64,000 nt of DNA from a virus, in IMG/VR virus record IMGVR_UViG_3300023493_000006, positions 10,434 through 74,433 of that record. The stretch is one strand, 5' to 3'. The position numbers and the translations under genes are program-made. This document shows positions 1 to 64,000 of this stretch, one piece after another. The notes under the pieces are model-generated. The model saw only the letters and a program-made list of their open reading frames with translations. It was not told where the DNA came from and did not search any database. The first letter of the stretch is position 1. The number at the start of each line of letters is the position of its first letter.

Positions 1-3000
1 TACGCTTCCAGAAAATTCACCTTGGTTAAAATGAACACCTGTATTGTCAATATATCCAACCTGTGCACCACTTGCATCCAGAATGGAAAGCAATCCGTTC
101 CCGTTATTTGAACCGCCAAGTTTCAATGTGCCTCCATGTGCATAGGTGAATGAAAAATACAATTCTCCATTTTCCATGTACATGCCCTTTATTGCACCAT
201 TGTTTGTAAGCATATTGAACACTTGCTCATTTGTGTAAGCGTATTCAAGTTTTGGCATATAAATATAAGTATCATATTTTACGCTAGAGCCAACTGATGA
301 TGTCAAGATTCTCAAACTGTTTAAACTATCATTTGGTAAGCTAGATAAAGTTGTTGTTACTTGCAGTCTTTGCCATTCAGTTGTAGTTTTAGCATTTAAT
401 ATTGTTTTACTTCCAAGATACACATATACTTGTGTTGCAACACTAGTTTTTATCCAAAACGAAAAAGTATAATTTCCAGTAACTTTTATTGGCTTATAAT
501 TTTTCGTTCCAAATTGTGCTCCAGTTCCGTTTATTTTTATTGCATTTTTACCGCCATCTACATCCTGGACTCCATACTCATATGTATATGCACTCTGTGT
601 AGACCAATAATCTTTAACATTTTGTTCTGTTAGATAATAGCCTTTAATAATATTGTCCGATGTAATATCTTGGACTTGTTTTATAGCTTCTTCCTGTGCT
701 ATATCAGTAACGCTTTTATCTCCTAATGTAAACTGTGAAGCTGCTATTGTTACTGCACCAGTAGTTTTGTCAATAGCAAAAGTGGTCTTTCCATTGCTAT
801 CAACAACCTTAATACCTTTGGCTTGCACGTATTCTCCGTTTACATAGACATTTCCGTTTTCATCCAAGTAAATCCCCTGTGCCTTGCCGCCATTGGTGAG
901 TTTGTTGAAAATATCGGCTTGTGTCTGTCCAGAAACTGCGGTGCTGGCAGAAGAATCTGCAATTTCCTTTACTGTTTTGCCTTGTAAGGAAAAAGTTTTT
1001 GGAGCTAGGATGACGTTTCCTTTGCTGTCGATTTCTAAGGTTACGTTCTTGTCATCATTAATGACTTTTAGCCCACGACCATTAATTCTCTCACCGGCAA
1101 GCAATCCAGCCAGAATATATTTTGCATTGATATATACTTTTCCGTCCTCGATGTAGATTCCCTGTTCTGTCCCGCCTTTTGTGAGTTTATTGAACACTTC
1201 ATCCTGTCCAAGACTGGTATCGTAATTATCAATTGCATTTTTGATATCGTCTTTGTCTGCGTACTTGAAGTCAATCCAATCGGATGCAGTAAAGTCACCA
1301 TTAATACGATTTACAAAAGAAGTTTTGAGAGAAGCCTTTCCTTCACTATTGGTCGTTACCCACAAGTCACCTTCGTAATATGGTGGTGTTGGCTGAATCA
1401 TGTAAACAGATGATTTACCGTCTATCTTGTCCAACAATTCATTTGGTATGGACTGTGGTTGCCAGATGCCAGATTTGTATATCCACTGGGTGTTATCCGT
1501 GGTATTATGCCAAAGATCGCCTTCATGCTCTACCTTCTCAGATTCCCATACCAAAACAATTTCATTCCCGGATTCATCCAGAATCTTGTTTCCGTCAATA
1601 TCACACCATGGATATTCCTCTGTTTTTGTCCATTTTACAGATGGATCGTTTGGCTGATACCAAGTCTCAATTTTCCCGTCTATCTGCGTCTTTAAAGAAT
1701 TAAGTGAATCTTTAAAAACACCATTGATAAATAAGTCTAAAGAGCTATCATCCGTATACTTTGAAGCCTTTTCCCAATCATCCACTGAATAAGAGCCGCT
1801 TGCTCTGGCAACCTTACATCTCATCAAGTCACCATTAGAGCCTTGCGTCCATAAGTCTCCAATATCGTAAGGCGGCTCTGGATGAACGACGAATACTCTG
1901 CGCTTATGATCTGCTGTGTCCTGTGCTTTTTCTGCGGCGGCAAGTGCTAACGTGATATCGGTATCTTGTACCAATTGCCACTTCCATGTTGCCCCATCTT
2001 GCATAAAGCGGTATGCATATCCCTTGGATTTCCAGTAAAACAAGTCACCCTCATGTTTCTTTCGTTCTTCGTTTGTAGTCCATCCAGAAGCCGGGATATT
2101 CTGTAAGGTTGGTTCATAATCATAAAAAAAAGTCTCAATCTGTCCATCGATTTGAGACTGTAAATTATTGATATCAGTTGTGTATGTATTGCTGATAAAA
2201 TTATTAACTTCTGTTTCTGCTTTTTCCTTTGCAATCGCATTAACATCTTTTCCCTTGACTTGGACGGAATCCGCATTAATAACAACTCTTCCTGTTGTTA
2301 CATCAACCAGGAAAGTTGTGTTTCCATCTTTATCAATAGCCTTAATGGTTCCTGTATTAATCCAGTCAGCATTAACACCTGTAGCAGTAAGAATTCTGGC
2401 AATCACATCACCATCAACAGTCATACCACCATTCCAATGTTGTCCGCCATCTGTAGAAACAGCCCACGCTTCCGCAGTCATTTTCCATACAATATCAGAA
2501 TCGGATAACTGTGGCTTGTTGTGAAGATAATAAATATTGCTTCCGTCCGGCTGTTGCTCTACGGTAGTATATACGCCAGAGGATTCCGCTAAACGATTAG
2601 ACAACTCCTCTATAGCTTTTTCTCTGGCGGTACGTTCATCTCTTAAATTCTTTTTGTTTTCTGCCTGTACTTGTTGATTAAGGCTGTATTGTTTCTGCTT
2701 ATTCCTAGATACACTCTTAGCACTGCATTCAAGCTGCTCAAATGTGCCTGGATTCAAAGCAACAGAAGTTAGGAAGCTCTTGTACTGTTTCCCATTTCTG
2801 TCGGAAATCTCAATGGTGTCACCAGCTTCCCATGCAATATTGGTCAATGCGCCTGTGGTAAACGGTCTGAATTTCAGCCCCACGCACCTGTCTGCGATAA
2901 TTTGACAGATTTTCTCGCCAGAGCCTTCTTGAATTAGCTTATTATCACTAATTTCGATAACATAGCCAGATTCCCCCGACTGATATGTTTTCGCTTCATT

Positions 3001-3852
3001 TTGAGAAGAATTTTCAACGTATTCTGTAACTTTTACACCTGTTATTTCGACATCGTACAGCCATGGTGTGAATCCATTTGTATCTATGGCTGTAATACCC
3101 TTTTGCATAACAGTTATAATCTGTGCGCCTTTTGTGTCAAGAATGTCGTTCCCATCAGTATCTTTCCATGGCGTTTCAACCAAATTGTAAAATTTATCCG
3201 GTACTTCACGCTCATACCATCCAAGGCAAAGCCTTCCGTATTCGTCACTTTTCGCCCACTGACAGCCCATCTGTGCTATCCATGCAATTACCTGTCTGAA
3301 GGTAATACTGCTATCATCTGGTCGATTCTGAATTACGAAATCATCATTATCAAACCTTGTAGATTGTAATGTAACGCCGCAGACCTCGCAAGCATCCTGT
3401 ATGATCTGTAATCTAGTTGCCGGATAGGACAGCTTACTTTCTGAATAATCACGATCAAACAATCGCATGGAATCTTCGCAAGTTAGGCTAATAATAGCGG
3501 TGTTCTGATATGGCGCATCTGTTACTGTCATGGTACAGATACGGATTTTTTCAATGCCAGTAGATAATTCAAGCCCAATATAGCAAACAACTCTCGCTCC
3601 GTCCCAGATGTAGTCTGTGTATTTGCCAGAAAAGTTGTTGATCTGCAATGTCAGCTTATTTACGATAGCTGCGCCGATATCAAAAGAACCGCTTTGCGAT
3701 ACTGCATCCTCAAATTTAAAGCCATTAGACCATAAATCTTTGTCGGTAATGGATAATGTACTTCCGTCTGTGAAGGTAAAATCTGCATATTTCAGATAGT
3801 TACGGTTCCCACTATTCTGTTGTTCTTTAAATTCCGTTGATAAATTTCGCAT
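1..3852 (-). CDS. Phage tail tip / host-specificity protein (Tal-like). N-terminal prophage-endopeptidase-tail domain followed by W-rich tail-fibre repeats. The C-terminus runs off the window start
   Basis: Open minus-strand frame from the ATG at 3852-3850 (RBS GAGGTAAG) down to position 1. N-terminus reads MRNLSTEFKEQQNSGN...TDKDLWSNGFKFEDAVSQSGSFDIGAAIVN, typical of Tal N-domains. Later there are repeated IETWYQPNDPS...W and GDLW motifs and GIYIEDGKVYINA-type fibre repeats. Confidence 0.75.
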   Translation of the reverse strand, partial: MRNLSTEFKEQQNSGNRNYLKYADFTFTDGSTLSITDKDLWSNGFKFEDAVSQSGSFDIGAAIVNKLTLQINNFSGKYTDYIWDGARVVCYIGLELSTGIEKIRICTMTVTDAPYQNTAIISLTCEDSMRLFDRDYSESKLSYPATRLQIIQDACEVCGVTLQSTRFDNDDFVIQNRPDDSSITFRQVIAWIAQMGCQWAKSDEYGRLCLGWYEREVPDKFYNLVETPWKDTDGNDILDTKGAQIITVMQKGITAIDTNGFTPWLYDVEITGVKVTEYVENSSQNEAKTYQSGESGYVIEISDNKLIQEGSGEKICQIIADRCVGLKFRPFTTGALTNIAWEAGDTIEISDRNGKQYKSFLTSVALNPGTFEQLECSAKSVSRNKQKQYSLNQQVQAENKKNLRDERTAREKAIEELSNRLAESSGVYTTVEQQPDGSNIYYLHNKPQLSDSDIVWKMTAEAWAVSTDGGQHWNGGMTVDGDVIARILTATGVNADWINTGTIKAIDKDGNTTFLVDVTTGRVVINADSVQVKGKDVNAIAKEKAETEVNNFISNTYTTDINNLQSQIDGQIETFFYDYEPTLQNIPASGWTTNEERKKHEGDLFYWKSKGYAYRFMQDGATWKWQLVQDTDITLALAAAEKAQDTADHKRRVFVVHPEPPYDIGDLWTQGSNGDLMRCKVARASGSYSVDDWEKASKYTDDSSLDLFINGVFKDSLNSLKTQIDGKIETWYQPNDPSVKWTKTEEYPWCDIDGNKILDESGNEIVLVWESEKVEHEGDLWHNTTDNTQWIYKSGIWQPQSIPNELLDKIDGKSSVYMIQPTPPYYEGDLWVTTNSEGKASLKTSFVNRINGDFTASDWIDFKYADKDDIKNAIDNYDTSLGQDEVFNKLTKGGTEQGIYIEDGKVYINAKYILAGLLAGERINGRGLKVINDDKNVTLEIDSKGNVILAPKTFSLQGKTVKEIADSSASTAVSGQTQADIFNKLTNGGKAQGIYLDENGNVYVNGEYVQAKGIKVVDSNGKTTFAIDKTTGAVTIAASQFTLGDKSVTDIAQEEAIKQVQDITSDNIIKGYYLTEQNVKDYWSTQSAYTYEYGVQDVDGGKNAIKINGTGAQFGTKNYKPIKVTGNYTFSFWIKTSVATQVYVYLGSKTILNAKTTTEWQRLQVTTTLSSLPNDSLNSLRILTSSVGSSVKYDTYIYMPKLEYAYTNEQVFNMLTNNGAIKGMYMENGELYFSFTYAHGGTLKLGGSNNGNGLLSILDASGAQVGYIDNTGVHFNQGEFSGSV

Positions 3853-3855
3853 ATC

Positions 3856-4221
3856 TTACCTCTCGATAAAATCAAAACTAAGTCCTTCCATGCGCTCATT
3901 TCCTATCCACCAGCACTTAAAAGGGGATTCCCTGTCACCAACATAGAATGTTCTGGTTTCGTGCTTATTCGCAGACAGCAAGTCTGGATATGTGACCTGT
4001 ATGTACTCTGGATTTACTGCCTGTATAATTTTGCAAGCAGTGTCCCAATCTGGGCCATTCCAACCTACAGACAGCTTTCGTTTCTGTCCAACTCTGTTTT
4101 TGTGCATGGTCGTATCGTCTGTTCTGCCGGATTCTGATGCCGATATATCCTGTAATCCCCATGTAAAAGAAGAAGGACAGGGCATTGCTACCCCATCCAC
4201 TTTTAAAAATGCTTCTGCCAT
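3856..4221 (-). CDS. Short (121 aa) putative distal-tail-protein-like (Dit N-domain-like) protein immediately upstream of Tal
   Basis: ORF with its stop 3 nt before the Tal start. MPCPSSFTWGLQDISASESGRTDD resembles the PxP...GRxG start of Sipho_tail/Dit proteins, but the length is about half of a normal Dit. Confidence 0.35.
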   Translation of the reverse strand: MAEAFLKVDGVAMPCPSSFTWGLQDISASESGRTDDTTMHKNRVGQKRKLSVGWNGPDWDTACKIIQAVNPEYIQVTYPDLLSANKHETRTFYVGDRESPFKCWWIGNERMEGLSFDFIER

Positions 4222-4357
4222 ATGCTAACCCTCATGTATTTTTACACACGAAAAAAGCGCCTACCCCGAAATGTAAACGCTTTAAAAATTGCTTATTATG
4301 ATTTTATATTTTGACACTCCCCACAGCTAAAGCATGGGGGTTTTACGACACACTGGA

Positions 4358-4446
4358 TAAAAAGCACTGGATATTTTAATCCAATGCTCTACTTTATATT
4401 TTACACATATTGACGGTATCATTCAGTATATTATGGTATCATTTGT
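4358..4446. promoter_or_regulatory. Copy A of a conserved late-promoter-like repeat (GGTATCAT N12 GGTATCAT core) upstream of the Dit-like/Tal operon
   Basis: ~90% identical over ~85 bp to 29243-29335. Shares a 25-bp core with 17478-17507. Confidence 0.5.
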
Positions 4447-4553
4447 TTTATATAAATGTTAAACTTATAAACTTTTTTCAGATATTCTATTCCACTATCC
4501 GTTTTGGAGTGGTAAAATAGGTATATCATACTGATTTAGGGAGGAAAACGCAT

Positions 4554-5450
4554 ATGAAAAAATTCAAAAAACTACTGGCAGTTTTTACCATAATGTTACT
4601 GATTGTCTGTATGGCAGTTCCAGTATCGGCGGCCGGTAAAATTAACAAGAAAAAAGTCACTTTGAAAGTCGGTCAAACATTACAATTAAAAGTAACTGGA
4701 ACAAAAGGAAAAGTAAAATGGACAAGTAGCAAAAAATCTGTTGCTACGGTATCTTCTAAAGGACGTGTAAAAGCGAAAAAGAAAGGTTCCGCTACAATTA
4801 CCGCAAAGATTGGTAAAAAGAAATATACCTGTAAAGTTACTGTGAAAAAGGCTTCTAATGGCAATGGCGGTTTTGGTGGAAATCCAAATGCTAACAGCAG
4901 TGGTAAAAAGAATGTTGTTAGTTATCATGCAGAATCTACGCCGTATGGAGCTGTGGCAATTCTGGAAAACCATTATGACCATGCAGTTGATCTGACCGTT
5001 GAATTTATCTATTATCTGAATGGAACAATGGTCGGAGTTGATAAGGATTATAATTTTGCGTTTGCAGCACATTCAAAATGTGCACTTCAAGGCTGGAATT
5101 CTGATAAAACGTGGGATTCTTTTAAAATCAATTTGAATATTAAGAAAGCATCTTCAAGTGTTATAACAAATAACTCGGGAATTCATTATTCAGCCAATTT
5201 TGGAAATAGAAATGTAGTGGTAAAAGTAGATAACAATGGACGGAAAAATGCGTTTACCACTATTGCAATTGTATTTTATAAAAATGGTAGGATAGTGGGG
5301 TATGATGATCGTAATGCTGATGTAAAAAATCCAGGATCGACAGCTTATCTCGAATTTGATTTTCCATTTGATAGGAATTTCGAGGATATCATACCAGATA
5401 AATTTGAAGTATATGTAAATGATTCGTATACATATAGCTGGATGAATTAA
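4554..5450 (+). CDS. Secreted protein with a signal peptide and a bacterial Ig-like (Big_2) domain, plus an unknown C-terminal domain
   Basis: MKKFKKLLAVFTIMLLIVCMAVPVSAAG signal peptide. VTLKVGQTLQLKVTGTKGKVKWTSSKKSVATVSSKGRVKAKKKGSATITA is a Big_2 signature. RBS GGGAGGAA. Confidence 0.7.
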   Translation: MKKFKKLLAVFTIMLLIVCMAVPVSAAGKINKKKVTLKVGQTLQLKVTGTKGKVKWTSSKKSVATVSSKGRVKAKKKGSATITAKIGKKKYTCKVTVKKASNGNGGFGGNPNANSSGKKNVVSYHAESTPYGAVAILENHYDHAVDLTVEFIYYLNGTMVGVDKDYNFAFAAHSKCALQGWNSDKTWDSFKINLNIKKASSSVITNNSGIHYSANFGNRNVVVKVDNNGRKNAFTTIAIVFYKNGRIVGYDDRNADVKNPGSTAYLEFDFPFDRNFEDIIPDKFEVYVNDSYTYSWMN

Positions 5451-5457
5451 TATAAAA

Positions 5458-5479
5458 GGCTAGGGAGAAATCCCTAGCC
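5458..5479. terminator. Bidirectional hairpin terminator between convergent genes
   Basis: GGCTAGGGAGAAATCCCTAGCC perfect stem-loop between the + gene ending at 5450 and the - gene ending at 5489. Confidence 0.6.
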
Positions 5480-5488
5480 CTAATCTTA

Positions 5489-6997
5489 TCAGTTAATGTA
5501 TTCAACATCTATGCTTGGCAATGTTACTTGTTTCCCAAGAAGTGTTGTAGAATTTAATGTTCCGCTACAAGTTCCGTATACGGTTACCCAATCTCCTTCT
5601 AGGTAATGTGTTTCGCCATCCTCATAGCTATATGAACAATCCCATTTATTACCGTTTCCGTCAACAATATACAACGTATATCCACCGAATATTCCTTCTA
5701 ATGACTGATCTATTGTTCCAGAGACAACACAATGTTTTTTATCGTAACTGTCTGGATTTCTCAATATATCATTATAATCTAACGTCTGGCAAAGTGCCTT
5801 GTATTCGTCCTCTGAAACTTCTTTTGAATTAGCAACTTCTTCTGTCACTACAAAATACTGTGATAAACTATCATCTGAAGCATCCTTTTTATAGCTTTTA
5901 GCTTCATCACCTTTTGCAAATACCATACAATTCTCTAAATTTATGGAATCTCCCATAAATCCCCATGAATCTACATTTGATACTGTTCCAAGAATAGCAA
6001 CCACATCATCATCTTTAAGACCGCTTTCATATTTTGCATACAATTTACTATCAGATACATTAAAATTACTCATCATGTATTTATCACCAATAGTAACTTG
6101 CACCTTATTGTCTTTAATCTCACTTATTGTTGCTACAGTATAAATTTTAGCTCCGCTCATATTGACTGCATATTTATATAAATCGCTGTCAGTGATATAA
6201 GAATATTCACCAGAATTAAATGTTTGTAATTCATCATCAAAAGTAATTGGAGCCACATTCTGTTTTTTCTCTTCTACTGTAGGAGTTGCTTTTCTTTCGT
6301 AACTACTGGATTTTTCCGTCTGCGTTTTGGATGTATCTGCTGTTTTCTCTGTTTTAGATGAATACCAGCCAATTAGAATAAACACAAGGCAGATAAAACC
6401 AAAATAGTTTGCGCATCCCCCTTTTTTCTTTTTCTTGGTAGCTGTCGGCTGTGGCGTGTACTGTGGTTCTGGTGCAGAATATGTTTTAGGTTTTTCGATA
6501 TTCTCAATAGTTGTTCTGGTCTTGTTTGCTTCGCCCCTGTCGCAATTATCCATTACACTCTTTTCAAGCATATACCATTCAACAACATATTGTTTTTTGA
6601 AGTACCGCTCCGCAATCTCTGTTGTAAATTCTTTTGCCTGTTCATATGCGGAAGAGCCTGTTGATAAGCAAATTTTGAAAGGCTTTGCGTATTTCGGAAT
6701 TGAAAAAGCAACTTTCAACTGTACTCTCCCTAAATCGTCTGGTTCTTCTTTATCATAATTCAATACAAAATCCATAGGATTTGCTTCAAGTAACAAATTT
6801 CCTTTGTAGTAAACCTCAATATTCGCTTTTGAAGCCTTGATTCTCATGGAATCTAACATCTCAATGTCGTATTCCTTTTGCTTCTGTGGCGGTTCCTGTG
6901 TTACATTTCCCTGTGTTATCGGGAATCCACAGTTCGGGCAACTTGCCGCTTTATCACTTATTTCCTTGCCGCATTCTGGACATTTAATCAGTGCCAT
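5489..6997 (-). CDS. Membrane protein with an N-terminal cytoplasmic zinc ribbon (CPECG...CPNCG), one TM segment and a large extracytoplasmic domain
   Basis: Start chosen at MALIKCPECGKEISDKAASCPNCG (RBS GGAGGGGG). TM segment ANYFGFICLVFILIGWY. The ORF track extends 21 aa further upstream. Confidence 0.6.
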   Translation of the reverse strand: MALIKCPECGKEISDKAASCPNCGFPITQGNVTQEPPQKQKEYDIEMLDSMRIKASKANIEVYYKGNLLLEANPMDFVLNYDKEEPDDLGRVQLKVAFSIPKYAKPFKICLSTGSSAYEQAKEFTTEIAERYFKKQYVVEWYMLEKSVMDNCDRGEANKTRTTIENIEKPKTYSAPEPQYTPQPTATKKKKKGGCANYFGFICLVFILIGWYSSKTEKTADTSKTQTEKSSSYERKATPTVEEKKQNVAPITFDDELQTFNSGEYSYITDSDLYKYAVNMSGAKIYTVATISEIKDNKVQVTIGDKYMMSNFNVSDSKLYAKYESGLKDDDVVAILGTVSNVDSWGFMGDSINLENCMVFAKGDEAKSYKKDASDDSLSQYFVVTEEVANSKEVSEDEYKALCQTLDYNDILRNPDSYDKKHCVVSGTIDQSLEGIFGGYTLYIVDGNGNKWDCSYSYEDGETHYLEGDWVTVYGTCSGTLNSTTLLGKQVTLPSIDVEYIN

Positions 6998-7059
6998 AAA
7001 TATCCCCCTCCTTAGTATGATACCCATATTGTACCACCTTTGGGCGTATTCTGGAAGCA

Positions 7060-7275
7060 CTATTTCGCTTTTCTATCAATTTCCGCAGTTACGGCAAACA
7101 AAAGAGCTTCGGCAAATTTTGCTCCGACCGAATCGGAGTATTTATCGTGAATCCGGCTTGCTTCCATGGTGAGATTTTCCCACTGCGGAATATCGTCCTT
7201 TGAGATAAAAGCGTACTTCTTGTGAAGATTCCATATATCTTGCCAGATGGAAAAGTAAGTCTGCTTGAAATCCAT
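7060..7275 (-). CDS. Hypothetical protein (71 aa)
   Basis: ORF in the operon with 7275..7577. Confidence 0.4.
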   Translation of the reverse strand: MDFKQTYFSIWQDIWNLHKKYAFISKDDIPQWENLTMEASRIHDKYSDSVGAKFAEALLFAVTAEIDRKAK

Positions 7276-7577
7276 TATACGTACAACACTCCATGATATT
7301 TCTCGAGCCTATATTTCTGTTTCACATTTGGATATTTTTCACGATCTACCTCACTGTAAAACATATTTTTCGGTCTGGCGTATAATTGCTTACTGCCATA
7401 CAGGGCTTTGTATATCACTAGGTCTTCTCCTGTTTCCGTATGCCTAGCAAAACCGACAATCTCATACAGGTATTCATTGTCACGCGGATTCTCGATAGTT
7501 TCTCGCTTAAAGTGCTGTACAATATCCCCTGGCTTAAATAATTGTCTGTTCATTTTCATTGTTACCTTTCTCCACAA
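7275..7577 (-). CDS. DUF1653-like protein
   Basis: [36 protein letters not shown] matches the DUF1653 consensus (H-K-..Y.v..a.hTEt.e..VvY..Lyg...w.RP). Confidence 0.55.
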
Positions 7578-7665
7578 TTAATTAATTTCTTTGCTCAAAT
7601 TTCAATTTTCTTTGCTTGTGCCTATATTTTATCATGCGAGAAGTTTTGAAACGGATTTGATTATT

Positions 7666-8298
7666 TTATCGCAGTAATTCTTTATCAATAATCTGGAAGT
7701 TCGCCCTGTGGATATAAAGAGCTTTTCCGTCAATCATTAACTTTGTCATTTTAGGTAGATCGTCCGGGATTTTCCAGAACACCTCGTCACCAGAATATGC
7801 GGCTATGGGCTGTCCAAGTTGAGATTTAATTACTACAACCCTAGATTTTCCGAAATAATTTTTATAATAATTTAGAATCCCGGCTATGTATGCGTTCTCT
7901 GAAATCTTCCCGGTTGAATGACTGGTAATATCTTCCTGGGTAAAATCAACCTCCGGCTCCAATCCTTTTTGCTCAAAAATACAAGTATCACCACAGCTTT
8001 CAATTTCTTTACCGTCAATCAGAATTGTAATAACGGAAGATACGTCATAGCTGGTTGTTTCGTTACCCTCGCTATCGTAGCCCTTGGATTTGGTTTTATT
8101 CCCGGCAATGTTGATCTTGTCCCCAGTGGTGGTCATAACCTTTTTGCCGTAGTTATCGTAGGTATAGATTGTGTAGCTGTTTCCAGAAAGATTTCCTTTC
8201 ACGTCATTCATGTAATCGTCATTCGCTGCACAGCCTGTTAGCCCTGTGATAATGCAAATACAGGTAATTATCGCCAGTAGTGTTTTGATTCTTTTCAT
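7666..8298 (-). CDS. Lipoprotein
   Basis: MKRIKTLLAIITCICIITGLTGC lipobox. Confidence 0.65.
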   Translation of the reverse strand: MKRIKTLLAIITCICIITGLTGCAANDDYMNDVKGNLSGNSYTIYTYDNYGKKVMTTTGDKINIAGNKTKSKGYDSEGNETTSYDVSSVITILIDGKEIESCGDTCIFEQKGLEPEVDFTQEDITSHSTGKISENAYIAGILNYYKNYFGKSRVVVIKSQLGQPIAAYSGDEVFWKIPDDLPKMTKLMIDGKALYIHRANFQIIDKELLR

Positions 8299-8768
8299 GG
8301 TTTTTGTCCTCCCTCATATGTCTCATAATCAATCGTTCCCAAATCACCGTACACATCTGGATAATAAATTCCAACCCAGAAGTTATCTTCCATTGCTTTG
8401 TAGTAAGTTACTTTTACATTCCATCTCTGTACCTCGTCAACAATTTCTTTGTTTAGAAGTCCGAATTGATCTCGGCAAGCTTCACTTTCCAGTTTGTAAG
8501 TCAATGCTTTGTATTTCTCTGCATTTGCCTGTCTGGTGGCGGTAACCGTAGTCTGGCTTATTGCTAAAAGCAATCCCGCGATCAAAAGATATACCGCACC
8601 GATAAAAGCCACTGCTACGCCCAAAACAAGCACGGTTGCGCTCACATTCGAATACTCATATTCGTAGCTTAAAGATTCTCCTATTCTATTTGCAATCAGA
8701 ATAACAACGCCGACTGCAAAAATGATTATTGATAGCCAAAATATCATAGTGTGTCCTCCCTGTCCCAT
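8295..8768 (-). CDS. Membrane protein (two TM segments). Translationally coupled to the lipoprotein
   Basis: MIFWLSIIIFAVGVVILIA and VLVLGVAVAFIGAVYLLIAGLLLAI segments. ATGA overlap with the downstream gene. The true start is probably at MIFW. Confidence 0.5.
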   Translation of the reverse strand: MGQGGHTMIFWLSIIIFAVGVVILIANRIGESLSYEYEYSNVSATVLVLGVAVAFIGAVYLLIAGLLLAISQTTVTATRQANAEKYKALTYKLESEACRDQFGLLNKEIVDEVQRWNVKVTYYKAMEDNFWVGIYYPDVYGDLGTIDYETYEGGQKP

Positions 8769-8840
8769 TCTGCGTCAGATTTATCTGACATAATAATATC
8801 GTTAGATATTATTTAAATATAATTCTTTCTCTTTTTCTTA

Positions 8841-8940
8841 ATCTAAATCTATATCTAAATCTATATCTAAATCTATATCTAAATCTATATCTAAATCTAA
8901 ACCTTAATCTGAGTGCGTCTACTATGCGTCTTTTGTGCGT
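8841..8940. repeat. Iteron array: ATCTAAATCTAT x4.5 tandem 12-mers plus a GAGTGCGTCT..TGCGTCTTTTGTGCGT tail. Homologous to intragenic repeats at 48541-48660
   Basis: Perfect tandem 12-mers read directly. Same ATCTAAATCT / ATCTGAGTGCGTCT / TGCGTCTTTTGT motifs occur inside the replisome organizer gene. Confidence 0.8.
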
Positions 8941-9063
8941 TTAAAAAAATAAGAACTCTAAATTCGTCATTTTTATATTATATTTCACCAAAATTCAACT
9001 TGTAAAAATACATATTTTATCTGTTATGCTGATTTTTACGGATTTTTGTGTCGAAATAAAATT

Positions 9064-9241
9064 CTTATTTATTTCTTATTTAACGCTTATTTTTTCTTAT
9101 TTGATGCAAAATAAAAAATTATTTTACCTTAAATTAAAACTTGTTTTTCCTTATTTGCTCCCTATTTAATTCTTATTTACTATCATTAATAGTAAAATAA
9201 GGTCTTATTTGAGCAATTTAATTTTCAGATAAAGCCTTATT
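9064..9241. repeat. Eight direct copies of the heptamer CTTATTT (plus one CCTATTT) in an AT-rich noncoding stretch. Second iteron family of a candidate origin
   Basis: CTTATTT at 9064, 9075, 9086, 9097, 9150, 9172, 9204 and 9235 (approximate), all in the same orientation. Confidence 0.6.
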
Positions 9242-9254
9242 TTACCGAAATTAA

Positions 9255-9551
9255 TTATTCAAACAAGCTAAATACGTCTTTGCAAAATTCCTCATAGTCG
9301 ATATTCCCGACCAGTGGCATTTTATTTCTCAGCTTTTCCATTGCTTTAAAAAACTTTCCTTGGTCTTTATTCCAGATTTTACAGAAAACAAGAAGATACT
9401 TCTCTTCCTTATGTCCATATTCTTTTCCAAAATTCACCCGAATTTTCTCATTCTTAAAAAGTTGGTCTGCCAGATACTCTTCTGTATCTGCAAAAATGTA
9501 TTCGCTGCGGAATAAATGCTTTTGGATTAAGATGTAATTTTTATATGACAT
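9255..9551 (-). CDS. Hypothetical protein (98 aa)
   Basis: ORF with no recognisable motif. Confidence 0.4.
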   Translation of the reverse strand: MSYKNYILIQKHLFRSEYIFADTEEYLADQLFKNEKIRVNFGKEYGHKEEKYLLVFCKIWNKDQGKFFKAMEKLRNKMPLVGNIDYEEFCKDVFSLFE

Positions 9552-9637
9552 GATATTCCTCCCTGTGAAAAAGGTTCCATTTTAAATCGAACCTTTCCAG
9601 ACCTCATTTTAAATGCGGGCTGTCTAAAAATTCAAAA

Positions 9638-10309
9638 TTATGCCGCAATTTTATTAAGAAAATCTTCTATTTCTTCATAATTCCATCCATTACATATTAA
9701 TGCGCCAGCAATTTCAGTTAATTGTTTTATTTTTAAATTTTGCTCATCAGATAAATAAAATCTAAAACTTGTAAATTTCTTTGGTTTGTATTTTTTTACA
9801 AGGCTTTCCGTGTTTCCACCTAATACAATTTGGTATATCAAGTCAGAATAAATATTTGGCTCGTCAAGACCTTTTACGGCATTGGTGAATTTTTCAATTT
9901 CTTTATTCTCATTTGATAATCTTATATATTCTTCAACAGACGAATTAGTTAAGCCCAAAATTTTTTGGGAAATTTCCAATACTCTTTCTTTTACAGAATT
10001 AGCATATTCTTTTTTGATTGAACGCATTTCTTCTTCGGAAATATATTCGCCTATCTTATGTATGGTTTCATCAATTAAATTCAAATCAACAAAAGAAAAC
10101 CACTCTCCACCAATTCTGTATTTCTGGAACAACTTATGAAGCTTATTTTCTACAAAATATGGATTTTTTAAATAATTGCTTTCATAAATTATTTTTGAGA
10201 AAGGGAGACCACATGATACTTGTGCAAGCCTTTTTTCAACGCATTGGCTTGTCCCTATTTTATATTTTTCTTCATGTTTAAAAACGTAAATCTTTTTAAA
10301 ATTTTCCAT
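9638..10309 (-). CDS. T5orf172 (MUG113/GIY-YIG-like) domain protein
   Basis: Start MENFKKIYVFK (RBS GGGGAGG). IYVFK...YKIGTS..VEKRLAQ...VENKLHKLFQKYRIGGEWFSF matches the T5orf172 consensus (YKIG(T/S)...R......H..L...R..GEWF). Confidence 0.6.
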   Translation of the reverse strand: MENFKKIYVFKHEEKYKIGTSQCVEKRLAQVSCGLPFSKIIYESNYLKNPYFVENKLHKLFQKYRIGGEWFSFVDLNLIDETIHKIGEYISEEEMRSIKKEYANSVKERVLEISQKILGLTNSSVEEYIRLSNENKEIEKFTNAVKGLDEPNIYSDLIYQIVLGGNTESLVKKYKPKKFTSFRFYLSDEQNLKIKQLTEIAGALICNGWNYEEIEDFLNKIAA

Positions 10310-10462
10310 CAAGTTGTTTTCCTCCCCAAAATAAAAAAGAGCCGCCAAGTAAGATAAAAATTCCTCAAAATTGAGAAATATTAATTTCTTCTTAGCGGCT
10401 CAAAAATCAAAACCGTGTGTACTTCTTCATTAAAGAAATCATACCACACAATCAGTCAAAAA

Positions 10463-13400
10463 TCAATATGCCGGGGACGGTTTGAAACGGCTATCTGTAT
10501 CATTTTGGGCTTTTGTTACTGCTTTTGCAATCTCGCTTCCGTCCAGAATAATGCTATTCATAATGTACTGCGGATTGTTATTTCCGCTGTTCATACTCAT
10601 TGCCATTGCAACGCCCTGTGCTACTGCTTTTGCCATTTCTTCTTTTGTAAGTCCCATGCTTCCGTCCGAACTGGAAACAATGCTGTCTGCAATCTTCTTC
10701 ATGGTTCGTGGATTTTCCAGCGGAAGGACGGCTTCAGAACCGGCTTCACCGATACCGATTACCTGTGCGCCGTTGAAAAGACCACCTTTGGCGTACCAAT
10801 TAGGCTTGTAAACTGGTGTAGAACTAGTTCTTCCACCACCAAGATCATGTTTTCTCCACTCTGAAATATAATAAGTTAGAGTTGGTAAATGTACTTGTTT
10901 CATGCCATCAGCGAATGATTGAGCAGTTTCCCGACCAATTGATGTAAGATTAACATTAAATAGCCTTTTAATTTTATCCGAAATCCCAGACAAATTAGAT
11001 TCTGTGTAGGTTTTCATTTTCCCAGTTTCCGTGTCAACTTTACCAGAAGCCTTTTCCCAAATCTGGTTTGTATTGATTAGAACAGAAGACCAATAGCTTT
11101 GAATGGTGGTCATAACCTTACCCATTATATCTTTGGTATCGGTATCCATGGTTCCGAGGGCTGTCGATACAGCACTTGCGGAATTTCCCCAGTTTGTTTT
11201 GGAGTTGGTTTCAACATCATCATTCGTGTTCTTTATCTTTGACCAAATGGAAGGCATTGTGCTTTCTGTGCTTTTTTTCATTCCAGCCATTGCCGTGCTT
11301 ACAGCTGCACTGGCTATTCCAAAACCAGTCTTAGAGTTTGAAGAAATGGATTTCGTAGCTGTTTCCACTGATTTGCTCATTGTTGATGAAGATTTTGGAA
11401 CATCTTCTGAAAAAGCTTTAATAACTTTTCCTGTGTCAATTCCCATCTCTGCCATTTTATCCATCAAGGCTTGGAATGCGGCTCTGGCTGTTGCACCAGA
11501 TGATTCTTGTTGCTGAAGGACAGCACTTAATTCATCAAACTGCGTTGGAGTGATTACCGCTTGATTTGAAAGTCTTTCTAATGCAGATTTCGCATTATCA
11601 AATTCTGTCCCCATCGTACCGATATATTCATTAATATTACTTACATGAGAATTTGTAGAAGTATCGGATTCTTCCATTGCCTGTTTTAATGCTTGCTTAA
11701 ATGTATCGGAAGAAATTCCAAGATTTTCAAGTGATGTTTCTACAGTTTGGAGCTGTCCATCAAAATCAAATGCATTGTCTTTCACATTTTTTAAATCACC
11801 GCCAAGACCGATAAATTTATCCCCGGAAATTCCAGTTTGGTCTTCAAGGATTTTTAATGCTTTTCTAACAACTTCAAAATCGTTGAATGCGTCAGCTGTG
11901 GAGTCTTTAAAGTCCATAGCTTTTTTTACCTGTCCAAGACCTTCCATGACAAATGCAGTTGCGCCCAAATTTGTTGCGTATCCCCAAAATCCTTGGAATT
12001 GTCCACCAGCTGTTTGTGCGACGTCACCAAGATTTTTTATCTTTTCAGCAAGGGTAGTAAATCCTCCATTTCCTGCGGATTCTGCCGCATCCCCTAAATC
12101 TTTTATTGCTTCTTTTGCTCCACTCGTGCCATCTCCAAGGACATCTGCTAATTTTTCAGCAATGAGATCAGCATTTTCTTTGGCAATAATTTTTCCGCCA
12201 ATGTGATCAATAAGGTTCCATGCAAGTTCTCCAATTCCGCTTACTTTAAGAACATTTACGACAAGAAAGGCTTTTCCAAGAATATCAACAAGACTTCCAA
12301 CAAGCGGATGGTCTTCTTTTATTCCGTCCACCAATCCGTTAAAAGCACTTGATAAGCCTCCTAGAATCAAATCAGCCGCAGTACCAAGGATTTCACCCCA
12401 TGGTAACTCACCAAGGAACGTTCCAACGCCTTGTCCAAATTCATAAAAAGTGTCTTTGGTGAGAGAATCTTTTAATGCTGTACACAAATGAGATATAAAA
12501 TCTCCAAGAGCCTGTCCATTTTCTTTCCAGTTTGTTTCTTTGATGAATTTAGCGATTCCATCTCTTATCTTGGTTGCGAGATCATCCCAATTAAATGTTT
12601 CTGTAAATGATTTTAAGCTTTCGAACGCTCCGTTTAATAAACCAGAAAGTGCATCTGCAATTGTGTTCATGTCTATCTTTTTGATTGCACCATTTAAGGC
12701 TTTTCCAATAGCAGTGCCAAGCTTACCCCATCCAGTAATTCCAGCACCATCTTTTTTAGACATATCCTTTACAAAGCCAGAAAGCATTTTCCAAGATGCC
12801 ATAAAACTGTTTCCGATTAAGGTTCCAAGACCTGTCCAGTCAATTTCCTTTATAGCTCCTTTTAAAAGTTGAGACAGTTTTGCCCCTATTCCAGAAAAAT
12901 CTATTCCTCCATCTCCAAGCAACAGGTTTAGAGTATTTACTGCTGTGTTAATTCCAGATCCAAGCATTCTTCCAATTAAGTCGAAATCAATTCCGCTAAC
13001 CATGGAATTAAATGCTGTTGTAAATGCATTTACAAATTCGGTTATTTTCGGGCCAACATTATTCCAATTAATAACTTCATATATTTTTTGCATTCCGACA
13101 TTTATCATGTCTGCAATAGTGGAACCTAGTCCCTGCCAGTCTTTATTGATAAATGCTTTTCTGATTTTAGCAGCCCATTTATTAATTGGTGTTTCGTCAA
13201 CAGTCAAAACTTCATCCAGTGAATCTTGTATTCCAGCAAAACTATCTGCTAAATCTCCAAGCCCAGAACCAAGACTTTTAGATGCAGTTCCAGAATTATC
13301 AGAATTATCGGCAAGCTGATTTAATTGGTCGAATGGCAATACAGAAAGTGCCTTTTTCAGTTTCTTAGCAGATGATGTAGCGTCATCAAGACCAGAAGAT

Positions 13401-15127
13401 GCGTCATCACCAGCTGTTTCTATACCACCTAAATTAGATACGATATCACTAACTCCACTCTGCGAGCCTTTTAGTTTCTTTCCCATCAATACATACATGA
13501 AGTTGCGAAATGCATTTGCGGCTTGCATAAGTTTTGACATGAGCGCATTAAGTGCTTGAATAGCCGGGAGAATTCCAGCGATTAAACCTTGCCCGATTAC
13601 TGCAGAAAGTGACTGGAAGTTCAAGGTAAGCAAACGAACCTGGTTCGCCCATGTTCCAGATGTCCTTGCGAAATCCCCTTGCACATCTCCTGTAACTGAC
13701 ATTAAATAGTTGTATCGAAGAGCAACTTTTTCAGCTTGGGACATTGCGTTATAAGATGTTGTAATTCCCCTTGAAAGAGCATAAGCCTCCATATTTGCAA
13801 CGGATAAATTAATTCCCAATTGTCTTAAAGGCTCAATTTCCCCAGAAATTCCAGAGCGTATTTTCTGAAAAGCTGTATCAGTATCAATATTGTAAAATGA
13901 TGCAATATCCCCGGCTAATCCAGCAAGAGAAATTGACATTTTAGAAGCTGCATCTTGCGCAACACCAGACGATTTCATCATTGCCATCATGGTTCCAGAA
14001 TATTGCTTTGCTGCCAATTCGGATAATCCAAATTGTTCTTTGGCCGTAGAAGCAAATTTGTAGGCTTCATCTGCCATGCTTCCAAAGGAAACATCTACAA
14101 CATTTTCGATTTCTGTAATAGCAGAGCCAAAACCAATTGCACTTTTTCCTAAATTTGCCAGACCACGAATAGCCTTAAAACCGATAGCAGTTTTAAGCAA
14201 ATTTCCGAGATTAAAAGAAGCGGTTTTAATTCCAGAACTACTATTCCCGAGACGTTGAAACCATCCAATAATGCCTTTTACCCCGGTTCCAATTATAGAA
14301 GAAGTTTTACTAACAATATTACCAAGGCTAGATGTTGCAGATGATAATTTAGAAAACGCACTGGATATAGAATTTGTAGCGGAATTTACCTTTCCCCCTG
14401 CATTAGCCAACTTTGCCAGTGCTTCCGTCATGCGGATGGTGTTCTCACTTATTTTAGGTGCAGTTTTCATTACATCGAAGAAAGACAATACTTCCTTTGC
14501 TAGTGTTCCAAGCTGGCTTGACGTTTGTCCGATTCTATTTCCAGAGCTTGCCAATTGTGCAATAGACTGAACTAACCTATTTACAGGTTCAGATATATCG
14601 CCAACGCTCGTAAAACTCTCTACGATTGATTTAAGATTTCTTCCAAGCCCAGGCAATTCAGCTGATACATTCGCAATATATTCACCGGAATTGGCTAATC
14701 TAGCCATTGAATTGACAAAGCGATTAACACCGGAAGATACATCTGGAATCTCTGTCAAATTGCTTAATTTATGGATTATTTCTCCGAGTTTTCCTGTGTC
14801 AAAACTGCTTATATCAACCTGGCTAAGTCTATTGATTGAGTTAATAACCGCATTAAGGCCAGAACCTTTATAGTTTACGCCACCCATTGTCTTTATGGAA
14901 TTTGAGAATTTTCCAATTCCAACAGCAATGCTTGTCATTTTCCCTATATCAAGTTCTTTTAGTTTTCCAAGTTCCCTTACACAACTACGTAATCCGTTTG
15001 TATTAACTCCGCTTAATGCGGAATTAACTTCTGTGAGTTTATTTGAAAGATTAGTCAGCGCACGTACTGCTTTTTCTGTACTACTGCTAATTTGTATATC
15101 AAGGGTATCAATGGTATTGTCAGCCAT
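10463..15127 (-). CDS. Tail tape measure protein (1554 aa)
   Basis: Very long alpha-helical, low-complexity protein following the chaperone genes. Strong RBS AGGAGGG. Typical TMP position and composition. Confidence 0.85.
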   Translation of the reverse strand: MADNTIDTLDIQISSSTEKAVRALTNLSNKLTEVNSALSGVNTNGLRSCVRELGKLKELDIGKMTSIAVGIGKFSNSIKTMGGVNYKGSGLNAVINSINRLSQVDISSFDTGKLGEIIHKLSNLTEIPDVSSGVNRFVNSMARLANSGEYIANVSAELPGLGRNLKSIVESFTSVGDISEPVNRLVQSIAQLASSGNRIGQTSSQLGTLAKEVLSFFDVMKTAPKISENTIRMTEALAKLANAGGKVNSATNSISSAFSKLSSATSSLGNIVSKTSSIIGTGVKGIIGWFQRLGNSSSGIKTASFNLGNLLKTAIGFKAIRGLANLGKSAIGFGSAITEIENVVDVSFGSMADEAYKFASTAKEQFGLSELAAKQYSGTMMAMMKSSGVAQDAASKMSISLAGLAGDIASFYNIDTDTAFQKIRSGISGEIEPLRQLGINLSVANMEAYALSRGITTSYNAMSQAEKVALRYNYLMSVTGDVQGDFARTSGTWANQVRLLTLNFQSLSAVIGQGLIAGILPAIQALNALMSKLMQAANAFRNFMYVLMGKKLKGSQSGVSDIVSNLGGIETAGDDASSGLDDATSSAKKLKKALSVLPFDQLNQLADNSDNSGTASKSLGSGLGDLADSFAGIQDSLDEVLTVDETPINKWAAKIRKAFINKDWQGLGSTIADMINVGMQKIYEVINWNNVGPKITEFVNAFTTAFNSMVSGIDFDLIGRMLGSGINTAVNTLNLLLGDGGIDFSGIGAKLSQLLKGAIKEIDWTGLGTLIGNSFMASWKMLSGFVKDMSKKDGAGITGWGKLGTAIGKALNGAIKKIDMNTIADALSGLLNGAFESLKSFTETFNWDDLATKIRDGIAKFIKETNWKENGQALGDFISHLCTALKDSLTKDTFYEFGQGVGTFLGELPWGEILGTAADLILGGLSSAFNGLVDGIKEDHPLVGSLVDILGKAFLVVNVLKVSGIGELAWNLIDHIGGKIIAKENADLIAEKLADVLGDGTSGAKEAIKDLGDAAESAGNGGFTTLAEKIKNLGDVAQTAGGQFQGFWGYATNLGATAFVMEGLGQVKKAMDFKDSTADAFNDFEVVRKALKILEDQTGISGDKFIGLGGDLKNVKDNAFDFDGQLQTVETSLENLGISSDTFKQALKQAMEESDTSTNSHVSNINEYIGTMGTEFDNAKSALERLSNQAVITPTQFDELSAVLQQQESSGATARAAFQALMDKMAEMGIDTGKVIKAFSEDVPKSSSTMSKSVETATKSISSNSKTGFGIASAAVSTAMAGMKKSTESTMPSIWSKIKNTNDDVETNSKTNWGNSASAVSTALGTMDTDTKDIMGKVMTTIQSYWSSVLINTNQIWEKASGKVDTETGKMKTYTESNLSGISDKIKRLFNVNLTSIGRETAQSFADGMKQVHLPTLTYYISEWRKHDLGGGRTSSTPVYKPNWYAKGGLFNGAQVIGIGEAGSEAVLPLENPRTMKKIADSIVSSSDGSMGLTKEEMAKAVAQGVAMAMSMNSGNNNPQYIMNSIILDGSEIAKAVTKAQNDTDSRFKPSPAY

Positions 15128-15176
15128 TTTATTTATCCCTCCTTTTTTTTACAAAAAAATAAAGGGCAGACAAGAC

Positions 15177-15521
15177 TTATTCATCCTGCCTGCCCTTTTC
15201 ATGGTTAAGTTCAAAGTTTGCCTGCATGAGTTGCAAGCTTGCTAAAAGTGCGTTTCTCTGTTTTTTCTTTTCTTCTTCGGAAAGTATGCCTTCCTGTTTA
15301 CGCTTTTCTTCCTCTGCTGATTCCAGTAAAGGTTTTTTCAAATACTCTGCTTTAGATTTTTTCCCCATTAAAGCATTCGCAACAGCCGTGAATGTGGCTG
15401 ATGTTTCATAAATGCCAGCTTGCCAGAGTTCGGAATCTTTCCTCTTTTGACGTATCTTTTCAGCTTCGAGATAAGGTTTTAATTCAGCTGGCGTAGAATC
15501 CATAAATTCTTCTTTAGACAC
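15177..15521 (-). CDS. Tail assembly chaperone, frameshift-extension (T) segment. Probably expressed as a G-T fusion by -1 frameshifting
   Basis: This frame is open upstream, back into the 3' end of the G gene in its -1 frame. See slippery site 15575-15595. Confidence 0.5.
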   Translation of the reverse strand: MSKEEFMDSTPAELKPYLEAEKIRQKRKDSELWQAGIYETSATFTAVANALMGKKSKAEYLKKPLLESAEEEKRKQEGILSEEEKKKQRNALLASLQLMQANFELNHEKGRQDE

Positions 15522-15574
15522 ACCAATAGAGAGGTATAAAGGAAGAATCTCTTTGTAAACAGCTTCTCGAAAAG

Positions 15575-16003
15575 TTAATTTTTCTTTTTGTGATCCTGTG
15601 GAAGCTTCGTTGCATTCTTCTCCACTGCCTGTGCTTCTGCTACTGCATTCAGAAGACCGGATAAAAAACCATTTTTCTCCAATTCTTTGTCAAGAAGTTG
15701 GTATAAATCAAATCCGCTTTTGGGATTTTCCTCAGTTCCTTCATCTTCGTAATCATCCAAAAGGTCACAGACTTTATTAAGAACAACTTCTTTTTCAGAA
15801 TCACTTTCATACCCAAACTCTTCCTTGTGCTTCTTTTGAAGTCCGGCAAGAAGCAGTTCCGGGAGAAGAGAAATCATTTTCTGAAGGCTTCTCTCTTTTC
15901 CATCTGTAATCCCCTGTACCTTGTCCAGCACATCTGTTTTTGTAAGAAGTCCGTATCCAAATACAACCTTATATTCTTTTCCATGTACATTAAAAGTTAC
16001 CAT
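15575..16003 (-). CDS. Tail assembly chaperone (gpG-like)
   Basis: Located between the major tail protein and TMP. Ends ...CAC AAA AAG AAA AAT TAA, a lysine-codon slippery run. Confidence 0.6.
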   Translation of the reverse strand: MVTFNVHGKEYKVVFGYGLLTKTDVLDKVQGITDGKERSLQKMISLLPELLLAGLQKKHKEEFGYESDSEKEVVLNKVCDLLDDYEDEGTEENPKSGFDLYQLLDKELEKNGFLSGLLNAVAEAQAVEKNATKLPQDHKKKN

Positions 16004-16026
16004 TTTATAATCCTCCCAATATGTTT

Positions 16027-16557
16027 TTAGCTAAGTGCCATTGCGCCTGTGGAATCTGCTACTGCTTTTGCGGTGTCTAAAGCCTGTGTAAGTTCTTCGG
16101 AAACAACTTTTGTATCAAGGCCTTTGTATTCTTGAATAATGAGAGACAGCGGAATTGTTGCTGCTTCATTCTGCCCAATGTCAGACAGTGGAATATTTTT
16201 TCCAGGGTCTGCGATAACAAAGAATGCATCTTCGAGGTCTGGAAATACAACTTCAAACCAAACTCTAAATCCTTTTGGCTTTCCTGTTGCCGCATCAGTC
16301 ATAAGCTTCTTTAATGCTGTGATAACATCGGCGTTAAGATTGAAGGTTACGTCCCAAGTACCACCAGTATCCTGTCTACCAGATGCGTACTGTGTAATGA
16401 AGTCTTCAAGTGCTGATACGTCAATCTGCTCTGTATCAAGAGAAATTCCACCGATGGAACTACATCTTTTTAACCAGGTAAATGCAGTTGGCTTCGTTCC
16501 TTTAGCGGTTTCAACACCGTAATGAAAAGTTACGCCAAGTGTTGTTAAATCTGCCAT
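16027..16557 (-). CDS. Major tail protein (phage_tail_2 / TP901-1-like)
   Basis: 176 aa. Position immediately upstream of the chaperones and TMP. Sequence features typical of siphovirus MTPs (TALD..EQIDVSALED..YASGRQD). Confidence 0.65.
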   Translation of the reverse strand: MADLTTLGVTFHYGVETAKGTKPTAFTWLKRCSSIGGISLDTEQIDVSALEDFITQYASGRQDTGGTWDVTFNLNADVITALKKLMTDAATGKPKGFRVWFEVVFPDLEDAFFVIADPGKNIPLSDIGQNEAATIPLSLIIQEYKGLDTKVVSEELTQALDTAKAVADSTGAMALS

Positions 16558-16632
16558 TTTAATAGGCTCCTTTCTTTAATTTAAGTTTTATGCACGTAAC
16601 CCTGTGCCGGGAGATAGCGGATCACCGCCTTT

Positions 16633-16926
16633 CTACTCTTCTTTTCCAGCTTGCTTAATAAGTTGATTTACATAATTACTTAATCCGGCAACGATAACGC
16701 CTTGTGTAATTGCGGTAAACAGTGCCATTGCAACTTCCTGTGAACCGGAAACTGTAGATGTTGCAAAAACATAAAGACCGCAAATTAATACACCAAGAAT
16801 TCCTAAAATCATTGGAATAAATTTGTCAGAAATATTTTCTGATTTTTTAATCATTACCCCGATAAAATAAAGAACTACAACGACAATAAGTAATTCTGGC
16901 TTTACATAACTTAAAATCTGATCCAT
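16633..16926 (-). CDS. LL-H-family-like phage holin (97 aa, 2-3 TM)
   Basis: KPELLIVVVVLYFIGVMIKK...DKFIPMILGILGVLICGLYVF...QGVIVAGLSNYVNQLIKQ. Pattern of LL-H type holins. Confidence 0.5.
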   Translation of the reverse strand: MDQILSYVKPELLIVVVVLYFIGVMIKKSENISDKFIPMILGILGVLICGLYVFATSTVSGSQEVAMALFTAITQGVIVAGLSNYVNQLIKQAGKEE

Positions 16927-16984
16927 AATCTCACCTCGCTTTCGTTTTAAGCATAAAAAAAGAACGTCTATGCGTTCATTGGTT

Positions 16985-17386
16985 TCAAAGTAATTTTCCT
17001 GTATATATCCGGCTGTATCGGCTCACAAGCTTTTTGATTCCACTGTCACCGAAAAACATAGGTTCCGGTCCGTATGTGCGGCGGAATCCCATGCTCACCA
17101 TAGCTTTGTGGCTTATCTTATCCAATTCATACACTCTGGTTAATGCTTTACTCCCAGATGTGAAGCAATTTACTTGAAATGATGGCATTGTTGCGCATTC
17201 ATCTCCTTCAAGGTCACCTCTTGTAATTGGATTCCCAAGCATATAAAGCTGTGCATATGCTTTTTTACCGGAAGCATTTGTTTCACTGCCATCCATGGAA
17301 TAATTGTCTGCGCCAGTAATCTTAGAAACAGCCGCTCCCCATCTTGAAAAAACTTCTAATACAGGAGATTCTATTGTGTCTGGCAT
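16985..17386 (-). CDS. Hypothetical structural protein (neck / tail terminator region), 133 aa
   Basis: Start MPDTIESPV with RBS GTGAGGTGA. The ORF track gives a longer N-terminal extension. Confidence 0.45.
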   Translation of the reverse strand: MPDTIESPVLEVFSRWGAAVSKITGADNYSMDGSETNASGKKAYAQLYMLGNPITRGDLEGDECATMPSFQVNCFTSGSKALTRVYELDKISHKAMVSMGFRRTYGPEPMFFGDSGIKKLVSRYSRIYTGKLL

Positions 17387-17477
17387 ATCTGTCACCTCAC
17401 AATAAAAAAATGCACTCACCTTTATAGTGAACGCATTGCATTTTATACTACAATTTAACACTGTAATGATAACATAA

Positions 17478-17507
17478 TTGTTTAGTATCATTCAGTATAT
17501 TATGGTA
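17478..17507. promoter_or_regulatory. Copy C (core only) of the late-promoter-like repeat: TAGTATCATTCAGTATATTATGGTATC
   Basis: 25/25 bp identical to copy A's core. Lies ~90-120 bp upstream of the 16985..17386 start. Confidence 0.45.
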
Positions 17508-17513
17508 TCTTCT

Positions 17514-18032
17514 TTAAGAAGAGAACGCTTCTTTAGCAATTTTACGAACGGCAATAATAATGGCTTGTTCTGCGTGATACATAGGCATGTACGCTCTATT
17601 TCCATATGAATGGCGTGTTTCTCCACTTCTTTCGTCCGTATACCACCATCCATAAGGTGAAAACGCATGGGTTTGTCCGGGGTATGTACCTACTCCGTAT
17701 TCAGAACCAGATGGCAGAGGGTAATTGTTTGAACCATATGTGATACCAGCTGAAAATTCAATGAATAACACTTTATCACCAGACAGCCTAACAGATGCAC
17801 CTGTAATGTCACCGTTCTTATTATAGATTATCTCGGTGTAGTATGAACCTTTCTCTTCGTCCGGGATGGATTCCATTGTGGTCTGAATTACTTGTAATCC
17901 CTCTTCGCACAATCTCTTAACAAAAAGCTCGTTCTTTCTTTGTAAATCTTTCTGGTATGCCTTTAATTCATTAATTGCATTACGAATTGATTTCTGCGAT
18001 AAGGTACACTTTATCGTCTTACCCATCTTCAT
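17514..18032 (-). CDS. Hypothetical structural protein (possibly HK97-gp10-like tail completion)
   Basis: Position only. Start taken at MKMGKTIK to avoid overlap with the upstream gene. Confidence 0.35.
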   Translation of the reverse strand: MKMGKTIKCTLSQKSIRNAINELKAYQKDLQRKNELFVKRLCEEGLQVIQTTMESIPDEEKGSYYTEIIYNKNGDITGASVRLSGDKVLFIEFSAGITYGSNNYPLPSGSEYGVGTYPGQTHAFSPYGWWYTDERSGETRHSYGNRAYMPMYHAEQAIIIAVRKIAKEAFSS

Positions 18033-18411
18033 TCCCTCTCTTGGAAATTCCATATCTGGCAATATTGCCTTTTTGAGTGTCTAAAATCTTCTTTAGTGTG
18101 TAGTCTGGCAATACTGTAGGTTCGCCATCTTTGTTCAAAATAAGGCTTCCGTCCTCGCTTATTTGTGGAATTCTATCTATCCAAAATATGTCCGCTTCCT
18201 GTGGATGAAAATTTCGATTAAAGCTTGTAATGTACCTATCATAATCTGGCACTATTCCGGCTGCAATTTCTTCTGGTGTTCCGGCTGTAGATGATACAGA
18301 AAAAGAGTATAGAACTGGTTTCTCATAAACTTTAATACGGTCTAATCCTTGCGTTTTTTCAGTAATTCGAGACCAATATACTTTTTGCTTTTGACGGACT
18401 AATCCTCTCAT
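18019..18411 (-). CDS. Hypothetical structural protein (130 aa)
   Basis: ORF. Position between the BppU-like gene and neck genes. Confidence 0.4.
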   Translation of the reverse strand: MRGLVRQKQKVYWSRITEKTQGLDRIKVYEKPVLYSFSVSSTAGTPEEIAAGIVPDYDRYITSFNRNFHPQEADIFWIDRIPQISEDGSLILNKDGEPTVLPDYTLKKILDTQKGNIARYGISKRGNEDG

Positions 18412-18459
18412 ATTTCCTCTCTTTCTTAAATTTGGTTGCTTAACTAAAGCCCTATTTAG

Positions 18460-20688
18460 TTAATTATTTAATGCTGATACGTTGTTACCATAGCAATCTT
18501 CTGATAGTTCATAAGATGTGTAAGGTTTTTCTTGGTATGTTCCTATTGCACTATCACTTTTACCCAATGTCCCACTCCAAAGCATATTGTTGTAAAAATG
18601 TTCCTCCATACCAGTACCTTCTTTTGTAAAAGGGCCAAGTTGGATTGATACGCCCTTATTTACTTTTAATATACAGTTAGATACTTCTAAGATTTGGTAA
18701 TAATTAGAACCATCGAAATATCCTCTGTGACACCCCAGTGCTCCTGTTTTCAGCGGTCTGCTGTAGAGTTCATACATTCTATCGGGCGTATCATTTATTA
18801 GCTCACAATTTCTAATAATGTATTTACAATTTTTAGCCATCCCAATTCCTACAGCTTGGTTTTGAGCTGAATATATAATACAATTTTCAATTATACCATT
18901 TTTTTCTGTTTCGTCTGAATAATCAGCGTTGTCAACATGTACGCCATAAGCTCCTATGGTGTAATCATCCCTTCTGTTTTCAACAAAATTAGGTGTACCA
19001 TCATGTGTCGCTTTAATTGTCAAATTTGAAATATAAAAATTGCCACTTGCAAATATAGGTGCATCATCATATCCACCTTTGTCATTCATTATTATGCAAT
19101 CTTTTTTATTAGTGCCAATAAGCGAAATATTTTTATTTTGAATGCTTACTGTTTCGTTGTAAACACCTGGGTATATTTTAATGGTTACAGGGTTCGATTT
19201 AGTAGCGAAAGAAGAAGCGTAGTTAACCGCTTTACCTATTGATGAAAACATTTTTTCGCCTGTTATTGACACTTCAACAATATTTTTACAGTTATTCAAT
19301 CTCTTCCATTCTAACCATGTCGAACCATTATTATATCTAAACCATAAAGTATTATCCGAAGAATTTAAGAAAAATTGGTAGCATCCACCTTTTAACTGTG
19401 TATTTAAGAACGAGAATAAGCATCCACTTAATGTCATACCATACACGGGTAAATTTTTAGTGCATTTTCCGTCTGCGATTTCCGATGTATTAAAGTAGCA
19501 ATAGTAATAGCCTTTTGTAGCGTTGTTTGCATCACTTAGAATTGTTTTATAGGTACTTGAAAAAAGAAAATCCGTTGAACTTTTAAATAATTCTACTGAA
19601 TTATCTAAATACTGAACCCATTTTGGAACGCCCTTTACAAAAATAGCGTTAACATAAGCACTTGTTGTTATTTCTATATCATTATTTATCCATAATACTA
19701 AATAGAAATGGTATGATGGGTACATTTTTCTAATTGAAACCAAATCCGCAGATGTAATATTTTGGTTTCCATTTACAAACGAATTACCGTTCCAGCACCC
19801 TACAGACGTATTGTGTTCGTCATACCCCCATAAATTAAAAACGTAGCCATTTAAAGCAACAACGCATTCAACATCTTCTGCTATATAATTTATGGTTGTA
19901 ATTCGTTGAGATGAATTGCCTTTATCACCATTCCAAATGCCCTTTCTCTCCCACAGTTCCTCACCATTTGCATTTTTTAAGCCTGTGAACGTAGCTATAT
20001 CTTCCTTTAGCGAACCAATAGCTTCTCCCGTTGCTTTTGCTTCTGCAAGCCCACCTTCTATAGTCAATGTAGTGTCTGGCTGTGATACACTCTGGATATC
20101 CTTAATAGCTTGTTCTTTTACGGAATTTACATTTTGAACAGCTTCCGCAGATGTGTTTTTAGTAAGCTCCAAAAGCTGATTTATAACATCTTTTTCTTCC
20201 TGTCCTATCTGTGGTTGATCAATCTCGATACCCTCTAGTATTGGTACTTCCGCTATTGCGGTATTCCATTCAACACTAATATTTGAATCGGAATCCGTTT
20301 TAACAGCGCAAACAATAAAACGTACCGTTCCCATATACCTTGCTGCATTTCTTCCAATCAACCAAGAAAAAGTTACATTTTCGCCATCTACAGCTACATC
20401 ATCACAAATGTATTGGTCTTTGATAGAAACATTAAAATCCACACTGCTTACGTTTTCAAAGTTAATTCTGACTGAAAATTTGGATAAATCAAGATTATCT
20501 CCTACAATTTTTGGACATGAAAATTTAATACGTTCTGCATTCTTGTCAGAATGCACCCCACCAACTACGATTGTAGAGGGCACGAAAATAGCCCTTGTCT
20601 TAGCGTCAATTGTGCATATATCGGATTCTTGAGAAAGCAAATTAACATCTTCTTTTGTGCTCATAAGTAAATCAAGTGCTGTTGCCAT
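18460..20688 (-). CDS. BppU-N-like baseplate/receptor-binding protein with a C-terminal right-handed beta-helix (pectin-lyase-like; candidate depolymerase)
   Basis: N-terminus MATALDLL..DAKTRAIFVP..SDKNAERIKFSCPKIV resembles BppU_N. C-terminus has NCxI/NxxI repeats (IIENCIIYSAQNQAVGIGMAKNCKYIIRNCELIND) typical of beta-helix glycosidases. RBS AGAGGGGG. Confidence 0.55.
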   Translation of the reverse strand: MATALDLLMSTKEDVNLLSQESDICTIDAKTRAIFVPSTIVVGGVHSDKNAERIKFSCPKIVGDNLDLSKFSVRINFENVSSVDFNVSIKDQYICDDVAVDGENVTFSWLIGRNAARYMGTVRFIVCAVKTDSDSNISVEWNTAIAEVPILEGIEIDQPQIGQEEKDVINQLLELTKNTSAEAVQNVNSVKEQAIKDIQSVSQPDTTLTIEGGLAEAKATGEAIGSLKEDIATFTGLKNANGEELWERKGIWNGDKGNSSQRITTINYIAEDVECVVALNGYVFNLWGYDEHNTSVGCWNGNSFVNGNQNITSADLVSIRKMYPSYHFYLVLWINNDIEITTSAYVNAIFVKGVPKWVQYLDNSVELFKSSTDFLFSSTYKTILSDANNATKGYYYCYFNTSEIADGKCTKNLPVYGMTLSGCLFSFLNTQLKGGCYQFFLNSSDNTLWFRYNNGSTWLEWKRLNNCKNIVEVSITGEKMFSSIGKAVNYASSFATKSNPVTIKIYPGVYNETVSIQNKNISLIGTNKKDCIIMNDKGGYDDAPIFASGNFYISNLTIKATHDGTPNFVENRRDDYTIGAYGVHVDNADYSDETEKNGIIENCIIYSAQNQAVGIGMAKNCKYIIRNCELINDTPDRMYELYSRPLKTGALGCHRGYFDGSNYYQILEVSNCILKVNKGVSIQLGPFTKEGTGMEEHFYNNMLWSGTLGKSDSAIGTYQEKPYTSYELSEDCYGNNVSALNN

Positions 20689-20691
20689 GTT

Positions 20692-21009
20692 CTACCCCCT
20701 CTGTGATACTTTAGTTTTACCAGTAGTTATAATGTATTTTCCGTTATCTTTTACGCCAGTGACAGATACCGAAAAATAATCCCAAGTAAGGGCTTCCGGC
20801 GGAATTTCACATTGATTGTTCTTCAGTATTACTGGGTATTCTTTTTCCATTCTCCAAAATGAAGCAGCTATTTTACATCCGTTCCACTCTTGAGAAAAGA
20901 TAAACAATGCTTTAAGATATCCAGTCGTGCCCTTTACCAGCCCAGAGAAATCACACTTGGGATCTGGATAAATTCTTTGATTATTTACAATAAATCTTAA
21001 TACTCTCAT
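20692..21009 (-). CDS. Hypothetical protein (105 aa)
   Basis: ORF. Confidence 0.4.
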   Translation of the reverse strand: MRVLRFIVNNQRIYPDPKCDFSGLVKGTTGYLKALFIFSQEWNGCKIAASFWRMEKEYPVILKNNQCEIPPEALTWDYFSVSVTGVKDNGKYIITTGKTKVSQRG

Positions 21010-21392
21010 GCAATCATCCTTTCCATTCCAACAGGCGAAACGTATGTAAATTGGTTTCCTAAAATATCTCTTGTTGTTCTAATAACAAACTGTCCGTAGT
21101 CTGCTAGAATATTGCATACAAATTCCTCTGCGTCCACCCAATATCGTTTATTAATCATACGGTGAAGCTCTGGCAGTAGACCATAGCTGAACATCACGCA
21201 ATGCCCTAATTCGTGGATAAATACACGGTTCAGAAGTTCTCCATGCAAGTTGCTTGCAATTGAAATTGTCATTGTAGAGTAATCAGATACAGCAAGTGTC
21301 CTTTGCCCTGTACGGTCAATCAAAACATTATCATTGGGAGAAACAAAGCGCACTCTCCATAAGTCCCCATTCATATAGAATTGTTTCAGCAT
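21006..21392 (-). CDS. Putative zinc metallopeptidase (HExxH; ImmA/IrrE- or SprT-like)
   Basis: VFIHELGHCVMFSYG contains the HExxH motif. Confidence 0.5.
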   Translation of the reverse strand: MLKQFYMNGDLWRVRFVSPNDNVLIDRTGQRTLAVSDYSTMTISIASNLHGELLNRVFIHELGHCVMFSYGLLPELHRMINKRYWVDAEEFVCNILADYGQFVIRTTRDILGNQFTYVSPVGMERMIA

Positions 21393-21468
21393 GGTTTCTC
21401 ACCATCCTTTCTACGAAAAAAGCCCCTGCCGCATTTACTTGCGACAAGGACTTAATTCATTTATTGCT

Positions 21469-22101
21469 CTAGTTCATCTGCTGTACAAGTCTGGTCAGGT
21501 CAGTTTTCATTGACTGTCTGAGCGTTGCATCTGCATCAGACCACATTTCCGTGAGATTACGGATAATATCAGATGTGTACTCCTTCATGGAATCATCCAT
21601 TTTTCTTTTGGATTCCGTGTCTTTGGAATCATGATAATGCCTACGATTCTCATCGTATCTATCATAGGATTCGCCATATCTGGACTTCTTCCAATTCATA
21701 TTCATACCATCATTTTCCATATCACTACGATCTGGATGATATCCCATGCGGTACATATTACGTTCAAACTCTGGATTGTTTAAATACTCGTCCATCCAGT
21801 CATCGTCTTCCATGTACAGATATGGCCTATAACCTTTTCTGGTTCCCCTACCTTTTGGAGCGAAACGCCCATTTGAATAGCGGTAACGGTCATATCCCAT
21901 GCGTCCAAGATACTTTTCTTCCTGTTCGCATTCATCCATAGCTTCCACAATGCGATAATCTTTATCAGCGCAAATCGCACATTTTACTGCTTCCATGCAG
22001 TCTTTCAGATCGTCCCAATCTTGAGCACTGAGATTATCAAAGCCATGTGTTTTGGCTTTTTCCATAGCCCATTTTCCCATTTCCATTGCAACTTTATGCA
22101 T
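21469..22101 (-). CDS. Low-complexity R/Y/D/M-rich protein (210 aa)
   Basis: GYDRYRYSNGRFAPKGRGTRKGYRPYLYMEDDDWMDEY... compositionally biased. Confidence 0.45.
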   Translation of the reverse strand: MHKVAMEMGKWAMEKAKTHGFDNLSAQDWDDLKDCMEAVKCAICADKDYRIVEAMDECEQEEKYLGRMGYDRYRYSNGRFAPKGRGTRKGYRPYLYMEDDDWMDEYLNNPEFERNMYRMGYHPDRSDMENDGMNMNWKKSRYGESYDRYDENRRHYHDSKDTESKRKMDDSMKEYTSDIIRNLTEMWSDADATLRQSMKTDLTRLVQQMN

Positions 22102-22541
22102 TACAGTGCCCCCTTTCTAACAGCCTGCGTAACAGGTGCTTCTGTCGTTGGGGCTGTACCATTAATTGCTTTCAAATTGTTGCTCGGACTACAAGCCGGA
22201 TTTCCTAACATCTTGAATACTCCGCCAGTTGCACTTGTAGCTACTCTGGTTGCGTACTTCGTTCTGGTTCTTATTCCACAAGCCGTAATCTGTGCACAGC
22301 AACGATTTTCTAACGGATACAAGGCTGTTCCTGTTCCTATCTGAATCATTACTGGGGCGGTAATTGTAGTGGCTTCTGGTATACTTTGTGCAACAACAAT
22401 ACAATATTTCTCTCCATTGTTGTAACTGCCTGCTGGGAGTGTGATTACAAGATTACCTCCTGTAAACGCAACAGCTTGGCTTATTACAAGACGGTTGCAG
22501 AGCTTACAAACATTTTTACAACTCATATTTCTACCTCTCAA
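22101..22541 (-). CDS. Cys-rich hypothetical protein (146 aa)
   Basis: CKNVCKLCNRL...RCCAQITACG. Nine Cys. Confidence 0.45.
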   Translation of the reverse strand: MRGRNMSCKNVCKLCNRLVISQAVAFTGGNLVITLPAGSYNNGEKYCIVVAQSIPEATTITAPVMIQIGTGTALYPLENRCCAQITACGIRTRTKYATRVATSATGGVFKMLGNPACSPSNNLKAINGTAPTTEAPVTQAVRKGAL

Positions 22542-22605
22542 TCAAAATAAGAGGTGAGCCGCAACCCACCTCTTAGAATTTAGTCAACCTCTAAGGGTGA
22601 GTTAC

Positions 22606-23397
22606 TTAGCAACAACCGTTACCATATGTATTACATCCTGCGTATGCATATGGAGCTGGAACCTGGAATGCAGGAATCGGAGCCGGGTTGATTGCATTGA
22701 TTAATCTCTGAGCCTGTGCGTACATCTCTGTTGTAAGCAATGCAGACTGGCGATCCTGGGATGCAGCACGTTTCAGATCAGAGTTCTCTGCCTGTAATGT
22801 TGCAATCTTATCGTTAGTCAGGAAGTCAAGGATTGCTCTTGTGTTGCTGTTCTGATTTTCCAGAAGATCTCTGGTGTTGTTGTTCATTGTGTTCTGGAGA
22901 GCACAAGTGTTAGTGGCAAGGTTATAATTGATGCCCTGGATTGCTTCTCTTGTTTCGCAGCAACAATTTGCTAACTGAGACTGTAATGCATTGGTATTCT
23001 GCATACCGGCTACAGTATCAGCATTGATTGCCTGCTGAACGCCGTTGAAGCCTTGAAGCATTCCGACATTCATACCATTAAAGCCACTCTGCATGGTATT
23101 GTTAAGAGAATATGTGCTGTCACAGATACCCTGCTGAATACCTCTGATACCATTTTGAATATCATTAAGGGCGAATTCCTCATTAATATCTGAACGGGTA
23201 GCCCATCCTTGGAAGCCGGCACCATTTGTACCATTGCCACCCCAGCCACCAAAGCCGCCGAAACCGCCCCAGCCAAAGATAAGCAATATTATAATCCACC
23301 ATGCCCAGCCACCGCCAAAGCCATAGCCTTCATCTGCACGGTTATTAGAGCCGCTTAATACAGCGACATCGCTTGCTGATAATCCACCATTCATCAT
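22606..23397 (-). CDS. Gly/Trp-rich membrane-anchored protein with a YjcZ-like motif and an N/Q-rich coiled C-terminal domain ending CNTYGNGCC
   Basis: EGYGFGGGWAWWIIILLIFGWGGFGGFGGWGG resembles the YjcZ sporulation-protein motif (GYGGG + TM). RBS AAGGAGG. Confidence 0.5.
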   Translation of the reverse strand: MMNGGLSASDVAVLSGSNNRADEGYGFGGGWAWWIIILLIFGWGGFGGFGGWGGNGTNGAGFQGWATRSDINEEFALNDIQNGIRGIQQGICDSTYSLNNTMQSGFNGMNVGMLQGFNGVQQAINADTVAGMQNTNALQSQLANCCCETREAIQGINYNLATNTCALQNTMNNNTRDLLENQNSNTRAILDFLTNDKIATLQAENSDLKRAASQDRQSALLTTEMYAQAQRLINAINPAPIPAFQVPAPYAYAGCNTYGNGCC

Positions 23398-23474
23398 AGC
23401 GATTACCTCCTTATTGATTTTTGTAATTTATACAAAATCAAAAGACCGCGGCTCTTTTAATTATTGTAGCGAAT

Positions 23475-23714
23475 TTATTTTATTCCAAACTGATTCTTAA
23501 CCTGCGATAACATATCATCAGGATTAATCCCTTTTTCTTGGCAAAGATTTCTTGCAAGTTTTTCAATTCCTGCATTATCACCTTTTTCCATCATGTTAAT
23601 TGCATTGTCAATTACAGGATTATTTCCAGACTGTTGTTTCATCATATTGATTATGGCTTGTTGAGGATTCCCTCCACCACGTATCATCTGCATAAGTTGC
23701 ATTGGATTCATCAT
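23475..23714 (-). CDS. Hypothetical protein (79 aa, M/N/Q-rich)
   Basis: ORF, 4-nt overlap with the upstream gene. Confidence 0.4.
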   Translation of the reverse strand: MMNPMQLMQMIRGGGNPQQAIINMMKQQSGNNPVIDNAINMMEKGDNAGIEKLARNLCQEKGINPDDMLSQVKNQFGIK

Positions 23715-24199
23715 CTCTGTTTACCTCCATTCTGCTTGGGTTCCGGTGTTCCCGACATTTGTGTCGGAAACATACTCTTTATTTCGGAAATCTCAGAACA
23801 AACATCGTTTCGAAGCTGATTAAACATAGCTTCTATGTCAATCGGTTTTTCTTCTGCCTTTGGTTGCTGTTGTTCTTCCGGATTTATAAGTCGGTAAACA
23901 AAAATTCTACTTCTTCCATCTGCCTGTAATTGTTTTCTATATATTTCTGTTCCATCTGTTTTTGGATAATAAACAGGGTTTCCAGACATATCTACGTCTT
24001 TTGCCTTTACAGTATCAATGCCATCTACCATCTGCCCTTGTAACATGGGAATTTGTGGTACTTGTGGCATTGGTTGTTGAATTTGTGCCTGTCCGTATGG
24101 CATTGCCTGCTGATAACTATTCTGCAATTGTGCTAATCTATCTTGATACGGCTGTATTTGTTGAAATGGTTGCGCAAAATACGGATTACCATACTGCAT
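23711..24199 (-). CDS. Q/P-rich low-complexity protein (162 aa)
   Basis: PYGQAQIQQPMPQVPQIPMLQGQ. RBS AAGGGAGG. Confidence 0.45.
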   Translation of the reverse strand: MQYGNPYFAQPFQQIQPYQDRLAQLQNSYQQAMPYGQAQIQQPMPQVPQIPMLQGQMVDGIDTVKAKDVDMSGNPVYYPKTDGTEIYRKQLQADGRSRIFVYRLINPEEQQQPKAEEKPIDIEAMFNQLRNDVCSEISEIKSMFPTQMSGTPEPKQNGGKQR

Positions 24200-24289
24200 A
24201 TCTCAAACCTCCCTTGTTTTTATAACTATATTTTACAATAATAAGAGGTTGATTAACACGCCACGATAACGCCATAAATACGCCACGTT

Positions 24290-24529
24290 TTATGAATACA
24301 AAGAAAAGCCCCGACAATACATCGGGGCGACTTTCATAATTTTCTTCTTTAATTTTCTGTTTATGCGGTCTACTGTTCTTGTGCTGTAGCCCATGATTTC
24401 TGAAGCTTCTGCAAGTGTTTTTTCTTCGTAAACACGCAATCTGAATAACTCTTTTTCTCTGGAATCAAATCCAGCTTCACGCAAATAGAAGATTCTTTCA
24501 TCTTCTGAAAAGTCTTTATAATCATCCAT
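24290..24529 (-). CDS. Small sigma-70 region-4-like HTH protein
   Basis: LAEASEIMGYSTRTVDRINRKLKKKI is a sigma-r4 / LuxR-type HTH. RBS AGGGAGGA. Confidence 0.55.
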   Translation of the reverse strand: MDDYKDFSEDERIFYLREAGFDSREKELFRLRVYEEKTLAEASEIMGYSTRTVDRINRKLKKKIMKVAPMYCRGFSLYS

Positions 24530-24559
24530 TCCACTGTCCTCCCTGTAGTGGAATCAATA

Positions 24560-24871
24560 TTACACCGGGAAAATGCCTTTAAGGGCAAAGCCTAAAACAA
24601 TACCGATTATGCCAGTTATGACATAAGCAATAATTTTGTCCTGTAATTTTCCTGGCTTTTCCATGAGTGCTTTTAAATTGTCGTTCATTTCGTCAACTGT
24701 ATCTTTGATGTGTCCCAGATCGTTGTTGTATAAAGCAATTTTCTGTTCTAGCGCATTGATACGATTAAAAAAGCCTTCATCCCTTTTGGAATGCTTTTCT
24801 TTCATCTCATGGACGGCACTTTCCAATTCTTGCAAGCGGTGTTCGTTGATACACTCGTGTTCACATCCCAT
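24560..24871 (-). CDS. XhlA-like (haemolysin XhlA family) coiled-coil protein with a C-terminal TM
   Basis: Coiled-coil LQELESAVHEMKEKHSKRDEG...LEQKI followed by TM IIAYVITGIIGIVLGFALKGIF. RBS GGAAAGGA. Confidence 0.45.
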   Translation of the reverse strand: MGCEHECINEHRLQELESAVHEMKEKHSKRDEGFFNRINALEQKIALYNNDLGHIKDTVDEMNDNLKALMEKPGKLQDKIIAYVITGIIGIVLGFALKGIFPV

Positions 24872-24979
24872 CGCTATTCCTTTCCATCACTCCCATTTTT
24901 TAAGATATTGCTTCTACCCACCTAACTTGAAGCACCCCTGCGATACGTGGGAGGATTGACGTATCACGCACACACCATC

Positions 24980-25300
24980 TTAGAATCCGATAAATGGAAA
25001 AACACCATGATTTACATAAATTTCAGTTTCGGAAGTCCAATTTCTGTTTACAGAAGATTCGGAATGTGATCCTTGGAATTCAGCTCCCTGTTTCACCAGA
25101 AAGAAAAGAGCCAAATCAAATATGCAATCATAGCAGTTTTCCATATCGGAATTTATTTTTTCATCACTGTAAGATGAAGGATAATTCCTTTTTTTCTTAA
25201 ATGAACGAATAGCCCTCTCTGCCGAAAGAGGAATCATCCTCGCAGTTTCTGCATCATCTTCAAGATAATTTGTCAAATCCTCTATAAGCTGTTCGTCCAT
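24980..25300 (-). CDS. Head-tail connector (gp6-like adaptor)
   Basis: ~106 aa immediately downstream of the capsid gene. Typical size and position. MDEQLIEDLTNYLEDDAETARMIPLSAERAIRSF. Confidence 0.5.
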   Translation of the reverse strand: MDEQLIEDLTNYLEDDAETARMIPLSAERAIRSFKKKRNYPSSYSDEKINSDMENCYDCIFDLALFFLVKQGAEFQGSHSESSVNRNWTSETEIYVNHGVFPFIGF

Positions 25301-25308
25301 TTAATCAC

Positions 25309-25413
25309 CTACCTTTGCTGAGATAAAATCTCTGATATTATTCCAGCCTTATTAGTTGCTGTCAGGGCATAGCCGTTATCACTTGCGAGTTGTCTTAACT
25401 GAGATACAGTCAT
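25309..25413 (-). CDS. Possible tiny ORF (34 aa) with a Rho-N / SAP-like helix-extension-helix motif
   Basis: MTVSQLRQLASDNGYALTATNKAGIISEILSQQR. Below the ORF-track size cut-off. Weak RBS. Confidence 0.25.
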   Translation of the reverse strand: MTVSQLRQLASDNGYALTATNKAGIISEILSQQR

Positions 25414-25508
25414 ATTAGACAACTCGCTTTCTGTATACTTATGTGTTGATTCATCATAAGCACTTGCTACAGATGGTGACTGGCTGTTTTCATCGAGACT
25501 ATGCCCGG

Positions 25509-26546
25509 TTATTCCCCCGCCTTGGTACCGATTACGATACCGCCGTTAGCTTTTGGTGCAACAGGAACAAACATACCGGATGCTTTTGTCCATACTGCAA
25601 CTGGGTCTGGTGTAGCCCACATGGAAAGAGTAACAAAGGAACGATTCTCTTCCTGGATAAACTGTCTGTATTCAAGCTCTTCTGGAGTTACGCCCCAAAG
25701 GCCGGAACCAAAGGAACCATTCGCATTTGCTTCATACAAAGTAAACACATCTTCTTTGAAGTATCTTCCTGTTTTCAAAGTTCCGTCTGCTTTTCTGTAA
25801 CGATATTTTTCATCACAACGATCAATTGTGAATCCGTACTCCTGCATAAGCAGATTTGTAAGCTCCTGTTTTGTCAGAAGACGTTTGTTTGCAGCTCCAA
25901 GAACTGCGGTCTGCATTGCAGTATTGTTCCGCATGTAATTAATCATCTTGAGAGAAGTAAGAGCTTTGTTTACCACATATCCGTTATCTTCTGCAATGGC
26001 TACCATCTTTGAGATATCGCCCATGATATCTGCGTCTGGCTTAGACCAATCAGTAAGTGTTACTTTTGCATCAGATGTAACGCCGTAATCAATGCTCATA
26101 TCCACATGATTTTCCTTAATTTTTACAATACCAGTGGAAAGGAACTGGCCTTTCATTACATTCGCTCTTGCGACTACGCCCTCAAAAAGATTGGCTGCAT
26201 CGTCAAATACAAATTTTTTGAGATTATTGTCATCTGGAACACCATTTTCGATTGCTTGCTGTAATCGCTCAGACTGATTGATTTTTCTCTTGATGAAAAG
26301 TTTCTCGGTCAATACCTTTTCAAATCCAGGTCTGGAACCGATTTCTGCTTCAGTATCAAGTGCATGAACAAAAGCTACCTCTGGCAGTCGCTGTCCAGCC
26401 ATAAGTCTGTAATACTCTGCTTTCAGATACTGTGTTTTTGTATCTGGGAAAATGGTACCAAGGATGCCAGGTCTTTTTACATCAAAACTCTGGGAGAAAT
26501 TAAGTCTCTCTTCCTCTGTGATTGTTTCTAATACATTAAATGGCAT
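25509..26546 (-). CDS. Major capsid protein (lambda gpE-like / HK97 fold)
   Basis: 345 aa following the scaffold and gpD-like genes. Sequence character of Phage_cap_E family. Confidence 0.7.
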   Translation of the reverse strand: MPFNVLETITEEERLNFSQSFDVKRPGILGTIFPDTKTQYLKAEYYRLMAGQRLPEVAFVHALDTEAEIGSRPGFEKVLTEKLFIKRKINQSERLQQAIENGVPDDNNLKKFVFDDAANLFEGVVARANVMKGQFLSTGIVKIKENHVDMSIDYGVTSDAKVTLTDWSKPDADIMGDISKMVAIAEDNGYVVNKALTSLKMINYMRNNTAMQTAVLGAANKRLLTKQELTNLLMQEYGFTIDRCDEKYRYRKADGTLKTGRYFKEDVFTLYEANANGSFGSGLWGVTPEELEYRQFIQEENRSFVTLSMWATPDPVAVWTKASGMFVPVAPKANGGIVIGTKAGE

Positions 26547-26559
26547 TTGTCATACCTCC

Positions 26560-26904
26560 TTAAAATGCTGGGTCTTCTGTGACTACAAAAACAATTCCGG
26601 TTTTTTCAAGCTCTGTTTTTGCAGTAGTGTCAACTGTTACTGGAAGTCTCTTTTCGAGAACACGTCCTGCGACAATCACGGAAATTGGTCTCTTGGTATC
26701 ATCTGTCATATCAACATCTTCAAATACAATGCCGATTGCGCCTGTCGCATTTGTTGGATATACGGAACCTGCTTTAATAATTTTCTTAGTTCCAACTGTT
26801 TCAGCATTTGTCTGGTCTGCTGTGTAGGTTTTAAGTACAAGTCCGACCTCGGATTCGAGAATATTTGGAGTGGACTCATACTGCTCTGTTTTCATAAAAG
26901 CCAT
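26560..26904 (-). CDS. Putative head decoration protein (gpD-like / DUF2190)
   Basis: 114 aa between the scaffold and the E-like capsid gene, as in the lambda D-E arrangement. Confidence 0.35.
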   Translation of the reverse strand: MAFMKTEQYESTPNILESEVGLVLKTYTADQTNAETVGTKKIIKAGSVYPTNATGAIGIVFEDVDMTDDTKRPISVIVAGRVLEKRLPVTVDTTAKTELEKTGIVFVVTEDPAF

Positions 26905-26922
26905 TATTTATATCTCCTTTAC

Positions 26923-27570
26923 TTAAATATTTACAGGGGCGTTATCGTCCGCTGATTTAGTTTCCTGGTTCATTTTTGCTGAGTAAGCTTTTGCAAATTC
27001 AGCAGCATCGCTTTTCACTGTAGGTTTGCCGCCGCTACCACCACCCGGATTCGGAGTGTTTTCTAATGCTTCTTTCTCCCAAGCTGCCTTTGCGGTATCG
27101 AGTGCTGTTTTATTTGCTTCGGAAACTCCCTTAACAAAAGTTTCGACTTCTTTCATTACATCTTCTGGTTTCTCATACGGTGCAGATGCGTATGCTTTAA
27201 TAGCACTCGCGTATGTTTCGGTTGAAAGTCCTGCATTTGCGAACATAGAAGTAATTTCACTGGTAAGGGCTTTTTTGTTGGATTCTGCAAGCGCAGCTTT
27301 CAAATCAGCTAACTCCTTATCCACTGCTTCCTTTTCTTTCTTGCGTTCAGCTTCTAGCCGTTCTGCTTCGGTCATGTTCTGCTTTTTCAACTCTTCCAAC
27401 TCTTTTTCCAGGGAATCTGCTTTTTCAGCTTTTTCCTTCAGAGAAACATTTTTGTCTTTCTCTTTCTTAGTTTCAGCAGAAATAGAATCAAGAAGCTTAG
27501 AAACCTGTTCCTCGGAAGGTTCTGCAACTCCCATACCGATAAGTGCCTGTTTTGCCTGTTCTCTTGTCAT
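26923..27570 (-). CDS. Scaffolding protein
   Basis: Start MTREQAKQ (RBS AAAGGAGA). Highly charged coiled-coil (EKADSLEKELEELKKQNMTEAERLEAERKKEKE) between portal and capsid. Confidence 0.65.
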   Translation of the reverse strand: MTREQAKQALIGMGVAEPSEEQVSKLLDSISAETKKEKDKNVSLKEKAEKADSLEKELEELKKQNMTEAERLEAERKKEKEAVDKELADLKAALAESNKKALTSEITSMFANAGLSTETYASAIKAYASAPYEKPEDVMKEVETFVKGVSEANKTALDTAKAAWEKEALENTPNPGGGSGGKPTVKSDAAEFAKAYSAKMNQETKSADDNAPVNI

Positions 27571-27735
27571 TGAAATCTCCTTTCTTCCAGTCCAATACGC
27601 TTTTTCAACACGGTTCGCTCCGCACATGGTCTGTACCCGATTTACGCTCACGGGCTGTTGCAATTTATTTGATTTTGGGTATTAAAAAAGAAGCCTTAGA
27701 TTTCTCTAAAACTCCTTAAATAATCGAAATTTGGT

Positions 27736-36520: not shown

Positions 36521-36694
36521 TCACCTCGTGCAAATTAAGAATATGTTCAGTCCAAACACCATTTCTAACAGTATGTAAAAAAGCATTTGTGGTGAATTAA
36601 TTTTCGTATCTTCGAGCGTTGCCAAAATTCCAGCAATAACAATTACGAAGAACGAAAGATTTGATGCGACTCCAATTACATTAAGTGCATTCAT
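36521..36694 (-). CDS. Small hydrophobic two-TM peptide (57 aa)
   Basis: MNALNVIGVASNLSFFVIVIAGILATLEDTKINSPQMLFYILLEMVFGLNIFLICTR. Strong RBS GGGGAGGAAAAAAACA-ATG. Confidence 0.4.
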   Translation of the reverse strand: MNALNVIGVASNLSFFVIVIAGILATLEDTKINSPQMLFYILLEMVFGLNIFLICTR

Positions 36695-37079
36695 TGTTTT
36701 TTTCCTCCCCTATTAAGAAGTCCAGAATTTTTTCTGCAATCTCTTCCTCTGGCTCAAATGGCATTCCACAGTAATTGTAGGATTCTAAAGCCGATTTTAG
36801 GCTTGATTTGAAGCCATTGTAAATTTCTCCATGTTGTAACAGTTCGTGCCTTAAAACTGAAAATGCATCAGTAATTGATTGAGAAGTGACACTAATTTGT
36901 GCCAAGCACTCCATTTCAATGTCTGGAACAGCCATCATTTCAAACTCAAATACTGGAATTTCATCTACTGCGGTATGGAAATTTATTGATCTTACTCTCG
37001 GAACTTCATTTCCATCAATGAAATATTTTGTGCCGAGCCAATCATTGAGGTTGGGGTTTGTGATTTTTACTAAAGACAT
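36681..37079 (-). CDS. Hypothetical protein (132 aa)
   Basis: Start MSLVKITNP (RBS AAAGGGG). The ORF track gives a longer overlapping version. Confidence 0.4.
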   Translation of the reverse strand: MSLVKITNPNLNDWLGTKYFIDGNEVPRVRSINFHTAVDEIPVFEFEMMAVPDIEMECLAQISVTSQSITDAFSVLRHELLQHGEIYNGFKSSLKSALESYNYCGMPFEPEEEIAEKILDFLIGEEKNNECT

Positions 37080-37461
37080 CTTCGCGCCCCTTTCTTTTAG
37101 TTTCACAGTAGAGAAGGAGGTGTTTCGCAATCTCTTCCAACTGTAGAATGTTGTATTTTGGAATTTCCCATGTTTTCTGCTCCAATAATGAAGACAGTGG
37201 AATTTTCTCAGTCGGTAGTTCGTTAGTTACTGTGGCATTGATAAGCATAGACGCTACATCAATGGGGGATTCGGGAAGACTATCCTTGTTATCACTTATT
37301 GGTGCGTATAGCATGGATAACTTTTTCCATTCTCCGTTTTCCTTTGAAAATACTTCTCCATTTTGTACTTTAAGTATTCCAGTAGCATCTCTTGGAATAT
37401 ACTCTTCTTTTTCACATGAACGGACATCATTCCCAATACTGTATAAAAAATAATTCATCAT
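37042..37461 (-). CDS. Hypothetical protein (139 aa)
   Basis: ORF. Confidence 0.4.
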   Translation of the reverse strand: MMNYFLYSIGNDVRSCEKEEYIPRDATGILKVQNGEVFSKENGEWKKLSMLYAPISDNKDSLPESPIDVASMLINATVTNELPTEKIPLSSLLEQKTWEIPKYNILQLEEIAKHLLLYCETKRKGREDVFSKNHKPQPQ

Positions 37462-37886
37462 CCTTCTTCCACCTCCCCGAAATATTTCTTGTAAATATTA
37501 TGGCCGCAATACCACAGATGTTGCATCACCAAAATTTTATCAATACATTCCAAATCATAATACATCGCTCTGTACTCGGCGGTTCTGTCTCCGTTTTCAT
37601 CAACACTATAACCAGCTAATTCAGATTTTGATTTTGCGCCAAACCATCTACCGTTCTTTGTAACAAACAAAGAAAGATTTCCATATTTACAAACATATGT
37701 GGCAGTTTGAGTATCATACAATCTGCCATCAGCTAATATTGCTTTTGCGTGAATTGGCTTCACCAGTTTCCGAATTTCCTGGGATTCCTGTCCAACATTT
37801 TCATATGCTTGGTTTGTTTCGGAAACGCCTTTTTTATTTTTTGAGAAAAATTTAAGCACGTCTTTTCCTCCCGAAATATTCATCAA
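37458..37886 (-). CDS. Hypothetical protein (142 aa)
   Basis: ORF, ATGA-coupled to the downstream gene. Confidence 0.4.
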   Translation of the reverse strand: MMNISGGKDVLKFFSKNKKGVSETNQAYENVGQESQEIRKLVKPIHAKAILADGRLYDTQTATYVCKYGNLSLFVTKNGRWFGAKSKSELAGYSVDENGDRTAEYRAMYYDLECIDKILVMQHLWYCGHNIYKKYFGEVEEG

Positions 37887-38018
37887 CTGCCTGTCTTACA
37901 ATATCCGATACACTCCTGTCTGTTCGGTTCTTCTCTTCCAGGAGCCTTTTTTTCTGTTTTTCGGAAAATCGGATGCGGATGGATTCGGATTGTGGGTTTG
38001 GTTTCATGAGCATTTACC

Positions 38019-38486
38019 TCAACTTACAATTTCAATGGGATATCCTAAGTATGCTTCCAACTCTGAAACAGTCAGTTTGCGTGGTTTCTTTATTTCAACA
38101 TAAGCACGCTGTATGATATTGTCTGTTGTCTTTGCGATTGCCTTTCCAGTATAACTTTCAAGCTCTTCGTTTGCATATACATTCAAATGTTCATATCCAT
38201 ATGCCCGGCACCATCTTGCAGCTGAATCAACAATTTTTCTTAGCTCTTCTTGCTCATCACCAAACAGCTCCGAATATCTAACTGCCTTGTTGAAATCGCT
38301 CGAACTTATTTCATAAGGAGCTACAACATGTTTATATGGACTTCCAATAAAATGAAAGTATCTATGCGATTCCATTGCTTTTTGGCCTTTTGGCAAGTTG
38401 AACCCTTGAGCTATTGCTTTTTTAAGCAACTGTTCTGATTCAACATTGTTTTCTGTAACAATGCATTTGTTTGTAAAATCAATCAT
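38019..38486 (-). CDS. Hypothetical protein (155 aa)
   Basis: ORF. 8-nt overlap with the resolvase gene. Confidence 0.4.
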   Translation of the reverse strand: MIDFTNKCIVTENNVESEQLLKKAIAQGFNLPKGQKAMESHRYFHFIGSPYKHVVAPYEISSSDFNKAVRYSELFGDEQEELRKIVDSAARWCRAYGYEHLNVYANEELESYTGKAIAKTTDNIIQRAYVEIKKPRKLTVSELEAYLGYPIEIVS

Positions 38487-39069
38487 CTTTATCCCCCTCT
38501 AAAAGTTTATATAGCGTGCTTCTTGAAACTCCCATAATCTCGGCAAATTGTACTTTTGTTATTTCCCCTCTTTGCCAGCTACGTTTAGTTTCATTGAAAA
38601 GTTCTTTATCTATCTCTTTTTTGGCACGGCCTTTATATTTTCCTTGCGTCTTTGCTATTTCAATACCTTCTTTTTGACGCTGCCTAATGTTTTCTCTTTC
38701 TCTTTGCGCTACATATGAGAGAAGCTGCAAAACTATGTCTGCGATCAATGTTCCTGTCAAGTCTTTATTTTTTGTAGTATTAAGTAACGGCATATCCTGT
38801 ACAATAATATCCGCTTCAATCTCTTTTGTGATTTTTCTCCATTCAGCAATAATCTCTTCGTAGTTTCTTCCAAGTCGATCAATCGAATGGATTACCAGAA
38901 TGTCACCTTTTTGAAGAGAAGCAATCATTTTCTGATACTCTGGGCGATTGAAGTCTTTCCCAGATTTTTTATCCATATAAATTTTCTCAACACCATCTGC
39001 TTTCATTGCTTCAATCTGTCTCGCTTCGTTCTGATCTGCTGTTGAAACTCTTACATATCCTACTTTCAT
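38479..39069 (-). CDS. Small serine recombinase (resolvase/invertase family)
   Basis: MKVGYVRVSTADQN...ILVIHSIDRLGRN catalytic domain (Ser in VRVST). C-terminal HTH VQFAEIMGVSRSTLYKL. RBS AGGAG. Confidence 0.85.
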   Translation of the reverse strand: MKVGYVRVSTADQNEARQIEAMKADGVEKIYMDKKSGKDFNRPEYQKMIASLQKGDILVIHSIDRLGRNYEEIIAEWRKITKEIEADIIVQDMPLLNTTKNKDLTGTLIADIVLQLLSYVAQRERENIRQRQKEGIEIAKTQGKYKGRAKKEIDKELFNETKRSWQRGEITKVQFAEIMGVSRSTLYKLLEGDKDD

Positions 39070-39206
39070 ATATACACGCTCCTGTTTCTTTATAAAACAA
39101 TTATACACTATAATGTGTGTGCTTTCAATAGCTTTTTACACGTTTAAGTGAATTTTAATTGATTTTTATAACATTTGCGTTTATTATGTGAGTAGGAGGT
39201 GTTTAT

Positions 39207-39440
39207 ATGGTATCTCAAAAAATTAAGCAAATAATGAAAATGAAAAAAATTACAAATATTCAAGTTGCTGAACATCTTGGAACTTCACCACAAGCACTAG
39301 CTAACAAGTTTTCCAGAGAAACGCTTTCTGCATATGAGCTTATAGCCATCCTTGACTTTCTTGGTTGTCAAATTTCTGTTGAAGCATTTCCAGATATCAT
39401 AGTAAAATTTAATAGCAATGATCTGAAAAGAGAGCCTTAA
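39207..39440 (+). CDS. XRE-family HTH transcriptional regulator
   Basis: ITNIQVAEHLGTSPQALANKF helix-turn-helix. RBS AGGAGG. Followed by a GAGAGCC..GGTTCTC-T7 terminator. Confidence 0.7.
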   Translation: MVSQKIKQIMKMKKITNIQVAEHLGTSPQALANKFSRETLSAYELIAILDFLGCQISVEAFPDIIVKFNSNDLKREP

Positions 39441-39504
39441 TGGTTCTCTTTTTTTATGGGAGGCTGCACTTTAGGGTGTCCTCCTTATCTGTGTGACTTC
39501 CTTT

Positions 39505-39720
39505 CTAAATCAAATAACTCATTATCAAGTCTCTAATAATTTGTGAAATACTTTTTCCAGATCGAAGAGATTCCTTTTCAAGAAGCATTCTCATATCATC
39601 ATTTACTCGAACTCTTATTGAATCTCCCTTAGGGTCTGTAGTTGGTCTCCCTTTTGTCATATCATCATTCCTTATATATGTAGGACAAAACACAATAGGT
39701 TCTTTATTCGGGCTACTCAT
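39505..39720 (-). CDS. Ribbon-helix-helix (CopG/Arc-like) protein
   Basis: SIRVRVNDDMRMLLEKESLRSGKSISQIIRDLI. Confidence 0.5.
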   Translation of the reverse strand: MSSPNKEPIVFCPTYIRNDDMTKGRPTTDPKGDSIRVRVNDDMRMLLEKESLRSGKSISQIIRDLIMSYLI

Positions 39721-39724
39721 TCAG

Positions 39725-39850
39725 CCTGTATAGAGTTTTATATATACCCCCTCCCGGTCATCCAGTGCGGACGCTGGCAAGTCAGCCCACCGCCCCATGG
39801 GACCCGCTGCCCTTGCCTGGTCGCTGTTTATCGCAGGCCTTCGGCAGTAA
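39725..39850. other. GC-rich structured noncoding element (multiple hairpins, UUCG tetraloop) in an AT-rich context
   Basis: CCAGUGCGGACGCUGG, GCCUGGUCGCUGUUUAUCGCAGGC and GCCUUCGGC hairpins. Local GC far above the flanks. Confidence 0.35.
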
Positions 39851-40001
39851 TCAAGGGAATGCTATGCAAAATCTATTGTAATATTGCACAAAAAACAGTG
39901 TTTTATAAAATGTCTTTTTAGGGTGTACCCTATTTAAACATTGCGTATCACTAGATATAGAATCCGTTTTCTCGCAATCACAACATATAGTATTTTTACT
40001 G

Positions 40002-40592
40002 CTATAACTCCGGCTTTTCCATCTCTGGAAGCTGTAAAGCGGCTTTGTGCTTCTCTGCGATCTGCTGCGCGGTCTGCTGTGGTACGCCGTACTGTTGTGT
40101 TGCTTGTACTGGTGCCGTTTCTGCCATGCCATAGGCTGCTTTTGCAACAAATATCAAATTCGCATTTGTTCCGGTCTGATTATGTAATCTATTGATTGCG
40201 CAGTTTTTACAAATATCAAACCATTTTTTAGCCGTGTCACCATGTGATGAGTTTGTTCTATACACTCCATTCATCCAGTCAGTAAACGTTGTACGATTAA
40301 TCCCAACTAAAAAACTAAATACCTCCAATGTTGGCAATACATGATATTTACTGCATAATCTCACATAAGTATTAAACATTTTATCTAATAGCTCTATATT
40401 GTCATTACTTGGCTTTTGTATATGATCTGCAATATAAAAAATCATATCTACAAAGCTATCTGATACTTCTTTCTTATAGTTTTCGCTATCTGGTGATATA
40501 CATAATACAGTATTTATATATTCATCAGCATATATATTAATATTATCTAAATAGATATCTACGTCTTGTACATTTACTGTATTATCTTTCAT
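40002..40592 (-). CDS. Hypothetical protein (196 aa)
   Basis: ORF with a Q-rich C-terminus. Confidence 0.4.
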   Translation of the reverse strand: MKDNTVNVQDVDIYLDNINIYADEYINTVLCISPDSENYKKEVSDSFVDMIFYIADHIQKPSNDNIELLDKMFNTYVRLCSKYHVLPTLEVFSFLVGINRTTFTDWMNGVYRTNSSHGDTAKKWFDICKNCAINRLHNQTGTNANLIFVAKAAYGMAETAPVQATQQYGVPQQTAQQIAEKHKAALQLPEMEKPEL

Positions 40593-41341
40593 GTTATCAC
40601 CTCACTTTAACACGTTAATTTACAAATAAAAAAGAGAATGTCACCGGGTAAAGCTTATTCCCGGAAGGCTTCCGGGTGTTCGGGTACATTCTCTAAAACT
40701 CAAATTAAAAAAATATTCTGTTTTCTTTGTTGCTGATACCTTAGCACAGTTTTTAATATCTTGTCAAATTTAATTTTGCATAAAATAAAACCATCTATTT
40801 TGTCAATAATTAATAAATAATAACTGGGGTATTATATTATAATCTTTATTTATATTTATATCTTATATATTATTATACGGTACTGTATAGCATATCTTTT
40901 AATAAACTCCAGCTTTAGGAATCTAGGAAGGGCAGAGAATAGTTATATAATTATATATAATATAAGGGCGGCTACATTTTCATAGATTTGCATAATAAAA
41001 GCCAGACCTTCCAGGAGTTTCTATCCGGCGTGATCTGGCTTGTTATGCGTGTTATTTAATTAACGATTCTGTGTACTTTCAGCCTCTGCCCTTCCTGAGT
41101 TCCGTCAGCTCTCGTTATCTGATAGCCTAAAGAAGTTTTAGAAAAATGTCAAGCGGTATTTTAAAAATATTTTTCTTGACAATTTGCTAAAAACTGTGTT
41201 ATTAAAATATTAACAGGCTCGGCGGCGGTCTGTACTCTGTCCATAGCCGCCACAAATAAGTATTTTAAAGCCCTAGGAATTAATCCCGGGGCTTTTTCTT
41301 TGGCTTGTATTATCTATTATTGTGTATTTCGTACAAGTCTA

Positions 41342-41626
41342 TTATAGTGTATTTTTTCTTTTATACTCCATAATATCACTAGGCTGACAATTCAACAATT
41401 TGCATAGATTGCATATAACTTCACAAGTTACATTTTCATTTTTAGTCAACTTTGCAACGGTATTAGAATGTATTCCGTTATTTTTCAGCCACTGTTTATT
41501 CAGCTCTTTTTTATCCAATATTTGCCATAGTTTGGAAAAGTCTATATATCCATTAGCTCCATAATTAGCCATTTCTCGAACCTCCTTTATATAATACATG
41601 ATAATAGTTTTTTCTATTTTTGTCAA
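41342..41626 (-). CDS. XRE/Cro-type HTH regulator
   Basis: NGIHSNTVAKLTKNENVTCEVICNLCKLLNCQPSDIMEY HTH_26-like. Confidence 0.55.
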   Translation of the reverse strand: MTKIEKTIIMYYIKEVREMANYGANGYIDFSKLWQILDKKELNKQWLKNNGIHSNTVAKLTKNENVTCEVICNLCKLLNCQPSDIMEYKRKNTL

Positions 41627-41933
41627 TGTCTATTATTGTGTACTGCATGCACAATTTAGGCTGCTTGAAAACATCTATTTTCGTGTATATTTTTTATTGA
41701 CTATTCGTCTATTATCGTGTATTATATAACCATCAACAGAGAACACAAGAAACAAACAACCGGAACCGCCCGAACCACTCAACACAATGAGGACATAGGA
41801 ACCGGCACCGATTAATTGAAAAATTCTAGTTCCTGGACAAAATAAAAAAAGCCCGGTCGACTTCCAAACCAAACCGGGCACCAAACTAAAAAGAAAGGCA
41901 ACCCCATTATAACAGGGGCGAAGGTAAAAAACA

Positions 41934-42320
41934 ATGACAAAATACAATTATCTGGAAGCAGTAAAAGAAGACGTTAAAAATTATATTGATAGTGAAATTA
42001 ATTTCACAGACTTTGACAGCTTGGAAGAACTGGAAGAAAAATTGAATGATGAACTTTGGACAGAAGACAGCGTAACAGGCAATGCAAGCGGCTCTTATTA
42101 TTGCAATTCTTACAAGGCAGAAGAAAGTATAGCGCACAACTGGGACTTGCTCGAAGAAGCCCTTGACGAGTTCGGACAGAATAACATAAATGTTATTGAA
42201 AAGGGCGCAGAATGGGCAGACGTAACAATCCGTTGTTACTTATTAGGGATCGCAATTTCTGAAGTACTGGACGATCTCGAAGAAGATTTTGACGAAGCAC
42301 ATAAAGAAATGGAGGCCTAA
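41934..42320 (+). CDS. Highly acidic protein (possible DNA-mimic / anti-restriction-type)
   Basis: D/E-rich 128 aa (EINFTDFDSLEELEEKLNDELWTEDS...VLDDLEEDFDEAHKEMEA). Confidence 0.4.
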   Translation: MTKYNYLEAVKEDVKNYIDSEINFTDFDSLEELEEKLNDELWTEDSVTGNASGSYYCNSYKAEESIAHNWDLLEEALDEFGQNNINVIEKGAEWADVTIRCYLLGIAISEVLDDLEEDFDEAHKEMEA

Positions 42321-42323
42321 AGC

Positions 42324-42536
42324 ATGAAATATCATTACATAGCAATTTCAACACGCACAAACAATAAAAACTTTGCGTCTGTTCTTCGGGTCTCTAGCTC
42401 TGACAATTTATTATTTTCTTTGCAAATCCCCGGCATTACTTCCGCAAATATTTGCAGCACGAAAAAAGAAGCTGAAAACGTTGTTGACTTCTGGAACAAG
42501 TGTTACAAGACAAATAAAACTTATGGAGGGTTTTAA
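42324..42536 (+). CDS. Hypothetical protein (70 aa)
   Basis: ORF. Confidence 0.35.
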   Translation: MKYHYIAISTRTNNKNFASVLRVSSSDNLLFSLQIPGITSANICSTKKEAENVVDFWNKCYKTNKTYGGF

Positions 42537-42537
42537 A

Positions 42538-42915
42538 ATGATAACAATCAAGAAAGCCACGCAAGCGCAGACAATCGCCGCCATAAAAAGCGGCGACTTT
42601 TCCGCAGTTGATGCAATCAATAAAAAAGCTGAAAAGGAAGCAACGGAAATTTTCGCGGCTGTTGCTGTCGGCGTTATCAAATTAGTGTATTGGGATATGT
42701 CCCCAGTAAAGCGCCGGGATGGTAAAAAGTCTGTAATGCGGTACGCCCTGCACAGATCAACGAAAAAAGAAGACTGTTTACAACTCTCCTGTATGGAGCT
42801 TATCGGCGGCGAGATCATCCCCACAAGCGACCAACAATTTAAAATTAATGATGATTACGACCGCCGGGAATTTTTTCGCAGTCTTCCTGCTGTTACAAAA
42901 ATGACTTTTGAATAA
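42538..42915 (+). CDS. Hypothetical protein (125 aa)
   Basis: Start MITIKKATQ with RBS GGAGGG. The longer 42373 start is rejected. Confidence 0.4.
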   Translation: MITIKKATQAQTIAAIKSGDFSAVDAINKKAEKEATEIFAAVAVGVIKLVYWDMSPVKRRDGKKSVMRYALHRSTKKEDCLQLSCMELIGGEIIPTSDQQFKINDDYDRREFFRSLPAVTKMTFE

Positions 42916-43008
42916 TAGGGGGGCTTAAGATTCCGGGCAAGTTTTTGTACTGTTTATTTTTGGCTTAGCGTATGATATAATAACATAAAATAGGGGGGGT
43001 AATACTAT

Positions 43009-43437
43009 ATGATAATGTTAAAAATGGAAAAATGGGAAAGTATTGTAAATGAAACTATTAAGCATTTTTTTGATAATTATAAAGTATTTGATGATAATAA
43101 CAAAGCTTTAGAAAATAAAAGCCTGTATCAATATATTAATGATATTTATGAAGAAGGGCCAGAAACAGAAATTCTGCACTTTCTATTTACTGGCGACAGC
43201 GAATATATCCAATTTGCGGGAAAGTACAATATTTCTTTATACGATGAATTTTCACAAGAACTTGAAAATAAATTGATTGATGAATTTTATTCCCTTAATC
43301 AAGAACAATTCTGCGACGATCTCGAAAATTTTACAGATTATTTTTTAAGTGAACACACAATTTTATTGAAAACATATATTTATGATATTCTTGATGGTTT
43401 TACGGCTAAAAAGTTAAAATGCATTATTTTTAAATAG
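43009..43437 (+). CDS. Hypothetical protein (142 aa)
   Basis: ORF followed by a GC-rich hairpin + T6 terminator (43442-43500). Confidence 0.4.
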   Translation: MIMLKMEKWESIVNETIKHFFDNYKVFDDNNKALENKSLYQYINDIYEEGPETEILHFLFTGDSEYIQFAGKYNISLYDEFSQELENKLIDEFYSLNQEQFCDDLENFTDYFLSEHTILLKTYIYDILDGFTAKKLKCIIFK

Positions 43438-43666
43438 TTTTCACCGCTTCCCGGTATCCAGTCCTGCGGCACGTTCACGGCGTGCAAGCGGTTTTTTGGT
43501 ATTCTGCCAGATGCACCTTGCAAAGTTAATACCATAAGTCAATCAATTAACGTGCTATTTTAGCCGTAAATGGCTTTTAATGCTGTTAATGGTGATTTAT
43601 GCAGTATTTTCATTTTGAGCCGCTTATGAGCCTTTAAAACGCTTTTTAGCGTCTTGCATGGTTTAT

Positions 43667-43701
43667 TGACTGTCTGTGGCTATAGATGTATAATAGCCTT
43701 G
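43667..43701 (+). promoter_or_regulatory. Consensus sigma-70 promoter TTGACT-N17-TATAAT
   Basis: ttgactgtctgtggctatagatgtataat read directly. Lies in a ~1-kb noncoding region with GCTAT and TGTCCGGGC repeats. Confidence 0.55.
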
Positions 43702-44463
43702 TATAGCTATGTGCAGCTATGCTTTATTTGTGTACCGTGTAAATTGGTGCATTTTGTCCGATTATGTGCGTAGCTTGTCCGGGCCTCCCGGTGATCTGTC
43801 GCAACTGTCCGGGCTATATATCAATTAGGGCTATATGACTATATTGTGATATGCTTGTATAACGCTGTATTTGCCCTTTTAAGGCGTTTTATAATCGTAG
43901 TCAATAAAATATAGGATAAATACATTACAAGCTATTTAAGGCTTATTTTGTAAGAGTATTATTGCATTTTTAATCACTGCATTATATGCTGTTTGATGTC
44001 ACAATCTATTATCTGTTGACTGTTGGTTCTGATCTGCCAGGGCTACGGCTGGCTTCGTTGGTGTCTGGCATCGTCAAGACTTCATCAGATCGGCATGGTA
44101 TCGGCTTCCAGTACTGTCCATGGTTTGTTTGTGCCGGCGGAAAAGTCGCAACTGTTCAAGGCTTCAATAGTTGCAACTAACTTGTGAATGATTCTTAAAT
44201 TCCAACATCATTTTGCAAGCCGAAAATCAAAGAAATCCAGAAAAAAAAGTGGCAACCAGAAAAAATCTCGCATTTTCTAGTTACCACTTAAATTTTAATT
44301 TTGCACAAATATTTCTATAGAGTAAAGTTTCAAATGATTCAAAATTCACAATTTATTTAATTCTTCTTTCTTTCGTGTTCCATATCTTCTATGGGATGAT
44401 TTTTCTAAACGTTCCGTTCTCTTCATTTGGGACTTGGAAAGTTTCTTCTTTCTCTGGTAATTA

Positions 44464-45144
44464 TCAGTCGTTGTTCCCATTCACGCTCTCCTTGTTAATC
44501 TTCTGATTCCTGGTTTCAAAATTTATAATCTTCGTGTCTGTTTCTAATTCTTCCGGGATTCTTCCAACAATGATAACTCGCAGTGGCTTCAATCTCCGTT
44601 CCATCTCCTTGAAACCAACGCAAAATTCCAACCGTGCCGCCTTGCTCTTTACTCTTCCATTGGTGCAACAGGAAACTGTACTTCCCTCTGGTAGCCCATC
44701 AAAGCACCAGTCCCAACAGTATTCCGGTAATATGCTTACGTTCGGAATTACCGGAATATCATTCAAGATCATGTAGTGAGCCAGTGCATGATTGCGGTAT
44801 TTATTCCACAGGCACATTACCAGTGGCATTCCATTCTTGCCAACCGATATGCTAAAATCTGGCATAATGACTGCATGAAAACATTTTAAATGCTCCATAT
44901 ACTTGTCTGGCTGATTCCATAATCTTTGAAACTGCACATCGTCTACGTAGAAGTTTACATCCAGTTCCCAGTGGTTCTTAATCTTTCGGCTGAAGCTCTC
45001 CGCAAAGTCTACAGTATCTTTTCCAGGATGGATAAAGGTCTTTGGAATTTTCGGTATTCCGTAATTACCATCAAGGTCTGCATCCGTGATTAAAAACTCT
45101 TTCATTACGTCATAAGCTGTATGTATCATTGATTCCACTCCCAT
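44464..45144 (-). CDS. Hypothetical protein (226 aa), downstream of the serine recombinase
   Basis: ORF. Cys/Trp-rich central region (CWDWCFDGLPEGSTVSCC). Confidence 0.45.
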   Translation of the reverse strand: MGVESMIHTAYDVMKEFLITDADLDGNYGIPKIPKTFIHPGKDTVDFAESFSRKIKNHWELDVNFYVDDVQFQRLWNQPDKYMEHLKCFHAVIMPDFSISVGKNGMPLVMCLWNKYRNHALAHYMILNDIPVIPNVSILPEYCWDWCFDGLPEGSTVSCCTNGRVKSKAARLEFCVGFKEMERRLKPLRVIIVGRIPEELETDTKIINFETRNQKINKESVNGNND

Positions 45145-45152
45145 TTTTTCTC

Positions 45153-46865
45153 TTATAGTGCTAAAAGGTACTTATATTTGTAAAATACCATATGTTGTGT
45201 CTTGATGCAAGTTTTCCTACTAAATATCTTGTGTTGTTCTGAATGTAGAGTGAAAATCATATCGTCAGAACGGCGCAAGGGAAACCCCCATTTTTCAAGG
45301 CTTCCAGACCTTAATTGAAATGTCAGTGTTGCACATGTAGCCGCCAACGGTTCCACGGTAATTTTCTCAAAAAGTTCATTGACAATCTGCCTGTTAATTT
45401 CTTGTGGAGTAACACCTTTGAACTTTTCTAACTGTTCTTTAATAGCACTTAATTGTATTTCTACTGGCTCTGGACTTTTGGTATTTTGGATTTCTAGAAT
45501 ATGGCTCTCAATCTGCTTTATCTGCTTTACGTATTCTTTATTTCTTGAAATAAATTCATCATCAGATATTTTTCCATCCAGATTATATTCCAGTATTTTT
45601 TCGCGTTTCTGTTTCAATGTGTCAATCTGTTTTTCAAGTCGTGATATTTCACTTTTGTTGTCTGGGATGTTTTTTATTGTAGACTGTAAGATTTCAAAAT
45701 ATTCTTTCAAAATATTATCAATATTTTCAGAAGATTTATTAATCAAATCTGCAATTACTTCTTTCAATTCTGATTCTGCCAGCCCAAACGAAGTACACGA
45801 AGCTGCTCCGTTTTTTATTTTATAGCTGCATACCCATCGAACATCTTCTTTTCCTCTGATATAATGTTGCTTCATCCAGTATGGAGCTCCGTCATTTGAG
45901 CAGAAAAGTTTTCCAGTGAAAATATTTTCGTTTTTAAAAGAGGTTCTTCTTGATTTTATAGCTTCTCCACGCTCTCTTAAATATGCGTTTGCCTTTTCCC
46001 AGGTAGTTTCATCAATGATCTGCGGTACTCTGGAACCATCATCCTTAAACATTATCCATTCTGACTGCGGAAGAAATTCTTGTTTCTTGGTGAACATATC
46101 GACAACCTTTACTTTTCCTCCACAATAGTATCCTTTGTATTTTGGATTCCGAATAATATTTTTTATGACATCTCTACTGATCTTACCGCCTTTGAAACTT
46201 CTATATCCCATATTCCAGAGTTTTTTTTCGATTCTTGGCGTAGATATTCCGGAAGCGTAATCTTGAAAAATCATTCGAACCATTTCTGCTTCTTCTGGAA
46301 TCAGTTCGAGCTTTCCTTGATTGTTTGAGTATCCATACATTCTGTGTCCGAGAACAACACCGTTTTTGATCGACTGTGCGTGTCCAAACTTTACTCTTGA
46401 AGAAAGTTTTCGGATTTCGTCCTGCGCTACCCCAGCCATAATAGTAAGTCGGAACTCACTATCATCATCAATAGTGTTAATTCCATCATTTTGGAACCAA
46501 ACGCATACGCCGTAAGACAACAATTCTCTGGTGTATTGGATGCTATCAAGAGTGTTTCTCGCAAATCTTGAAATTTCTTTTGTTATAATCATGTCAATTT
46601 TTCCAAGCTTTGCATCTCTGAGCATTCTTTGGAATTCTTCTCTTTTATCTGCGTGCATTCCAGAGATACCATCATCAATGTAAGAACCGGCAAACTTCCA
46701 TCTGTTGTTAGAATGTATCAGTTCTTCGAAATGTTCCTCCTGGTGCTTAATGGATGCTTGCTGTTCAACTTTTTCAGTAGAAACCCTGGCATAATAAGCA
46801 ACATTTAGTTCAATGTCGTAAATAGAGCAATTTCTTAATTTTTCTCTGACATAATAAATATTCAT
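45153..46865 (-). CDS. Large serine recombinase (resolvase catalytic domain + recombinase domain + zinc ribbon + coiled coil)
   Basis: Start MNIYYVREKL (RBS AAGGGAGAA). YARVSTEKVEQQASIKHQ...DDGISGMHADKREEFQRML...DMIITKEISRFARN. Cys cluster CSNDG..C..C..C. Confidence 0.85.
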   Translation of the reverse strand: MNIYYVREKLRNCSIYDIELNVAYYARVSTEKVEQQASIKHQEEHFEELIHSNNRWKFAGSYIDDGISGMHADKREEFQRMLRDAKLGKIDMIITKEISRFARNTLDSIQYTRELLSYGVCVWFQNDGINTIDDDSEFRLTIMAGVAQDEIRKLSSRVKFGHAQSIKNGVVLGHRMYGYSNNQGKLELIPEEAEMVRMIFQDYASGISTPRIEKKLWNMGYRSFKGGKISRDVIKNIIRNPKYKGYYCGGKVKVVDMFTKKQEFLPQSEWIMFKDDGSRVPQIIDETTWEKANAYLRERGEAIKSRRTSFKNENIFTGKLFCSNDGAPYWMKQHYIRGKEDVRWVCSYKIKNGAASCTSFGLAESELKEVIADLINKSSENIDNILKEYFEILQSTIKNIPDNKSEISRLEKQIDTLKQKREKILEYNLDGKISDDEFISRNKEYVKQIKQIESHILEIQNTKSPEPVEIQLSAIKEQLEKFKGVTPQEINRQIVNELFEKITVEPLAATCATLTFQLRSGSLEKWGFPLRRSDDMIFTLHSEQHKIFSRKTCIKTQHMVFYKYKYLLAL

Positions 46866-46946
46866 AGTGCATTTCTCCCTTAATAAACAGGGAGTGGAAT
46901 CATATAAAGTATAACACCTCATATAAATCCACTCAATACATTGTCG

Positions 46947-47132
46947 TTACTTTCTAATGCTGATTTCAGCTTTAATTTTATCTCTTGTTTTCTCATCTAT
47001 CAGACCAAGTGAGAACATTCTTTCGTTTATGGCATACAATATAGCTTTTTCCATTAATTGTCCCTCCATATAATTATCTCGTTTTAAACGCTGTTTTTCT
47101 TTATCTTTTGTATGCCCTATAATTTCTACCAT
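46947..47132 (-). CDS. Hypothetical small protein (61 aa)
   Basis: ORF. Confidence 0.35.
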   Translation of the reverse strand: MVEIIGHTKDKEKQRLKRDNYMEGQLMEKAILYAINERMFSLGLIDEKTRDKIKAEISIRK

Positions 47133-47183
47133 TATTCTCTTTTGAACGATTCTGTGCTATTTTAAATACACAATTATCACGTT

Positions 47184-47396
47184 TTACAACAAATCAAAGA
47201 TATTGACCTGTCCATCAATCTGAGATTCTTCCAGATTATAAAATTTGCAAGCTATATAATCTGGATTCCAATCAATTTCCAGTTCGTATTGCAAGCACCT
47301 TGGAAATTTGCCACCATAGAAGAATCTGCAATCAGAACAGGTATGCTGATAAACTGTACCGCCAGATTGCTTATACATTTCGCTTATCTTTCTCAT
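47184..47396 (-). CDS. Cys-rich small protein (70 aa)
   Basis: CSDCRFFYGGKFPRC...CKF. Confidence 0.4.
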   Translation of the reverse strand: MRKISEMYKQSGGTVYQHTCSDCRFFYGGKFPRCLQYELEIDWNPDYIACKFYNLEESQIDGQVNIFDLL

Positions 47397-47635
47397 AGAA
47401 TCACTCGCTTTACTCTTGACTTTCCTCTCGCTTTCTTCTTGAAGATACCATTTTTAACACAATCCCTTGGATCACATCCTCTGCTATGTTCTTCAATCAA
47501 GATATAATCACAGGTTGCATTTGTACTCCATGCATTTTCGCTCTTGCTGTAATAGTCGCATTTCGAGCATTGTCTCCGCTTTAAGACTATAATTTCAGTG
47601 CTTTTTAATTCTCTCCATGGTTTTCTATCTGGCAA
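47393..47635 (-). CDS. Cys-rich small protein (80 aa)
   Basis: CSKCDYY...CDY...GCDPRDC. Confidence 0.4.
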   Translation of the reverse strand: MPDRKPWRELKSTEIIVLKRRQCSKCDYYSKSENAWSTNATCDYILIEEHSRGCDPRDCVKNGIFKKKARGKSRVKRVIL

Positions 47636-48165
47636 TTTTCAGCACCTCCCAATCTGGCAGTATCTATAATTTTTAAAAGGTCTGGACTTAGTTTTCTTCG
47701 TTCTTGTTCTCTTTGCACTTCTGCCCGATACGTCCTTTGAAAATTTGATTGAACTACACTCCACCATGTACCATCTGCATTTTCAGATACCGCCCATTCT
47801 CTAAGTTGTGCCGGACTTGATACTGCTTTCTGAATGATTTTTGGAAGCTTATCAAACTCTGTTTCTGCGTTATATGTAGAGTTCTGAATAGCTTTGCATA
47901 CCTTTTCCCAGGCTTCTGTTTCATTCAGCTCTTCCTTTTGCGGTGCAACGCTTTGTGCGCATTGCCTTAATGCGGCTATTGATGGCTCTTTCCATTCCGT
48001 CTGCATATATTTCTTTAATCCGAAACTTAAAAGCTTGTAATCCAGGTCTTTCAGTAATCCGTACCAAGTATCAAAAGCATATTGATCTGGCAGAAATGCT
48101 GGGGAAGTGTACACAGCTTTCATTGCCTTTACCAGTACCGCCCATTCTTCTCTTGTCATACCCAA
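47605..48165 (-). CDS. G39P-like replicative helicase loader
   Basis: MTREEWAVLVKAMKAVYTSPAFLPDQYAFDTWYGLLKDLDY...EPSIAALRQCA parallels the G39P N-domain pattern. Directly downstream of the replisome organizer. Confidence 0.45.
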   Translation of the reverse strand: MGMTREEWAVLVKAMKAVYTSPAFLPDQYAFDTWYGLLKDLDYKLLSFGLKKYMQTEWKEPSIAALRQCAQSVAPQKEELNETEAWEKVCKAIQNSTYNAETEFDKLPKIIQKAVSSPAQLREWAVSENADGTWWSVVQSNFQRTYRAEVQREQERRKLSPDLLKIIDTARLGGAENCQIENHGEN

Positions 48166-49070
48166 TTATCCACCTCGCTTACCCTGTTTTGGATTTTCTC
48201 CATGTAGCTTTGCGGTTTACTTCCGGCTTTATCAAGATAGTTCCCTTCAAATACCTTCGCAAAGTTACCGGGCTTTAAGAACCAATCGAAAGTTATCATC
48301 CAGCCTTCTTTGTTCTGGCCTTGTAAGAAGCTGCTATGGCGAATGTTTTCAATAGCTTCTAAGATATCGTCCATATGGTTCTGACGGATTCTGGCTTTCA
48401 CTGCTTGTTCTCGTTTTGATGTCATTCTTTTTACAGGATTAATACCAAATTCTTCCAGAGTATTCCATTCATCAATGATTCGTTGGACGTCAGTCTGACG
48501 AATAGTATCTTTAGATACTATTAAATCATTTATATCTTTTTCTTTATCTTTATCTAATTCTATATCTAAATCTAAATCTAATTCTAAATCTTTATCTAAA
48601 CCTATATCTTTATCTGAGTGCGTCTTTTGTTCGTCTATTTTGCGTCTTTTCTGCGTCTGCCTGTTTGAACGCTCTATTAGTTTGGTATCATCAATAGAAT
48701 TTCCATTTGTCAGTGAGTAACTTCCGTTATCTTTCAATAGCAGTTTCTTTTTTTCGTCAGTGTATGAAGTTTCTATATATCTGTCTCTAGACAGGGTGTT
48801 GTGCATTCTCCAATGCTTAATAACAATCACGCCATCATCAAATAAGATAACAAATCTCTTGGCAATCAGAAGCTTCAAATCATCATCATTTGCACCTATT
48901 ATTTTTTCAATCCTCTTTGGGTTTCCAATAAATCCATCATCATCAGCTCGCATATTTAAATGAAAATAAAGGCATTGTGTTGATAATGGCATATCAAGAA
49001 AAGCGTCTGTATCAACAATTTTCATGGTAAACATTCTTTTATTTGCCAATTCTAAAATTCCTTTCTCCAA
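48156..49070 (-). CDS. Phage replisome organizer with internal DKDLELDLDLDIELDK iteron-encoding repeats
   Basis: N-terminal LSTQCLYFHLNMRADDDGFIGNPKRIEK (phage_rep_org_N-like). Repeat DNA at 48541-48660. Confidence 0.65.
   Translation of the reverse strand: MEKGILELANKRMFTMKIVDTDAFLDMPLSTQCLYFHLNMRADDDGFIGNPKRIEKIIGANDDDLKLLIAKRFVILFDDGVIVIKHWRMHNTLSRDRYIETSYTDEKKKLLLKDNGSYSLTNGNSIDDTKLIERSNRQTQKRRKIDEQKTHSDKDIGLDKDLELDLDLDIELDKDKEKDINDLIVSKDTIRQTDVQRIIDEWNTLEEFGINPVKRMTSKREQAVKARIRQNHMDDILEAIENIRHSSFLQGQNKEGWMITFDWFLKPGNFAKVFEGNYLDKAGSKPQSYMEKIQNRVSEVDNWV
48541..48660. repeat. Intragenic iteron region (ATCTAA/ATCTTT hexamer-based repeats ending ATCTGAGTGCGTCT..TGCGTCTTTT). Candidate phage origin
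   Basis: Direct repeats read in the sequence. Homologous to 8841-8940. Confidence 0.6.
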
Positions 49071-49092
49071 TTCCTGGCTTTTTCAAAAGTGT

Positions 49093-50214
49093 TTATTTTA
49101 ATTCGACTTCAATTCCATTGATTTTCAGTTCTCCATTTACCGGAATTACAAGAGATGGAACGCCGTTTATTTCTTTCAATTCAATCAGAGCAATTTTATC
49201 TGGCTGGATGCAGATTGTTGCATCTGATGTTACAATTTTTGCAGTTTTTGAATTATGGATATTGTCAATGGCAACAGGCTCATTACTGAAATACATTTCC
49301 CAGTTTTCCTTGAAATCTGATAACTTCTCGTCTGGAACTCCACAATATCCAAAAATCTGTTCCATTTCGTCACATGATACGTTTATCATCTCCGGGCTGT
49401 CTTTCTTCTGTTCTCTTACTTCCTGTAATGATTCAACCAGGCTTTCCGTGAAATTGAATGTTGTGTTTCCTTCGAAATTGTCCATGATAAAATCTGAAAA
49501 GACATTGATTTCATTCCCTGGTATACGTGGAATTGGTGTGCCAAGAACGCTTTCGATGAAGTCTGGATGAATATTCTTTGTGTTTTTGTTGAAATACAAG
49601 GTTCCATGAATATCAGTGCTTCTGTCATTGAATACAGGGAATAAGAATCCTGTTTCTGGTCTTGAGACTACCCAATCACGAATTCTGTCTTTGATGTTAT
49701 TTTCAGCCACATCATAGATAAGCCCAGCCTTTGAAAGATTTACTGGACAAATGCTGCACAGAATGTGTTCATAAATTTCTTCTGATGCATCGTGCATTTT
49801 GGTTCCATCAGAAGCCTTTCCTGGAATATCATAGACCGCATGAATGAGAACTATGTAGTAATTTTCTGGATAATCGTAATTCTCAATCACTTTGTCGTAG
49901 AACTCATCCAAAATATTATCATCTTTAAGCTTACTTGCTCTAATCCGCATAAGAAATTCCTGTGTTCCACCTTCTTTTTCCTGTGCTAATGGGAATTCAA
50001 GGTTCATAAGGTTTTTCCCAAGTCTGCCAGACATAGTTTTCTTGAAAATGTCAAAATACTTAAACATTTCTTCATCTGGAATAGACAGGAACGCTTCTTT
50101 AATCTTTGTTTTCTTATTCTTCTCCGCATCCACATAACAACCACAAATACGTGTGATTGCACAATTGGCTGGCGTAAACTGCTTCTTGATCTCTGCGATT
50201 TCTTTCTTATTCAT
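49093..50214 (-). CDS. DUF4317-family protein
   Basis: 373 aa. Overall resemblance to Clostridial DUF4317 proteins, recalled from memory with no search. Confidence 0.4.
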   Translation of the reverse strand: MNKKEIAEIKKQFTPANCAITRICGCYVDAEKNKKTKIKEAFLSIPDEEMFKYFDIFKKTMSGRLGKNLMNLEFPLAQEKEGGTQEFLMRIRASKLKDDNILDEFYDKVIENYDYPENYYIVLIHAVYDIPGKASDGTKMHDASEEIYEHILCSICPVNLSKAGLIYDVAENNIKDRIRDWVVSRPETGFLFPVFNDRSTDIHGTLYFNKNTKNIHPDFIESVLGTPIPRIPGNEINVFSDFIMDNFEGNTTFNFTESLVESLQEVREQKKDSPEMINVSCDEMEQIFGYCGVPDEKLSDFKENWEMYFSNEPVAIDNIHNSKTAKIVTSDATICIQPDKIALIELKEINGVPSLVIPVNGELKINGIEVELK

Positions 50215-50743
50215 GCTTTTCCATCCTTTCTACTTCTCTCGCCTGTTTCTTCTCAATCCACTTATTAATTTTCTCATCGGAAATCATGTACATTTGCTTT
50301 AACATTTCGATGCAGATCAACACATCTGCAATTTCTTCTATCATGTTATCACGGTTGATTTTTCCACGTTTCGCCTTACTGATTGCTTGGATAAGCTCGG
50401 CACATTCTTCCATGCAGACGGTACTCTGATTGTCCATGCCGTAATGTTGAATACTGTTTGATATAATTTTTCTGTCAATTCTGTATTTTATTTCTGTGCT
50501 AGATTTTTCCTCTTCTACCAGTTCGAAATATTTTTCTTTATATGCCAAGACAATCTCAAAAGAATATGAGCTATATCCTATGCGGTAATCATCTTCACCA
50601 ACATTTTTGTATTTTATCGAATAGTACGGTTTTCCGTCAAAAACCTCGAAAACCAATTCCAAATCAGTTACTTTTTCTTTTTCAATTTTTTCTTCTTTTT
50701 CACTTCTTGCAGAAACATTTTCTAAATTATCCATCATTTTCAT
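50207..50743 (-). CDS. MazG-like nucleotide pyrophosphohydrolase domain protein
   Basis: C-terminal CMEECAELIQAISKAKRG...IEEIADVLICIEML (EExxE/D metal motifs). Confidence 0.6.
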   Translation of the reverse strand: MKMMDNLENVSARSEKEEKIEKEKVTDLELVFEVFDGKPYYSIKYKNVGEDDYRIGYSSYSFEIVLAYKEKYFELVEEEKSSTEIKYRIDRKIISNSIQHYGMDNQSTVCMEECAELIQAISKAKRGKINRDNMIEEIADVLICIEMLKQMYMISDEKINKWIEKKQAREVERMEKHE

Positions 50744-51233
50744 CCACCTTAATAAATGCCATCCAATGTGTTTTTCCCTGTTTGCCAGATCTATTGTCGT
50801 ACAATGGTTCTGCCCCAATAGCCGTAATAACATCCTTTACAGGAATCTGTGTTTCATTCCACTTAAAAATCAATGTCCCGTAAGGCTTCAGTACACGCAT
50901 GCACTCAGAAAAACCATCATGTAACATTCGTTTCCATGTATCCTTGTTGAGCTTTCCATACTTCTTTACCATCCAGGCATTGTCCCCACCTTGGATAAGA
51001 TGCGGTGGGTCAAACACAACATGGTAAAATGTATTATCCTCAAACGGGAGGCATGTGAAGTCCGCTATAATATCTGGATGGATGTTGCAATATCTTGTTA
51101 CTTTTCCGTCTCCGCTTGTCCATATTGCTTCGTTATCCAGTTCGCGTTTGTCAACGAAAACAGCCAGTTCATTATTTTTGTTGAACCAAATCATTCTTGA
51201 ACCACATGTAGCGTCCAGAACAGGTTTATCCAT
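50727..51233 (-). CDS. Small DNA methyltransferase (motif I VLDATCGS, motif IV FDPPH)
   Basis: Motifs read directly. 168 aa. Confidence 0.55.
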   Translation of the reverse strand: MDKPVLDATCGSRMIWFNKNNELAVFVDKRELDNEAIWTSGDGKVTRYCNIHPDIIADFTCLPFEDNTFYHVVFDPPHLIQGGDNAWMVKKYGKLNKDTWKRMLHDGFSECMRVLKPYGTLIFKWNETQIPVKDVITAIGAEPLYDNRSGKQGKTHWMAFIKVDENDG

Positions 51234-51310
51234 TTTCCTTCATCTCCTATCCAAAAAGTTTTCCACAAATTACACATCTGTATATATGCCCTCTTCTGCG
51301 AGAGTGATAT

Positions 51311-51814
51311 TTAATCCATTGATGACTGTGCATTCTTCATCTCCTCCAATTTCCTTGCAGTTTTTCTATAATCTCTATTTGCTGACCGGAACATCATCAG
51401 AAGAATTTCAGATACAGGTCTTGTTCTGTATCTCCTCACTGCTCTCTTGATGCATGAAAGCTCACTTCCGTCTGGTATGTAAACCCCTACAGAATACGGA
51501 ATTTCCAGAGATATTTTTGCATATACATCTTGCGGCATAACTAAATAGTTGAAATCGCCAATGAAATTTAACCCGTGTCCAGATTTGAAATCTTCAACAG
51601 ACGACTTAATTTCATAGCAGTAGCAATCCGCTTTTTCTATTCCAGAAACGCTATTATTTGCTGGAACAAATTTCATGTAGTCCACTCTGATTGCATGATC
51701 TGTATAGTAATCAAATGTAACTTCTCGTGCCCAATAAATACGTGGATCATTATGCGGATTAATTTTCTTTTCAACCATGGCTGATAATTTTGCCGTAATC
51801 TCAGGTCTTGTCAT
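51311..51814 (-). CDS. Putative PD-(D/E)xK-type nuclease
   Basis: RVDYMKF...GIEKADCYCYEIKSS gives a D...E-x-K arrangement. Confidence 0.35.
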   Translation of the reverse strand: MTRPEITAKLSAMVEKKINPHNDPRIYWAREVTFDYYTDHAIRVDYMKFVPANNSVSGIEKADCYCYEIKSSVEDFKSGHGLNFIGDFNYLVMPQDVYAKISLEIPYSVGVYIPDGSELSCIKRAVRRYRTRPVSEILLMMFRSANRDYRKTARKLEEMKNAQSSMD

Positions 51815-52082
51815 TTCCCAGCTCCTCCAACTTCTTCTCTATCGGATTAATAATCTCTTCCAATACCTGCTGTTCATAATTTTCTTTCCAGATTTTTTCT
51901 CTTTTCCAAAATTGGATTTTCATAATCTCATTTATTAAATTAATACACGCTATTGCTTCTAGCATTCCCCAACATCCATCACAGGCTCTTTCATTGCACC
52001 AGTTTACAAATTCTTTAAATTTCATTTTTGAGTTCCTCCAACTTATTTTCAGCTTCTTCACGGGTGAGGAATACCACAACAT
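51801..52082 (-). CDS. Hypothetical protein (93 aa)
   Basis: ORF. Confidence 0.35.
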   Translation of the reverse strand: MLWYSSPVKKLKISWRNSKMKFKEFVNWCNERACDGCWGMLEAIACINLINEIMKIQFWKREKIWKENYEQQVLEEIINPIEKKLEELGNDKT

Positions 52083-52401
52083 TCAATTCTCCAAGCCATT
52101 CATCCTCGTTCGCCCATAAAAACCATCTGCCGTCTTTTCCGTATTCAATTCCGCTTACCACGTTTTTTCGAATACCCATGCCATATATATCCCATACAGT
52201 TGTGCCAATAGGACACGGAAATCTCACAAGCAAGCCCTGTTCTTCTAAGTCTTCATAAGTGGCGAGTTTTTTAATCATATTCTTTACTGTTTTGCAATTT
52301 CCTGCACCCTGTGAGCAATTATCGCAATATGAACTGCACATAATGCTTCGGCGTTCGTTATATGTGATTCTTGAAAAATCTCTTTTTGTTAATCTCTCCA
52401 T
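52015..52401 (-). CDS. Cys-rich hypothetical protein (128 aa)
   Basis: CSSYCDNCSQGAGNC. Confidence 0.4.
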   Translation of the reverse strand: MERLTKRDFSRITYNERRSIMCSSYCDNCSQGAGNCKTVKNMIKKLATYEDLEEQGLLVRFPCPIGTTVWDIYGMGIRKNVVSGIEYGKDGRWFLWANEDEWLGELNVVVFLTREEAENKLEELKNEI

Positions 52402-53286
52402 CTATTTCACCTCCTTTGTTTTCTCCTCTAGGCAATGTTTCAGTGCATGCATTACTGTATAATCCAGTATGTTTATCTCTTCGGGCTTGTTTTCTTTTCT
52501 GTAATTGTATTTGAATATTTCGCTTTCCAACGCTGCTGATATTTTTAATGGTTCCAAAGGATTTTCAATATCATCAAGATATTGCATCTCCATTTTCTCT
52601 TTATAAGCTCTTAGCTCTTTCAGTTCTTCCAGTAATTCTGCAATATCTTTCAGCCAGAATAATTCCCCATCTTCAAAACAACAACCATATTCATTCTGGT
52701 TATACGGACATGCCACTGCTTCTTTTCCACTGATGTAATCTTTTAAATTTTCTCCGGTTCCGCAAACAATGCGTTTATGCTCGTCATCGTCCATATGCAT
52801 GAAGTTTTCGTGATCTGCATAGCAATCACCCTCGACATCTTGGCTGGCAACGCATTTAAGTGCCTTTATCATATCGTCAAGTGTTATCTTTTCCATCATT
52901 CTGCCCCCCTTTGCTTCTTGATATATAATTGCCATATTGAAATCACTTCTAATGAACCTTAATGTCAGTTTATGATTTACAGCATTTCCAAGTTGATCGT
53001 AAATCCAGTACATATCCTCTTGGTCAAAGTTTGTACCCAGATATCTGTTAAGGCTTGATATCAGTTGTTCTCTCCATTCATTATTTCTTTTGTGCGAACT
53101 GTACGGCTCTCCTTTTGCCATTGGCCTTGAACACCATTCAAGTAGCTTGCAGATAATATCTTCTTTATCGGTACAATTCTTTGCTGTGAAATATACGTTT
53201 CCTTTTTCGGAAAGAATTATTTCCCCAAATCTGTTTATGTAGCTCCCGGGGAAGCATTCCATAAGACCGAAAATTTCATCAGTCAT
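52402..53286 (-). CDS. Hypothetical protein (294 aa)
   Basis: ORF. Confidence 0.45.
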   Translation of the reverse strand: MTDEIFGLMECFPGSYINRFGEIILSEKGNVYFTAKNCTDKEDIICKLLEWCSRPMAKGEPYSSHKRNNEWREQLISSLNRYLGTNFDQEDMYWIYDQLGNAVNHKLTLRFIRSDFNMAIIYQEAKGGRMMEKITLDDMIKALKCVASQDVEGDCYADHENFMHMDDDEHKRIVCGTGENLKDYISGKEAVACPYNQNEYGCCFEDGELFWLKDIAELLEELKELRAYKEKMEMQYLDDIENPLEPLKISAALESEIFKYNYRKENKPEEINILDYTVMHALKHCLEEKTKEVK

Positions 53287-53796
53287 CTACTTCACCTCTT
53301 CCATCTGACTTTCTACGGTATCTGCAAGTAGCTTCAAGGACTTAATAAATGAGTCCGTCAAAGTTGTTCTATCTGGGTATTTAGCGAACGTTCTGACAAG
53401 TTTTACTGCATCCTTGATTTTTTTTTCATCTTCGACGATTTTGGATGCTTCAAGCAATTCCTTTTCAAAGCTGTAAGTAGCGATCTTATTATCGTAAAAA
53501 ATCAATATGTTTGGAAATGGAATTTCAATATGGTTTAAATGGTTTTCTCTCGCCCATTTGAATCCCTGAAACCTTGCTATTTTCAGAACACTCAAATATT
53601 CTTCCTGTGTTCTTACAAATACGCTTTTTCCTGTTAAATCAATCATCAAAATTTCCTCCTGTAATCTCATCAATACACTGGTTCCATCCTTCTGCAAAGC
53701 CAGCATCAGACGTATTGGCTGGATAATCTCCATTGTCTTTTTCTGGCAAATCCATAAGCGGACACCAGTCTGGTCTTGATTTACTTTCACAATCAT
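53287..53796 (-). CDS. Hypothetical protein (169 aa)
   Basis: ORF. Confidence 0.4.
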   Translation of the reverse strand: MIVKVNQDQTGVRLWICQKKTMEIIQPIRLMLALQKDGTSVLMRLQEEILMIDLTGKSVFVRTQEEYLSVLKIARFQGFKWARENHLNHIEIPFPNILIFYDNKIATYSFEKELLEASKIVEDEKKIKDAVKLVRTFAKYPDRTTLTDSFIKSLKLLADTVESQMEEVK

Positions 53797-53947
53797 AATG
53801 TTCTTCTGTCATCAGAATTACATCGCAATCTAAACAGTCAGCTAATTCACACAAACCCTCATATTCAAGAGCGCTACAGTATGCAGTTCCGAACGGGCAA
53901 ACATAGCAATTCTCTGGTGTTTCCATCACTAATACTGATTTGCTCAT
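53639..53947 (-). CDS. Cys-rich hypothetical protein (102 aa)
   Basis: CYVCPFGTAYCSALEYEGLCELADCLDC. Overlaps the neighbouring ORF. Confidence 0.3.
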   Translation of the reverse strand: MSKSVLVMETPENCYVCPFGTAYCSALEYEGLCELADCLDCDVILMTEEHYDCESKSRPDWCPLMDLPEKDNGDYPANTSDAGFAEGWNQCIDEITGGNFDD

Positions 53948-54198
53948 TCAACTCCACCGCCTTTCACAATCTCCAAAGCATCATTCAAAATTACGATTTC
54001 ATAAGATTTTGTCCATCCCACAGGTTTTGCTAATGTACTCCGTTTTTCTAATTGCTGAACAACCTTATCCACATCAAATGCCGTTGGCTGTTTATTAACA
54101 CAATCAATAAACTCCTTCTGGCCAGAACTAACACTTGTTCCAATTTCCCAAATTTTGATGTATTTAATTAATTCGTCTGCATCTATCAGTCTACTCAT
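53944..54198 (-). CDS. Hypothetical protein (84 aa)
   Basis: ORF. Confidence 0.35.
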   Translation of the reverse strand: MSRLIDADELIKYIKIWEIGTSVSSGQKEFIDCVNKQPTAFDVDKVVQQLEKRSTLAKPVGWTKSYEIVILNDALEIVKGGGVE

Positions 54199-54215
54199 CT
54201 GATTCCTCCCTGTGC

Positions 54216-54648
54216 TTACATTTTAGGTCCTCTAAAAATTACTATCATTGACGGAAACGGTGCACTATTCTTGCTGCCTCCGAATTTTAACCTTCCTTTC
54301 AAAAATCTAATTTCCGATCTGTGATATACAAAATCTTGAAACCATTTCGTATCTGTCCTTGCCGGAACCAGTAAAACAACGAGCGTATTCTCTTTATGTC
54401 CTTCCTGATAGCTCTTTTCAACCCATTGATATATTTCTCTTCCGTAAGGCGGGTTGCAAAACACTCGCATCCCCCCCCCAGTCCTGTATAAGACCATTTT
54501 CATTTTTAGTAAAAAATTTCTCGCATTTATGGTTTTTTGCGTCCGCGCATGGGTCTAGCGTGAAATCAAACTCTTTGTTTAATTCATCGAAAATATATTT
54601 AGTTGTAGCCCATTGATCGGAATTGCTGCTAAATAAACATTTTTCCAT
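54216..54648 (-). pseudogene. Phage Dam-family N6-adenine DNA methyltransferase (PF05869-like) split by a frameshift at a G9 (C9 on +) homopolymer at 54471-54479
   Basis: N-fragment ...NGLIQDWGGD and C-fragment ...MRVFCNPPYGREIYQWV...VVLLVPARTDTKWFQ. Deleting one G gives in-frame DWGGMRVFCNPPYG. Confidence 0.7.
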
Positions 54649-54743
54649 TTTTCCCTCTTATTCTGTTTCCTCCTGTAATAGTTCTTTATTGTCGAAAATG
54701 TTGCCAACTACTTCCATTTCGCACCTGTCGATATAATCTTTGG

Positions 54744-54974
54744 TCAGTGGCATTGACCAGCAGAAAGGTTCGCATCACAGCCGTAGATATCAATATCTGA
54801 TTTCTTAATAGTGCTGTCCCATAACACTTTTCCAAACAGTTCTCCTGCACTCATATCGCAGTATTTAATCATGCTTCCACACGAGCCATCTATATCCCAG
54901 TATTTACCTGGGCCAGAAAAACAGCTTTTTTCCAGCAATTGACTAAGAAATTTTGTTGTTTCAGATCTTTTCAT
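54744..54974 (-). CDS. Hypothetical protein (76 aa)
   Basis: ORF. Confidence 0.35.
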   Translation of the reverse strand: MKRSETTKFLSQLLEKSCFSGPGKYWDIDGSCGSMIKYCDMSAGELFGKVLWDSTIKKSDIDIYGCDANLSAGQCH

Positions 54975-55264
54975 TCTTCCACATCCTCATAAGTTTCTCT
55001 GAATATATCTGGCTTACACGGATAAAATTCACCGTGAACACCACGGATGATATAATCACCAATATTTGCCAGATGTTCACCCTCTAGCGTTTTGATTACT
55101 AATCCGCCCGGAACCTTCCGATGGTCAATATAGAAATTCTTACCTTCTGCCGGAATGTACTGGTCCGTACACTGATAGTCCGTCAGAAAATCGAACATTT
55201 CTCGATGATTTGTACCAGTCCACTGTACTGCATCAATTACAACTGGCTTCTTTCTGTACTTCAT
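54971..55264 (-). CDS. Hypothetical protein (97 aa)
   Basis: ORF, 4-nt overlap. Confidence 0.4.
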   Translation of the reverse strand: MKYRKKPVVIDAVQWTGTNHREMFDFLTDYQCTDQYIPAEGKNFYIDHRKVPGGLVIKTLEGEHLANIGDYIIRGVHGEFYPCKPDIFRETYEDVEE

Positions 55265-55542
55265 GCTTCTACCTCACTATCCTCTGGCATCTGGAACGTC
55301 ATTCCATTTTTGAGCATTTCTCCAAGTTCTCCCGCATGTGCTTTGTTTTCTTCCGTTTTTGGCTTCATACTTAATATCCTACATACTTCTGGAATTACAT
55401 ATTTTGTGTATTCTGAATCTCCATATGCTTCCTGAATCATATCCAGTACTTTCATGGCTTTTTCTTTGGTGGAATATTTTCCTAAAATAAGATATCCTCC
55501 ATTTCTCTGTGCATCCTGCAAACTCCAACATATAACCTTCAA
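55261..55542 (-). CDS. Hypothetical protein (93 aa)
   Basis: ORF. Confidence 0.4.
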   Translation of the reverse strand: MKVICWSLQDAQRNGGYLILGKYSTKEKAMKVLDMIQEAYGDSEYTKYVIPEVCRILSMKPKTEENKAHAGELGEMLKNGMTFQMPEDSEVEA

Positions 55543-55598
55543 TGAATCTGGGAGTTTTAGATTAACTACAATGTTTTCAAGCTTTTACCAATGCTGTT

Positions 55599-55904
55599 TT
55601 ATCCTGGCTTCTGATTAACATTTTGCGTCCTCACTTTCTCGTATAATTCATAATATTCTTCAAATGTTTCTGGCAGTTTGATACAATCTGGCTCATAAGG
55701 TTTTGGATATACCGTATATCCGCACTTCGGGCATTTGATTTCCGGTGGATAATATTCGACCCATTCCATGTTTCCACCGCATTTTCTGCAACGAATGTAT
55801 CTCTCTACTTTCTTTGGCTTGATTTTGAAAAATGAAGTATAATTATTCTTTCTCATTTCCATCCTCACTTTCCCTATGTAAGCAACTACATGGTTAATCA
55901 ACAA
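55599..55904 (-). CDS. Zinc-ribbon protein (101 aa)
   Basis: CRKCGG...CPKCGY. Confidence 0.45.
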   Translation of the reverse strand: MLINHVVAYIGKVRMEMRKNNYTSFFKIKPKKVERYIRCRKCGGNMEWVEYYPPEIKCPKCGYTVYPKPYEPDCIKLPETFEEYYELYEKVRTQNVNQKPG

Positions 55905-56359
55905 AACTCCATCTGTCCATCATCAATAAACTTCTTTTTCTTCCGGCTCAATATATTACCCTGCTGTTTCAATCTATTCACACGGGCTTTCTGGTTAAAG
56001 CTTGCCATATAATCATCGTCAACTTCTGGCGGTACTTTTAGAAAATATTCTTCGGGAAGTGGAAGATTATGTTCCTCACAACAATTTGCAATCTCATTTC
56101 TGTATGAAAGAATATGATTTCTGGTTAGATTCATATTGCAGCCATCCGCCCAAAATGGATCATTACAGCCATTTTCGTTGATGCGCTCCCAGATAACACG
56201 CTCATGTAATAGATTTTCTCTTAACAGCTCTAATTCCTGTTCCGGTGTTTTCTGCTTCATTCTCCTTCTCCTTTCGCTCATGTAAACAATTGACACGCTA
56301 TTGTGCAGTTGGCACATGATTTTAATACTCAATAAAATCAGATAATTCCATCTGACCAA
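55898..56359 (-). CDS. Hypothetical protein (153 aa)
   Basis: ORF. Confidence 0.4.
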   Translation of the reverse strand: MVRWNYLILLSIKIMCQLHNSVSIVYMSERRRRMKQKTPEQELELLRENLLHERVIWERINENGCNDPFWADGCNMNLTRNHILSYRNEIANCCEEHNLPLPEEYFLKVPPEVDDDYMASFNQKARVNRLKQQGNILSRKKKKFIDDGQMEFC

Positions 56360-57212
56360 CTACGTTGTTATCTTGCATCCACCATAGATAAACTTCTTCA
56401 CCACAGCTCCACTTCACATCTTTTCCGCGCCGCTTGCGTTCCTCAATCATTCTGTCAAAAGCACGTATATAGGCTTGCTTGTACTTTGGAAAATCGTACA
56501 TTTCCTTTTCCCTCTGCTTCTTTGATGCAAGCGGACAACCTAGACAGCCTAACCGATTATATCCACATTGATATAAATCACATACTTGAATATTTCTTTC
56601 GCCAATGAACTGCCAGATATTCTGATTTGTCCAGTCAATAATTGGATTAACTACTGTCTTTGCTTTCATCTGGCAATTTTCAAATAATCTTCTAGTACAA
56701 TCATTATCGGTTATAAGCATTTTCTCATCAGAAACGCCGATACTTTTGCTTGCTGTCTGTCCTAATACTTCAAATGGGCTTCTATTACTTCTCTTGCTAC
56801 TTTCAGACCATCTAACGCCTGTTGCAATCATTCTGTTAGGATTCCCACCTTCTTTCAGTTCTGAACAGCAATACCGAACAATTCTGGTAGGTGGCATTAG
56901 TTTTCTTGGAATAAGATTCCACATTGTAAGACGGTTGCCGTTTTCCTGCACATGATAATCAATCTCGCATTTGATGCCTTTGTCCGTCAATTCAGAAAAC
57001 GTATTCTTGATATGCCTTACTGTCTGCGGTGCATCAACAGTGGTATGTGAGTTATGTACTTCAAACGGGATTCCAGACATTCTGAATAGTTCAAGAAGCA
57101 CATCTGAATCCTTTCCGCCGGAATACTCACATACAAGTGGTTTGTTATAATGTTTCAACGAGAGATCAGACGCAAGCCGGATTCTTTCAATTGCTTTTTG
57201 TTCTAAATCCAT
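56322..57212 (-). CDS. PAPS-reductase-family PP-loop protein with a C-terminal Cys cluster
   Basis: EYSGGKDSDV P-loop. CDLYQCGYNRLGCLGCP Cys cluster. Confidence 0.7.
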   Translation of the reverse strand: MDLEQKAIERIRLASDLSLKHYNKPLVCEYSGGKDSDVLLELFRMSGIPFEVHNSHTTVDAPQTVRHIKNTFSELTDKGIKCEIDYHVQENGNRLTMWNLIPRKLMPPTRIVRYCCSELKEGGNPNRMIATGVRWSESSKRSNRSPFEVLGQTASKSIGVSDEKMLITDNDCTRRLFENCQMKAKTVVNPIIDWTNQNIWQFIGERNIQVCDLYQCGYNRLGCLGCPLASKKQREKEMYDFPKYKQAYIRAFDRMIEERKRRGKDVKWSCGEEVYLWWMQDNNVVGQMELSDFIEY

Positions 57213-57217
57213 AATAT

Positions 57218-57619
57218 TTACACTCCAAATCTTCTAACCAATTCTTTATTCAAATCTGGGATTCTTACATCTGTTTCAGATTCCAATTCCTCAATCATGC
57301 TCATAAAGCTTCTTTCGCCACGGTTCGCTTGTCCCACAAACTCATTTGCACAATTGATTACGTCTAAAAGCCTTTTGGTTGAAAATCCATGCAGTTTTCT
57401 TAATGCCAACATCATAGTTACGGAATTGATCGTATTCGCCCAGTCATCACCAGTATTGAATCCATCGTTATAGGCTTGATCTTGCATGATTTCCAACTCT
57501 TTACGTGAGTTCTGCATGGCTCTGGCGAATGCCTGTGACATTTGATTATCGCATTCCAACACCCTATTTTTCTTTGGCGCTTTCATCTTTAATTTACTTC
57601 CCATGCTTTTTCCTTTCAC
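57218..57619 (-). CDS. Hypothetical protein (133 aa)
   Basis: ORF. Confidence 0.4.
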   Translation of the reverse strand: MKGKSMGSKLKMKAPKKNRVLECDNQMSQAFARAMQNSRKELEIMQDQAYNDGFNTGDDWANTINSVTMMLALRKLHGFSTKRLLDVINCANEFVGQANRGERSFMSMIEELESETDVRIPDLNKELVRRFGV

Positions 57620-57863
57620 ATCTGTATTCCGTCAAACGGTATGCTCTCGATATTCCCGGATGTTCTGTGGCAATCAGAGAATCCATCTCCAATTGCCGCA
57701 TATGTCTTTGGACGGTACACTTTGTAAGGCCTGTTCCATCCATAATTTCTTCATAAGAAGGCATATATCCATGTTTCTCAAAATACTTCACCAAAAATCT
57801 GTAAATATCGTTTCTGGCAGATTGTCCTTCATTATATTTCCTCTGACGGTAATTCATACGCAA
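57594..57863 (-). CDS. LexA-N-terminal-like winged-helix DNA-binding protein (no peptidase domain)
   Basis: FEKHGYMPSYEEIMDGTGLTKCTVQRHMRQLEMDSLI parallels the LexA DNA-binding domain. Confidence 0.5.
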   Translation of the reverse strand: MRMNYRQRKYNEGQSARNDIYRFLVKYFEKHGYMPSYEEIMDGTGLTKCTVQRHMRQLEMDSLIATEHPGISRAYRLTEYRCERKKHGK

Positions 57864-58171
57864 AACGGCTCTTCTTCCGCAGTATTGCTTTTTTCTTCAC
57901 GCATTTTATTTAATCTTTCCGCAGCTTTCTTCTTTGTTTCATCGGAATATTTTCTCGGTGGATTGATTTTAATGTAGGAATACGGCAAGTGAGCGAAAAT
58001 AGATCCATCATTATTTCTGGCAAGAATTTTTACATCGTCTGGAAATTCCTTTTCTAATTCCTCACATCTGTTCTTCCAGGTACTCCCATTCTTAGCAGTA
58101 AGTCCTACATAATCTCTTCCGGGAATCCACTCAATTACACATTCGTTTGTGTTTTCTGACACAAAACTCAC
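57854..58171 (-). CDS. Hypothetical protein (105 aa)
   Basis: ORF. Confidence 0.4.
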   Translation of the reverse strand: MSFVSENTNECVIEWIPGRDYVGLTAKNGSTWKNRCEELEKEFPDDVKILARNNDGSIFAHLPYSYIKINPPRKYSDETKKKAAERLNKMREEKSNTAEEEPFCV

Positions 58172-58235
58172 CTCTATTCATTTTTTTATTTTTTATCTTT
58201 GGAATTTAGCCAGTAGAACTACTGGTGTGTTAGAA

Positions 58236-58826
58236 TCAGTGATAGTTTTCTTCGTTGAGTAAGTCGTTAAATTTTTCCAACGCCTTAATAGATACTTTGT
58301 TATTTGCTTTTTCTGGTCTGATTGATACGTTTAAATGGATATCAATGATGTGTTTTAGTTCTCTTGCAAGGGTTATTTTCCCCTGTTGGATTCCATCTCT
58401 ATATCCTTTTGCTGGACGAAATTCATTGATTTTTTCTTTCCCTTCCCCTTGGCTCCCAGAGGTTTTATTATATCTGCATTGATATCCTTTTTTGGTATAC
58501 TCTAATATCCAGTATTGTTCCATTTTATCAAGCTGTTCGACAGGATAATGGATAAAATTTATTTTCCACCCAAAAGGATTTTCTCCGCTGTAAAATCCTC
58601 TTTTCTTAATTGATAGGTCTATGTGCTGATACCCAGTAAGGTGTGAGCACATCCTCTGAATTATATGTACTGCCTGACCTATATAAAAGTATGAGATTTC
58701 GTTTTCATCAGTTCTGGTTAAAAAATATATTCCGCTCCCATCATCAAGCTTTGGATTGATCTTCATGAGTCTTTTTCGATTCGTTGTTTCAATAGCTTTT
58801 GCCTGTCTAAGCTTTTTATAATCCAC
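58236..58826 (-). CDS. GIY-YIG nuclease-domain protein
   Basis: GIYFLTRTDENEISYFYIGQA (GIY...YIG). Downstream R and E/N residues. Confidence 0.65.
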   Translation of the reverse strand: MDYKKLRQAKAIETTNRKRLMKINPKLDDGSGIYFLTRTDENEISYFYIGQAVHIIQRMCSHLTGYQHIDLSIKKRGFYSGENPFGWKINFIHYPVEQLDKMEQYWILEYTKKGYQCRYNKTSGSQGEGKEKINEFRPAKGYRDGIQQGKITLARELKHIIDIHLNVSIRPEKANNKVSIKALEKFNDLLNEENYH

Positions 58827-58832
58827 CCAGAA

Positions 58833-59258
58833 TCACTCCTTTTCAATCTGGTCAATGAGTTTTTTGCACTCAGCTTTGACATAAGCAAGTGAGTGAATTT
58901 TGCAATCTGGATTTTTGTTTAATTCTCGCCAGTAATCTCCCATTATTTTAAGCATTTTTTTGAAGTCTGGTTCTTCCCCGAAATACTGTTCTGCTATCTC
59001 AATATCATAACCATCGAAACAATGAGCGCAGTCAAATCCAATCCACCATGTATCATCATCGTCACAATCGTGTAGAAATGGTTCTGAATAAGTAACTCCA
59101 CCATGACAGTCAAGATAACCTAAATCATCAACACTTTTCTTTGCTAACTTATGGCTGTAAGGTATACCAACATATCCGCATCTGTATGCTCCTGGCATAA
59201 ACAGAACCACATATGGATAACCTTTGTATGTAGACTTTGTTTCTAAAACTGGTTTCAT
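58833..59258 (-). CDS. Cys/His-rich hypothetical protein (141 aa)
   Basis: ORF. Confidence 0.4.
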   Translation of the reverse strand: MKPVLETKSTYKGYPYVVLFMPGAYRCGYVGIPYSHKLAKKSVDDLGYLDCHGGVTYSEPFLHDCDDDDTWWIGFDCAHCFDGYDIEIAEQYFGEEPDFKKMLKIMGDYWRELNKNPDCKIHSLAYVKAECKKLIDQIEKE

Positions 59259-59262
59259 TTAA

Positions 59263-59709
59263 TCACTCCCATTCACTCTCGTATTCATCTTCGCCCTCAT
59301 CATAGTAACCATTTTCCATGATTTCTTTGAATGCAGCTATTGCCTTTCTGAACCTGTCACGCAAAACCTGTTCTTTCTGTTCAAGATCATCAATAACCTT
59401 TTTTCTTTCTGCGATTTCTTCTAAAAGAGATTTATTCTCTTCTTCAAGATTGTATCTGGCAATGCGTTTCATGGTTGTTGGATCAAGTTTTACAAGTTCC
59501 TTTCCAGTAACGTAAAGAGTTGTTGGATTCATTATTGCCGGCGCATACGTTCTTGTCTCGCCATAAACCGATGTAGTTTCTATTTGTTCTGGCGGTTCAG
59601 TAATATCCTCAATAGATTCAACATCAAAGCACATCATTTTCTGATTGCTAAAATAAATAATCTGTCCTGTTTGTACCATTTCATCACTCCTAACTAAACG
59701 GAAATTCAT
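59263..59709 (-). CDS. Hypothetical protein (148 aa)
   Basis: ORF. Confidence 0.4.
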   Translation of the reverse strand: MNFRLVRSDEMVQTGQIIYFSNQKMMCFDVESIEDITEPPEQIETTSVYGETRTYAPAIMNPTTLYVTGKELVKLDPTTMKRIARYNLEEENKSLLEEIAERKKVIDDLEQKEQVLRDRFRKAIAAFKEIMENGYYDEGEDEYESEWE

Positions 59710-60121
59710 CTTCCATACTGCCTAAATCTGGCACATCCATGAAACTAGGTTCCGGCGGCGGTACTGGTCGTGTATCTGGTTTCTGTGGATTCTCTGTCTG
59801 ACCTTTGTTTTCTGCAAAATCATGTGATTCCACAAAACAGTCATTTGTGTATATTTTTTCACCATTTTGGTTCGTATAACTTCCAGTCTGCCATTTCCCT
59901 CTAATATTAATTTTCATTCCTTTTTTCAGAAATTTCTCAACAAATTCTGCATTCTTTCCAAGTGCTACGCATGGTATAAAGTCGGCTTTACGCTCTGTGT
60001 TCTTTCTTTTTTCTCTATCAACCGCCAATGTGTATCTGGCAATCTTAGTGTCGTTAGTTCCCATTCGTATTTCCGGGTCAGCTGTCAGCCGCCCGGATAA
60101 TACAACTACATTAAATCCCAT
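59690..60121 (-). CDS. ssb: Single-stranded DNA-binding protein
   Basis: Start MGFNVVVLSGRLTADPEIR (RBS GAGAGGTGA). OB-fold pattern. Acidic C-terminus ...MEDEFPFS (the DDIPF-type tail). Confidence 0.85.
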   Translation of the reverse strand: MGFNVVVLSGRLTADPEIRMGTNDTKIARYTLAVDREKRKNTERKADFIPCVALGKNAEFVEKFLKKGMKINIRGKWQTGSYTNQNGEKIYTNDCFVESHDFAENKGQTENPQKPDTRPVPPPEPSFMDVPDLGSMEDEFPFS

Positions 60122-60125
60122 ACAA

Positions 60126-60407
60126 TCACCTCTCAATCTGAATGTCGCATCTAATAAGTGCGTGTTTGATTTTCTTTGTATTTCCTGTTACAGTTTCTTC
60201 TTTCCCGATAACAAAGGAAATATCATCTTCTGTTACGTTGAATCCTTTTGTTTTGATATGCTCCATGATGATTTCTTTAATTTCATCTGTGCCGATTCCG
60301 ATTGTTATTTCCAATGGTGTTACCTCCCTGGTTTGTATACTGGTGGCATTGGTTGCCATGCAATGACTGGGTAATATGCAATTCCGTGTTCTTCTACCAT
60401 GCCCCAT
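60126..60407 (-). CDS. Hypothetical protein (93 aa)
   Basis: ORF. Confidence 0.35.
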   Translation of the reverse strand: MGHGRRTRNCILPSHCMATNATSIQTREVTPLEITIGIGTDEIKEIIMEHIKTKGFNVTEDDISFVIGKEETVTGNTKKIKHALIRCDIQIER

Positions 60408-60676
60408 CTTCCACCGCCTAAATATGTAAGGGTTGTTGGTAACTCGGCGTCTTTTATGGTAACGTTGTATTTTATCTTATCTTCTGGGCTTTCTCTCACA
60501 TCTGGCTCTGGCGGTAACTTCACATCTGTTGGAATCCACATATCCGCAGGACTGTAGGAACAGATCAGTTCTTCAACTTTCTTGATTGCGTCATTCCAAC
60601 CTTTGTCGTACTTACATTCCTGTTCGGAAGGTTCTGGCTTTTTCAGTTTGTTAAGTGTTTTTAAGAAGATTTTCAT
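60320..60676 (-). CDS. Hypothetical protein (118 aa)
   Basis: ORF. Confidence 0.4.
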   Translation of the reverse strand: MKIFLKTLNKLKKPEPSEQECKYDKGWNDAIKKVEELICSYSPADMWIPTDVKLPPEPDVRESPEDKIKYNVTIKDAELPTTLTYLGGGRWGMVEEHGIAYYPVIAWQPMPPVYKPGR

Positions 60677-60679
60677 TGG

Positions 60680-61009
60680 TTAATCCTCCTTAACTTTCTC
60701 GACAGTTTCTTTTATCGCTTCTTTCACAGCCTTGGTTTTAATCATCTTATCTGCCAAGGCTTTTGCCGCTTCCTGTACGATCACGCTTTCATTCTTTTCT
60801 AGTATCTCGGAAATATGAGAATGTATCATCCTACACAGCGGCTCATTGGTTTCTCTACTACCATATAACTCTTTTTTATAAATAACTCCTTTGATTTCTT
60901 TAGTAATTTTTTCAACTACCCTGTCCTCAACATTTTTACGGATTTCCTTGGCAATTTCTTCCTCATTAACACCAATCGTTACTGGTACACTGAATACGCT
61001 CATTTTCAA
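60680..61009 (-). CDS. Hypothetical protein (109 aa)
   Basis: ORF. Confidence 0.4.
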   Translation of the reverse strand: MKMSVFSVPVTIGVNEEEIAKEIRKNVEDRVVEKITKEIKGVIYKKELYGSRETNEPLCRMIHSHISEILEKNESVIVQEAAKALADKMIKTKAVKEAIKETVEKVKED

Positions 61010-61488
61010 TTTCCCTCCCCTATAGCTATCACATCACATCCAATAAATACCAATTCCTCATGTTCACTCATTCCATAGCCGACAGATTTTCTTCCTACTT
61101 TAAAAAATACATTATTTGTATTAACCGTAACTCCTTCAGTTTTTTCCATATAATCAGAAACAATAGCTTTCAAAATATCTTCATTTAAGAAAGTTTTTCT
61201 TTCGACTATCGGATGTTCTTTTGGCATATATTCAAGCCATGTCTCTATACCTTTGTATTCTTTTCCTTCTGTGTCAGTCCATTCGCCATTTCCAGTATAT
61301 GCAAGCATGATGATTCTTTCAGAGTTTTTCAGCTTTACATAATACAAACATGCGGTATCATCAGTTGGAGCTTCTGGAAGCATATCTCTTACTGAGCGCC
61401 ATGCACTAGTTGAAGGAATTGTTTTTCCTGCTTTACGGTCTACATGCTCCTGTCCTTTAATTACATAGTTTCTAAATTTTTTTGGCAT
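61006..61488 (-). CDS. Hypothetical protein (160 aa)
   Basis: ORF. Confidence 0.4.
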   Translation of the reverse strand: MPKKFRNYVIKGQEHVDRKAGKTIPSTSAWRSVRDMLPEAPTDDTACLYYVKLKNSERIIMLAYTGNGEWTDTEGKEYKGIETWLEYMPKEHPIVERKTFLNEDILKAIVSDYMEKTEGVTVNTNNVFFKVGRKSVGYGMSEHEELVFIGCDVIAIGEGN

Positions 61489-61505
61489 TAATTTTCTCCT
61501 TTCAA

Positions 61506-61781
61506 TTATTCAGTCGAATTGTTTTCCTTATCATCTTCAACTGCTTTCCAAATACAATCCATAACAGATGCATAATCAAGCAGTATTTCTCTTTCTCTGA
61601 TGTTTCTTCCGTCTTTTTCATGCCAATCTCTCACTATATAAAGTTCGGCATTTGCAGAAAGAATATCTGTTTTCATGTCCCAGTATTTAATATGAATTTC
61701 ATAAGCTGCATTTGCAGAAATTGGATTTACATAAATTCCTTTTGTTACTTCTTTCCAATCTTTTAATTCAATTGATACCAT
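61506..61781 (-). CDS. Hypothetical protein (91 aa)
   Basis: ORF. Confidence 0.4.
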   Translation of the reverse strand: MVSIELKDWKEVTKGIYVNPISANAAYEIHIKYWDMKTDILSANAELYIVRDWHEKDGRNIREREILLDYASVMDCIWKAVEDDKENNSTE

Positions 61782-61793
61782 CTATTTCTCCTT

Positions 61794-62569
61794 TCAAAAC
61801 GGACATAAGTCCAAATTAACTTCAAGTCCAGGTCTGGCAATCTGCACCAGGGCATCATCCCAAACCACTGCTTCTTTTATCTCTTTCAAAATCTGTTCCG
61901 GGTCAGCTGTTTCATTACTCAAATGCACCAATGTTACTGTCCGTAATGCTGCCGTATGGTTTGTATTCACCAAGCTTTTGCAAGTATCTAAGGAACAATG
62001 CCCTTTAAGCCTGTGCGTGTAATTTTCAGCTGTTTTGTCAACCAATTCTTTACAATAGTTGCACTCAATAACTAAGTGATTCAGTCGCATTGCCTTGAAA
62101 TTGTATCGGCAAAATTCAAAGTCTGTCATGTACAACAGCTTTCCCATCTCTTCATGTTCCACGATATACCCATAATTGAAACATGAAATAAGTTGCCCTG
62201 TGTCCTTATCCCTTGTAGTATGCGGCAAATAGAACGGTATTACTGTAAACGAGCCAACCCGAAATGGTCTTTTTTCTGGAACGCCTTTCATTAATTCGCC
62301 AGTGATGATTTGCAGATGTTCCACAGTTTCATCATTGGTGTAAATCTGAATACCTAAATTCATCAGATTTTTAAATGATTCACGGTGATCACTCAACCGT
62401 GTTCATGGGTAAGAAGCACGCCAGAAACATCACTTGTTCTGTAATCAATAGCTTTCAGAATGTCTTTGTATCTGCATCCGCAGTCCAGAAGAAGCATTTC
62501 TCCGCTGTTCGATTTCAGAACATAGCAGTTTCCGTGGGTGCTTCCTGTGTTTACTACTCGCATGAACAT
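61794..62569 (-). pseudogene. MBL-fold metallo-hydrolase gene interrupted by a 5-bp insertion (TGAGT) inside the HxHxDH motif
   Basis: N-fragment MFMRVVNTGSTHGNCYVLKSNSGEMLLLDCGCRYKDILKAIDYRTSDVSGVLLTHEHG-stop. Removing 5 nt gives THEHGDHRESFKN in frame with the 200-aa C-fragment. RBS AGAGGTGA. Confidence 0.6.
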
Positions 62570-62604
62570 TTATTATCACCTCTATTTCTAAATATTCCTT
62601 TAAA

Positions 62605-62889
62605 TCAGTTTTCTTCATTCACAACAATACCGCCGTGGATAATAACTCGCTTTCCGTCCGAATCGTCAAAATAAACTTCATTTTCAGATTCGGAAACATC
62701 GAACTTCCCAGACCAGGACTTGATTTTACCGCCATTGTAATCGTAAACAGTTACGGTACGGTTCAGACCACCGTCAATATCACTAGACAGTGATTTTAAT
62801 GATCTGCTACAGGAAGAACAACCGCTAAACATTGTGATTGCTGTAATCCCTGTGATTAATACTGCTGTCTTAATACATTTATGCTTCAT
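62605..62889 (-). CDS. Lipoprotein (94 aa)
   Basis: MKHKCIKTAVLITGITAITMFSGC lipobox. Confidence 0.55.
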   Translation of the reverse strand: MKHKCIKTAVLITGITAITMFSGCSSCSRSLKSLSSDIDGGLNRTVTVYDYNGGKIKSWSGKFDVSESENEVYFDDSDGKRVIIHGGIVVNEEN

Positions 62890-62902
62890 TTTGGCTCTCC
62901 TT

Positions 62903-63064
62903 TTACATTGTAAGTCGGATTATAATGAGTACCACATATGTAATAACATTTAAAAGAATAATTAAATTGGTTCGATTGTATTCATTTTTTCGAATAAAAG
63001 TTACTATCCATCCCAAAAGTGCTACTAAAAGCAAAACAATAAGCACAATTGTGGAAGTTTCCAT
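62903..63064 (-). CDS. Small hydrophobic membrane peptide (53 aa)
   Basis: METSTIVLIVLLLVALLGWIVTFIRKNEYNRTNLIILLNVITYVVLIIIRLTM. RBS AGGAGG. Confidence 0.4.
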   Translation of the reverse strand: METSTIVLIVLLLVALLGWIVTFIRKNEYNRTNLIILLNVITYVVLIIIRLTM

Positions 63065-63065
63065 C

Positions 63066-63935
63066 CTACATTTCCTCCTGGCTCATAAATGACGGAATCT
63101 CTGTTTCCACTGGCTCTGCTGCCGAGACTGGCTCTTTCTCTGCTGTTTTTACAACTTCTGCGACTGTTGGCTGTTTAGGCTGTTCTTCGATTGCCGCTGG
63201 TTGTGGAATGAATTCTTCTGCATTGGCATTCTGTTCGATTTCTTCCTGCACTTCCCTGTACGTAGCATCCATCATGTTATATTCATAAGCCTGCACTGGA
63301 TTATCCCATTTCTTAGGAATTGACTTCATAATATTATTTCGCATTTTACGAATAAGCATAGATTCTTTGGATTGCGTTTCGTAATAAGAGGGTGAGATAT
63401 ATGGTCTTAATTCCTCGCAATCAATAATTGCTTCTAATTCTCCAATCTCGGAAACTTTTTTCATAACCTCTTTTTTCTTTGCTTCAATCTGAGTTTTCTG
63501 TGCATCTGTAGCTTTATATCTGTCAGCACAAATTCCAAAAGTTTCATTCTGGAGGTTATTTTTGATATGTGCCGCAAGATTCTTTAAAACATCTGCTCTC
63601 TCACAGGAATGATACTCAATGTGTCCATCTTTATATTGAATTGGATATACTACACGAACAACTTTTCCAATTCCAGATTCTTCCCATTCTGGCGGTGTGA
63701 TTTCTACACCTTTATGTCTTGGTGGAATATACTCATCACCTTCTCTGACTTTCCAGTATGGGAATACTTTTTCTACATTTACACCATATCTGCTAACAAG
63801 GCTGTCATTTCCATCACCCTCAATAGCAAATTCAATCTTCTTCTCCCATTGAGCTGGTTTCCCTTTTCCTGCTACGTTTACGTTTCTGATCTGGAAATAA
63901 CACTCTCTCGGCTGTGCATTTGCATTCAGTTTCAA
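63066..63935 (-). CDS. Hypothetical protein with an acidic C-terminal tail (recombination/replication module; function unknown)
   Basis: 289 aa. Ends ...EPVETEIPSFMSQEEM. Neighbourhood of ssb. Confidence 0.4.
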   Translation of the reverse strand: MKLNANAQPRECYFQIRNVNVAGKGKPAQWEKKIEFAIEGDGNDSLVSRYGVNVEKVFPYWKVREGDEYIPPRHKGVEITPPEWEESGIGKVVRVVYPIQYKDGHIEYHSCERADVLKNLAAHIKNNLQNETFGICADRYKATDAQKTQIEAKKKEVMKKVSEIGELEAIIDCEELRPYISPSYYETQSKESMLIRKMRNNIMKSIPKKWDNPVQAYEYNMMDATYREVQEEIEQNANAEEFIPQPAAIEEQPKQPTVAEVVKTAEKEPVSAAEPVETEIPSFMSQEEM

Positions 63936-64000
63936 TGCTGCTACTTTGCTCAGAATGAATTTAAGGTTGGAGCCATTTATTGCCTCAAAACTTACTCCGC

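Follow-up and report, generated by a model that had tools for sequence, protein, structure and literature searches.

A block of 6.2 kb (positions 4222–10462) separates the tape-measure protein (TMP) gene from a 121-aa ORF in the 64,000-nucleotide stretch of viral DNA that we analysed (the window). With a probability of about 0.7, we consider this block to be a long-lived, recombination-driven moron hotspot at the junction of the TMP and distal tail protein (Dit) genes, probably serving superinfection exclusion, a role that we infer. The virion genes flanking the block are intact, and the phage lineage, a temperate siphovirus, occurs very commonly in metagenomes of the human gut; its sole host lead is one Blautia MAG with a relative at 81% Dit identity.

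A variable island with sharp borders

The conserved flank upstream of the island is the TMP gene (10463–15127, minus strand; 1554 aa; phrog_1535 tape measure, E = 2e-92), the C-terminal 250 nt of which were alignable in 99% of relatives. The conserved flank downstream includes the gene for a large tail protein that takes the place of Tal (1..3855, minus strand; phrog_6616 tail protein, E = 4e-198), whose frame is open past the left end of the window (at least 1285 aa) and for which a Pfam search gave no match. The initial annotation had described a block of about 6 kb between TMP and the tail-tip genes, and both the block and every gene listed for it were confirmed in place. Alignment with 61 IMG/VR relatives that have 98–100% identical Dit and a complete interval (the close set) showed sharp borders: 3251–4250 and 10501–10750 were alignable in 98–100% of these relatives and the island interior in 10–76%, except for the gene encoding a 71-aa protein, p71, at 95%. 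GC content is 27–34% across much of the island (27–31% at 9001–10500) versus 40–42% in the flanks; a base composition unlike that of the surrounding genes is a property expected of morons. PADLOC detected no known anti-phage defence system in the window; its PDC-S57 model weakly matched the T5orf172 domain only (E = 1.3e-4 and 1.7e-3), and a match to a Cas9 model (E = 0.009) is probably noise.

Islands were present at the TMP/Dit junction in 61/61 close relatives, with sizes of 4,565–9,790 bp, the upper limit being that of the 10-kb flank fetched; all eight of the further places found with the exact Dit sequence also hold islands. Among 62 islands there were 59 distinct gene orders, built from approximately 40 credible families in ordered slots, although the number of distinct orders depends on our ORF calling, clustering and IMG/VR contig sampling. 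Islands of related families were found in lineages with 81, 80, 72, 70 and 67% Dit identity, and no island was found in lineages at 77% and 65%. Much of the wider repertoire has to do with regulation or nucleic acids (Rha, AntA/ORF6C, RHH, HNH and initiator-like genes) and does not look like evident exclusion machinery, and the IS elements present in some relatives are secondary insertions that break island genes.

The contiguity of TMP and Dit elsewhere, which the initial annotation had proposed to check, was evident in several phages: TMP and the ~120-aa gene are adjacent, 8–52 nt apart, in phiFL3A, Latilactobacillus phage TMW 1.1365 P3, Oenococcus phi9805, pneumococcal IPP9, MT835477 and L206, and are adjacent also in L002. 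Insertion between two genes that adjoin each other in related phages is a characteristic of morons that the island shows. The suggestion of an unusual moron or exclusion hotspot was supported by this uninterrupted junction, by an island composition that differs in every close relative, and because the island genes are not core, with only p71 universal in the close clade.

The short distal tail protein

The 121-aa ORF (3856–4221, minus strand) is predicted, from profile matches and fold, to encode an intact and minimal single-domain Dit of the DUF6711/phrog_1194 type. The protein matches phrog_1194 over positions 3–125 of 125 (E = 2.4e-36) and Pfam DUF6711 (PF20458) over positions 8–133 of 134, with a score of 26.6 against a cut-off of 27; many of its homologues (65–77% identity) carry a precomputed PF20458 match. 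All 120 homologues listed, of 468 found, are ~120 aa in length. The fold is a complete tail-tube/Dit fold that includes the N-terminal tube-like beta-sandwich; at 12–16% identity to solved structures, the fold alone indicates a Dit or a tube protein. Classical Dits of phages of Gram-positive bacteria have two domains, and their C-terminal galectin-like or carbohydrate-binding domain is absent here. This does not exclude Dit function because the protein is of the minimal type found in lambda and T1, where gpM (109 aa) and the T1 tip protein (116 aa) form single-domain tail-tip rings and are near to it in size. The DUF6711 proteins of phiFL3A-like phages are of the same single-domain tail-tip type.

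The gene abuts that of the large tail protein (3855/3856) and is separated from TMP by the island. In four cultured phages the ~120-aa homologue begins 8–16 nt after TMP and nothing else is encoded before the large tail protein; one of these four records gives an induced lysate as the source of its virions. The Dit protein is 98–100% identical among close relatives, and the identical sequence is present on at least 1000 contigs, typically of 77–85 kb. The view that Dit is truncated or missing is refuted by the full-length phrog_1194/DUF6711 match and the ~120-aa homologues. A short protein as the only Dit of functional relatives, together with conserved core genes in between, had been named as the arrangement that would refute the initial annotation's view; the former was found, but the intervening genes are not core.

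Regulatory and origin-like modules

At the 5' end of the island, slot A (9638–10348, minus strand) encodes a protein with an N-terminal T5orf172/MUG113 domain (Pfam MUG113, E = 2.7e-13 and 50.7 bits; T5orf172, E = 3.2e-10 and 40.8 bits against a Pfam cut-off of 20). Its true start is probably the ATG at 10309, giving 223 aa, the form called in relative L101. The C-terminal 73 aa are homologous to a Rha-like family (c4; E = 9e-9), and slot A in relatives holds Rha, AntA, HNH or GIY-YIG-like genes. Given that this C-terminal module is common with Rha and that the slot alternates with Rha/AntA, a putative Bro/Rha-class regulator is favoured over a T5orf172/GIY-YIG-like homing endonuclease. The neighbouring ORF (9255–9551, minus strand) encodes a 98-aa protein of family c8, which occurs in 32/62 islands and had no match in Pfam or PHROG.

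Next on the minus strand is an AT-rich stretch (9060–9254; GC 26.8%) with clustered AAATAAG repeats, of which 8 of the 18 minus-strand copies in the window fall within the 9000–9499 bin and in which TRF identified arrays at 9062–9153; by its sequence it resembles a DNA-unwinding element. It adjoins an origin-like, non-coding iteron segment (8770–8960, minus strand) with stop codons in every frame, consisting of three AGACGCA repeats that are followed by about 12 TAGATW hexamers (8836–8910; TRF unit of 6/12 nt, 12.5/5.8 copies, score 119). The iteron array reported by the initial annotation is present, and it proved to be a non-coding copy of repeats in the phage's own initiator gene. This gene (48156–49070, minus strand) encodes a DnaD-like replication initiator (phrog_5708, E = 1.5e-61; O-like phrog_345, E = 4.7e-20) and has an internal hexamer array at 48531–48615 (TRF). 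The iteron copy has 81% identity to 48480–48670 within the initiator gene (alignment A3), and by blastn 74.7% identity over 162 nt (E = 1.6e-23); the array of the initiator gene is the source or partner of the island copy. Repeats homologous to those of the initiator gene and an adjacent AT-rich region are together the features of an iteron-type origin.

Exact TWTAGA runs of 4, 6 or 10 copies were found in the window and six relatives, and by our own reading about a third of islands have exact or degenerate hexamer arrays 5' of the membrane/lipoprotein genes. An initiator-like gene with internal repeats occupies the iteron slot in relatives, and in phages with a main initiator 97–100% identical to that of the window the slot contains the array, c12 or c15. 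The membrane/lipoprotein genes are separated from the array by a promoter-like site, TTTAAA-16-TATTAT (8790–8817, minus strand), which is a consensus match only.

Membrane and exported proteins

The first envelope gene (8295–8768, minus strand; 38/62 islands) encodes a small protein with three hydrophobic, predicted transmembrane (TM) segments; its start is probably at 8747, giving 150 aa, the length called in relatives. The end of this gene overlaps the start of that for a 210-aa DUF5052 lipoprotein (7666–8298, minus strand; Pfam DUF5052, E = 2e-75; phrog_2316, E = 5e-55) with a lipobox, LTGC, at residue 20; the lipoprotein is present in 42/62 islands, and the lineage with 80% Dit identity has it in its islands at 72% identity. 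A DUF1653 protein (7275–7577, minus strand; Pfam E = 2.5e-18; 30/62 islands) and p71 (7060–7275, minus strand) follow, p71 being the sole island gene found in 62/62 of the close clade; in more distant islands it is missing or just 42% identical. Across cassettes the membrane/lipoprotein genes have a common ribosome-binding junction upstream, and different cassettes have shared 5' ends.

Slot E (5489–6997, minus strand) encodes a Zn-ribbon/TM protein of 502 aa from the ATG at 6997 (Pfam Zn_Ribbon_1, E = 1.3e-7), the form present in public collections; the ORF is open to 7060 (523 aa), with the TM segment at about residue 214 of the longer form. The layout is that of a cytoplasmic Zn-ribbon, one TM segment and an extracellular domain of ~290 aa, and a weak match to a Sie-like PHROG (E = 3.6e-4) covers the TM/linker region. 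In relatives slot E holds Ltp-type, Big_2 and other signal-peptide proteins, including cassette c23 with two Lipoprotein_Ltp repeats (E = 2e-28) downstream of the same promoter-like motif; another cassette encodes a fusion of a Zn-ribbon with signal-peptidase S26. Pfam showed no Lipoprotein_Ltp domain (PF07553) in any protein of the window. Slot F (4554–5450, plus strand) encodes a secreted Big_2 protein of 298 aa (Pfam Big_2, E = 1.3e-11) with a signal peptide in its sequence, of family c1, which is found in 42/62 islands. The slot E and F genes of the window are convergent, and between them lies a hairpin (5456–5481) that resembles a terminator on either strand (-19.5 and -17.8 kcal/mol; z = -3.6 and -3.9). 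Every alternative found in slots E and F has a signal peptide or TM segment. No match was found between the window's island proteins and characterised exclusion or defence proteins.

A 24-nt extended -10 promoter-like motif, GTGGTACAATATGGGTATCATACT (TGnTACAAT; 7014–7037, minus strand), lies upstream of the Zn-ribbon gene, and is found upstream of the slot-E gene in 61/61 relatives whatever exported protein follows. An inverted copy, TGGTAAAAT (4509–4532, plus strand), is upstream of the Big_2 gene, and such a copy precedes the convergent gene in most of the 61 relatives. A generic promoter/terminator scan gave motif matches with no excess over shuffled sequence.

A conserved element upstream of Dit

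The distal border of the island has a late-promoter-like element (4357–4440, minus strand) with the core GATACC-N14-GATACC (4415–4440) followed by a hairpin (-15.9 kcal/mol, z = -4.9) and U-run. The window has three copies (4440, 17509 and 29328), all on the minus strand and intergenic, with none expected by chance; the other two are 5' of the portal gene and of a 168-aa gene, and the copy upstream of the portal gene is 94.6% identical over 74 nt. Allowing up to four mismatches, one copy was found upstream of Dit in 60/61 relatives, at a distance of 129–291 nt or ~800–966 nt. A second hairpin with U-run (4254–4283, minus strand; -14.1 kcal/mol, z = -3.4) lies between this element and the Dit start codon.

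Comparison with known systems

HK97 gene 15, the first named moron, lies in the tail operon and excludes superinfecting phages; its product is a membrane protein made by the prophage that blocks genome entry, dependent on the tail region of the incoming phage (PMC3594210). The island likewise places accessory genes in a siphovirus tail operon adjoining the TMP gene. HK97, however, has one small gene, whereas here there is an array of 6–15 genes in cassettes, on the opposite side of TMP and with combinatorial turnover; gp15 has no sequence similarity to the island proteins, whose function is putative. Ltp of Streptococcus thermophilus phage TP-J34 is a superinfection-exclusion lipoprotein that targets TMP (PMC3952083). 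Cassette c23 of relatives has Ltp repeats in slot E and the window also encodes a prophage lipoprotein, but this is DUF5052 without an Ltp domain. TP-J34 ltp is located in the lysogeny module and not in the tail operon. Anti-phage hotspots of the P2/P4 type, in phages and satellites, have a fixed site between conserved genes and many alternative cargo sets with recognisable defence systems; the island shares the fixed position and alternative cargo in otherwise similar genomes, but its cargo consists of exported proteins, Bro/Rha-class regulators, HNH genes and origin/initiator modules in place of systems found by PADLOC.

In SPP1, gene 38 contains oriL, and the late region is broken between transcription signals by oriR together with three morons (PMC6316719). 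As with oriR, origin-like repeats homologous to those of the initiator gene occur a second time in the window, beside an AT-rich stretch and embedded with morons in the late region with transcription signals either side (PMC6316719). The SPP1 oriR segment is, however, fixed between the portal and capsid modules, whereas the module in the window is one alternative in a variable TMP/Dit slot.

Alternative explanations

It is possible, though we doubt it, that the exported proteins are lysogenic-conversion factors that aid the host in the gut by adhesion or envelope remodelling, and not exclusion proteins. Ig-like domains such as Big_2 typically occur in adhesins and surface proteins, the signal-peptidase S26 fusion would be in keeping with such a role, and no window protein resembles a characterised exclusion protein; on the other hand, the slot defined by the promoter-like motif holds an Ltp-type exclusion protein in relatives, and near-identical phages differ so extremely in which genes are present or absent that phage–phage conflict is suggested, though not proved. 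Nor does it seem likely that the block is mainly the phage's own second origin or regulatory region, like oriR, with the envelope genes as passengers. The SPP1 precedent, the homology of the iteron copy beside the AT-rich stretch to the initiator-gene array, the presence in this slot of initiator-like genes that contain repeats in relatives, the recurrence of antirepressor-class (Rha, AntA/ORF6C, T5orf172) and RHH genes, and the presence of an island in every close relative with p71 universal are all in its favour. Against this, p71 is the only universal component, recognisable hexamer arrays are in only about a third of islands, phages with a 97–100% identical main initiator carry the array, c12 or c15, the block is missing from two related lineages and all cultured relatives, and the best-conserved regulatory motif sits before the exported-protein genes.

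An independent mobile element (satellite, transposon or integrative element) inserted into the phage is very unlikely: the low GC, origin-like repeats, initiator-like genes, HNH and T5orf172 genes and the IS elements of some relatives could be read in this way, but no integrase, transposase or long direct or inverted terminal repeats bracketing the block were found for the window's island, its content changes slot by slot and not as a unit, and the IS elements interrupt island genes as secondary insertions. The initial annotation had also raised the possibility that Dit was destroyed by the insertion, the result being a defective prophage that keeps its cargo. With its 121 aa the protein has roughly half the length of the two-domain Dits SPP1 gp19.1 (242–243-residue chains) and 80alpha gp58 (314), and its DUF6711 score is slightly below the Pfam cut-off; even so, we find this reading scarcely credible given the full-length family match with ~120 aa in all listed homologues, the complete tube/Dit fold, the short protein as sole TMP-to-tail gene in cultured phages (one sequenced from virions), 98–100% conservation with the exact sequence on at least 1000 contigs of ~80 kb, and the conserved promoter-like element directly upstream.

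A more elaborate version of the hotspot, which we think improbable, is a dedicated cassette-exchange platform, as opposed to a site of passive gene accumulation, in which regulatory sequences are the recombination joints and origin/initiator modules act as decoys against superinfecting phages. The joints would be the ribosome-binding junction, the late restart element and the extended -10 promoter together with the leader and signal peptide; exported exclusion proteins and decoys would be swapped combinatorially, giving an integron-like function via homologous recombination, and the iteron copy or alternative initiators would titrate or mismatch the initiators of related superinfecting phages. 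Per, an origin-derived, phage-encoded resistance in lactococcal phages, is similar in principle to such initiator titration.

Proposed function of the island

We propose that the moron hotspot consists of ordered slots with interchangeable cassettes in each, the order in the window being the Bro/Rha regulator with the 98-aa gene, the origin-like module, an operon of the 3-TM, DUF5052, DUF1653 and p71 genes, and the convergent exported pair. Cassettes may be swapped by homologous recombination at short conserved regulatory and junction sequences. The resident initiator may be bound by the iteron copy, which would serve as a second origin or a fork barrier like oriR of SPP1. The exported and membrane proteins, probably made in the lysogen from their own promoters, may change the envelope and most likely exclude superinfecting phages by stopping adsorption or DNA entry, in the manner of HK97 gp15 and Ltp. 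The late element at the distal edge, if active as a promoter, would start late transcription anew ahead of the Dit and large tail protein genes, and interruption of the tail operon would therefore be harmless.

Gene content of the TMP–Dit interval

The tape-measure protein (TMP) gene of the window (10463–15127, minus strand; 1554 aa, phrog_1535, E 2e-92) is separated from the distal tail protein (Dit) gene by an island of 6,241 bp, the gene content of which, by ORF listing and profile searches, agreed item by item with the initial annotation. Reading away from TMP, the minus strand encodes a T5orf172/MUG113-domain protein identified by profile search (9638–10348) and a 98-aa ORF (9255–9551); a 486-nt AT-rich gap then holds a tandem array (8836–8910) of 12.5 copies of the hexamer TAGATW (TRF score 119 for the 12-nt reading). 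Beyond the gap are a protein with three transmembrane (TM) segments (8295–8768, minus), the gene of which overlaps that of a DUF5052 lipoprotein (7666–8298, minus; Pfam E 2e-75, lipobox LTGC); a DUF1653 protein found by profile search (7275–7577, minus); a 71-aa ORF (7060–7275, minus); and a convergent pair encoding a Zn-ribbon/TM protein (5489–7060, minus) and a signal-peptide Big_2 protein (4554–5450, plus). The 121-aa Dit ORF (3856–4221, minus) follows, and then a minus-strand reading frame that is still open at the left window end after at least 1285 aa (phrog_6616 'tail protein', E 4e-198). GC content is 27–31% at 9001–10500 versus 40–42% in the flanking tail genes.

Rfam and tRNA scans of the island were empty, and a PDB sequence search with the lipoprotein, the Zn-ribbon protein and the DUF1653 protein gave no matches. 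A PADLOC scan of nine proteins (the eight island proteins and the 121-aa Dit) detected no defence system. An apparent inverted repeat of 1.3 kb linking the tail protein gene with 21.7–23.0 kb was an artefact of a multi-record FASTA file and was absent when the window was compared with itself.

The 121-aa protein is a complete, minimal Dit

The 121-aa ORF had been considered a truncated or missing Dit, possibly destroyed by an insertion that left a defective prophage. The protein, however, aligned with positions 3–125 of the 125 positions of phrog_1194 (E 2.4e-36) and with 8–133 of the 134 positions of DUF6711, the latter at 26.6 bits, slightly below the cut-off of 27. A database search returned 468 homologues; in nearly all of the 120 listed, length was 116–123 aa, and many carried PF20458. 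Among GenBank phages, tblastn identified 101 records with full-length homologues, and the order TMP, ~120-aa protein, very large tail protein, with gaps of 8–16 nt, was found in four cultured phages (Enterococcus phiFL3A, Latilactobacillus phage TMW 1.1365 P3, Oenococcus phi9805 and pneumococcal IPP9); the TMW 1.1365 P3 record describes purified virions from an induced lysate. The assignment as Dit is based on fold together with conserved gene position, because fold alone cannot tell a Dit from a tube protein. Classical Dits of Gram-positive phages have a second, galectin-like domain, which the 121-aa protein lacks; it is a complete, minimal Dit with no truncation, and the defective-prophage interpretation is therefore rejected.

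The island is present in all close relatives and differs between them

When IMG/VR was scanned with the 121-aa protein, 183 relatives came up; the 80 retained were all 98–100% identical, and the TMP-to-Dit interval was complete in 61. Every one of these 61 carried an island, of 4,565–9,790 bp with the upper bound set by the 10-kb flank. Island ORFs were called and their proteins clustered, and gene orders, counted over only ~40 credible families, numbered 59 among 62 islands (61 relatives plus the window), that of the window being unique. Islands held 6–15 genes (median 11), and the 71-aa gene was the sole universal one (62/62). Conservation had sharp edges: 3251–4250 and 10501–10750 aligned in 98–100% of relatives at ≥ 80% identity, while inside the island 10–76% of relatives aligned at this threshold, except at the 71-aa gene, where the figure was 95%. 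The initial annotation had alternatively proposed a moron or exclusion hotspot, and the differently composed islands of all 61 close relatives, with these edges, support the hotspot.

The exact Dit sequence was found in eight further places in ENA, Logan and JGI assemblies, all eight with an island and in further gene combinations; in one of them an island gene is split by a DDE transposase. The same sequence occurs in 3,754 indexed blocks of a public assembly collection and on at least 1000 contigs, typically of 77–85 kb. Insertion sequences were seen within islands of some relatives: TnpB (family c53) in contigs L022 and L065, and DDE_Tnp_1 in contig L102 (5464–6795), where it splits the initiator-like gene. 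Such insertions would fit with island dispensability. Three GenBank 'Bacteriophage sp.' scaffolds from human faecal samples in Mexico, MT837588 (L001), MT838081 and MT838118, have 89–96% identity to the window; L001 is another island variant, with a 238-aa gene inserted immediately 5' of Dit.

Distant lineages were sampled via their Dit homologues. Islands were present at Dit identities of 81% (Blautia MAG, L084; 5.5 kb), 80% (L085–L088; 3.7 kb in L085), 72% (L205; 5.5 kb), 70% (L089–L091; 5–6 kb) and 67% (L207; 3.5 kb). They contain the same gene families, with DUF5052 at 72% and the Zn-ribbon protein at 52–60% identity, as well as initiator-like, AntA/ORF6C, RHH and Rha genes of families common to the close clade. 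The island was absent from MT835477 (Dit identity 77%; 18-nt TMP–Dit gap) and from L206 (65%; 52-nt gap). From these comparisons the hotspot is old and persistent within a gut-phage clade, and absent from the distant cultured relatives. The possibility that the 71-aa gene is a hidden core tail gene was ruled out by its absence from the islands of distant lineages.

Fixed slots, exchangeable genes and conserved joints

The order of genes is kept across islands and their content is variable. Adjacent to TMP is a slot for a Rha, AntA, T5orf172, HNH or GIY-YIG-like gene. In the window T5orf172 protein, the last 73 aa show homology to the C-terminal part of the Rha-type alternative (E 9e-9), which suggests a Bro/Rha-class regulator whose N-domain has been swapped, in preference to a homing nuclease. 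This slot is followed by the 98-aa gene; an initiator-like gene (family c12 or c15) or non-coding array; the membrane/lipoprotein genes; optional small genes (DUF1653 and others); the 71-aa gene; and the convergent pair of exported-protein genes. In most relatives RHH, AntA/Bro-ORF6C, HNH and Rha genes come after the convergent pair; the window lacks them.

Three elements recur at the joints between slots. Element (i) is a 24-nt motif, GTGGTA(C/A)AATA..TATCATACT, which reads as a putative extended -10 promoter (TGnTAMAAT), with a common TTCCAN 17 nt 5' of the -10 hexamer. It lies upstream of the Zn-ribbon gene in the window (7037–7014) and, inverted, upstream of Big_2 (4509–4532). It precedes the gene after the 71-aa gene in 61/61 relatives, whatever the family of that gene, and most relatives have a second, inverted copy upstream of the convergent gene. 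All genes behind this motif encode proteins with a signal peptide or TM segment, and different cassettes have near-identical signal peptides or N-termini in common. One alternative in the Zn-ribbon slot of the window, family c23, has two Lipoprotein_Ltp repeats (E 2e-28); homology between the Zn-ribbon ectodomain and this Ltp-type cassette was not detected. Inversion of the convergent pair between its inverted promoter copies was considered and rejected: forward and reverse Big_2 are different alleles (368 aa versus 298 aa, 45% identity), and family c14 had no forward-orientation case. Element (ii) is a junction, GGGAGGACACACTATG, at the start of the membrane/lipoprotein genes, found alike with the initiator-like gene or the array upstream.

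Element (iii) has a core, GATACCATAATATACTGAATGATACC, followed by a hairpin and U-run (-15.9 kcal/mol, z -4.9). Its three window copies, with none expected by chance, share GATACC-N14-GATACC and are all intergenic and on the coding strand (minus): upstream of Dit (4440–4357), of a gene for a 168-aa protein among the tail genes (17484–17509) and of the portal gene (29303–29328). One copy, allowing up to four mismatches, lies at the distal island edge in 60/61 relatives, 129–291 nt from Dit, or ~800–966 nt where a single Rha or T5orf172 gene intervenes. We infer that element (iii), with a -10-like TAAAAT at about 4400 in the copy near Dit, is a late promoter or restart element by which Dit and the tip protein stay expressed although the operon is interrupted. 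Before the start codon of Dit come two hairpins (4357–4390 and 4254–4283), which suggest control by antitermination. The three copies are ~12 kb apart and may define late transcription units, and their order of promoter-like core and then hairpin again hints at antitermination.

The island array resembles repeats inside the initiator gene

The region containing the array (8770–8960) is 81% identical (blastn E 1.6e-23) to 48480–48670, inside a 304-aa gene (48156–49070) assigned by PHROGs to DnaD-like helicase loaders or O-like initiators (phrog_5708, E 1.5e-61). Three AGACGCA repeats come first in each copy, then CTCAGATWAAG, some ten TAGATW hexamers and a shared 3' flank. Within the initiator gene these hexamers are in frame (array 48531–48615) and encode an LD-rich linker; the island copy has stop codons in every frame. 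A coding remnant of the initiator was sought by tblastn of the initiator protein against the island and none was found, the copy being non-coding. Beside the island array, AT content reaches its maximum for the region, in a stretch containing eight AAATAAG repeats.

Exact hexamer runs in the islands of relatives comprise 4, 6 or 10 copies. From one relative to another, the main initiator gene varies in length by multiples of 6 nt, which suggests slippage in a putative origin inside this gene. Where a relative lacks the array, the slot is occupied by an initiator-like gene that has internal repeats of its own (phrog_6493, E 2e-31; phrog_270, E 2e-13). For a second flavour of array in relatives (GTAACATTACAGTAACG...), an exact 26-mer scan gave one match per contig, a result that says little about duplication elsewhere in those contigs, since the window's own two copies are only 75–81% identical. 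Main initiators 97–100% identical to that of the window were accompanied by an array, c12 or c15 in the island, as judged from only 13 contigs with both island and initiator.

The island array thus duplicates the phage's own origin-like repeats, with a working second origin, a fork barrier and a decoy as candidate roles. The closest precedent is SPP1, where oriL lies inside initiator gene 38, gp38 binds both origins, and oriR belongs, together with three morons, to a stretch that breaks up the late genes and lies between transcription signals (PMC6316719).

Phage context

The window is of a siphovirus-type genome, with terminase, portal, major head protein, TMP, serine recombinase and four tRNA genes (35209–36223, minus: Ser (tga), Met, Met, Gln). 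In relatives the tip gene is followed by an endolysin, a LytTR regulator and a CI-like repressor, and the phage is accordingly temperate; the sole host lead is the Blautia MAG with a related phage. The LytTR-type response regulator, on the opposite strand between endolysin and CI-like repressor in L085–L088 and L095–L102, is ~6–8 kb downstream of Dit in relatives, beyond the left window edge, and is a possible signal-responsive lysis/lysogeny switch. The large serine recombinase (589 aa) adjoins a DUF4417 protein mid-genome (44464–46922), and some close relatives (L098, L100, L102) have a tyrosine integrase beside the endolysin, instead of or besides the serine recombinase. A 742-aa protein between the head and tail-tube genes (18460–20688), an unusual place for a large gene, had only a weak pectinesterase/beta-helix match. 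By the replication genes (49093–50833 and 56322–57212) are a DUF4317 protein, a MazG-like pyrophosphohydrolase and a PAPS-reductase-domain protein, which may have a role in nucleotide or DNA modification.

Function of the island

The island sits between two genes that are direct neighbours in relatives, has a composition unlike its flanks and carries its own promoter-like and terminator-like signals; judged by sequence, these features would fit the definition of a moron (PMC3594210). The first named moron, HK97 gene 15, likewise adjoins TMP in the tail operon, and its product is a membrane protein that blocks genome entry (PMC3594210). The identified target of Ltp is TMP (PMC3952083), and an Ltp-type protein is one alternative in the Zn-ribbon slot of the window. 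On account of the moron fit, the HK97 gene 15 parallel and this Ltp-type alternative, we favour a role in exclusion, whereby envelope proteins expressed from the prophage would exclude related phages, and regulator and origin modules would co-travel in the same conflict-driven hotspot. A host-benefit role for the exported proteins, such as adhesion, is a live alternative. PHROG profile and PADLOC searches matched none of the window proteins to a characterised exclusion or defence protein. We place the anatomical and evolutionary account of the island at a probability of about 0.7; a specific exclusion function for its envelope proteins is a tentative proposal, at somewhat under even odds.

A literature search did not find a published description of the locus. 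Moron hotspots are a known kind; this one has an unusual position, a slot-and-joint architecture and an origin copy. The tail operon tolerates an interruption of 5–10 kb, apparently via a repeated late-promoter-like element that restarts transcription downstream, and annotators of this phage group should treat a ~120-aa protein encoded after TMP as a complete Dit, not a pseudogene. The hotspot is a large natural experiment, in which near-identical virion genes are combined with dozens of cargo combinations in a very common gut phage lineage. If the exported proteins are exclusion factors, it would provide a ready panel of candidate superinfection-exclusion proteins for Lachnospiraceae, including three families of unknown function: DUF5052, DUF1653 and the Zn-ribbon/TM proteins.

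Follow-up and report, generated by a model that had tools for sequence, protein, structure and literature searches.

The 64,000-nucleotide stretch of viral DNA analysed here (the window) contains a repeat family with three copies, all on one strand, which precede genes encoded on the minus strand. A repeat-family search of the window aligned copy 1 (4357-4442) with copy 2 (29245-29330) at 92% identity over 86 nt without gaps, in agreement with an earlier note on this DNA, which had described an ~85-bp element as ~90% identical at two places. The region of copy 3 (17426-17511) is 65% identical overall and shares with copies 1 and 2 a 28-nt core, which recurs at 17484-17511. This third core had also been recognized in the earlier note, although the coordinates given there (17478-17507) are a few bases off.

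The core has the bipartite form GGTATCAT-N12-GGTATCAT, which is exact at 4415-4442 and 29303-29330 and carries two mismatches at 17484-17511 (AGTATCAT..GGTATCTT). With up to three mismatches allowed, the motif yields five matches in the window against 0.5 expected, and none of 100 shuffles contained five; the single 8-mer with up to one mismatch (67 matches versus 51) is little enriched alone. Matches at 25230 and 29323-29350 were attributed to chance or overlap and were rejected as further copies. Read on the minus strand, copies 1 and 2 have the form ATGATACC-N12-ATGATACC, and copy 3 carries variant words. Each copy then shows the same order of elements: the repeats, 11-12 nt, a candidate -10 hexamer, a hairpin with a U-run, a ribosome-binding site (RBS) and the first gene of a structural block. 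No -35 element precedes the -10 hexamers of these cassettes. Approximately 55 of the 85 bp are accounted for by the -10 hexamer and the terminator hairpin, downstream of the repeats; the earlier note did not read the coding strand and therefore missed both. A scan of the window for sites that combine a repeat, a second repeat upstream and a -10-like hexamer at 11-12 nt returned only these three, with no further cassette upstream of terL or elsewhere in the window. Rfam 15, searched over the window, brought only four tRNAs to the gathering score.

Copy 2 lies at the junction between ltr, which encodes a 140-amino-acid late transcriptional regulator of the DUF1492 (LtrB) type (29327..29749, minus strand), and the portal gene. 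The distal repeat ATGATACC (29323..29330) contains the TGA stop codon of ltr and the proximal repeat ATGATACC occupies 29303..29310, followed after 11 nt by a -10-like TAAAAT (29286..29291) that is preceded by TGTG and has no -35 match. The leader hairpin (stem of at least 12 bp, 29249-29278) and its U-run (together 29242..29278) resemble an intrinsic terminator, and are placed between ltr and the first late gene, directly before the RBS and start of the portal gene. This gene (27736..29220; SPP1 type, Pfam SPP1_portal 8e-72) probably starts at GTG 29220, judging by comparison with the related locus L120, with ATG 29208 as the alternative. The ltr gene itself is situated between terL (29753-31447) and portal.

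Copy 3 precedes the tail-tube block on the same strand. Its distal repeat AAGATACC (17504..17511) begins 2 nt past the stop of ORF 17514-18062, and its proximal repeat ATGATACT (17484..17491) is followed after 12 nt by a candidate extended -10 element, TG-T-TATCAT (17466..17474; hexamer 17466-17471). At this position, 31 related loci carry TATGAT or TATCAT. The leader hairpin with a T7 run (17402..17437) is unrelated in sequence to the hairpin of copies 1 and 2, and the RBS GAGGTGA and ATG 17386 follow within 16 nt. The first gene (16985..17386) encodes a 133-amino-acid protein for which annotation searches found no family; a holin-like gene and the genes for the major tail protein and the tape measure protein come after it. 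The repeats of copies 2 and 3 directly adjoin the end of a co-directional gene, and these copies leave no room for another promoter between the cassette and the RBS.

Copy 1, again on the minus strand, comprises the distal repeat ATGATACC (4435..4442), the proximal repeat ATGATACC (4415..4422), a -10-like TAAAAT 11 nt past the latter (4398..4403) and a first leader hairpin with a U-run (4355..4390). A second terminator-like hairpin with a T6 run (4247..4283; -14.1 kcal/mol) is common to relatives of one gene-context class (class D) and represents the resident leader terminator of this locus. The first gene (3856..4221) encodes a 121-amino-acid DUF6711-like protein (phrog_1194), and is followed by a gene for a tail protein of more than 1284 amino acids (1-3852) that extends beyond the edge of the window. 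Upstream of copy 1 there is no co-directional gene, and the preceding operon is already ended by a separate terminator at 5456-5481. The distances from the core or cassette end to the start codon are 25 nt (GTG 29220) or 37 nt (ATG 29208) for copy 2, 98 nt for copy 3 (17484 to ATG 17386) and 136 nt for copy 1 (4357 to ATG 4221), all within the 10-230 bp upstream of the first late gene noted earlier.

At the locus of copy 1, the body differs in most relatives. An alignment with copy 2 and a class-D relative identifies the first hairpin of copy 1 as part of a duplicated copy-2 cassette, and this duplication explains the identity of copies 1 and 2 over 85 bp. The sequences thus indicate that a portal cassette of ~88 nt was recently duplicated or gene-converted into the distal-tail locus, which bears out the earlier suggestion that repeats of this length serve as recombination substrates. 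Such an insertion or conversion, together with the variable flanks upstream of copy 1 among relatives, is also what a small mobile or selfish (MITE-like) repeat might produce, or a packaging or recombination site unrelated to transcription. We regard both origins as highly improbable. Dozens of relatives have orthologues of the three sites, neither terminal inverted repeats nor target duplications were seen at the copies, all copies have the same orientation relative to genes, and only three occur in 64 kb. Moreover, a search of 185,579 bacterial and archaeal genomes found no instance of the cassette pattern. The earlier note had named a repeated mobile element as one outcome that would overturn its reading; the features of such an element were not seen, and the copies are orthologous.

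The product of ltr passes the Pfam DUF1492 cut-off (26.2 bits versus 21.5) and matches phrog_36 (transcriptional regulator; 1.5e-19). Its AF2 model (pLDDT 84) consists of a long N-terminal two-helix hairpin and a C-terminal helix-turn-helix (HTH) resembling sigma region 4. Foldseek searches with this model aligned sigma-4 domains at an rmsd of 1.5-1.9 A over 55-58 residues, and a PDB profile search returned sigma region 4 alone (SigF region 4 at E 1.5e-3). Neither the model nor Foldseek revealed a domain like sigma region 2. The protein had been called ‘ArpU-like’ in the earlier note; it belongs to DUF1492/LtrB and is not an ArpU protein in the strict sense. Membership in the Q family was considered and rejected, since Pfam Phage_antitermQ (PF06530) scores 19.2 bits against a cut-off of 26 with a match that overlaps the HTH only, and neither the PDB profile search nor the 50 best Foldseek matches listed included a Q chain. 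Homologues are carried by phages of Ruminococcus, Oscillospirales, Christensenellales, Erysipelothrix and Streptococcus, and none was found in a set of one genome per species of bacteria and archaea. Some sources label these homologues ‘specialized sigma subunit’.

A motif search of the window and its relatives, which the earlier note had proposed, produced the three sites described above and cassettes at orthologous places in at least 98 IMG/VR loci of the same phage group, in four context classes. The lineage of the window uses ATGATACC at all of its sites, and a sister lineage uses its own word, AATCATAT, at more than one site; a scan for this sister word gave mostly chance matches of an AT-rich pattern, and only matches grouped by context were used. 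In relatives with an Ltr that is 26-53% identical, the repeat word has usually changed and the order of repeats, -10, terminator and RBS is kept. Lineages at 31-53% identity have other words (AATCATAT, TAGCACT, ATGTCATA and TTTCACA) and still show a gap of 11-13 nt to the -10 hexamer. An ltr stop codon within or abutting the repeats is also found in the lineages L120, L123-125, L129, L130 and L131 and in most of the annotated phages examined. Sixteen annotated phages from Clostridia, Erysipelothrix and Streptococcus were scanned automatically for a terminator in the spacer between ltr and the next gene, and 11 of them had one; inspection by eye added three. The architecture is missing from two of these 16 (L167 and L178) and from the metagenomic loci L127 and L128. 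A simple code from recognition helix to word is not supported: in one phage (L163), an Ltr that is 41% identical and has a different predicted recognition helix is accompanied by the same TGATACC word, and therefore the mapping of protein to word is not simple.

Traits by which Ltr systems can be recognized are found here, namely DUF1492 with a sigma-4-like HTH, repeats at the ltr stop, and a lineage-specific word (with L163 as the exception). We therefore consider it likely that each copy is a late-promoter cassette under the control of the phage's own Ltr-family regulator (DUF1492, 29327-29749). The earlier note had proposed activator-bound direct repeats before late operons, read by a sigma-r4-like protein, and this proposal gains support from the DUF1492 match, the fold, the ltr stop within the repeat and the lineage-specific words. 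Of the two candidate regulators named at that time, the product of 29327..29749 is retained, and no evidence supports the product of 24290..24529 as the cognate factor.

As we envisage it from the sequence, the two ATGATACC words would bind two Ltr protomers through their sigma-region-4-like HTH domains. The words are 20 bp apart from start to start and would therefore lie on the same helix face, and the proximal word ends 11-12 bp upstream of the -10 hexamer, which places it at the position of the missing -35 element. Next to it would stand the -10 hexamer, often with a TGn extension. These -10 assignments are candidates based on spacing and conservation; in copies 1 and 2, TGTG abuts TAAAAT and there is no canonical TGn. 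By replacing the -35 contact, Ltr would recruit or stabilise host sigma-A RNA polymerase. Transcription would start ~7 nt past the hexamer, and the transcript would run through the leader hairpin and U-run into the first gene. In this way, Ltr may switch on three blocks, one from portal to head, one from tail tube to tape measure and one for the distal tail.

Another reader of the repeats could be imagined, for example the 79-amino-acid protein that has sigma region 4 only (24290-24529) and passes the Pfam Sigma70_r4 threshold with 29.8 bits, or Ltr itself could be a replacement sigma factor. The proximal repeat is roughly at the -35 place, and the sigma-subunit labels on Ltr homologues would fit the latter version. 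However, the repeats abut the ltr stop across lineages and the word usually differs between Ltr lineages. Furthermore, Ltr lacks a domain like sigma region 2 and devotes its N-terminal half to the two-helix hairpin, the -10 hexamers resemble sigma-A elements, and a sigma factor would not need two words 20 bp apart. These observations make both versions very unlikely.

Folding of the leader hairpins on the minus strand yields -15.9 kcal/mol for the first hairpin of copy 1 (z -4.9; plus strand -9.9), -16.7 kcal/mol for copy 2 (z -6.2; plus strand -4.6) and -13.2 kcal/mol for copy 3 (plus strand -8.9), and z ranges from -3.4 to -6.2 over the four leader hairpins. Runs of T5-T7 directly follow the hairpins, as is characteristic of intrinsic terminators. 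For the copy 2-type hairpin, all 151 of 151 cells pair across four Ltr lineages, double changes occur in five of nine pairs, and none of 500 shuffles reaches the observed score; this covariation signal is visible only across lineages whose Ltr proteins are 42-53% identical. Many G-U pairs of the leader hairpin fit the RNA of the coding strand only. Pairing across four lineages and the G-U pairs on the coding strand indicate that the leader hairpin is under selection. Among 12 close relatives, the copy 3 hairpin is paired in 98.6% of cells, with one GC/GU/AU pair; covariation in this set, with a single compensatory pair, does not reach significance (the observed value is attained by 82 of 500 shuffles). 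An Rfam search of the leader hairpins from 14 Ltr loci gave nothing relevant at E values up to 1.

In all three copies, the terminator is located shortly downstream of the putative late promoter and upstream of the late genes. The same is true of phi13 relative to its mapped start site, where our reading of the sequence places a hairpin and U-run at about +26 to +58, ahead of the first late gene. This promoter-then-terminator order occurs in more than 20 Ltr lineages, phi13 and 80alpha included, with hairpins of unrelated sequence and no room for a promoter past the hairpin. Most likely, the leader terminator blocks transcription that arrives from upstream before Ltr accumulates. Late transcripts would then get past it either because it leaks or because Ltr alters the polymerase. 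A pure activator model leaves the downstream placement of the terminator, in nearly every lineage, without explanation.

Ltr might act in the manner of Q, besides or instead of activating initiation, a reading that we put forward only tentatively. Loaded at the repeats onto a polymerase newly initiated at the adjacent promoter, it would allow this enzyme to resist the leader terminator as well as further terminators within the late operons, and transcription from upstream would be stopped at the leader terminator. Consistent with such a role, the order recurs across lineages despite the unrelated hairpins, and is also present at copy 1, which has no co-directional gene upstream and comes after another terminator (5456-5481). 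The regulator gene is directly upstream of its own promoter, as for Q. In published reporters, there is no read-through from the upstream Pcad without Ltr and expression occurs with Ltr, and a 59-nt repeat block can be transferred in front of unrelated DNA (PMC3753634). In addition, more than 155 bp separate the RinA repeats from the mapped 5' end downstream, a distance that the authors found hard to explain (PMC3152322), and 80alpha carries a -10-like TAAAAT 10 nt past the repeats and upstream of the terminator. The late region of the window also holds another six conserved hairpins that resemble terminators, and an RBS directly follows at least three (21420-21453, 22548-22575 and 15161-15198).

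A second -10-like hexamer, 13-14 nt past the first, could serve as a sigma-dependent pause element, and is present in copy 3 (17452-17460), class D, L120, L123, L129, L130 and 80alpha. This sequence is AT-rich, and chance matches to the hexamer are therefore likely. Copies 1 and 2 have no such element, which speaks against a Q-like role, and because the pause element is absent from both 85-bp copies it was not taken as evidence. Other observations also weigh against antitermination. Ltr falls outside the Q family in sequence and fold searches, and a phi13 reporter that stops at +50 and lacks the U-run still needs Ltr, and therefore Ltr activates initiation in that phage (PMC13123087). Processive antitermination would make three promoters per genome less necessary, and terminators past major structural genes are common in phages and may simply leak.

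It is similarly possible, if again doubtful, that the hairpins are ordinary operon-end terminators and 5' stabilisers that happen to overlap the next promoter in a compact genome and are passed by leakage, the order having no regulatory meaning. Their stems are AU-rich and of moderate stability (-13 to -17 kcal/mol), and the activation of initiation by Ltr in phi13 agrees with this reading. At copies 2 and 3 the co-directional gene ends at the repeats, such that the hairpin is the first terminator of that gene, which also counts in favour of ordinary termination. However, nearly all lineages examined keep the order, even though insulation would be just as good with a terminator ahead of the repeats. 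Furthermore, copy 1 has two leader terminators and no co-directional gene upstream, and the U-runs, which a stabiliser would not need, are always kept.

The design of the cassettes matches that of published late promoters of the Ltr/RinA/ArpU type in Gram-positive phages. The Ltr superfamily of late-promoter regulators includes RinA, ArpU, LtrA, LtrB (DUF1492) and LtrC (Ferrer 2011, PMC3152322; Quiles-Puchalt 2013, PMC3753634). In these systems, mutagenesis and gel shifts demonstrated that repeats immediately distal to ltr are needed for activation and are bound by Ltr (PMC3753634). A DUF1492 member activates terS expression, with a terminator between ltr and the first late gene (PMC3753634, PMC3152322), and in phi13 a mapped start site (TSS23) and a validated TATA box lie just past the repeats (phi13 Ltr 2026, PMC13123087). 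The window shares with them a small regulator whose C-terminus resembles sigma-r4; short direct repeats at or just past the ltr stop, whose regulator-specific word determines specificity; a -10 (‘TATA’) box downstream of the repeats; and an intrinsic terminator between ltr and the first late gene.

There are also differences. Here ltr lies between terL and portal, whereas in the described examples it is the last early gene, upstream of terS, and the genome carries three Ltr cassettes, unlike 80alpha, for which a single late promoter was reported. We treat the position upstream of terS and the single late promoter as traits of the described examples, not as a definition of the family. The described systems have 2-4 repeats at 10-18 bp, whereas the window has two 8-mers 20 bp apart, the proximal one only 11-12 bp from the -10. 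Finally, the terminator is downstream of the predicted start here and, from its sequence, in phi13, whereas the published Ltr papers placed it, or assumed it to be, upstream of the promoter.

Middle promoters of T4 provide a second comparison. They have a MotA box centred near -30, ~12 bp from the sigma-70 -10 element, and no -35, and the co-factor AsiA remodels sigma region 4; there is a single box and no known leader terminator. Like these promoters, the cassettes have a phage-specific word in place of the -35 at a similar distance from a host-type -10. However, MotA is not known to be related to Ltr, and T4 middle promoters are not known to have a second word 20 bp upstream. The Alt-dependent late promoter of TP901-1, as cited in PMC3152322 and PMC13123087, has repeats at -76 to -32. 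These citing accounts describe imperfect direct repeats upstream of the late start that are bound by a phage activator, which resembles the arrangement in the window; the activator is from another family, the four repeats lie further upstream, and a single late promoter is described.

The arrangement of lambdoid Q, PR' and tR' (e.g. PMC9388147) is similar in that the gene for the regulator immediately precedes the late promoter, the DNA site of the regulator is part of the promoter region, and a terminator shortly past the start has essential late genes behind it. It differs in that Ltr shows no kinship to Q by sequence or fold, is needed for initiation in phi13, and is not consistently accompanied by a pause element. 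RinA, ArpU, LtrA-C and DUF1492 proteins could perhaps also be the Gram-positive functional counterpart of lambdoid Q, such that only a polymerase started at the cassette reads through the terminator 10-60 nt downstream, but we consider this wider proposal rather less than even in its chances. If it held, the order of repeats, -10, terminator and RBS would be the hallmark of the mechanism, and the terminator would stop all transcripts that enter from the early region.

Ltr regulators govern packaging, lysis and gene transfer in many Firmicutes phages, including staphylococcal phages that mobilise pathogenicity islands. The window falls within a group of phage contigs, ~80 kb in size, that recur in human gut metagenomes, and offers a compact and clean Ltr system in which both the replacement of the -35 by a sigma-4-like protein and Ltr-dependent passage of the terminator are testable with short synthetic templates. 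If the Q-like reading is true, a large share of Gram-positive phages would control their late genes through antitermination by a family unrelated to Q, and there would be an explanation for the action of RinA from a site more than 155 bp ahead of the mapped terS 5' end. If it is false, an annotation rule would still result, by which late promoters of uncultured Firmicutes phages can be found from the ltr stop and the repeat word.

A repeat search of the window aligned copy 1 of the element (4357-4442) with copy 2 (29245-29330) at 92% identity over 86 nt, and identified 17426-17511 as a third member of this repeat family that has only the core in common with the other two. The direct repeat GGTATCAT-N12-GGTATCAT occurs without mismatch at 4415-4442 and at 29303-29330, and with two mismatches at 17484-17511 (copy 3). 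With up to three mismatches allowed, this bipartite motif was matched five times against 0.5 expected, a count reached by no shuffle, and all copies of the element in the window lie on the same strand. These results bear out the claim of an earlier note that a direct-repeat element resides upstream of the late gene blocks. The motif search proposed there found three full sites in the window and at least 119 loci with the exact motif in IMG/VR.

On the coding strand, all copies share the order ATGATACC-N12-ATGATACC, a gap of 11-12 nt, a -10-like hexamer, a hairpin followed by T5-T7, and a ribosome binding site (RBS) with start codon. The hexamer is TAAAAT in copies 1 and 2 and TG-T-TATCAT in copy 3, and no -35 element was found in any of the three. 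Within the 64-kb window, the full arrangement (hereafter the cassette, with 'word' for its repeat unit) occurs at these three sites only. The largest direct-repeat family of the window (D1) consists of hexanucleotide tandem arrays, TCTAAA x12.5 at 8836-8910 and TATATC x14 at 48531-48615. A gene-poor stretch at 40742-41201 and 41587-41729 contains inverted repeats nested in one another, with arms of 26-27 nt and one 21-nt pair at 95% complementarity, and may function in regulation or as an origin of replication.

The minus strand carries nearly all genes of the window. From high to low coordinates, terL (31447-29753) is followed by a gene for a 140-amino-acid regulator (ltr, 29749-29327), copy 2, the portal, scaffold and major head genes, and other genes that include a 79-amino-acid sigma-r4 ORF. 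A 182-amino-acid ORF ending at 17514 directly precedes copy 3, after which come a 133-amino-acid ORF, a holin-like gene and the major tail and tape measure protein genes. Further genes, a terminator (5481-5456) and a plus-strand Ig-domain gene (4554-5450) precede copy 1, which is followed by a DUF6711-like gene and a gene for a tail protein of more than 1284 amino acids. The Ig-domain gene, encoding 298 amino acids with a bacterial Ig-like (Big_2) domain, is the sole sizeable plus-strand gene of the late region. Because the sequence upstream of the copy-1 repeats varies among relatives, the copy-1 promoter marks a point of variable, moron-like insertion. Upstream of the packaging genes, a cluster at 35209-36223 (-) comprises four tRNA genes (Ser-tga, Met-cat twice, Gln-ttg).

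The 140-amino-acid protein scores above the Pfam threshold for DUF1492. This family, also named LtrB, is one branch of the Ltr superfamily of late transcriptional regulators, which further includes RinA, ArpU, LtrA and LtrC (PMC3753634). The protein belongs to phrog_36, and an exhaustive search found 3486 cluster representatives at E up to 1e-3. One and the same C-terminal stretch gives weak hits, below the Pfam thresholds, for Sigma70_r4 and the Q family PF06530. An AlphaFold model (77 sequences, pLDDT 84) predicts long helices at 10-36 and 52-86 and then a three-helix domain. In Foldseek, 55-58 residues of this domain superimpose on region 4 from several sigma factors at 1.5-1.9 Å, and the best 50 matches include no Q protein. 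Sigma region 4 was also the sole match in a profile search of PDB sequences. The TGA stop of ltr falls within the distal repeat of copy 2. The 79-amino-acid ORF (24290-24529, -), which the earlier note had offered as another possible cognate regulator, comprises little beyond a domain of the sigma-70 region 4 type (29.8 bits in Pfam) and lies amid structural genes, with a GC-rich hairpin and T-run within its 3' end; nothing connects it to the repeats.

The element is best read as an Ltr-dependent late promoter, as suggested by its anatomy, by family membership and by published experiments on homologues, and on these grounds the proposal of activator-site repeats before late operons appears essentially right. 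Two Ltr protomers would occupy the two words on one helix face, the proximal protomer would replace the contact of sigma-A polymerase with a -35 element, at a promoter of the extended -10 type, and three uses of the cassette would switch on three structural gene blocks. In phi13, the repeats are closely followed by a TATA box validated by mutation and by a mapped start (TSS23), and Ltr is required by a reporter that ends at +50 (PMC13123087). RinA depends on sequences more than 155 bp upstream of the position to which the 5' end was mapped, a distance that the authors of that study found hard to reconcile with direct contact (PMC3152322).

At least 98 of the IMG/VR loci belong to the phage group of the window, mostly as contigs of ~80 kb from a single human gut data set. 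Among the matches listed, 42 loci lie after ltr and before portal (class A, equivalent to copy 2), 31 correspond to copy 3 (class B), 17 (class D) and six (class C, equivalent to copy 1) occupy the copy-1 locus, and two form class B2; classes D and B2 have no copy in the window. In class D, the repeats lead through TG-y-TATrAT directly to a resident terminator (4254-4283 in the window). In class C, including the window, a class-A body of ~88 nt containing the -10 and hairpin is placed between the repeats and the resident leader (alignment A6), and the 85-bp identity of copies 1 and 2 therefore reflects a duplicated cassette. Functionally, the conserved core consists of the repeats, their spacing, the -10 and a terminator, whatever its sequence. 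Flanked by both leader terminators of copy 1, a hairpin lacking a U-run (CCCCC/GGGG, 4316-4341, -) forms part of the inserted segment and is retained in the relatives of class C; TTTTAC follows it on the plus strand. Four unrelated viral contigs of IMG/VR (L012, L021, L027, L087) carry three or four TGATACC-like words with a 10-bp period. In L012 and L087 these directly adjoin a canonical TTGACA-N17-TATAAT promoter, and the word is used there in another promoter geometry.

A simple terminator scan detected the hairpins of copies 2 and 3 and a second hairpin downstream of copy 1. Since the stems contain G-U pairs, predicted folding is stronger for minus- than plus-strand RNA (-15.9 versus -9.9 kcal/mol for the first hairpin of copy 1, -16.7 versus -4.6 for copy 2, -13.2 versus -8.9 for copy 3); the second hairpin of copy 1, folded on the minus strand only, gives -14.1 kcal/mol. 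The T-run lies just 8-25 nt from the RBS in copies 2 and 3, leaving no room for a further promoter. Among close relatives the copy-3 hairpin is 98.6% paired, with one compensatory pair (not significant). Across four lineages, portal-upstream hairpins (17 distinct sequences, nine common pairs) pair in 151/151 cells, and five of the nine pairs changed on both sides. Their covariation score of 0.564 (0.369 for shuffles) was reached by 0/500 shuffles, shifted registers pair at just 30-54%, and their numerous G-U pairs are compatible with coding-strand RNA only. Rfam holds no family for the leader hairpins. Six further terminator-like hairpins with T-runs, conserved in relatives, lie on the minus strand of the late region (27688-27717, 24308-24328, 22548-22575, 21420-21453, 15161-15198 and 5456-5481). 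At least three have an RBS directly after them, one has a 16-bp stem just before the tape measure gene, and late transcription must pass all six.

The architecture extends to distant lineages (Ltr identities are to the Ltr of the window). In a sister lineage (L120, L140-160; 51%), GCAATCATAT GGAATCATAT follows the stop, with TATAAT and a terminator (AAGCACTGAGG / CCTTGGTGCTT plus T6) before portal. L130 and L131 (53%) carry a TAGCACT-type word twice, 10 bp apart, then 11 nt, TATAAT and a terminator, also before portal. In L123-125 (43-45%), ATGTCATA occurs twice, overlapping the stop, followed by 12 nt, TG-A-TATATT and a terminator; L129 (31%) has three TTTCACA-type words, 12 nt, TG-A-TATGAT and a terminator before terS. 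Metagenomic loci L127 and L128 lack the architecture. The sister lineage has a second cassette bearing its own word (TATGCAATCATATGGAATCATAT, 13 nt including TG-A, TATACT, terminator, RBS), so the word is common to several sites of that lineage and unlike that of the window, as would be expected of a cognate binding site. In the sister locus L120 (1-1195), an RtcB RNA ligase gene adjoins terL on its upstream side. A second -10-like hexamer, often TG-preceded (TGTTAAATT, CTGTAAAAT, TGCAAAAAT), lies 13-14 nt past the first, roughly at +2 to +8 in the predicted transcript, in the window at 17452-17460 (-), in class D relatives, in L120, L123, L129 and L130, and in 80alpha (L162, about 1767-1772); it is absent from both 85-bp copies.

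Among 16 annotated phages of Clostridia, Erysipelothrix, Streptococcus and Terrisporobacter (Ltr identity 26-41%), the spacer between ltr and the next gene contains a terminator in 11 by automatic scan and in three more by eye, and lacks one in two. A leader hairpin before an HNH endonuclease gene (L163, L164, L166, L169-L172, L174, L176, L177, about 50-115 nt past the ltr stop; also L002, L011), GAGCCTyrTGGGAGCAATCCyryGGGGCTTTTCTTATGCCC and then AAGGAGGTG, is conserved in sequence and shape in Streptococcus, Erysipelothrix, Terrisporobacter and several Clostridia phages. Rfam gave no match for this hairpin, whose role may go beyond termination. In phi13 (L179), a hairpin (4092-4116) and TTATTTTTAT precede the first late gene, at about +26 to +58 relative to the mapped start. 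The 80alpha repeats lead after 10 nt to TAAAAT and, ~90 nt beyond, to a terminator, with the published 5' end behind it.

The terminator retains its position downstream of the start (predicted in the window) in almost all lineages, and every late transcript must pass through it. Two more observations bear on its role: copy 1 has two leader hairpins even though it has no co-directional gene upstream and the preceding operon ends in a terminator of its own, and the late region holds the six further terminator-like hairpins described above. On one reading, the leader hairpin would insulate against early read-through, and late transcripts would leak through it. Alternatively, Ltr might also render the polymerase it helped start terminator-resistant, in the manner of lambdoid Q. 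This is attractive in that it agrees with the published findings that transcription from an upstream Pcad promoter does not read through unless Ltr is present, which points to a terminator between ltr and terS, and that the repeat block still works when placed before unrelated downstream DNA (PMC3753634). However, Ltr is no relative of Q, it is required for initiation in phi13, and a putative pause element is lacking in both 85-bp copies. A literature search found nothing linking Ltr-superfamily proteins to antitermination, and we regard such a role as rather unlikely.

Relative to the known Ltr system, the variant features of the promoter system described here are an LtrB/DUF1492 regulator whose gene separates terL from portal, the presence of three cassettes in each genome, and 20-bp repeat spacing with a very short gap to the -10. 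The point worth pursuing is the promoter-then-terminator order, which is conserved across the Ltr superfamily.

Follow-up and report, generated by a model that had tools for sequence, protein, structure and literature searches.

In an uncultured, ~80-kb phage of the human gut, a gap among the tail genes holds a 170-base non-coding copy of the origin core found inside the phage's own replisome-organizer gene. We analyzed a 64,000-nt stretch of this genome (hereafter the window) and, judging from its sequence and from the analogy with Bacillus phage SPP1, read positions 8774–8942 as a second, non-coding origin core with a probability of roughly 0.6: this orphan copy would be the counterpart of SPP1 oriR, and the intragenic copy that of oriL. 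Comparison with relatives suggests that the orphan is in use by the phage and, across the genomes compared, it is an optional cassette that only part of the phage population carries.

The similarity between the two copies is an extended alignment, not a low-complexity chance match. Window positions 8774–8942 and 48488–48658 agree at 126 of 159 nt (79%) on the same strand, with a local score of 150 compared to 22±8 (maximum 32) for all other 400-nt window segments on both strands, and the alignment continues about 65 nt past the repeats, into both palindromes. A preliminary description of the window had proposed that the ori-like repeats of the organizer gene recur in the gap as an orphan copy; alignment of 8770–9254 with the 48-kb locus bears this out, and the motifs it listed lie where it had placed them. 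Both copies are built alike, with two small palindromes (IR1 and IR2), an AT-rich 6-mer tract, and three to four TGCGTCT boxes at 11-bp spacing (Table 1), and the orphan comprises exactly the origin core, ending sharply at IR1 and at the last box. The copies are ~40 kb apart in the ~80-kb genome (about 49%), i.e., nearly opposite each other. Cumulative GC skew falls steadily over the window, with a small reversal at about 42–44 kb and no inflection at 8.9 or 48.5 kb.

Table 1 Features of the gap, its neighbouring genes, and the organizer locus (window coordinates).
Feature	Position	Strand	Details
Membrane-protein gene	8295..8768	-	Immediately downstream of orphan core; first gene of accessory set 5489–8768
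Orphan IR1	8774..8789	.	Palindrome GTCAGAT-TT-ATCTGAC
Orphan IR2	8792..8813	.	AATAATATC-GTTA-GATATTATT
Orphan T-rich spacer	8814..8840	.	TAAATATAATTCTTTCTCTTTTTCTTA; homologous to 48523–48550 by alignment
Orphan AT-rich 6-mer tract	8841..8906	.	ATCTAA/ATCTAT, 12-mer x ~5.8
Orphan boxes (putative)	8914..8942	.	TGCGTCT 8914, TGCGTCT 8925, degenerate TGCGTTT 8936; 11 bp spacing
AT-rich spacer	8943..9063	-	GC 0.21; differs between relatives; one inverted CTTATTT 8947–8953
CTTATTT module	9064..9242	+	Direct copies 9064, 9075, 9086, 9096, 9150, 9172, 9204, 9236; inverted 9195
Genes right of gap	9255..10348	-	98-aa gene 9255–9551; T5orf172/MUG113 gene 9638–10348
Putative helicase-loader gene	47605..48165	-	phrog_2289 'helicase loader' E=7.6e-8 (weak); phrog_9804; directly downstream of organizer gene
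Replisome-organizer gene, T allele	48156..49070	-	PHROGs 5708, 8489, 10469, 1163, 345
Intragenic origin core	48488..48658	.	IR1, IR2, 6-mer tract, four boxes
Intragenic IR1	48488–48500		CGTCAG-T-CTGACG
Intragenic IR2	48501–48522		AATAGTATCT-TT-AGATACTATT
Intragenic boxes	48619, 48630 (TTCGTCT), 48641, 48652		11 bp spacing

Differences between the two copies leave the palindromes intact. Orphan IR1 contains a 6-nt insertion relative to the intragenic copy, but this insertion is itself symmetric, so the palindrome is retained and lengthened; in IR2, a left-arm G>A is paired with a right-arm C>T, a compensating substitution. As single-stranded DNA, IR1 and IR2 fold in both copies into twin hairpins (z = -4.2 to -4.8). 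Orphan and organizer boxes have a 7-mer in common while their inter-box spacers differ, so the match between the two loci is not merely the product of recent conversion. Neither the palindromes nor the SPP1 oriL/oriR precedent had figured in the preliminary description.

Tandem Repeats Finder describes the orphan 12-mers as an array at 8841–8910 (period 12, 5.8 copies, 94% matches), with four perfect and about two imperfect copies in any single register, for which an earlier count of five was fair rounding. The 6-mer tract goes back to the linker-coding D-L-D-L repeats in the organizer gene, and we propose that it serves as a DNA-unwinding tract. The 12-mers are probably not protein-specific iterons, as first supposed: the tract is common to all organizer types, and its 6-mer count varies among relatives from 8 to 17. 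As putative binding sites for the organizer N-terminal domain we propose the boxes, the third of which reads TGCGTCT in most relatives and TGCGTTT in the window. One frame of the orphan is still gene-like (THSD.GLDLDIDLD...EKEKE), interrupted by stop codons, and the L129 orphan is crossed by a longer ORF.

The organizer ORF matches replisome-organizer/DnaD-like PHROG families (E=1e-61) and, as previously read, encodes linker repeats on the minus strand (...KTHSDKDIGLDKDLELDLDLDIELDKDKEKD...); the intragenic 6-mer tract beside the boxes encodes DKDLELDLDLDIELD. Its product consists of an N-terminal domain (about residues 1–137), presumed to be the origin-binding domain, followed by an acidic repeat linker and a C-terminal domain common to all alleles. 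Against 12 diverged homologues, the 30-nt bin with the highest conservation in the gene is the one containing IR2 (0.93 vs. 0.54–0.76 in the C-domain flank). Close relatives carry three organizer alleles, in which N-domains are swapped while the C-domain, IR1, IR2, and the 6-mer tract are common. Their boxes are TGCGTCT (T allele), GTTACWGTAA (G allele), and TTTACYGTWA (O allele), and the 6-mer tract is unchanged across box types; by this pattern of sequence, it is the 11-bp-phased boxes rather than the 12-mers that appear to confer specificity.

The T-allele organizer of the window yielded no match to Pfam PF09681 (Phage_rep_org_N, the G38P N-terminal domain), and the G and O alleles, found at the same position in relatives, match this family with 126 bits (cut-off 23.3). 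PHROGs 1163 and 10469 are all that the T allele has in common with the G/O alleles, and BLASTP found no similarity between T and G N-domains. The organizer had no match among PDB sequences; at the DNA level, its N-domain is ~68–72% identical to 'DNA replication protein' genes of Lactococcus, Streptococcus, and Enterococcus phages. The putative helicase loader had no Pfam match, and no helicase family (Pfam, PHROG) was found among the six larger ORFs scanned in 44464–50833.

The orphan is dispensable, since only 17 of 80 close relatives carry it; in the whole of IMG/VR, the IR2 variant specific to it is present in exactly 44 contigs. Orphan boxes are of two types, TGCGTCT (T) or GTTACTGTAA, with the left half otherwise identical. 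Where both loci could be typed, T orphans accompany T organizers in seven contigs (one of these a box-less T allele) and G orphans accompany G organizers in three, with no T/G mismatch, i.e., orphan box type equals organizer type in 10/10 T/G cases. The remaining two typed orphans (080999, with T boxes, and 066951, with G boxes) accompany O organizers and show no decay. This association between box and organizer type (Freeman-Halton p=0.004; 2x2 p=0.008, values that are optimistic because many contigs share one metagenome and hence are not independent) is not found for the eight neighbouring island gene blocks, none of which is associated with organizer type (p=0.16–1.0). No O-box orphans were seen, though O organizers make up ~1/3 of the population. 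One contig (092171) has an organizer gene without boxes and IR2, and none within 8.8 kb, together with an intact orphan whose 6-mer tract is among the longest seen; its diagnostic 23-mer is unique to this contig, and no further box-less organizers were found.

Conservation of the orphan extends beyond its boxes. The 72-nt non-coding left part, which includes the T-rich spacer, shows 0–2 mismatches between diverged haplotypes, next to a gene with 75–83% third-position identity between them; this membrane-protein gene diverges by up to 15% between haplotypes, and the adjoining orphan core does not. In a lineage whose organizer is only ~70% identical, an orphan occupies the same position; it is closer to organizer copies (score 120 against its own, 98 against the window's) than to the window's orphan (58). 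Outside these relatives, GTDB (one genome per species) contained no match to the orphan boxes (exact scan) or to the tape-measure protein, and GenBank phages gave only distant matches (Blautia, Faecalimonas, and R. gnavus phages) plus short human-faecal fragments.

These patterns are difficult to reconcile with an inert recombination scar, one of the possibilities raised in the preliminary description, by which a fragment of the organizer gene was captured in a hyper-variable island and hitch-hikes there, its repeats changing by slippage. A captured fragment need not have sharp ends at IR1 and the last box, maintain its palindromes, or conserve its box motif between inter-box spacers unlike those in the organizer gene; nor would its box type be expected to match an organizer 40 kb away when neighbouring genes do not, or its position to be the same in the ~70%-identity lineage. 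The near-invariance of the left part beside a gene with 17–25% third-position divergence points the same way, with the caveat that it could instead reflect recent spread of the cassette via recombination, not purifying selection. The setting of the orphan is nonetheless one in which a scar might arise: the gap sits in an accessory-gene island bounded by the tape-measure gene on one side and the distal tail genes on the other, this island shows extreme mosaicism across relatives, and homing-type nuclease genes (HNH or T5orf172) flank the orphan, with an HNH-endonuclease gene abutting the core in some relatives instead of the 98-aa and T5orf172 genes. In addition, the phage encodes RecT, which favours exchanges between short homologies; the gene-like frame with its stop codons is consistent with a captured fragment, as is the absence of the orphan from most relatives. 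Weighing box matching, conservation beside a diverged gene, compensated palindromes, and the box-less organizer, we consider a scar very unlikely.

Homing of the HNH or T5orf172 nucleases to the orphan was rejected because most relatives are without the orphan. Elsewhere in the window, stop-codon recoding in 1–3.8 kb was likewise rejected, this region being one long ORF that runs past the window end.

Box matching, orphan conservation, compensated palindromes, and the one box-less organizer are the reasons for which we favour a second origin or organizer site, a role that had been suggested earlier together with that of a phage-plasmid-type ori. The latter is unsupported: no partition or plasmid-type Rep genes were seen in the phage, unlike in plasmid iteron control systems, and it encodes a large serine recombinase.

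At a second origin core, we infer binding, melting, and either firing or fork arrest, as follows. The organizer quite probably binds the orphan: the N-terminal domain would occupy the three TGCGTCT boxes, whose 11-bp spacing puts them on one helix face. The ATCTAA tract and twin palindromes would then melt, and the helicase would be brought to them by the constant C-terminal domain together with the loader (47605–48165), allowing the orphan to act as an auxiliary origin. Whether it fires in this way is somewhat doubtful, though a reasonable possibility; that it is mainly a fork barrier or control site seems rather less likely. Occupied but not firing, the orphan could be an organizer-bound obstacle to forks arriving from the intragenic origin, as has been suggested for oriR of SPP1 when theta replication gives way to concatemer replication.

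Additional boxes for the organizer could also act negatively, a possibility that the preliminary description had named. By titrating the organizer or by handcuffing the intragenic origin, they would limit re-initiation as P1 incA iterons and similar plasmid loci do; alternatively, they would sequester the organizer of a co-infecting relative (incompatibility or exclusion). The orphan shares its boxes and their orientation with the origin and lies on the same molecule, it is dispensable, and its box type agrees with that of the organizer. Where the organizer is of the non-matching O type, the orphan could be understood as a decoy against other phages, and the SPP1 model includes occupancy of oriR by the organizer without firing (PMC3485210). 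Titration needs boxes alone, however, whereas the palindromes (through compensating changes) and the AT-rich tract have also been kept, and three boxes in a single copy would form a weak sink. Moreover, the genome with the box-less organizer gene would be left without any origin. A control or decoy site is, in our view, unlikely.

The right half of the gap contains a second repeat family, CTTATTT, whose roughly eight copies had already been noted. We counted eight direct copies at 9064–9242 and two inverted copies (8947 and 9195), i.e., 10 of the 29 window matches within 296 nt, compared to 0.34±0.58 expected from local base composition (maximum 4 in 20,000 simulations). With a period of 10.75 bp (resultant 0.99), the direct copies all face the same side of the helix, an arrangement equalled by none of 20,000 random sets, and the repeats are conserved in relatives where the adjoining spacer is not. 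Within this phage group, the module occurs only beside orphans and is optional there. We propose that it is an optional architectural add-on (curved DNA or a cooperative-binding platform), not the organizer's site. Outside the group, the phased triple gave only scattered matches in AT-rich giant-virus and other contigs, which we take as chance and which give no hint of a binding protein. Two associations were tried and rejected: the module is not restricted to T-box orphans (G-box orphans have it too), and it is not part of a T5orf172 cassette (the 98-aa and T5orf172 genes occur without it).

The position of these repeats raises a different explanation, in which the gap would chiefly supply a promoter and leader for the membrane-protein and lipoprotein genes (5489–8768, minus strand). 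CTTATTT would then provide phased upstream curvature or activator sites, and the ori-like copy might be an operator through which early organizer protein switches the genes in lytic growth. The best sigma-70-like match in the region (-35 TTTACA, 9006–9001; -10 TATAAT, 8982–8977; 11/12) points toward the orphan core and the membrane-protein gene, which would place the core in the predicted leader, with the CTTATTT copies phase-locked upstream and better conserved than the spacer. This match is a lead only, because the 12 promoter-like sites in the region are no more than shuffled sequence gives (11.4 expected), and it is not conserved in G-box relatives, in which the spacer (8943..9063) is poorly conserved. 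Relatives also express the same genes without an orphan or CTTATTT module, short-form orphans abut the HNH gene with no promoter region between, and conservation of the palindromes and AT tract would be left unexplained; we find regulation of the accessory operon highly improbable as the purpose of the gap. A terminator scan of the same region found none, and an Rfam search over 8200–9700 gave chance-level matches only. The membrane-protein gene likely starts at an internal Met at about 8747, with GGGAGGA before the start.

To our knowledge, SPP1 is the only case in which the part played by a second organizer-binding site has been worked out, and oriR function there is still a model. It is conceivable, though improbable, that the orphan travels through a recombining phage population as a portable 'origin cassette', next to genes for homing-type nucleases and uncoupled from the organizer gene, acting as a back-up or replacement origin when matched and in piracy or competition when mismatched. 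If so, a matched orphan would permit loss of the intragenic origin, as in contig 092171, and a T or G orphan accompanying an O organizer would let the phage use for its own replication, or else sequester, the organizer that a co-infecting relative or resident prophage supplies. Mismatch would thus amount to origin piracy or inter-phage competition in replication initiation, and the phase-locked CTTATTT copies would be a site for a second factor.

About 200 near-identical genomes provide a natural genetic series, which includes phages with and without an orphan, two orphan box types, three organizer specificities, and one box-less organizer gene. This series makes the part that confers specificity, the role of the orphan (origin, barrier, or decoy), and the uncoupling of origin from initiator directly testable. 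From the series, each of three organizer N-domain types can also be given its probable recognition boxes, which would help origin prediction in uncultured Firmicutes phages.

A dual oriL/oriR arrangement is already known from SPP1 (PMC6316719), and G38P binds both oriL and oriR in vitro (PMC5737612). In the SPP1 sequence, nt 373–441 of gene 38 (35950–36018) match non-coding 4878–4948 (oriR) at 83% over 71 nt in the same orientation; the aligned segment consists of the boxes and linker-coding repeats, and oriR lies beside accessory genes inside the late region. The window phage is similar in that phased boxes and short AT-rich linker-coding repeats lie inside the organizer gene, with the linker-derived tract adjoining the boxes, and in that a second copy, shorter, non-coding and of the same orientation, has beside it accessory genes that break up the run of late structural genes. 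SPP1 gene 38 falls in the same annotation class as the window's organizer gene. Both phages have a helicase-loader gene (putative in the window phage) after the organizer gene and RecT-type recombination genes, and the G and O organizers of relatives belong to the Pfam family of G38P (PF09681). Unlike in SPP1, the T-allele N-domain has no PF09681 match, the boxes are unrelated (TGCGTCT vs. AAAAGACAC in SPP1), and the copies are ~40 of ~80 kb apart rather than 13 of 44 kb. Two palindromes form part of the core here, the orphan is optional in the population and comes in two box types, and an extra phase-locked CTTATTT module is present. SPP1 has a DnaB-type helicase gene, for G40P, next to its loader gene, whereas here none was found among the six larger ORFs scanned beside the organizer.

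In phage lambda, ori lies inside gene O, where the gene encodes the inter-domain linker; it combines iterons, bound by the N-terminal domain of the initiator, with an adjacent AT-rich region, and the O C-terminal domain recruits the helicase loader. The organizer C-domain matches PHROG 345 ('replication initiation O-like'), though the N-domains of the two proteins are not detectably homologous and lambda, unlike the window phage, has a single origin with no orphan copy. Lactococcus phages of the P335 group (Tuc2009, phi31) have direct-repeat origins in or beside a replication gene, and a plasmid into which one of these origins is cloned titrates replication factors, a form of phage-encoded resistance (Per). 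Per involves a multicopy plasmid in the host, whereas in the window phage the second copy is on the phage itself. P1 incA and F incC are additional repeat arrays, bound by the initiator, that share a replicon with the origin but lie apart from it; they have no unwinding region and act negatively through titration or handcuffing; unlike incA-type iteron loci, the orphan retains its AT-rich tract and both hairpin-forming palindromes.

The orphan, a non-coding copy (8774-8942) of the putative origin core whose other copy (48488-48658) lies inside the replisome-organizer gene, is best read from its sequence and distribution as a second origin element resembling oriR of phage SPP1. The repeats that the preliminary description had reported from this gap are present: a 12-mer array (also referred to here as the 6-mer tract, for its ATCTAA/ATCTAT units) and eight copies of CTTATTT. 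Box repeats phased at 11 bp follow the array. Tandem Repeats Finder delimited the array to 8841-8910 (5.8 copies, 94%); in any single register, four of its ATCTAAATCTAT units are perfect and roughly two are imperfect. On the plus strand there are eight copies of CTTATTT (9064-9242), and two more are inverted (8947, 9195), amounting to 10 of the 29 matches in the window, while 0.34±0.58 copies are expected from the local base composition (maximum 4 in 20,000 simulations). The likeness of the gap to the organizer gene, also claimed previously, proved to be a true alignment: with both on the same strand, the score of 8770-9254 with 48400-48800 was 150, versus 22±8 (maximum 32) for every other 400-nt window segment on both strands. 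Identity was 126/159, and the alignment extends beyond the repeats through two small palindromes (IR1 and IR2), with sharp ends at IR1 and at the last box. The organizer frame does encode the acidic linker quoted in that description.

Coordinates of the main features in the window
Feature	Position	Strand	Remarks
Gap holding the repeats	between 8295-8768 and 9255-9551		flanked by a membrane-protein gene (8295-8768, -) and a 98-aa gene (9255-9551, -)
IR1, orphan	8774-8789
IR2, orphan	8792-8813
Orphan boxes	8914, 8925, 8936		TGCGTCT, TGCGTCT, degenerate TGCGTTT; 11 bp apart
Tape-measure gene	10463-15127		1554 aa
tRNA cluster	35209-36223	-	Ser-TGA, Met-CAT x2, Gln-TTG
Large serine recombinase	45153-46922	-	589 aa
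Organizer ORF	48156-49070	-	replisome-organizer / DnaD-like PHROG families, E=1e-61
IR1, organizer gene	48488-48500
IR2, organizer gene	48501-48522
RecT	63066-63935

Read on the minus strand, the window is a single strand-coherent phage genome, with replication genes, the large serine recombinase, four tRNAs, terminase, portal, capsid and tape measure located downstream of RecT. The C-terminal part of the organizer matches the PHROG annotation 'replication initiation O-like', and the frame after it (47605-48165) weakly matches 'helicase loader'. Immediately downstream of the replication genes are a DUF4417 nuclease-like gene and the serine recombinase (together 44464-46922, minus strand). The phage is probably temperate, but host flanks were never seen on the relatives, which in the data examined are ~80-kb permuted contigs. 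AT-rich tandem repeats with periods of 7, 8 and 18 occupy an intergenic region at 40805-40994, possibly an early or lysogeny control region, and adjoin the only plus-strand gene block (41.9-43.4 kb). No relative was found among GTDB species-representative genomes, and GenBank phages gave only distant or fragmentary human-faecal matches; IMG/VR contains ~200 close relatives (186 found via the tape measure, 211 via the DUF4317 gene adjoining the organizer). Many of their contigs are 77-85 kb long and show the same gene order from differing start points, which suggests a circular or circularly permuted genome of ~80 kb. Where a contig holds both core copies, the arcs between them, computed from coordinates, are 39-43.5 kb, and the copies would lie nearly opposite each other if these contigs are whole genomes.

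Since the tape measure lies on one side and a large tail gene on the other, we interpret 4.5-10.4 kb, with the gap inside it, as an island of accessory genes between the tape-measure and distal tail genes. The minus-strand frame of that tail gene is open from 3855 to the window start, so a gene of >1280 aa runs off the left end. The island is strongly mosaic among relatives. The right side of the orphan core is occupied either by an AT-rich spacer, a CTTATTT module and a 98-aa gene (followed in the window by a T5orf172 gene), or by a 405-aa HNH-endonuclease gene abutting the boxes. Between the tape-measure stop codon and the orphan, the slot is thus filled by T5orf172/MUG113 and 98-aa genes or by the gene for a ~400-aa protein whose N-terminal domain is an HNH endonuclease (window 8950-10400; IMG/VR relatives L012 4863-6080 and L129 1487-2692); both alternatives are homing-nuclease-like genes at a recombination hotspot. 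The tape measure itself is 1650 aa in L012 (6343-11295), its middle being replaced relative to the window and both ends conserved. Relatives lacking the orphan carry other cassettes at the same spot, some starting with an int-alpA RNA motif. This motif (RF02996) was observed just downstream of the 98-aa gene (L202 8104-8173 and 10567-10639; L222 8003-8070, int-alpA/RAGATH-18 sites), with a RAGATH-18 RNA (RF03064) a few kb beyond it in one orphan-less relative; neither motif occurs in the window.

Among 80 relatives in which the organizer gene was identified after DUF4317, each organizer combines one of three N-terminal domains with a common C-terminal domain. The window's T allele (n=31, including one four-box gene whose N-domain was untyped by the motif test) has four T[GT]CGTCT boxes, the G allele (n=23) has GTT[AT]C[TA]GTAA boxes and the O allele (n=25) has TTTAC[TC]GT[TA]A boxes; one further T allele has lost its boxes, IR2 and most of the linker by deletion. 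PHROGs 1163 and 10469 are common to T, G and O organizers. The G and O N-domains fall into Pfam PF09681, to which SPP1 G38P belongs, and the T N-domain has no Pfam match and no BLASTP similarity to the G N-domain. IR1, IR2 and the 6-mer tract are common to all boxed alleles. The preliminary description had treated the 12-mers as the ori-like repeats, and they are indeed copied in the orphan, but the boxes are the likely specificity elements, because they switch with the presumed DNA-binding domain and the 6-mer tract does not. The three alleles thereby give probable recognition motifs for three organizer types (TGCGTCT, GTTACWGTAA and TTTACYGTWA). The core is also constrained at the DNA level within the organizer gene: against 12 diverged homologues, the 30-nt bin with IR2 is the most conserved of the gene (0.93), compared with 0.54-0.76 for the adjacent C-domain coding sequence. 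Boxes of the GTTACTGTAAC type in 11-bp phase also occur in unrelated IMG/VR phages, where, judging coding status by eye, some are apparently coding and follow linker-like repeats (L278, L280, L283, L298, L304) and others lie in apparently non-coding repeat regions (L279, L290, L300, L307, L312). TGCGTCT-like phased boxes were likewise seen in GC-rich phages (L183, L184, L192-L195), and both types seem to be widespread organizer sites.

The orphan was present in 17 of 80 relatives fetched via the tape-measure C-terminus (10 T-box, 7 G-box). We consider it non-essential, because it is missing from about four-fifths of them (63/80). A complete scan for the orphan-specific IR2 recovered 44 contigs with one orphan each (22 T-box, 22 G-box) and no third box type, including no O-box orphan. 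All orphans have the same left half, including the IR2 variant AATAATATC-GTTA-GATATTATT, which differs from the organizer form (AATAGTATCT-TT-AGATACTATT) by G>A in one arm and a matching C>T in the opposite arm. In the orphan, IR1 is lengthened by a symmetric insertion of 6 nt. Twin hairpins are predicted in single-stranded DNA of both copies (z -4.2 to -4.8), and the number of units in the 6-mer tract varies between 8 and 17. The third box of the window's orphan (8936-8942) reads TGCGTCT in those three-box T-box relatives whose orphans were aligned or inspected in full, and its TGCGTTT is apparently a substitution found in this genome alone.

Comparison among relatives suggests that the orphan is in use. 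Organizers were typed blind to box type via the DUF4317 set and orphans from complete scans. Seven of eight T-box orphans accompanied T organizers (one of them box-less) and three of four G-box orphans accompanied G organizers, the remaining one of each being paired with O. There were no T/G mismatches (Freeman-Halton p=0.004; p=0.008 for T and G alone in a 2x2 table), on contigs that are not independent and come mostly from one metagenome. The G-orphan/O-organizer pair may not be a real mismatch, as G and O boxes have the same core, TTACTGT. Genome-wide linkage does not explain the matching, since in the 21 contigs for which both loci were retrieved none of eight neighbouring island gene blocks was associated with the organizer's type (p=0.16-1.0). 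Nor does recent copying between the loci account for it, because the spacers between boxes differ (ACTA, TTTG in T orphans; TTTG, ATTT, TTTC in the T organizer; 7-mer identical) and the right flanks are unrelated.

The box-less T allele occurs on contig 3300045988_092171 (L394 4145-4957; L079), a single case in IMG/VR. Its organizer (271 aa) keeps an intact frame with linker, boxes and IR2 deleted, and no boxes or IR2 were found within 8.8 kb of it; the contig carries a complete T-box orphan, whose 6-mer tract is among the longest observed. Should initiation require boxes, the origin of this phage would be the orphan. The 72 non-coding bases at 8769-8840 show 0-2 differences between haplotypes, compared with 85-89% identity in the adjoining membrane-protein gene (75-83% at third positions), though a recent spread through recombination, and not purifying selection, could be the cause of this near-invariance. 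In a further lineage, with just ~70% identity in the T organizer, an orphan occupies the equivalent position (tape measure, HNH gene, orphan, homologues of island genes); it is more like organizer copies (score 120 against its own, 98 against the window's) than like the window's orphan (58). GC skew was uninformative on origins.

In this phage group the CTTATTT module occurs only beside orphans, T-box or G-box, and some orphans lack it. The eight direct copies all share a single face of the helix (period 10.75 bp, resultant 0.99, reached by 0/20,000 random placements). Among G-box relatives, conservation is good in the module but not in the spacer separating it from the boxes; both an 11-nt deletion and a substitution creating a new copy preserve the phase. 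The module may be curved DNA or a cooperative-binding platform, serving the origin or a promoter. The top promoter-like match, at 9006-8977 on the minus strand, is neither conserved nor statistically distinguished.

The orphan could act as an auxiliary origin, a fork barrier or a control site. For a purely negative role, the nearest model is provided by extra iteron arrays such as P1 incA, which have no unwinding element. An origin in the linker-coding part of the initiator gene is a design that this phage has in common with lambda (ori inside gene O) and with lactococcal P335 phages; we are aware of no second copy carried by those phages. SPP1 is the direct precedent for a second copy. Its G38P binds both oriL, inside gene 38, and the non-coding oriR, each with direct repeats accompanied by an AT-rich unwinding region; the oriR segment and three accessory genes break up the late genes, and oriR-bound G38P has been proposed to stall forks and so switch replication to concatemer synthesis (PMC6316719, PMC3485210, PMC5737612). 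Our direct sequence check found 83% identity over 71 nt, in the same orientation, between nt 373-441 of SPP1 gene 38 and 4878-4948. The common segment consists of three AAAAGACAC-type boxes and then repeats of the AACAATGA type, which code for an NNNDNNENNDN linker within the gene. The anatomy of phased boxes, linker-coding repeats and a second non-coding copy is the same, although our phage differs from SPP1 in its unrelated box sequences, longer copy (~170 nt), two extra palindromes and wider separation. While SPP1 had already made the two-copy design known, the population evidence is new: it indicates that the element is optional, matched in box type to the organizer allele and able to coexist with an organizer gene stripped of its own boxes.

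What the first reader, a model, noticed from the sequence alone, without database searches (positions are those of the whole stretch)
20692..24871. Nine-gene block of atypical proteins inserted between the connector and the tail genes
Between the head-tail connector and the BppU-like gene lie: an XhlA-like coiled-coil/TM protein; a bare sigma-70 region-4 HTH; a Q/P-rich protein; an M/N/Q-rich 79-aa protein; a 263-aa protein whose N-terminus (GYGFGGGWAWWIIILLIFGWGGFGGFGGWGG) mimics YjcZ-type sporulation peptides and whose C-terminus is N/Q-rich and ends in CNTYGNGCC; a 9-Cys protein; an R/Y/D/M-rich low-complexity protein; an HExxH metallopeptidase; and a 105-aa unknown. All have strong RBSs and are co-oriented with the structural genes. 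None is a standard virion component. The composition resembles spore-coat or exosporium-like and lysis-accessory proteins. It could be a lysis/egress module, a sporulation-interfering cargo, or virion decoration
Basis: partly seen in the sequence, partly recalled or inferred. Interest (0 to 1): 0.65.

Follow-up and report, generated by a model that had tools for sequence, protein, structure and literature searches.

The report
Mobile late-gene cassette of gut phages
The nine odd genes are real. Most of them form a self-contained, horizontally mobile gene cassette of unknown function, found in thousands of gut phages, and there is no evidence that it is a spore-coat mimic or an ordinary neck protein set.

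Summary
All nine ORFs exist on the minus strand with Shine-Dalgarno sites, and the compositional descriptions hold, with small corrections. They are not one unit. Genes A-H (24871-21006) are fixed at this position in 79-80 of 80 related phages. Gene I plus the 742-aa gene J is an optional pair (30/80).

The core, C-D-E-F-G with the small sigma-70 region-4 protein B upstream and a small peptidase nearby, recurs in the same order in about 80 unrelated Clostridia prophages. In those it sits elsewhere: after a minor capsid gene, after the endolysin, or at the prophage end.

Homologues of the 263-aa protein E, followed by F-, C- and G-like genes and in one case a zincin, occur in Bacteroides and crAss-like phages. 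E alone occurs in predicted viruses of methanogenic archaea. This argues against a sporulation role.

F and G are more conserved than portal or capsid protein. F models as a Cys-rich beta-sandwich with only weak resemblance to tail-fibre domains. No component has a named function in Pfam, PHROGs, NCBIfam, PADLOC or PDB.

My best reading (about 0.4) is a lysis-linked, B-controlled "very late" operon that builds a membrane-anchored complex acting at the cell envelope around egress. The function is inferred, not shown.

The parts
24560..24871 (-). A: 103-aa XhlA-like protein, with an N-terminal coiled coil and a C-terminal TM anchor
   Evidence: phrog_937 at 1.4e-14. Kyte-Doolittle 19-residue maximum 2.23 at residues 80-98. 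Present in 79/80 relatives.
24290..24529 (-). B: 79-aa protein with a sigma-70 region-4 HTH only; candidate regulator of the cassette
   Evidence: PF04545 at 4.1e-07, 29.8 bits, above the cutoff. TIGR02937 at 8e-09, below its cutoff. Median identity 98% among relatives. A B-type gene lies upstream of C in 45 of 84 divergent loci.
24308..24328 (-). Intrinsic-terminator-like hairpin overlapping the 3' end of B
   Evidence: 9-bp stem with 6 GC pairs, followed by a T run. A hairpin plus T run follows B in 30/43 divergent loci.
24258..24285 (-). Three TGGCGT repeats at 11-nt spacing between the B terminator and C; candidate operator or promoter element
   Evidence: Unique in the window, 0.02 expected by chance. 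Conserved with 3-4 copies in relatives. Other B types are followed by different iterated repeats.
23711..24199 (-). C: 162 aa, with a Q/P/Y-rich N-terminus, a small conserved beta-rich domain and a C-terminal helix
   Evidence: phrog_21718 at 7.6e-19. Found in 73/84 divergent loci directly upstream of D and E. Alignment A6. No PDB relative.
23475..23714 (-). D: 79 aa, with an M/N/Q-rich N-terminus and a helical C-terminal part
   Evidence: A 66-91 aa gene occupies this slot in most of the 84 divergent loci. Divergent forms match phrog_22984. Two alleles about 30% identical exist within the phage family.
22606..23397 (-). E: 263 aa and the hallmark protein. It has a short N-terminus, a G/W/F-rich hydrophobic segment (about residues 30-55), an N/Q-rich region of about 190 aa taken to be helical from its sequence (no prediction was run) with invariant Cys (C92, CCC145-147, C165), a Pro-rich linker and a terminal Cys cluster
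   Evidence: phrog_16490 at 1.6e-68. At least 7951 clusters at 90% identity. Alignment A2. At least 597 IMG/VR loci. 158 genome loci, and nearly all of the 80 kept are titled as Clostridia or other Bacillota. Homologues in Bacteroides, crAss-like and predicted archaeal viruses.
22548..22575 (-). Terminator-like hairpin after E
   Evidence: 12-bp stem followed by a T run. Present in 54/80 relatives and 14/91 divergent homologues.
22101..22526 (-). F: 141 aa with 8 Cys (N-terminal CxxxCxxC); predicted 8-strand beta-sandwich
21469..22101 (-). G: 210 aa, with helical N- and C-terminal segments flanking an R/Y/D/S-rich low-complexity region
   Evidence: Found in 68/84 divergent loci after the F slot. 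Divergent members match phrog_28802 at 3e-61. Alignment A7. Minimum identity 84% among relatives.
21420..21453 (-). Terminator-like hairpin after G; end of the C-G unit
   Evidence: 14-bp stem followed by a T run. Present in 79/79 relatives and 26/72 divergent loci.
21006..21392 (-). H: 128-aa minimal HExxH (zincin-type) peptidase-like protein
   Evidence: HELGH motif. phrog_1233 at 5.9e-10. Peptidase_M78 at E 0.089, sub-threshold. Found in 26/84 divergent loci, usually after G. The analogous slot holds a PolyVal zincin in a Bacteroides phage.
20692..21009 (-). I: 105 aa; not part of the cassette; an optional gene that comes together with J
   Evidence: phrog_19695 at 7.4e-18. Present with J in only 30/80 relatives.
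18460..20688 (-). J: 742-aa optional fibre- or spike-like protein, outside the finding's coordinates
   Evidence: Sub-threshold pectinesterase hit at residues 472-553. No PHROG family. Co-varies with I.

Best explanation
The block is mainly one conserved, horizontally mobile accessory cassette.

Anatomy. Its core is an operon C-D-E-F-G, closed by a terminator. Upstream lie a small single-pass membrane protein (here the XhlA-like A) and a 63-79-aa sigma-70 region-4 DNA-binding protein (B). A small peptidase accompanies it (here the HExxH protein H; in other versions a papain-like protein).

Proposed regulation. I propose that B is made from the late or lysis transcript, which stops at the hairpin after B. 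B would then act at the 11-nt-spaced repeats in front of C to switch on C-G as a 'very late' unit.

Proposed products. E inserts into the cytoplasmic membrane by its G/W/F-rich segment. Through its long helical, Cys-bearing domain it would assemble with the Cys-rich beta-sandwich F and the low-complexity proteins C, D and G. The peptidase may process one of them.

Proposed function. The complex acts on the infected cell's envelope at or just before lysis, as an egress or envelope-disruption accessory that does not depend on virion architecture. In this phage lineage the cassette moved from its usual place beside the lysis genes into the gap between the head and tail genes, and became fixed there.

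Shown: gene content, order, mobility, distribution, conservation, hairpins and repeats.
Inferred: B binding to the repeats, membrane insertion of E, complex formation, and the envelope/egress function.
For: Mobility and autonomy:
- A-H are in the same order in 79-80 of 80 relatives, even where TerL and portal are only 40-80% identical.
- In 84 divergent loci found through E, C occurs in 73, G in 68, B in 45, D in 36 and H in 26. F, or the unrelated F' in the same slot, occurs in 34 + 38. The order is fixed. The window's own head and tail genes occur in 0-1 of these loci.
- Positions differ. The cassette follows Phage_min_cap2 in 8 of 37 loci, lies within 3.5 kb of endolysin-domain genes in about 10 of 37, and lies next to host genes or an integrase in several.

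Link to lysis:
- A is XhlA-like.
- In Anaerotruncus the order is XhlA-like, a 92-aa gene, a protein whose sequence I read as a GH25 endolysin (Glyco_hydro_25 is among the families found upstream of the cassette), H, B, C, D, E, F, G', then host ruvC.
- In Bajarodcaudo virus 5 the cassette follows the holin and endolysin.
- The gene just upstream of B is a 60-170-aa single-TM protein in 23 of 37 loci.
- A canonical holin gene is itself inserted among the tail genes of this lineage, in 41 of 80 relatives. Lysis-type genes therefore do get placed inside this structural operon.

Transcript architecture:
- Hairpins plus T runs follow B, E and G.
- A unique triple repeat lies upstream of C. Other B variants are followed by different repeats.

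Membrane character: the hydrophobic segment of E is conserved from Clostridia to Bacteroides and predicted archaeal-virus homologues.

Constraint: F (at least 80% identical) and G (at least 84%) are more conserved than portal (73%) and major capsid protein (71%). F is 71% identical in an Anaerotruncus prophage whose E is 49% identical.

Host independence: cassette variants occur in Bacteroides and crAss-like phages, and E occurs in predicted Methanomassiliicoccales viruses. This fits a target as generic as a lipid bilayer.
Against: - No component matches a holin, endolysin, spanin or any other lysis family except A.
- Canonical holins and endolysins are present next to the cassette, so it is not needed for basic lysis.
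- C, D, F and G show no N-terminal hydrophobic stretch of the kind a signal peptide needs. If they bind E, they do so in the cytoplasm or only after lysis.
- The hydrophobic core of E is short (12-15 residues) and has almost no flanking charges, so its topology, and even its membrane insertion, is uncertain.
- In 8 of 37 loci, in this window and in crAss-like phages, the cassette sits among head or tail genes. The F model weakly resembles tail-fibre domains. A virion-associated role is therefore not excluded.
- B binding to the repeats is untested.
- Part of the family assignment rests on iterated profiles. One of these (I) was seen to drift, although the cassette families are supported by their conserved positions.
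Confidence: 0.4

Rival explanations
1. Virion-associated fibre or ejection module. E would be a trimeric coiled-coil shaft, or a membrane-inserting pilot protein kept soluble by D. F would be a knob domain. C and G would be flexible adaptors or co-ejected proteins, and the peptidase would process them. The set would be packaged or attached to particles and would act on the next host's envelope.
For: - Depositors annotated crAss-like and Bacteroides E homologues as 'spike protein/glycoprotein' or 'viral fiber'.
- The cassette lies inside head or tail gene clusters here, in Dulem virus 35, in 8 of 37 loci after the minor capsid gene, and in crAss-like phages. It lies next to DGR-type tail proteins in cr52_1 and the archaeal viruses.
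- Small zincin or papain-like peptidases and low-complexity proteins would suit proteins that must pass through a tail channel. This last point is inference.
Against: - The cassette moves among unrelated capsid, portal and tail backbones and among different predicted morphotypes. A particle component would need a specific docking site on each.
- F is extremely conserved across hosts, the opposite of receptor-binding parts.
- The cassette is also found after the endolysin and next to the integrase and immunity region.
- It carries its own regulator and terminators.
Confidence: 0.22
2. Moron-type cargo. The products would be released at lysis, or displayed by lysogens, and would act outside the producing cell. 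Possible roles are a Cys-rich toxin or lectin-like effector, an adhesive or cross-linked matrix, or a surface or exclusion structure that benefits the lysogen population in the gut.
For: - The cassette occupies typical moron positions: the prophage end next to host genes, and between the integrase and the immunity region.
- It has its own regulator and terminators.
- The module is seen mainly in gut and faecal samples and crosses host phyla.
- Proteins rich in Cys, Tyr and Arg suggest cross-linking or adhesion after release. This is inference.
- The extreme conservation of F would suit a conserved external target.
Against: - There are no signal peptides and no similarity to any toxin, adhesin or exclusion family.
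- The cassette is co-oriented with, and embedded in, late operons, including those of crAss-like phages.
- Five or more conserved genes is a lot for an exclusion function.
Confidence: 0.18
3. Sporulation-interfering or spore-coat/exosporium-mimicking cargo.
For: - The composition is Cys-rich, Tyr/Arg/Asp-rich and Gln/Pro-rich, with a Gly/aromatic segment in E reminiscent of YjcZ peptides.
- Many hosts are spore-forming Clostridia.
- Region 4 of B also scores weakly against SigF/SigG models.
Against: - No sporulation, coat or exosporium family is matched.
- The F model finds no match described as C1q, TNF or BclA.
- E with F-, C- and G-like neighbours occurs in Bacteroides and crAss-like phages, and E occurs in predicted viruses of methanogenic archaea. 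The cassette also occurs in a phage of Butyrivibrio. To my knowledge these hosts do not sporulate.
Confidence: 0.04
4. Ordinary head-completion or neck proteins of this phage family that are simply too divergent to be recognised.
For: - A-H are present in all 80 relatives between the putative connector gene and the downstream genes K, L and M.
- The flanking small genes also lack family matches.
Against: - The same genes, in the same order, occur in about 80 prophages that share none of this family's head or tail genes, and at other genome positions.
- A and E are predicted to carry a membrane segment and B is a DNA-binding protein.
- There are internal terminators.
Confidence: 0.03

Closest known systems
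The xhlA-xhlB-xlyA lysis cassette of the Bacillus subtilis PBSX prophage (XhlA family, PF10779 / phrog_937)
   Same: A has the XhlA architecture (coiled coil plus C-terminal TM) and matches phrog_937. In several prophages an XhlA-like gene, a small membrane protein and an endolysin directly precede the cassette.
   Different: In the window, no holin or endolysin lies next to A. The six to seven genes that follow (B-H) have no counterpart in PBSX. Pfam XhlA is not reached (E 0.33).
Spanins (Rz/Rz1-type) and class I viral fusion proteins, as functional analogues
   Same: E has an N-terminal hydrophobic segment, a long helical region with conserved Cys and a Pro-rich, Cys-bearing C-terminus. This recalls an i-spanin joined to an o-spanin-like tail. 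The depositors' 'spike/glycoprotein' labels also point to coiled-coil fusion proteins.
   Different: There is no sequence or profile similarity to any solved structure. There is no partner with a lipoprotein signal. Most hosts are monoderm Clostridia, which to my knowledge need no spanin.
Phage morons and late-operon accessory cassettes (for example, toxin genes placed beside lysis genes)
   Same: It is an autonomous unit with its own regulator and terminators. It is inserted at module boundaries of late operons or at prophage ends, and it moves between backbones.
   Different: It is far larger (5-9 genes) and far more widely conserved than typical morons. It is fixed in whole phage lineages. 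None of its products resembles a known moron function.
Small MPTase-PolyVal / ImmA-IrrE-type zincin peptidases of phages
   Same: H has the HExxH core and is of minimal size. The analogous slot in Bacteroides phage C3_41T2LP is annotated as a PolyVal metallopeptidase, and the H profile touches it at E 0.001.
   Different: H reaches no curated threshold (M78 at E 0.089). It is a stand-alone 105-128-aa protein. It is neither a domain of a giant polyvalent protein nor paired with an XRE-type repressor.
Distal domains of phage tail fibres (for example, Pa193 gp47)
   Same: This is the best structural match of the F model in two independent searches, and many BFVD fibre proteins also match.

Membership tests
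XhlA (PF10779 / phrog_937), for A | Significant match to the family profile | tested here: inconclusive
   phrog_937 at 1.4e-14 over the full length. Pfam XhlA scores 11.6 bits against a cutoff of 34.7, E 0.33.
XhlA (PF10779 / phrog_937), for A | Protein of about 70-115 aa with an N-terminal coiled coil and a C-terminal membrane anchor | tested here: met
   103 aa. Coiled-coil-type hits cover residues 10-80. The hydrophobic maximum of 2.23 lies at residues 80-98.
XhlA (PF10779 / phrog_937), for A | Encoded directly next to a holin and an endolysin | tested here: not met
   In the window A is followed by B, with no holin or endolysin adjacent. This feature is met in some other loci, such as L097 and L134.
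Sigma-70 family sigma factor, for B | Region 4 (recognition of the -35 element, HTH) | tested here: met
   PF04545 at 29.8 bits, above the cutoff of 24.1, covering residues 22-59.
Sigma-70 family sigma factor, for B | Region 2 (core binding and -10 recognition) | tested here: not met
   B is 79 aa in total and only region 4 matches. It is therefore not a sigma factor, only a region-4-type HTH protein.
YjcZ-like sporulation peptides (TIGR01732), for E | Match to the family profile; tiny protein of about 50 aa | tested here: not met
   No NCBIfam hit for E at E <= 0.1. E is 263 aa.
Exosporium BclA-type / C1q-TNF jelly-roll, for F | C1q/TNF-like fold | tested here: not met
Holins, for E and A | Match to a holin family; small membrane protein with a charged C-terminus | tested here: not met
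   No holin family in Pfam, PHROGs or NCBIfam matches A or E. The recognisable holin of this phage lies elsewhere, at 16926-16633 (PF16079 at 8.9e-28).
Two-component spanins, for E | An i-spanin with an N-terminal TM and periplasmic coiled coil, plus an o-spanin lipoprotein partner, in a diderm host | tested here: inconclusive
   The TM-plus-helical architecture is present. I saw no gene with a lipoprotein signal on reading the block's translations. Most hosts are Clostridia. Spanin activity cannot be tested here.
Zincin metallopeptidase (M78/ImmA-IrrE or MPTase-PolyVal), for H | HExxH motif within a family-level profile match | tested here: inconclusive
   HELGH is present. Peptidase_M78 at E 0.089 and DUF6782 at 0.16, both below cutoff. 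phrog_1233 at 5.9e-10, function unknown.
Head-tail connector or neck proteins | Profile match, and co-inheritance with the capsid/tail backbone | tested here: not met
   No structural family is matched. The genes occur with unrelated backbones and at other positions.
Known anti-phage defence systems (PADLOC) | Match to any defence protein model | tested here: not met
   Only coiled-coil noise, at E >= 0.001.
Distal domain of phage tail fibres, for F | Significant structural similarity | tested here: inconclusive

The most novel reading that the evidence does not exclude
The E-centred cassette may be a previously unrecognised functional system that gut viruses share across host phyla and even domains (Bacillota, Bacteroidota, possibly methanogenic archaea). 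It would be a B-regulated 'very late' operon whose membrane-active, fusion-protein-like E protein and Cys-rich partners carry out an undescribed step of virus egress or envelope remodelling. That step would work on any lipid bilayer and would be distinct from holin, endolysin and spanin action.
Probability: 0.2. Interest if true: 0.85.

Novelty: categorically new. Interest (0 to 1): 0.68.

Why it matters
The cassette takes about 3.5-4 kb of genome. It occurs in thousands of human-gut phage and prophage sequences. The exact C protein of this window is seen on 943 contigs. The E family has at least 7951 clusters at 90% identity.

Two of its genes are held more constant than the capsid and portal genes. 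It crosses host phyla. Despite this, every component is 'hypothetical' in every library searched.

A module this widespread and this constrained should perform an important step in the phage life cycle in the gut. Defining that step would annotate a large share of gut-virome 'dark matter'. If the envelope/egress reading is right, it would add a new element to the textbook lysis pathway of phages of Gram-positive anaerobes.

The cassette also offers a simple genetic handle: B, its repeats and the C-G operon. This handle could be used for experiments in cultivable hosts such as Clostridium perfringens phages CPD1/CPQ4, Butyrivibrio phage Ceridwen and Bacteroides phage C3_41T2LP.

Tried and rejected
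1. Sporulation or exosporium link. No family hits. Occurrence in Bacteroides, crAss-like and predicted archaeal viruses. Rejected.
2. My own recollection that the alternative slot protein F' looks like the BclA C-terminal domain. Neither Pfam nor a profile search of PDB sequences supports it. The fold could not be modelled because only window or database-returned sequences may be submitted. Left as an untested lead.
3. Homology between F and F'. hhalign probability 0.6%. Rejected: two unrelated families occupy the same slot.
4. D as the detached N-terminal domain of the longer Bacteroides and archaeal E proteins (a 'Rosetta stone' fusion). The D profile gives no significant match to them. Rejected.
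5. I as a paralogue of K. This was suggested by the iterated I profile, but it was profile drift. BLASTP found nothing and hhalign gave 0.5%. Rejected. It is also a warning about rounds 3-4 of my iterated searches.
6. First AF2 model of F from 36 close homologues: pLDDT 46, unusable. Adding 10 sequences at about 30% identity gave a usable model.
7. Profile searches of PDB sequences for E, F, F', C and G found nothing significant.
8. PADLOC found no defence system.
9. Literature searches for the PHROG numbers, for DUF7841, and for XhlA with Lachnospiraceae prophages found no description of the cassette. The 'spike protein' of cultured crAss-like phages in PMC10569736 is a different protein, a glycoside-hydrolase tail spike.
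10. The small TM proteins upstream of B match no annotated PHROG family, and most match none, so I do not call them holins.
11. The afdb50 fold library was not available.

Full report
**Setting.** All genes of the region are on the minus strand. Read in the direction of transcription, the order is as follows. Large terminase (31447-29753, phrog_38). A DUF1492 protein. Portal (phrog_64). Scaffold (phrog_172). A small head protein (phrog_909). Major capsid protein (26546-25509, phrog_29). Then the nine genes A-I. Then a 742-aa gene J. Then three small genes K, L and M with no functional family match. Then a Hol44-type holin (16926-16633, PF16079 at 8.9e-28), the major tail protein (phrog_158), two small genes and a 1554-aa tape measure-sized gene. 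The window is a large phage-like genome with four tRNA genes. At its left end an open frame of at least 1285 codons, probably a tail gene, runs off the window.

**Observation.** The nine ORFs exist at the stated coordinates, and each has a GGAGG-like site upstream.
- A matches the XhlA-type phrog_937 (1.4e-14) and has a C-terminal TM segment.
- B is a bare sigma-70 region 4 (PF04545, above threshold).
- C is Q/P-rich. D is M/N/Q-rich.
- E has the G/W/F-rich hydrophobic segment and the terminal Cys cluster.
- G is R/Y/D/M-rich. H carries HELGH.

Corrections:
- F begins at the ATG at 22526, giving 141 aa with 8 Cys, as in all its homologues.
- The YjcZ likeness has no profile support.
- Neither the 'connector' nor the 'BppU-like' label of the flanking genes is confirmed by Pfam or PHROGs.

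**The block is two units.** A tblastn comparison with 80 IMG/VR contigs found through E shows A-H in the same order and place in 79-80 of 80. This holds even where TerL and portal have diverged to 40-80% identity. By contrast, I and J occur together in only 30 of 80. Within this family the minimum identity of F is 80% and of G is 84%. That is higher than for portal (73%) and major capsid protein (71%). D exists as two alleles that are only about 30% identical.

**The cassette is mobile.** E homologues were collected from 80 bacterial genome loci, nearly all titled as Clostridia or other Bacillota: Lachnospiraceae, Oscillospiraceae, Ruminococcus, Anaerotruncus colihominis, Enterocloster, Lachnospira and others. 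More came from annotated phages.

Iterated profile searches of the ORFs in these 84 divergent loci find C in 73, G in 68, B in 45, D in 36, F in 34 and H in 26. The window's own head and tail genes occur in 0-1.

The order is constant: B, sometimes a 125-129-aa protein with papain-like Cys and His motifs (my reading; phrog_3754, function unknown), C, D, E, an F-slot gene, G, and often H. Where F is not detected, an unrelated family of about 140 aa, F' (phrog_20016), fills the same slot in 38 loci. hhalign gives a 0.6% probability of homology between F and F'.

Three loci carry an extra 216-287-aa ORF inside the cassette that I read, from its motifs, as an HNH-type homing endonuclease.

**Where it sits.**
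- In Dulem virus 35, and in 8 of 37 analysed loci, the cassette follows the SPP1-gp7-like minor capsid gene.
- In about 10 of 37 loci, genes with endolysin domains lie within 3.5 kb upstream.
- In several loci host genes are adjacent.
- In Bajarodcaudo virus 5 it follows the holin and endolysin at the end of the late operon.
- In Anaerotruncus the order is XhlA-like, a 92-aa gene, a protein whose sequence I read as a GH25 endolysin, H, B, C, D, E, F, a G-type protein with DUF7841, then host ruvC.
- In another prophage type it lies at the prophage end next to metH. In the circular form of that phage, this is between the integrase and the immunity region.
- The gene immediately upstream of B is a 60-170-aa single-TM protein in 23 of 37 loci, and an endolysin in at least three. 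These small membrane proteins match no annotated PHROG family, and most match none.

The cassette is therefore an autonomous unit. It is usually attached to the lysis end of the late region. In this lineage it has been moved to the head-tail junction, taking the XhlA-like gene with it.

**Across phyla.** The E profile matches a 305-aa protein of Bacteroides phage C3_41T2LP (3e-36) and gp23 of the crAss-like phage cr52_1 (4e-24). Both have the same hydrophobic segment, CCC motif and Pro/Cys-rich end.

In the Bacteroides phage, E is followed by several genes. First comes a beta-rich F-slot protein. Next is a protein with a small N-terminal domain plus a coiled coil, which is C-like. Then come an R/D/Y-rich 77-aa protein (G-like), a protein I read as DUF7841-like, and a PolyVal zincin. 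cr52_1 has a G-like gene just upstream of E and an F-slot and a C-like gene after it. It shows no zincin, and a gene annotated as LysB/FtsL-like lies two genes upstream of E.

A tblastn search with the Bacteroides E protein finds 54 phage records. These include 18 labelled 'uncultured phage cr…', which are crAss-like genomes, and four records (two distinct viruses) assigned to Methanomassiliicoccales. In the latter, E (annotated phrog_16490) lies near a tail protein of the family (phrog_5302) that sits beside a reverse transcriptase in vir215, a likely DGR cassette. E also lies beside membrane proteins there, but no F, C or G counterparts are evident. The archaeal host assignment is the depositors' prediction.

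**Regulatory anatomy.** On the coding strand there are terminator-like hairpins overlapping the end of B (24328-24308), after E (22575-22548) and after G (21453-21420). A hairpin plus T run follows G in 79/79 relatives and 26/72 divergent loci. It follows B in 30/43 divergent loci, and follows E in 54/80 relatives.

Between the B hairpin and C lie three TGGCGT repeats at 11-nt spacing. This arrangement is unique in the window, with 0.02 expected by chance. The repeats are conserved with 3-4 copies in relatives. Loci with other B types carry other iterated repeats at the same place: TGACGT, TTTGCGT and TGATAC. This suggests that B is the cassette's own DNA-binding regulator. That is an inference.

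**The proteins.** E belongs to a family of at least 7951 clusters at 90% identity, and F to 4884. All are 'hypothetical' where named. At 50% identity, F has 455 clusters, nearly all single-domain proteins.

No profile finds a solved structure by sequence for E, F, F', C or G. PADLOC finds nothing.

F is 71% identical between this window and an Anaerotruncus prophage whose E is 49% identical. That degree of conservation is not what a receptor-binding part shows.

**Interpretation.** The portability of the cassette among unrelated backbones, its own regulator and terminators, its usual place beside small membrane proteins and endolysins, and its two predicted membrane proteins (A and E) all point the same way. 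They indicate a virion-independent, late or 'very late' function at the cell envelope.

Several facts keep a virion-associated fibre or ejection role, and a released-cargo role, alive as rivals. The partners of E lack signal peptides. Canonical holins and endolysins sit alongside the cassette. The cassette lies among head and tail genes in some lineages. F has a weak fibre-like fold.

The sporulation reading is disfavoured by the Bacteroides, crAss-like and archaeal-virus homologues and by the lack of any family support. The 'ordinary neck proteins' reading is excluded by the cassette's occurrence with other backbones.

**Limits.** The function is inferred from context. One of them (I) drifted, although the cassette families are corroborated by their conserved order. 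The loci were found through E, so they cannot show how often E occurs without the other genes.

Noticed in passing
window 16633-16926 (-): A Hol44-type holin gene (PF16079 at 8.9e-28; phrog_1129) sits between a small unknown gene and the major tail protein gene. This is far from any endolysin in the window. It is present at this spot in only 41 of 80 related contigs, so it is an optional insertion.
   Followed up: partly
window 18460-21009 (-): Genes I (105 aa, phrog_19695) and J (742 aa, sub-threshold pectinesterase-like region at residues 472-553) are present or absent together (30/80 relatives). An early round of the I profile also matched the 708-aa protein of Butyrivibrio phage Ceridwen at L002 2383-4509. 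This suggests an optional fibre- or spike-like pair.
   Followed up: partly
window 24258-24285 (-): Three TGGCGT repeats at exactly 11-nt spacing lie between the B terminator and gene C (expected by chance 0.02). Relatives have 3-4 copies. Cassettes with other B variants carry different iterated repeats at the same place.
   Followed up: partly
window 23475-23714 (-) and loci L003-L082: Gene D occurs as two alleles only about 30% identical, inside cassettes that are otherwise 80-100% identical. E also looks mosaic, with different N-terminal, middle and C-terminal variants recombined (alignment A2).
   Followed up: partly
L083 5603-6253; L002 10040-10903; L145 8964-9809: Extra ORFs of 216-287 aa, which I read from their motifs as HNH-type homing endonuclease genes, are inserted inside the cassette (between D and E, or between F' and G) in three unrelated phages.
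   Followed up: no
window 35209-36223 (-): Four tRNA genes are clustered in the early or middle region of the phage genome (Rfam RF00005, 55-67 bits).
   Followed up: no
window 9638-10348 (-): A gene with T5orf172/MUG113 domains, which I take to be a homing-endonuclease-like gene, lies directly downstream of the 1554-aa tape-measure-sized gene. Genes for DUF5052 (7666-8298) and DUF1653 (7275-7577) proteins follow it.
   Followed up: no
window 29327-29749 (-): A 140-aa DUF1492 protein is encoded between the large terminase and the portal. Its C-terminal half reads like an HTH to me, though this was not tested. It may be a second small regulator in the late region besides B.
   Followed up: no
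window 1-3855 (-): An open reading frame of at least 1285 codons, probably a large tail protein, runs off the left end of the window. The ORF lister therefore misses it.
   Followed up: partly
L168 (crAss-like phage cr52_1, NC_055888): With the standard bacterial code, many annotated genes contain in-frame stops, including the E homologue gp23. This is consistent with the stop-codon reassignment known in some crAss-like phages. It splits the E homologue into two ORFs in my ORF calls.
   Followed up: no
L165-L167 (prophage next to metH): The same E, C and D genes are followed by different downstream versions: G intact or split in two, and H immediately after G or displaced about 2 kb. A DUF4352 protein is encoded on the opposite strand between the cassette and the antirepressor/HTH genes in two of the three loci.
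   Followed up: no
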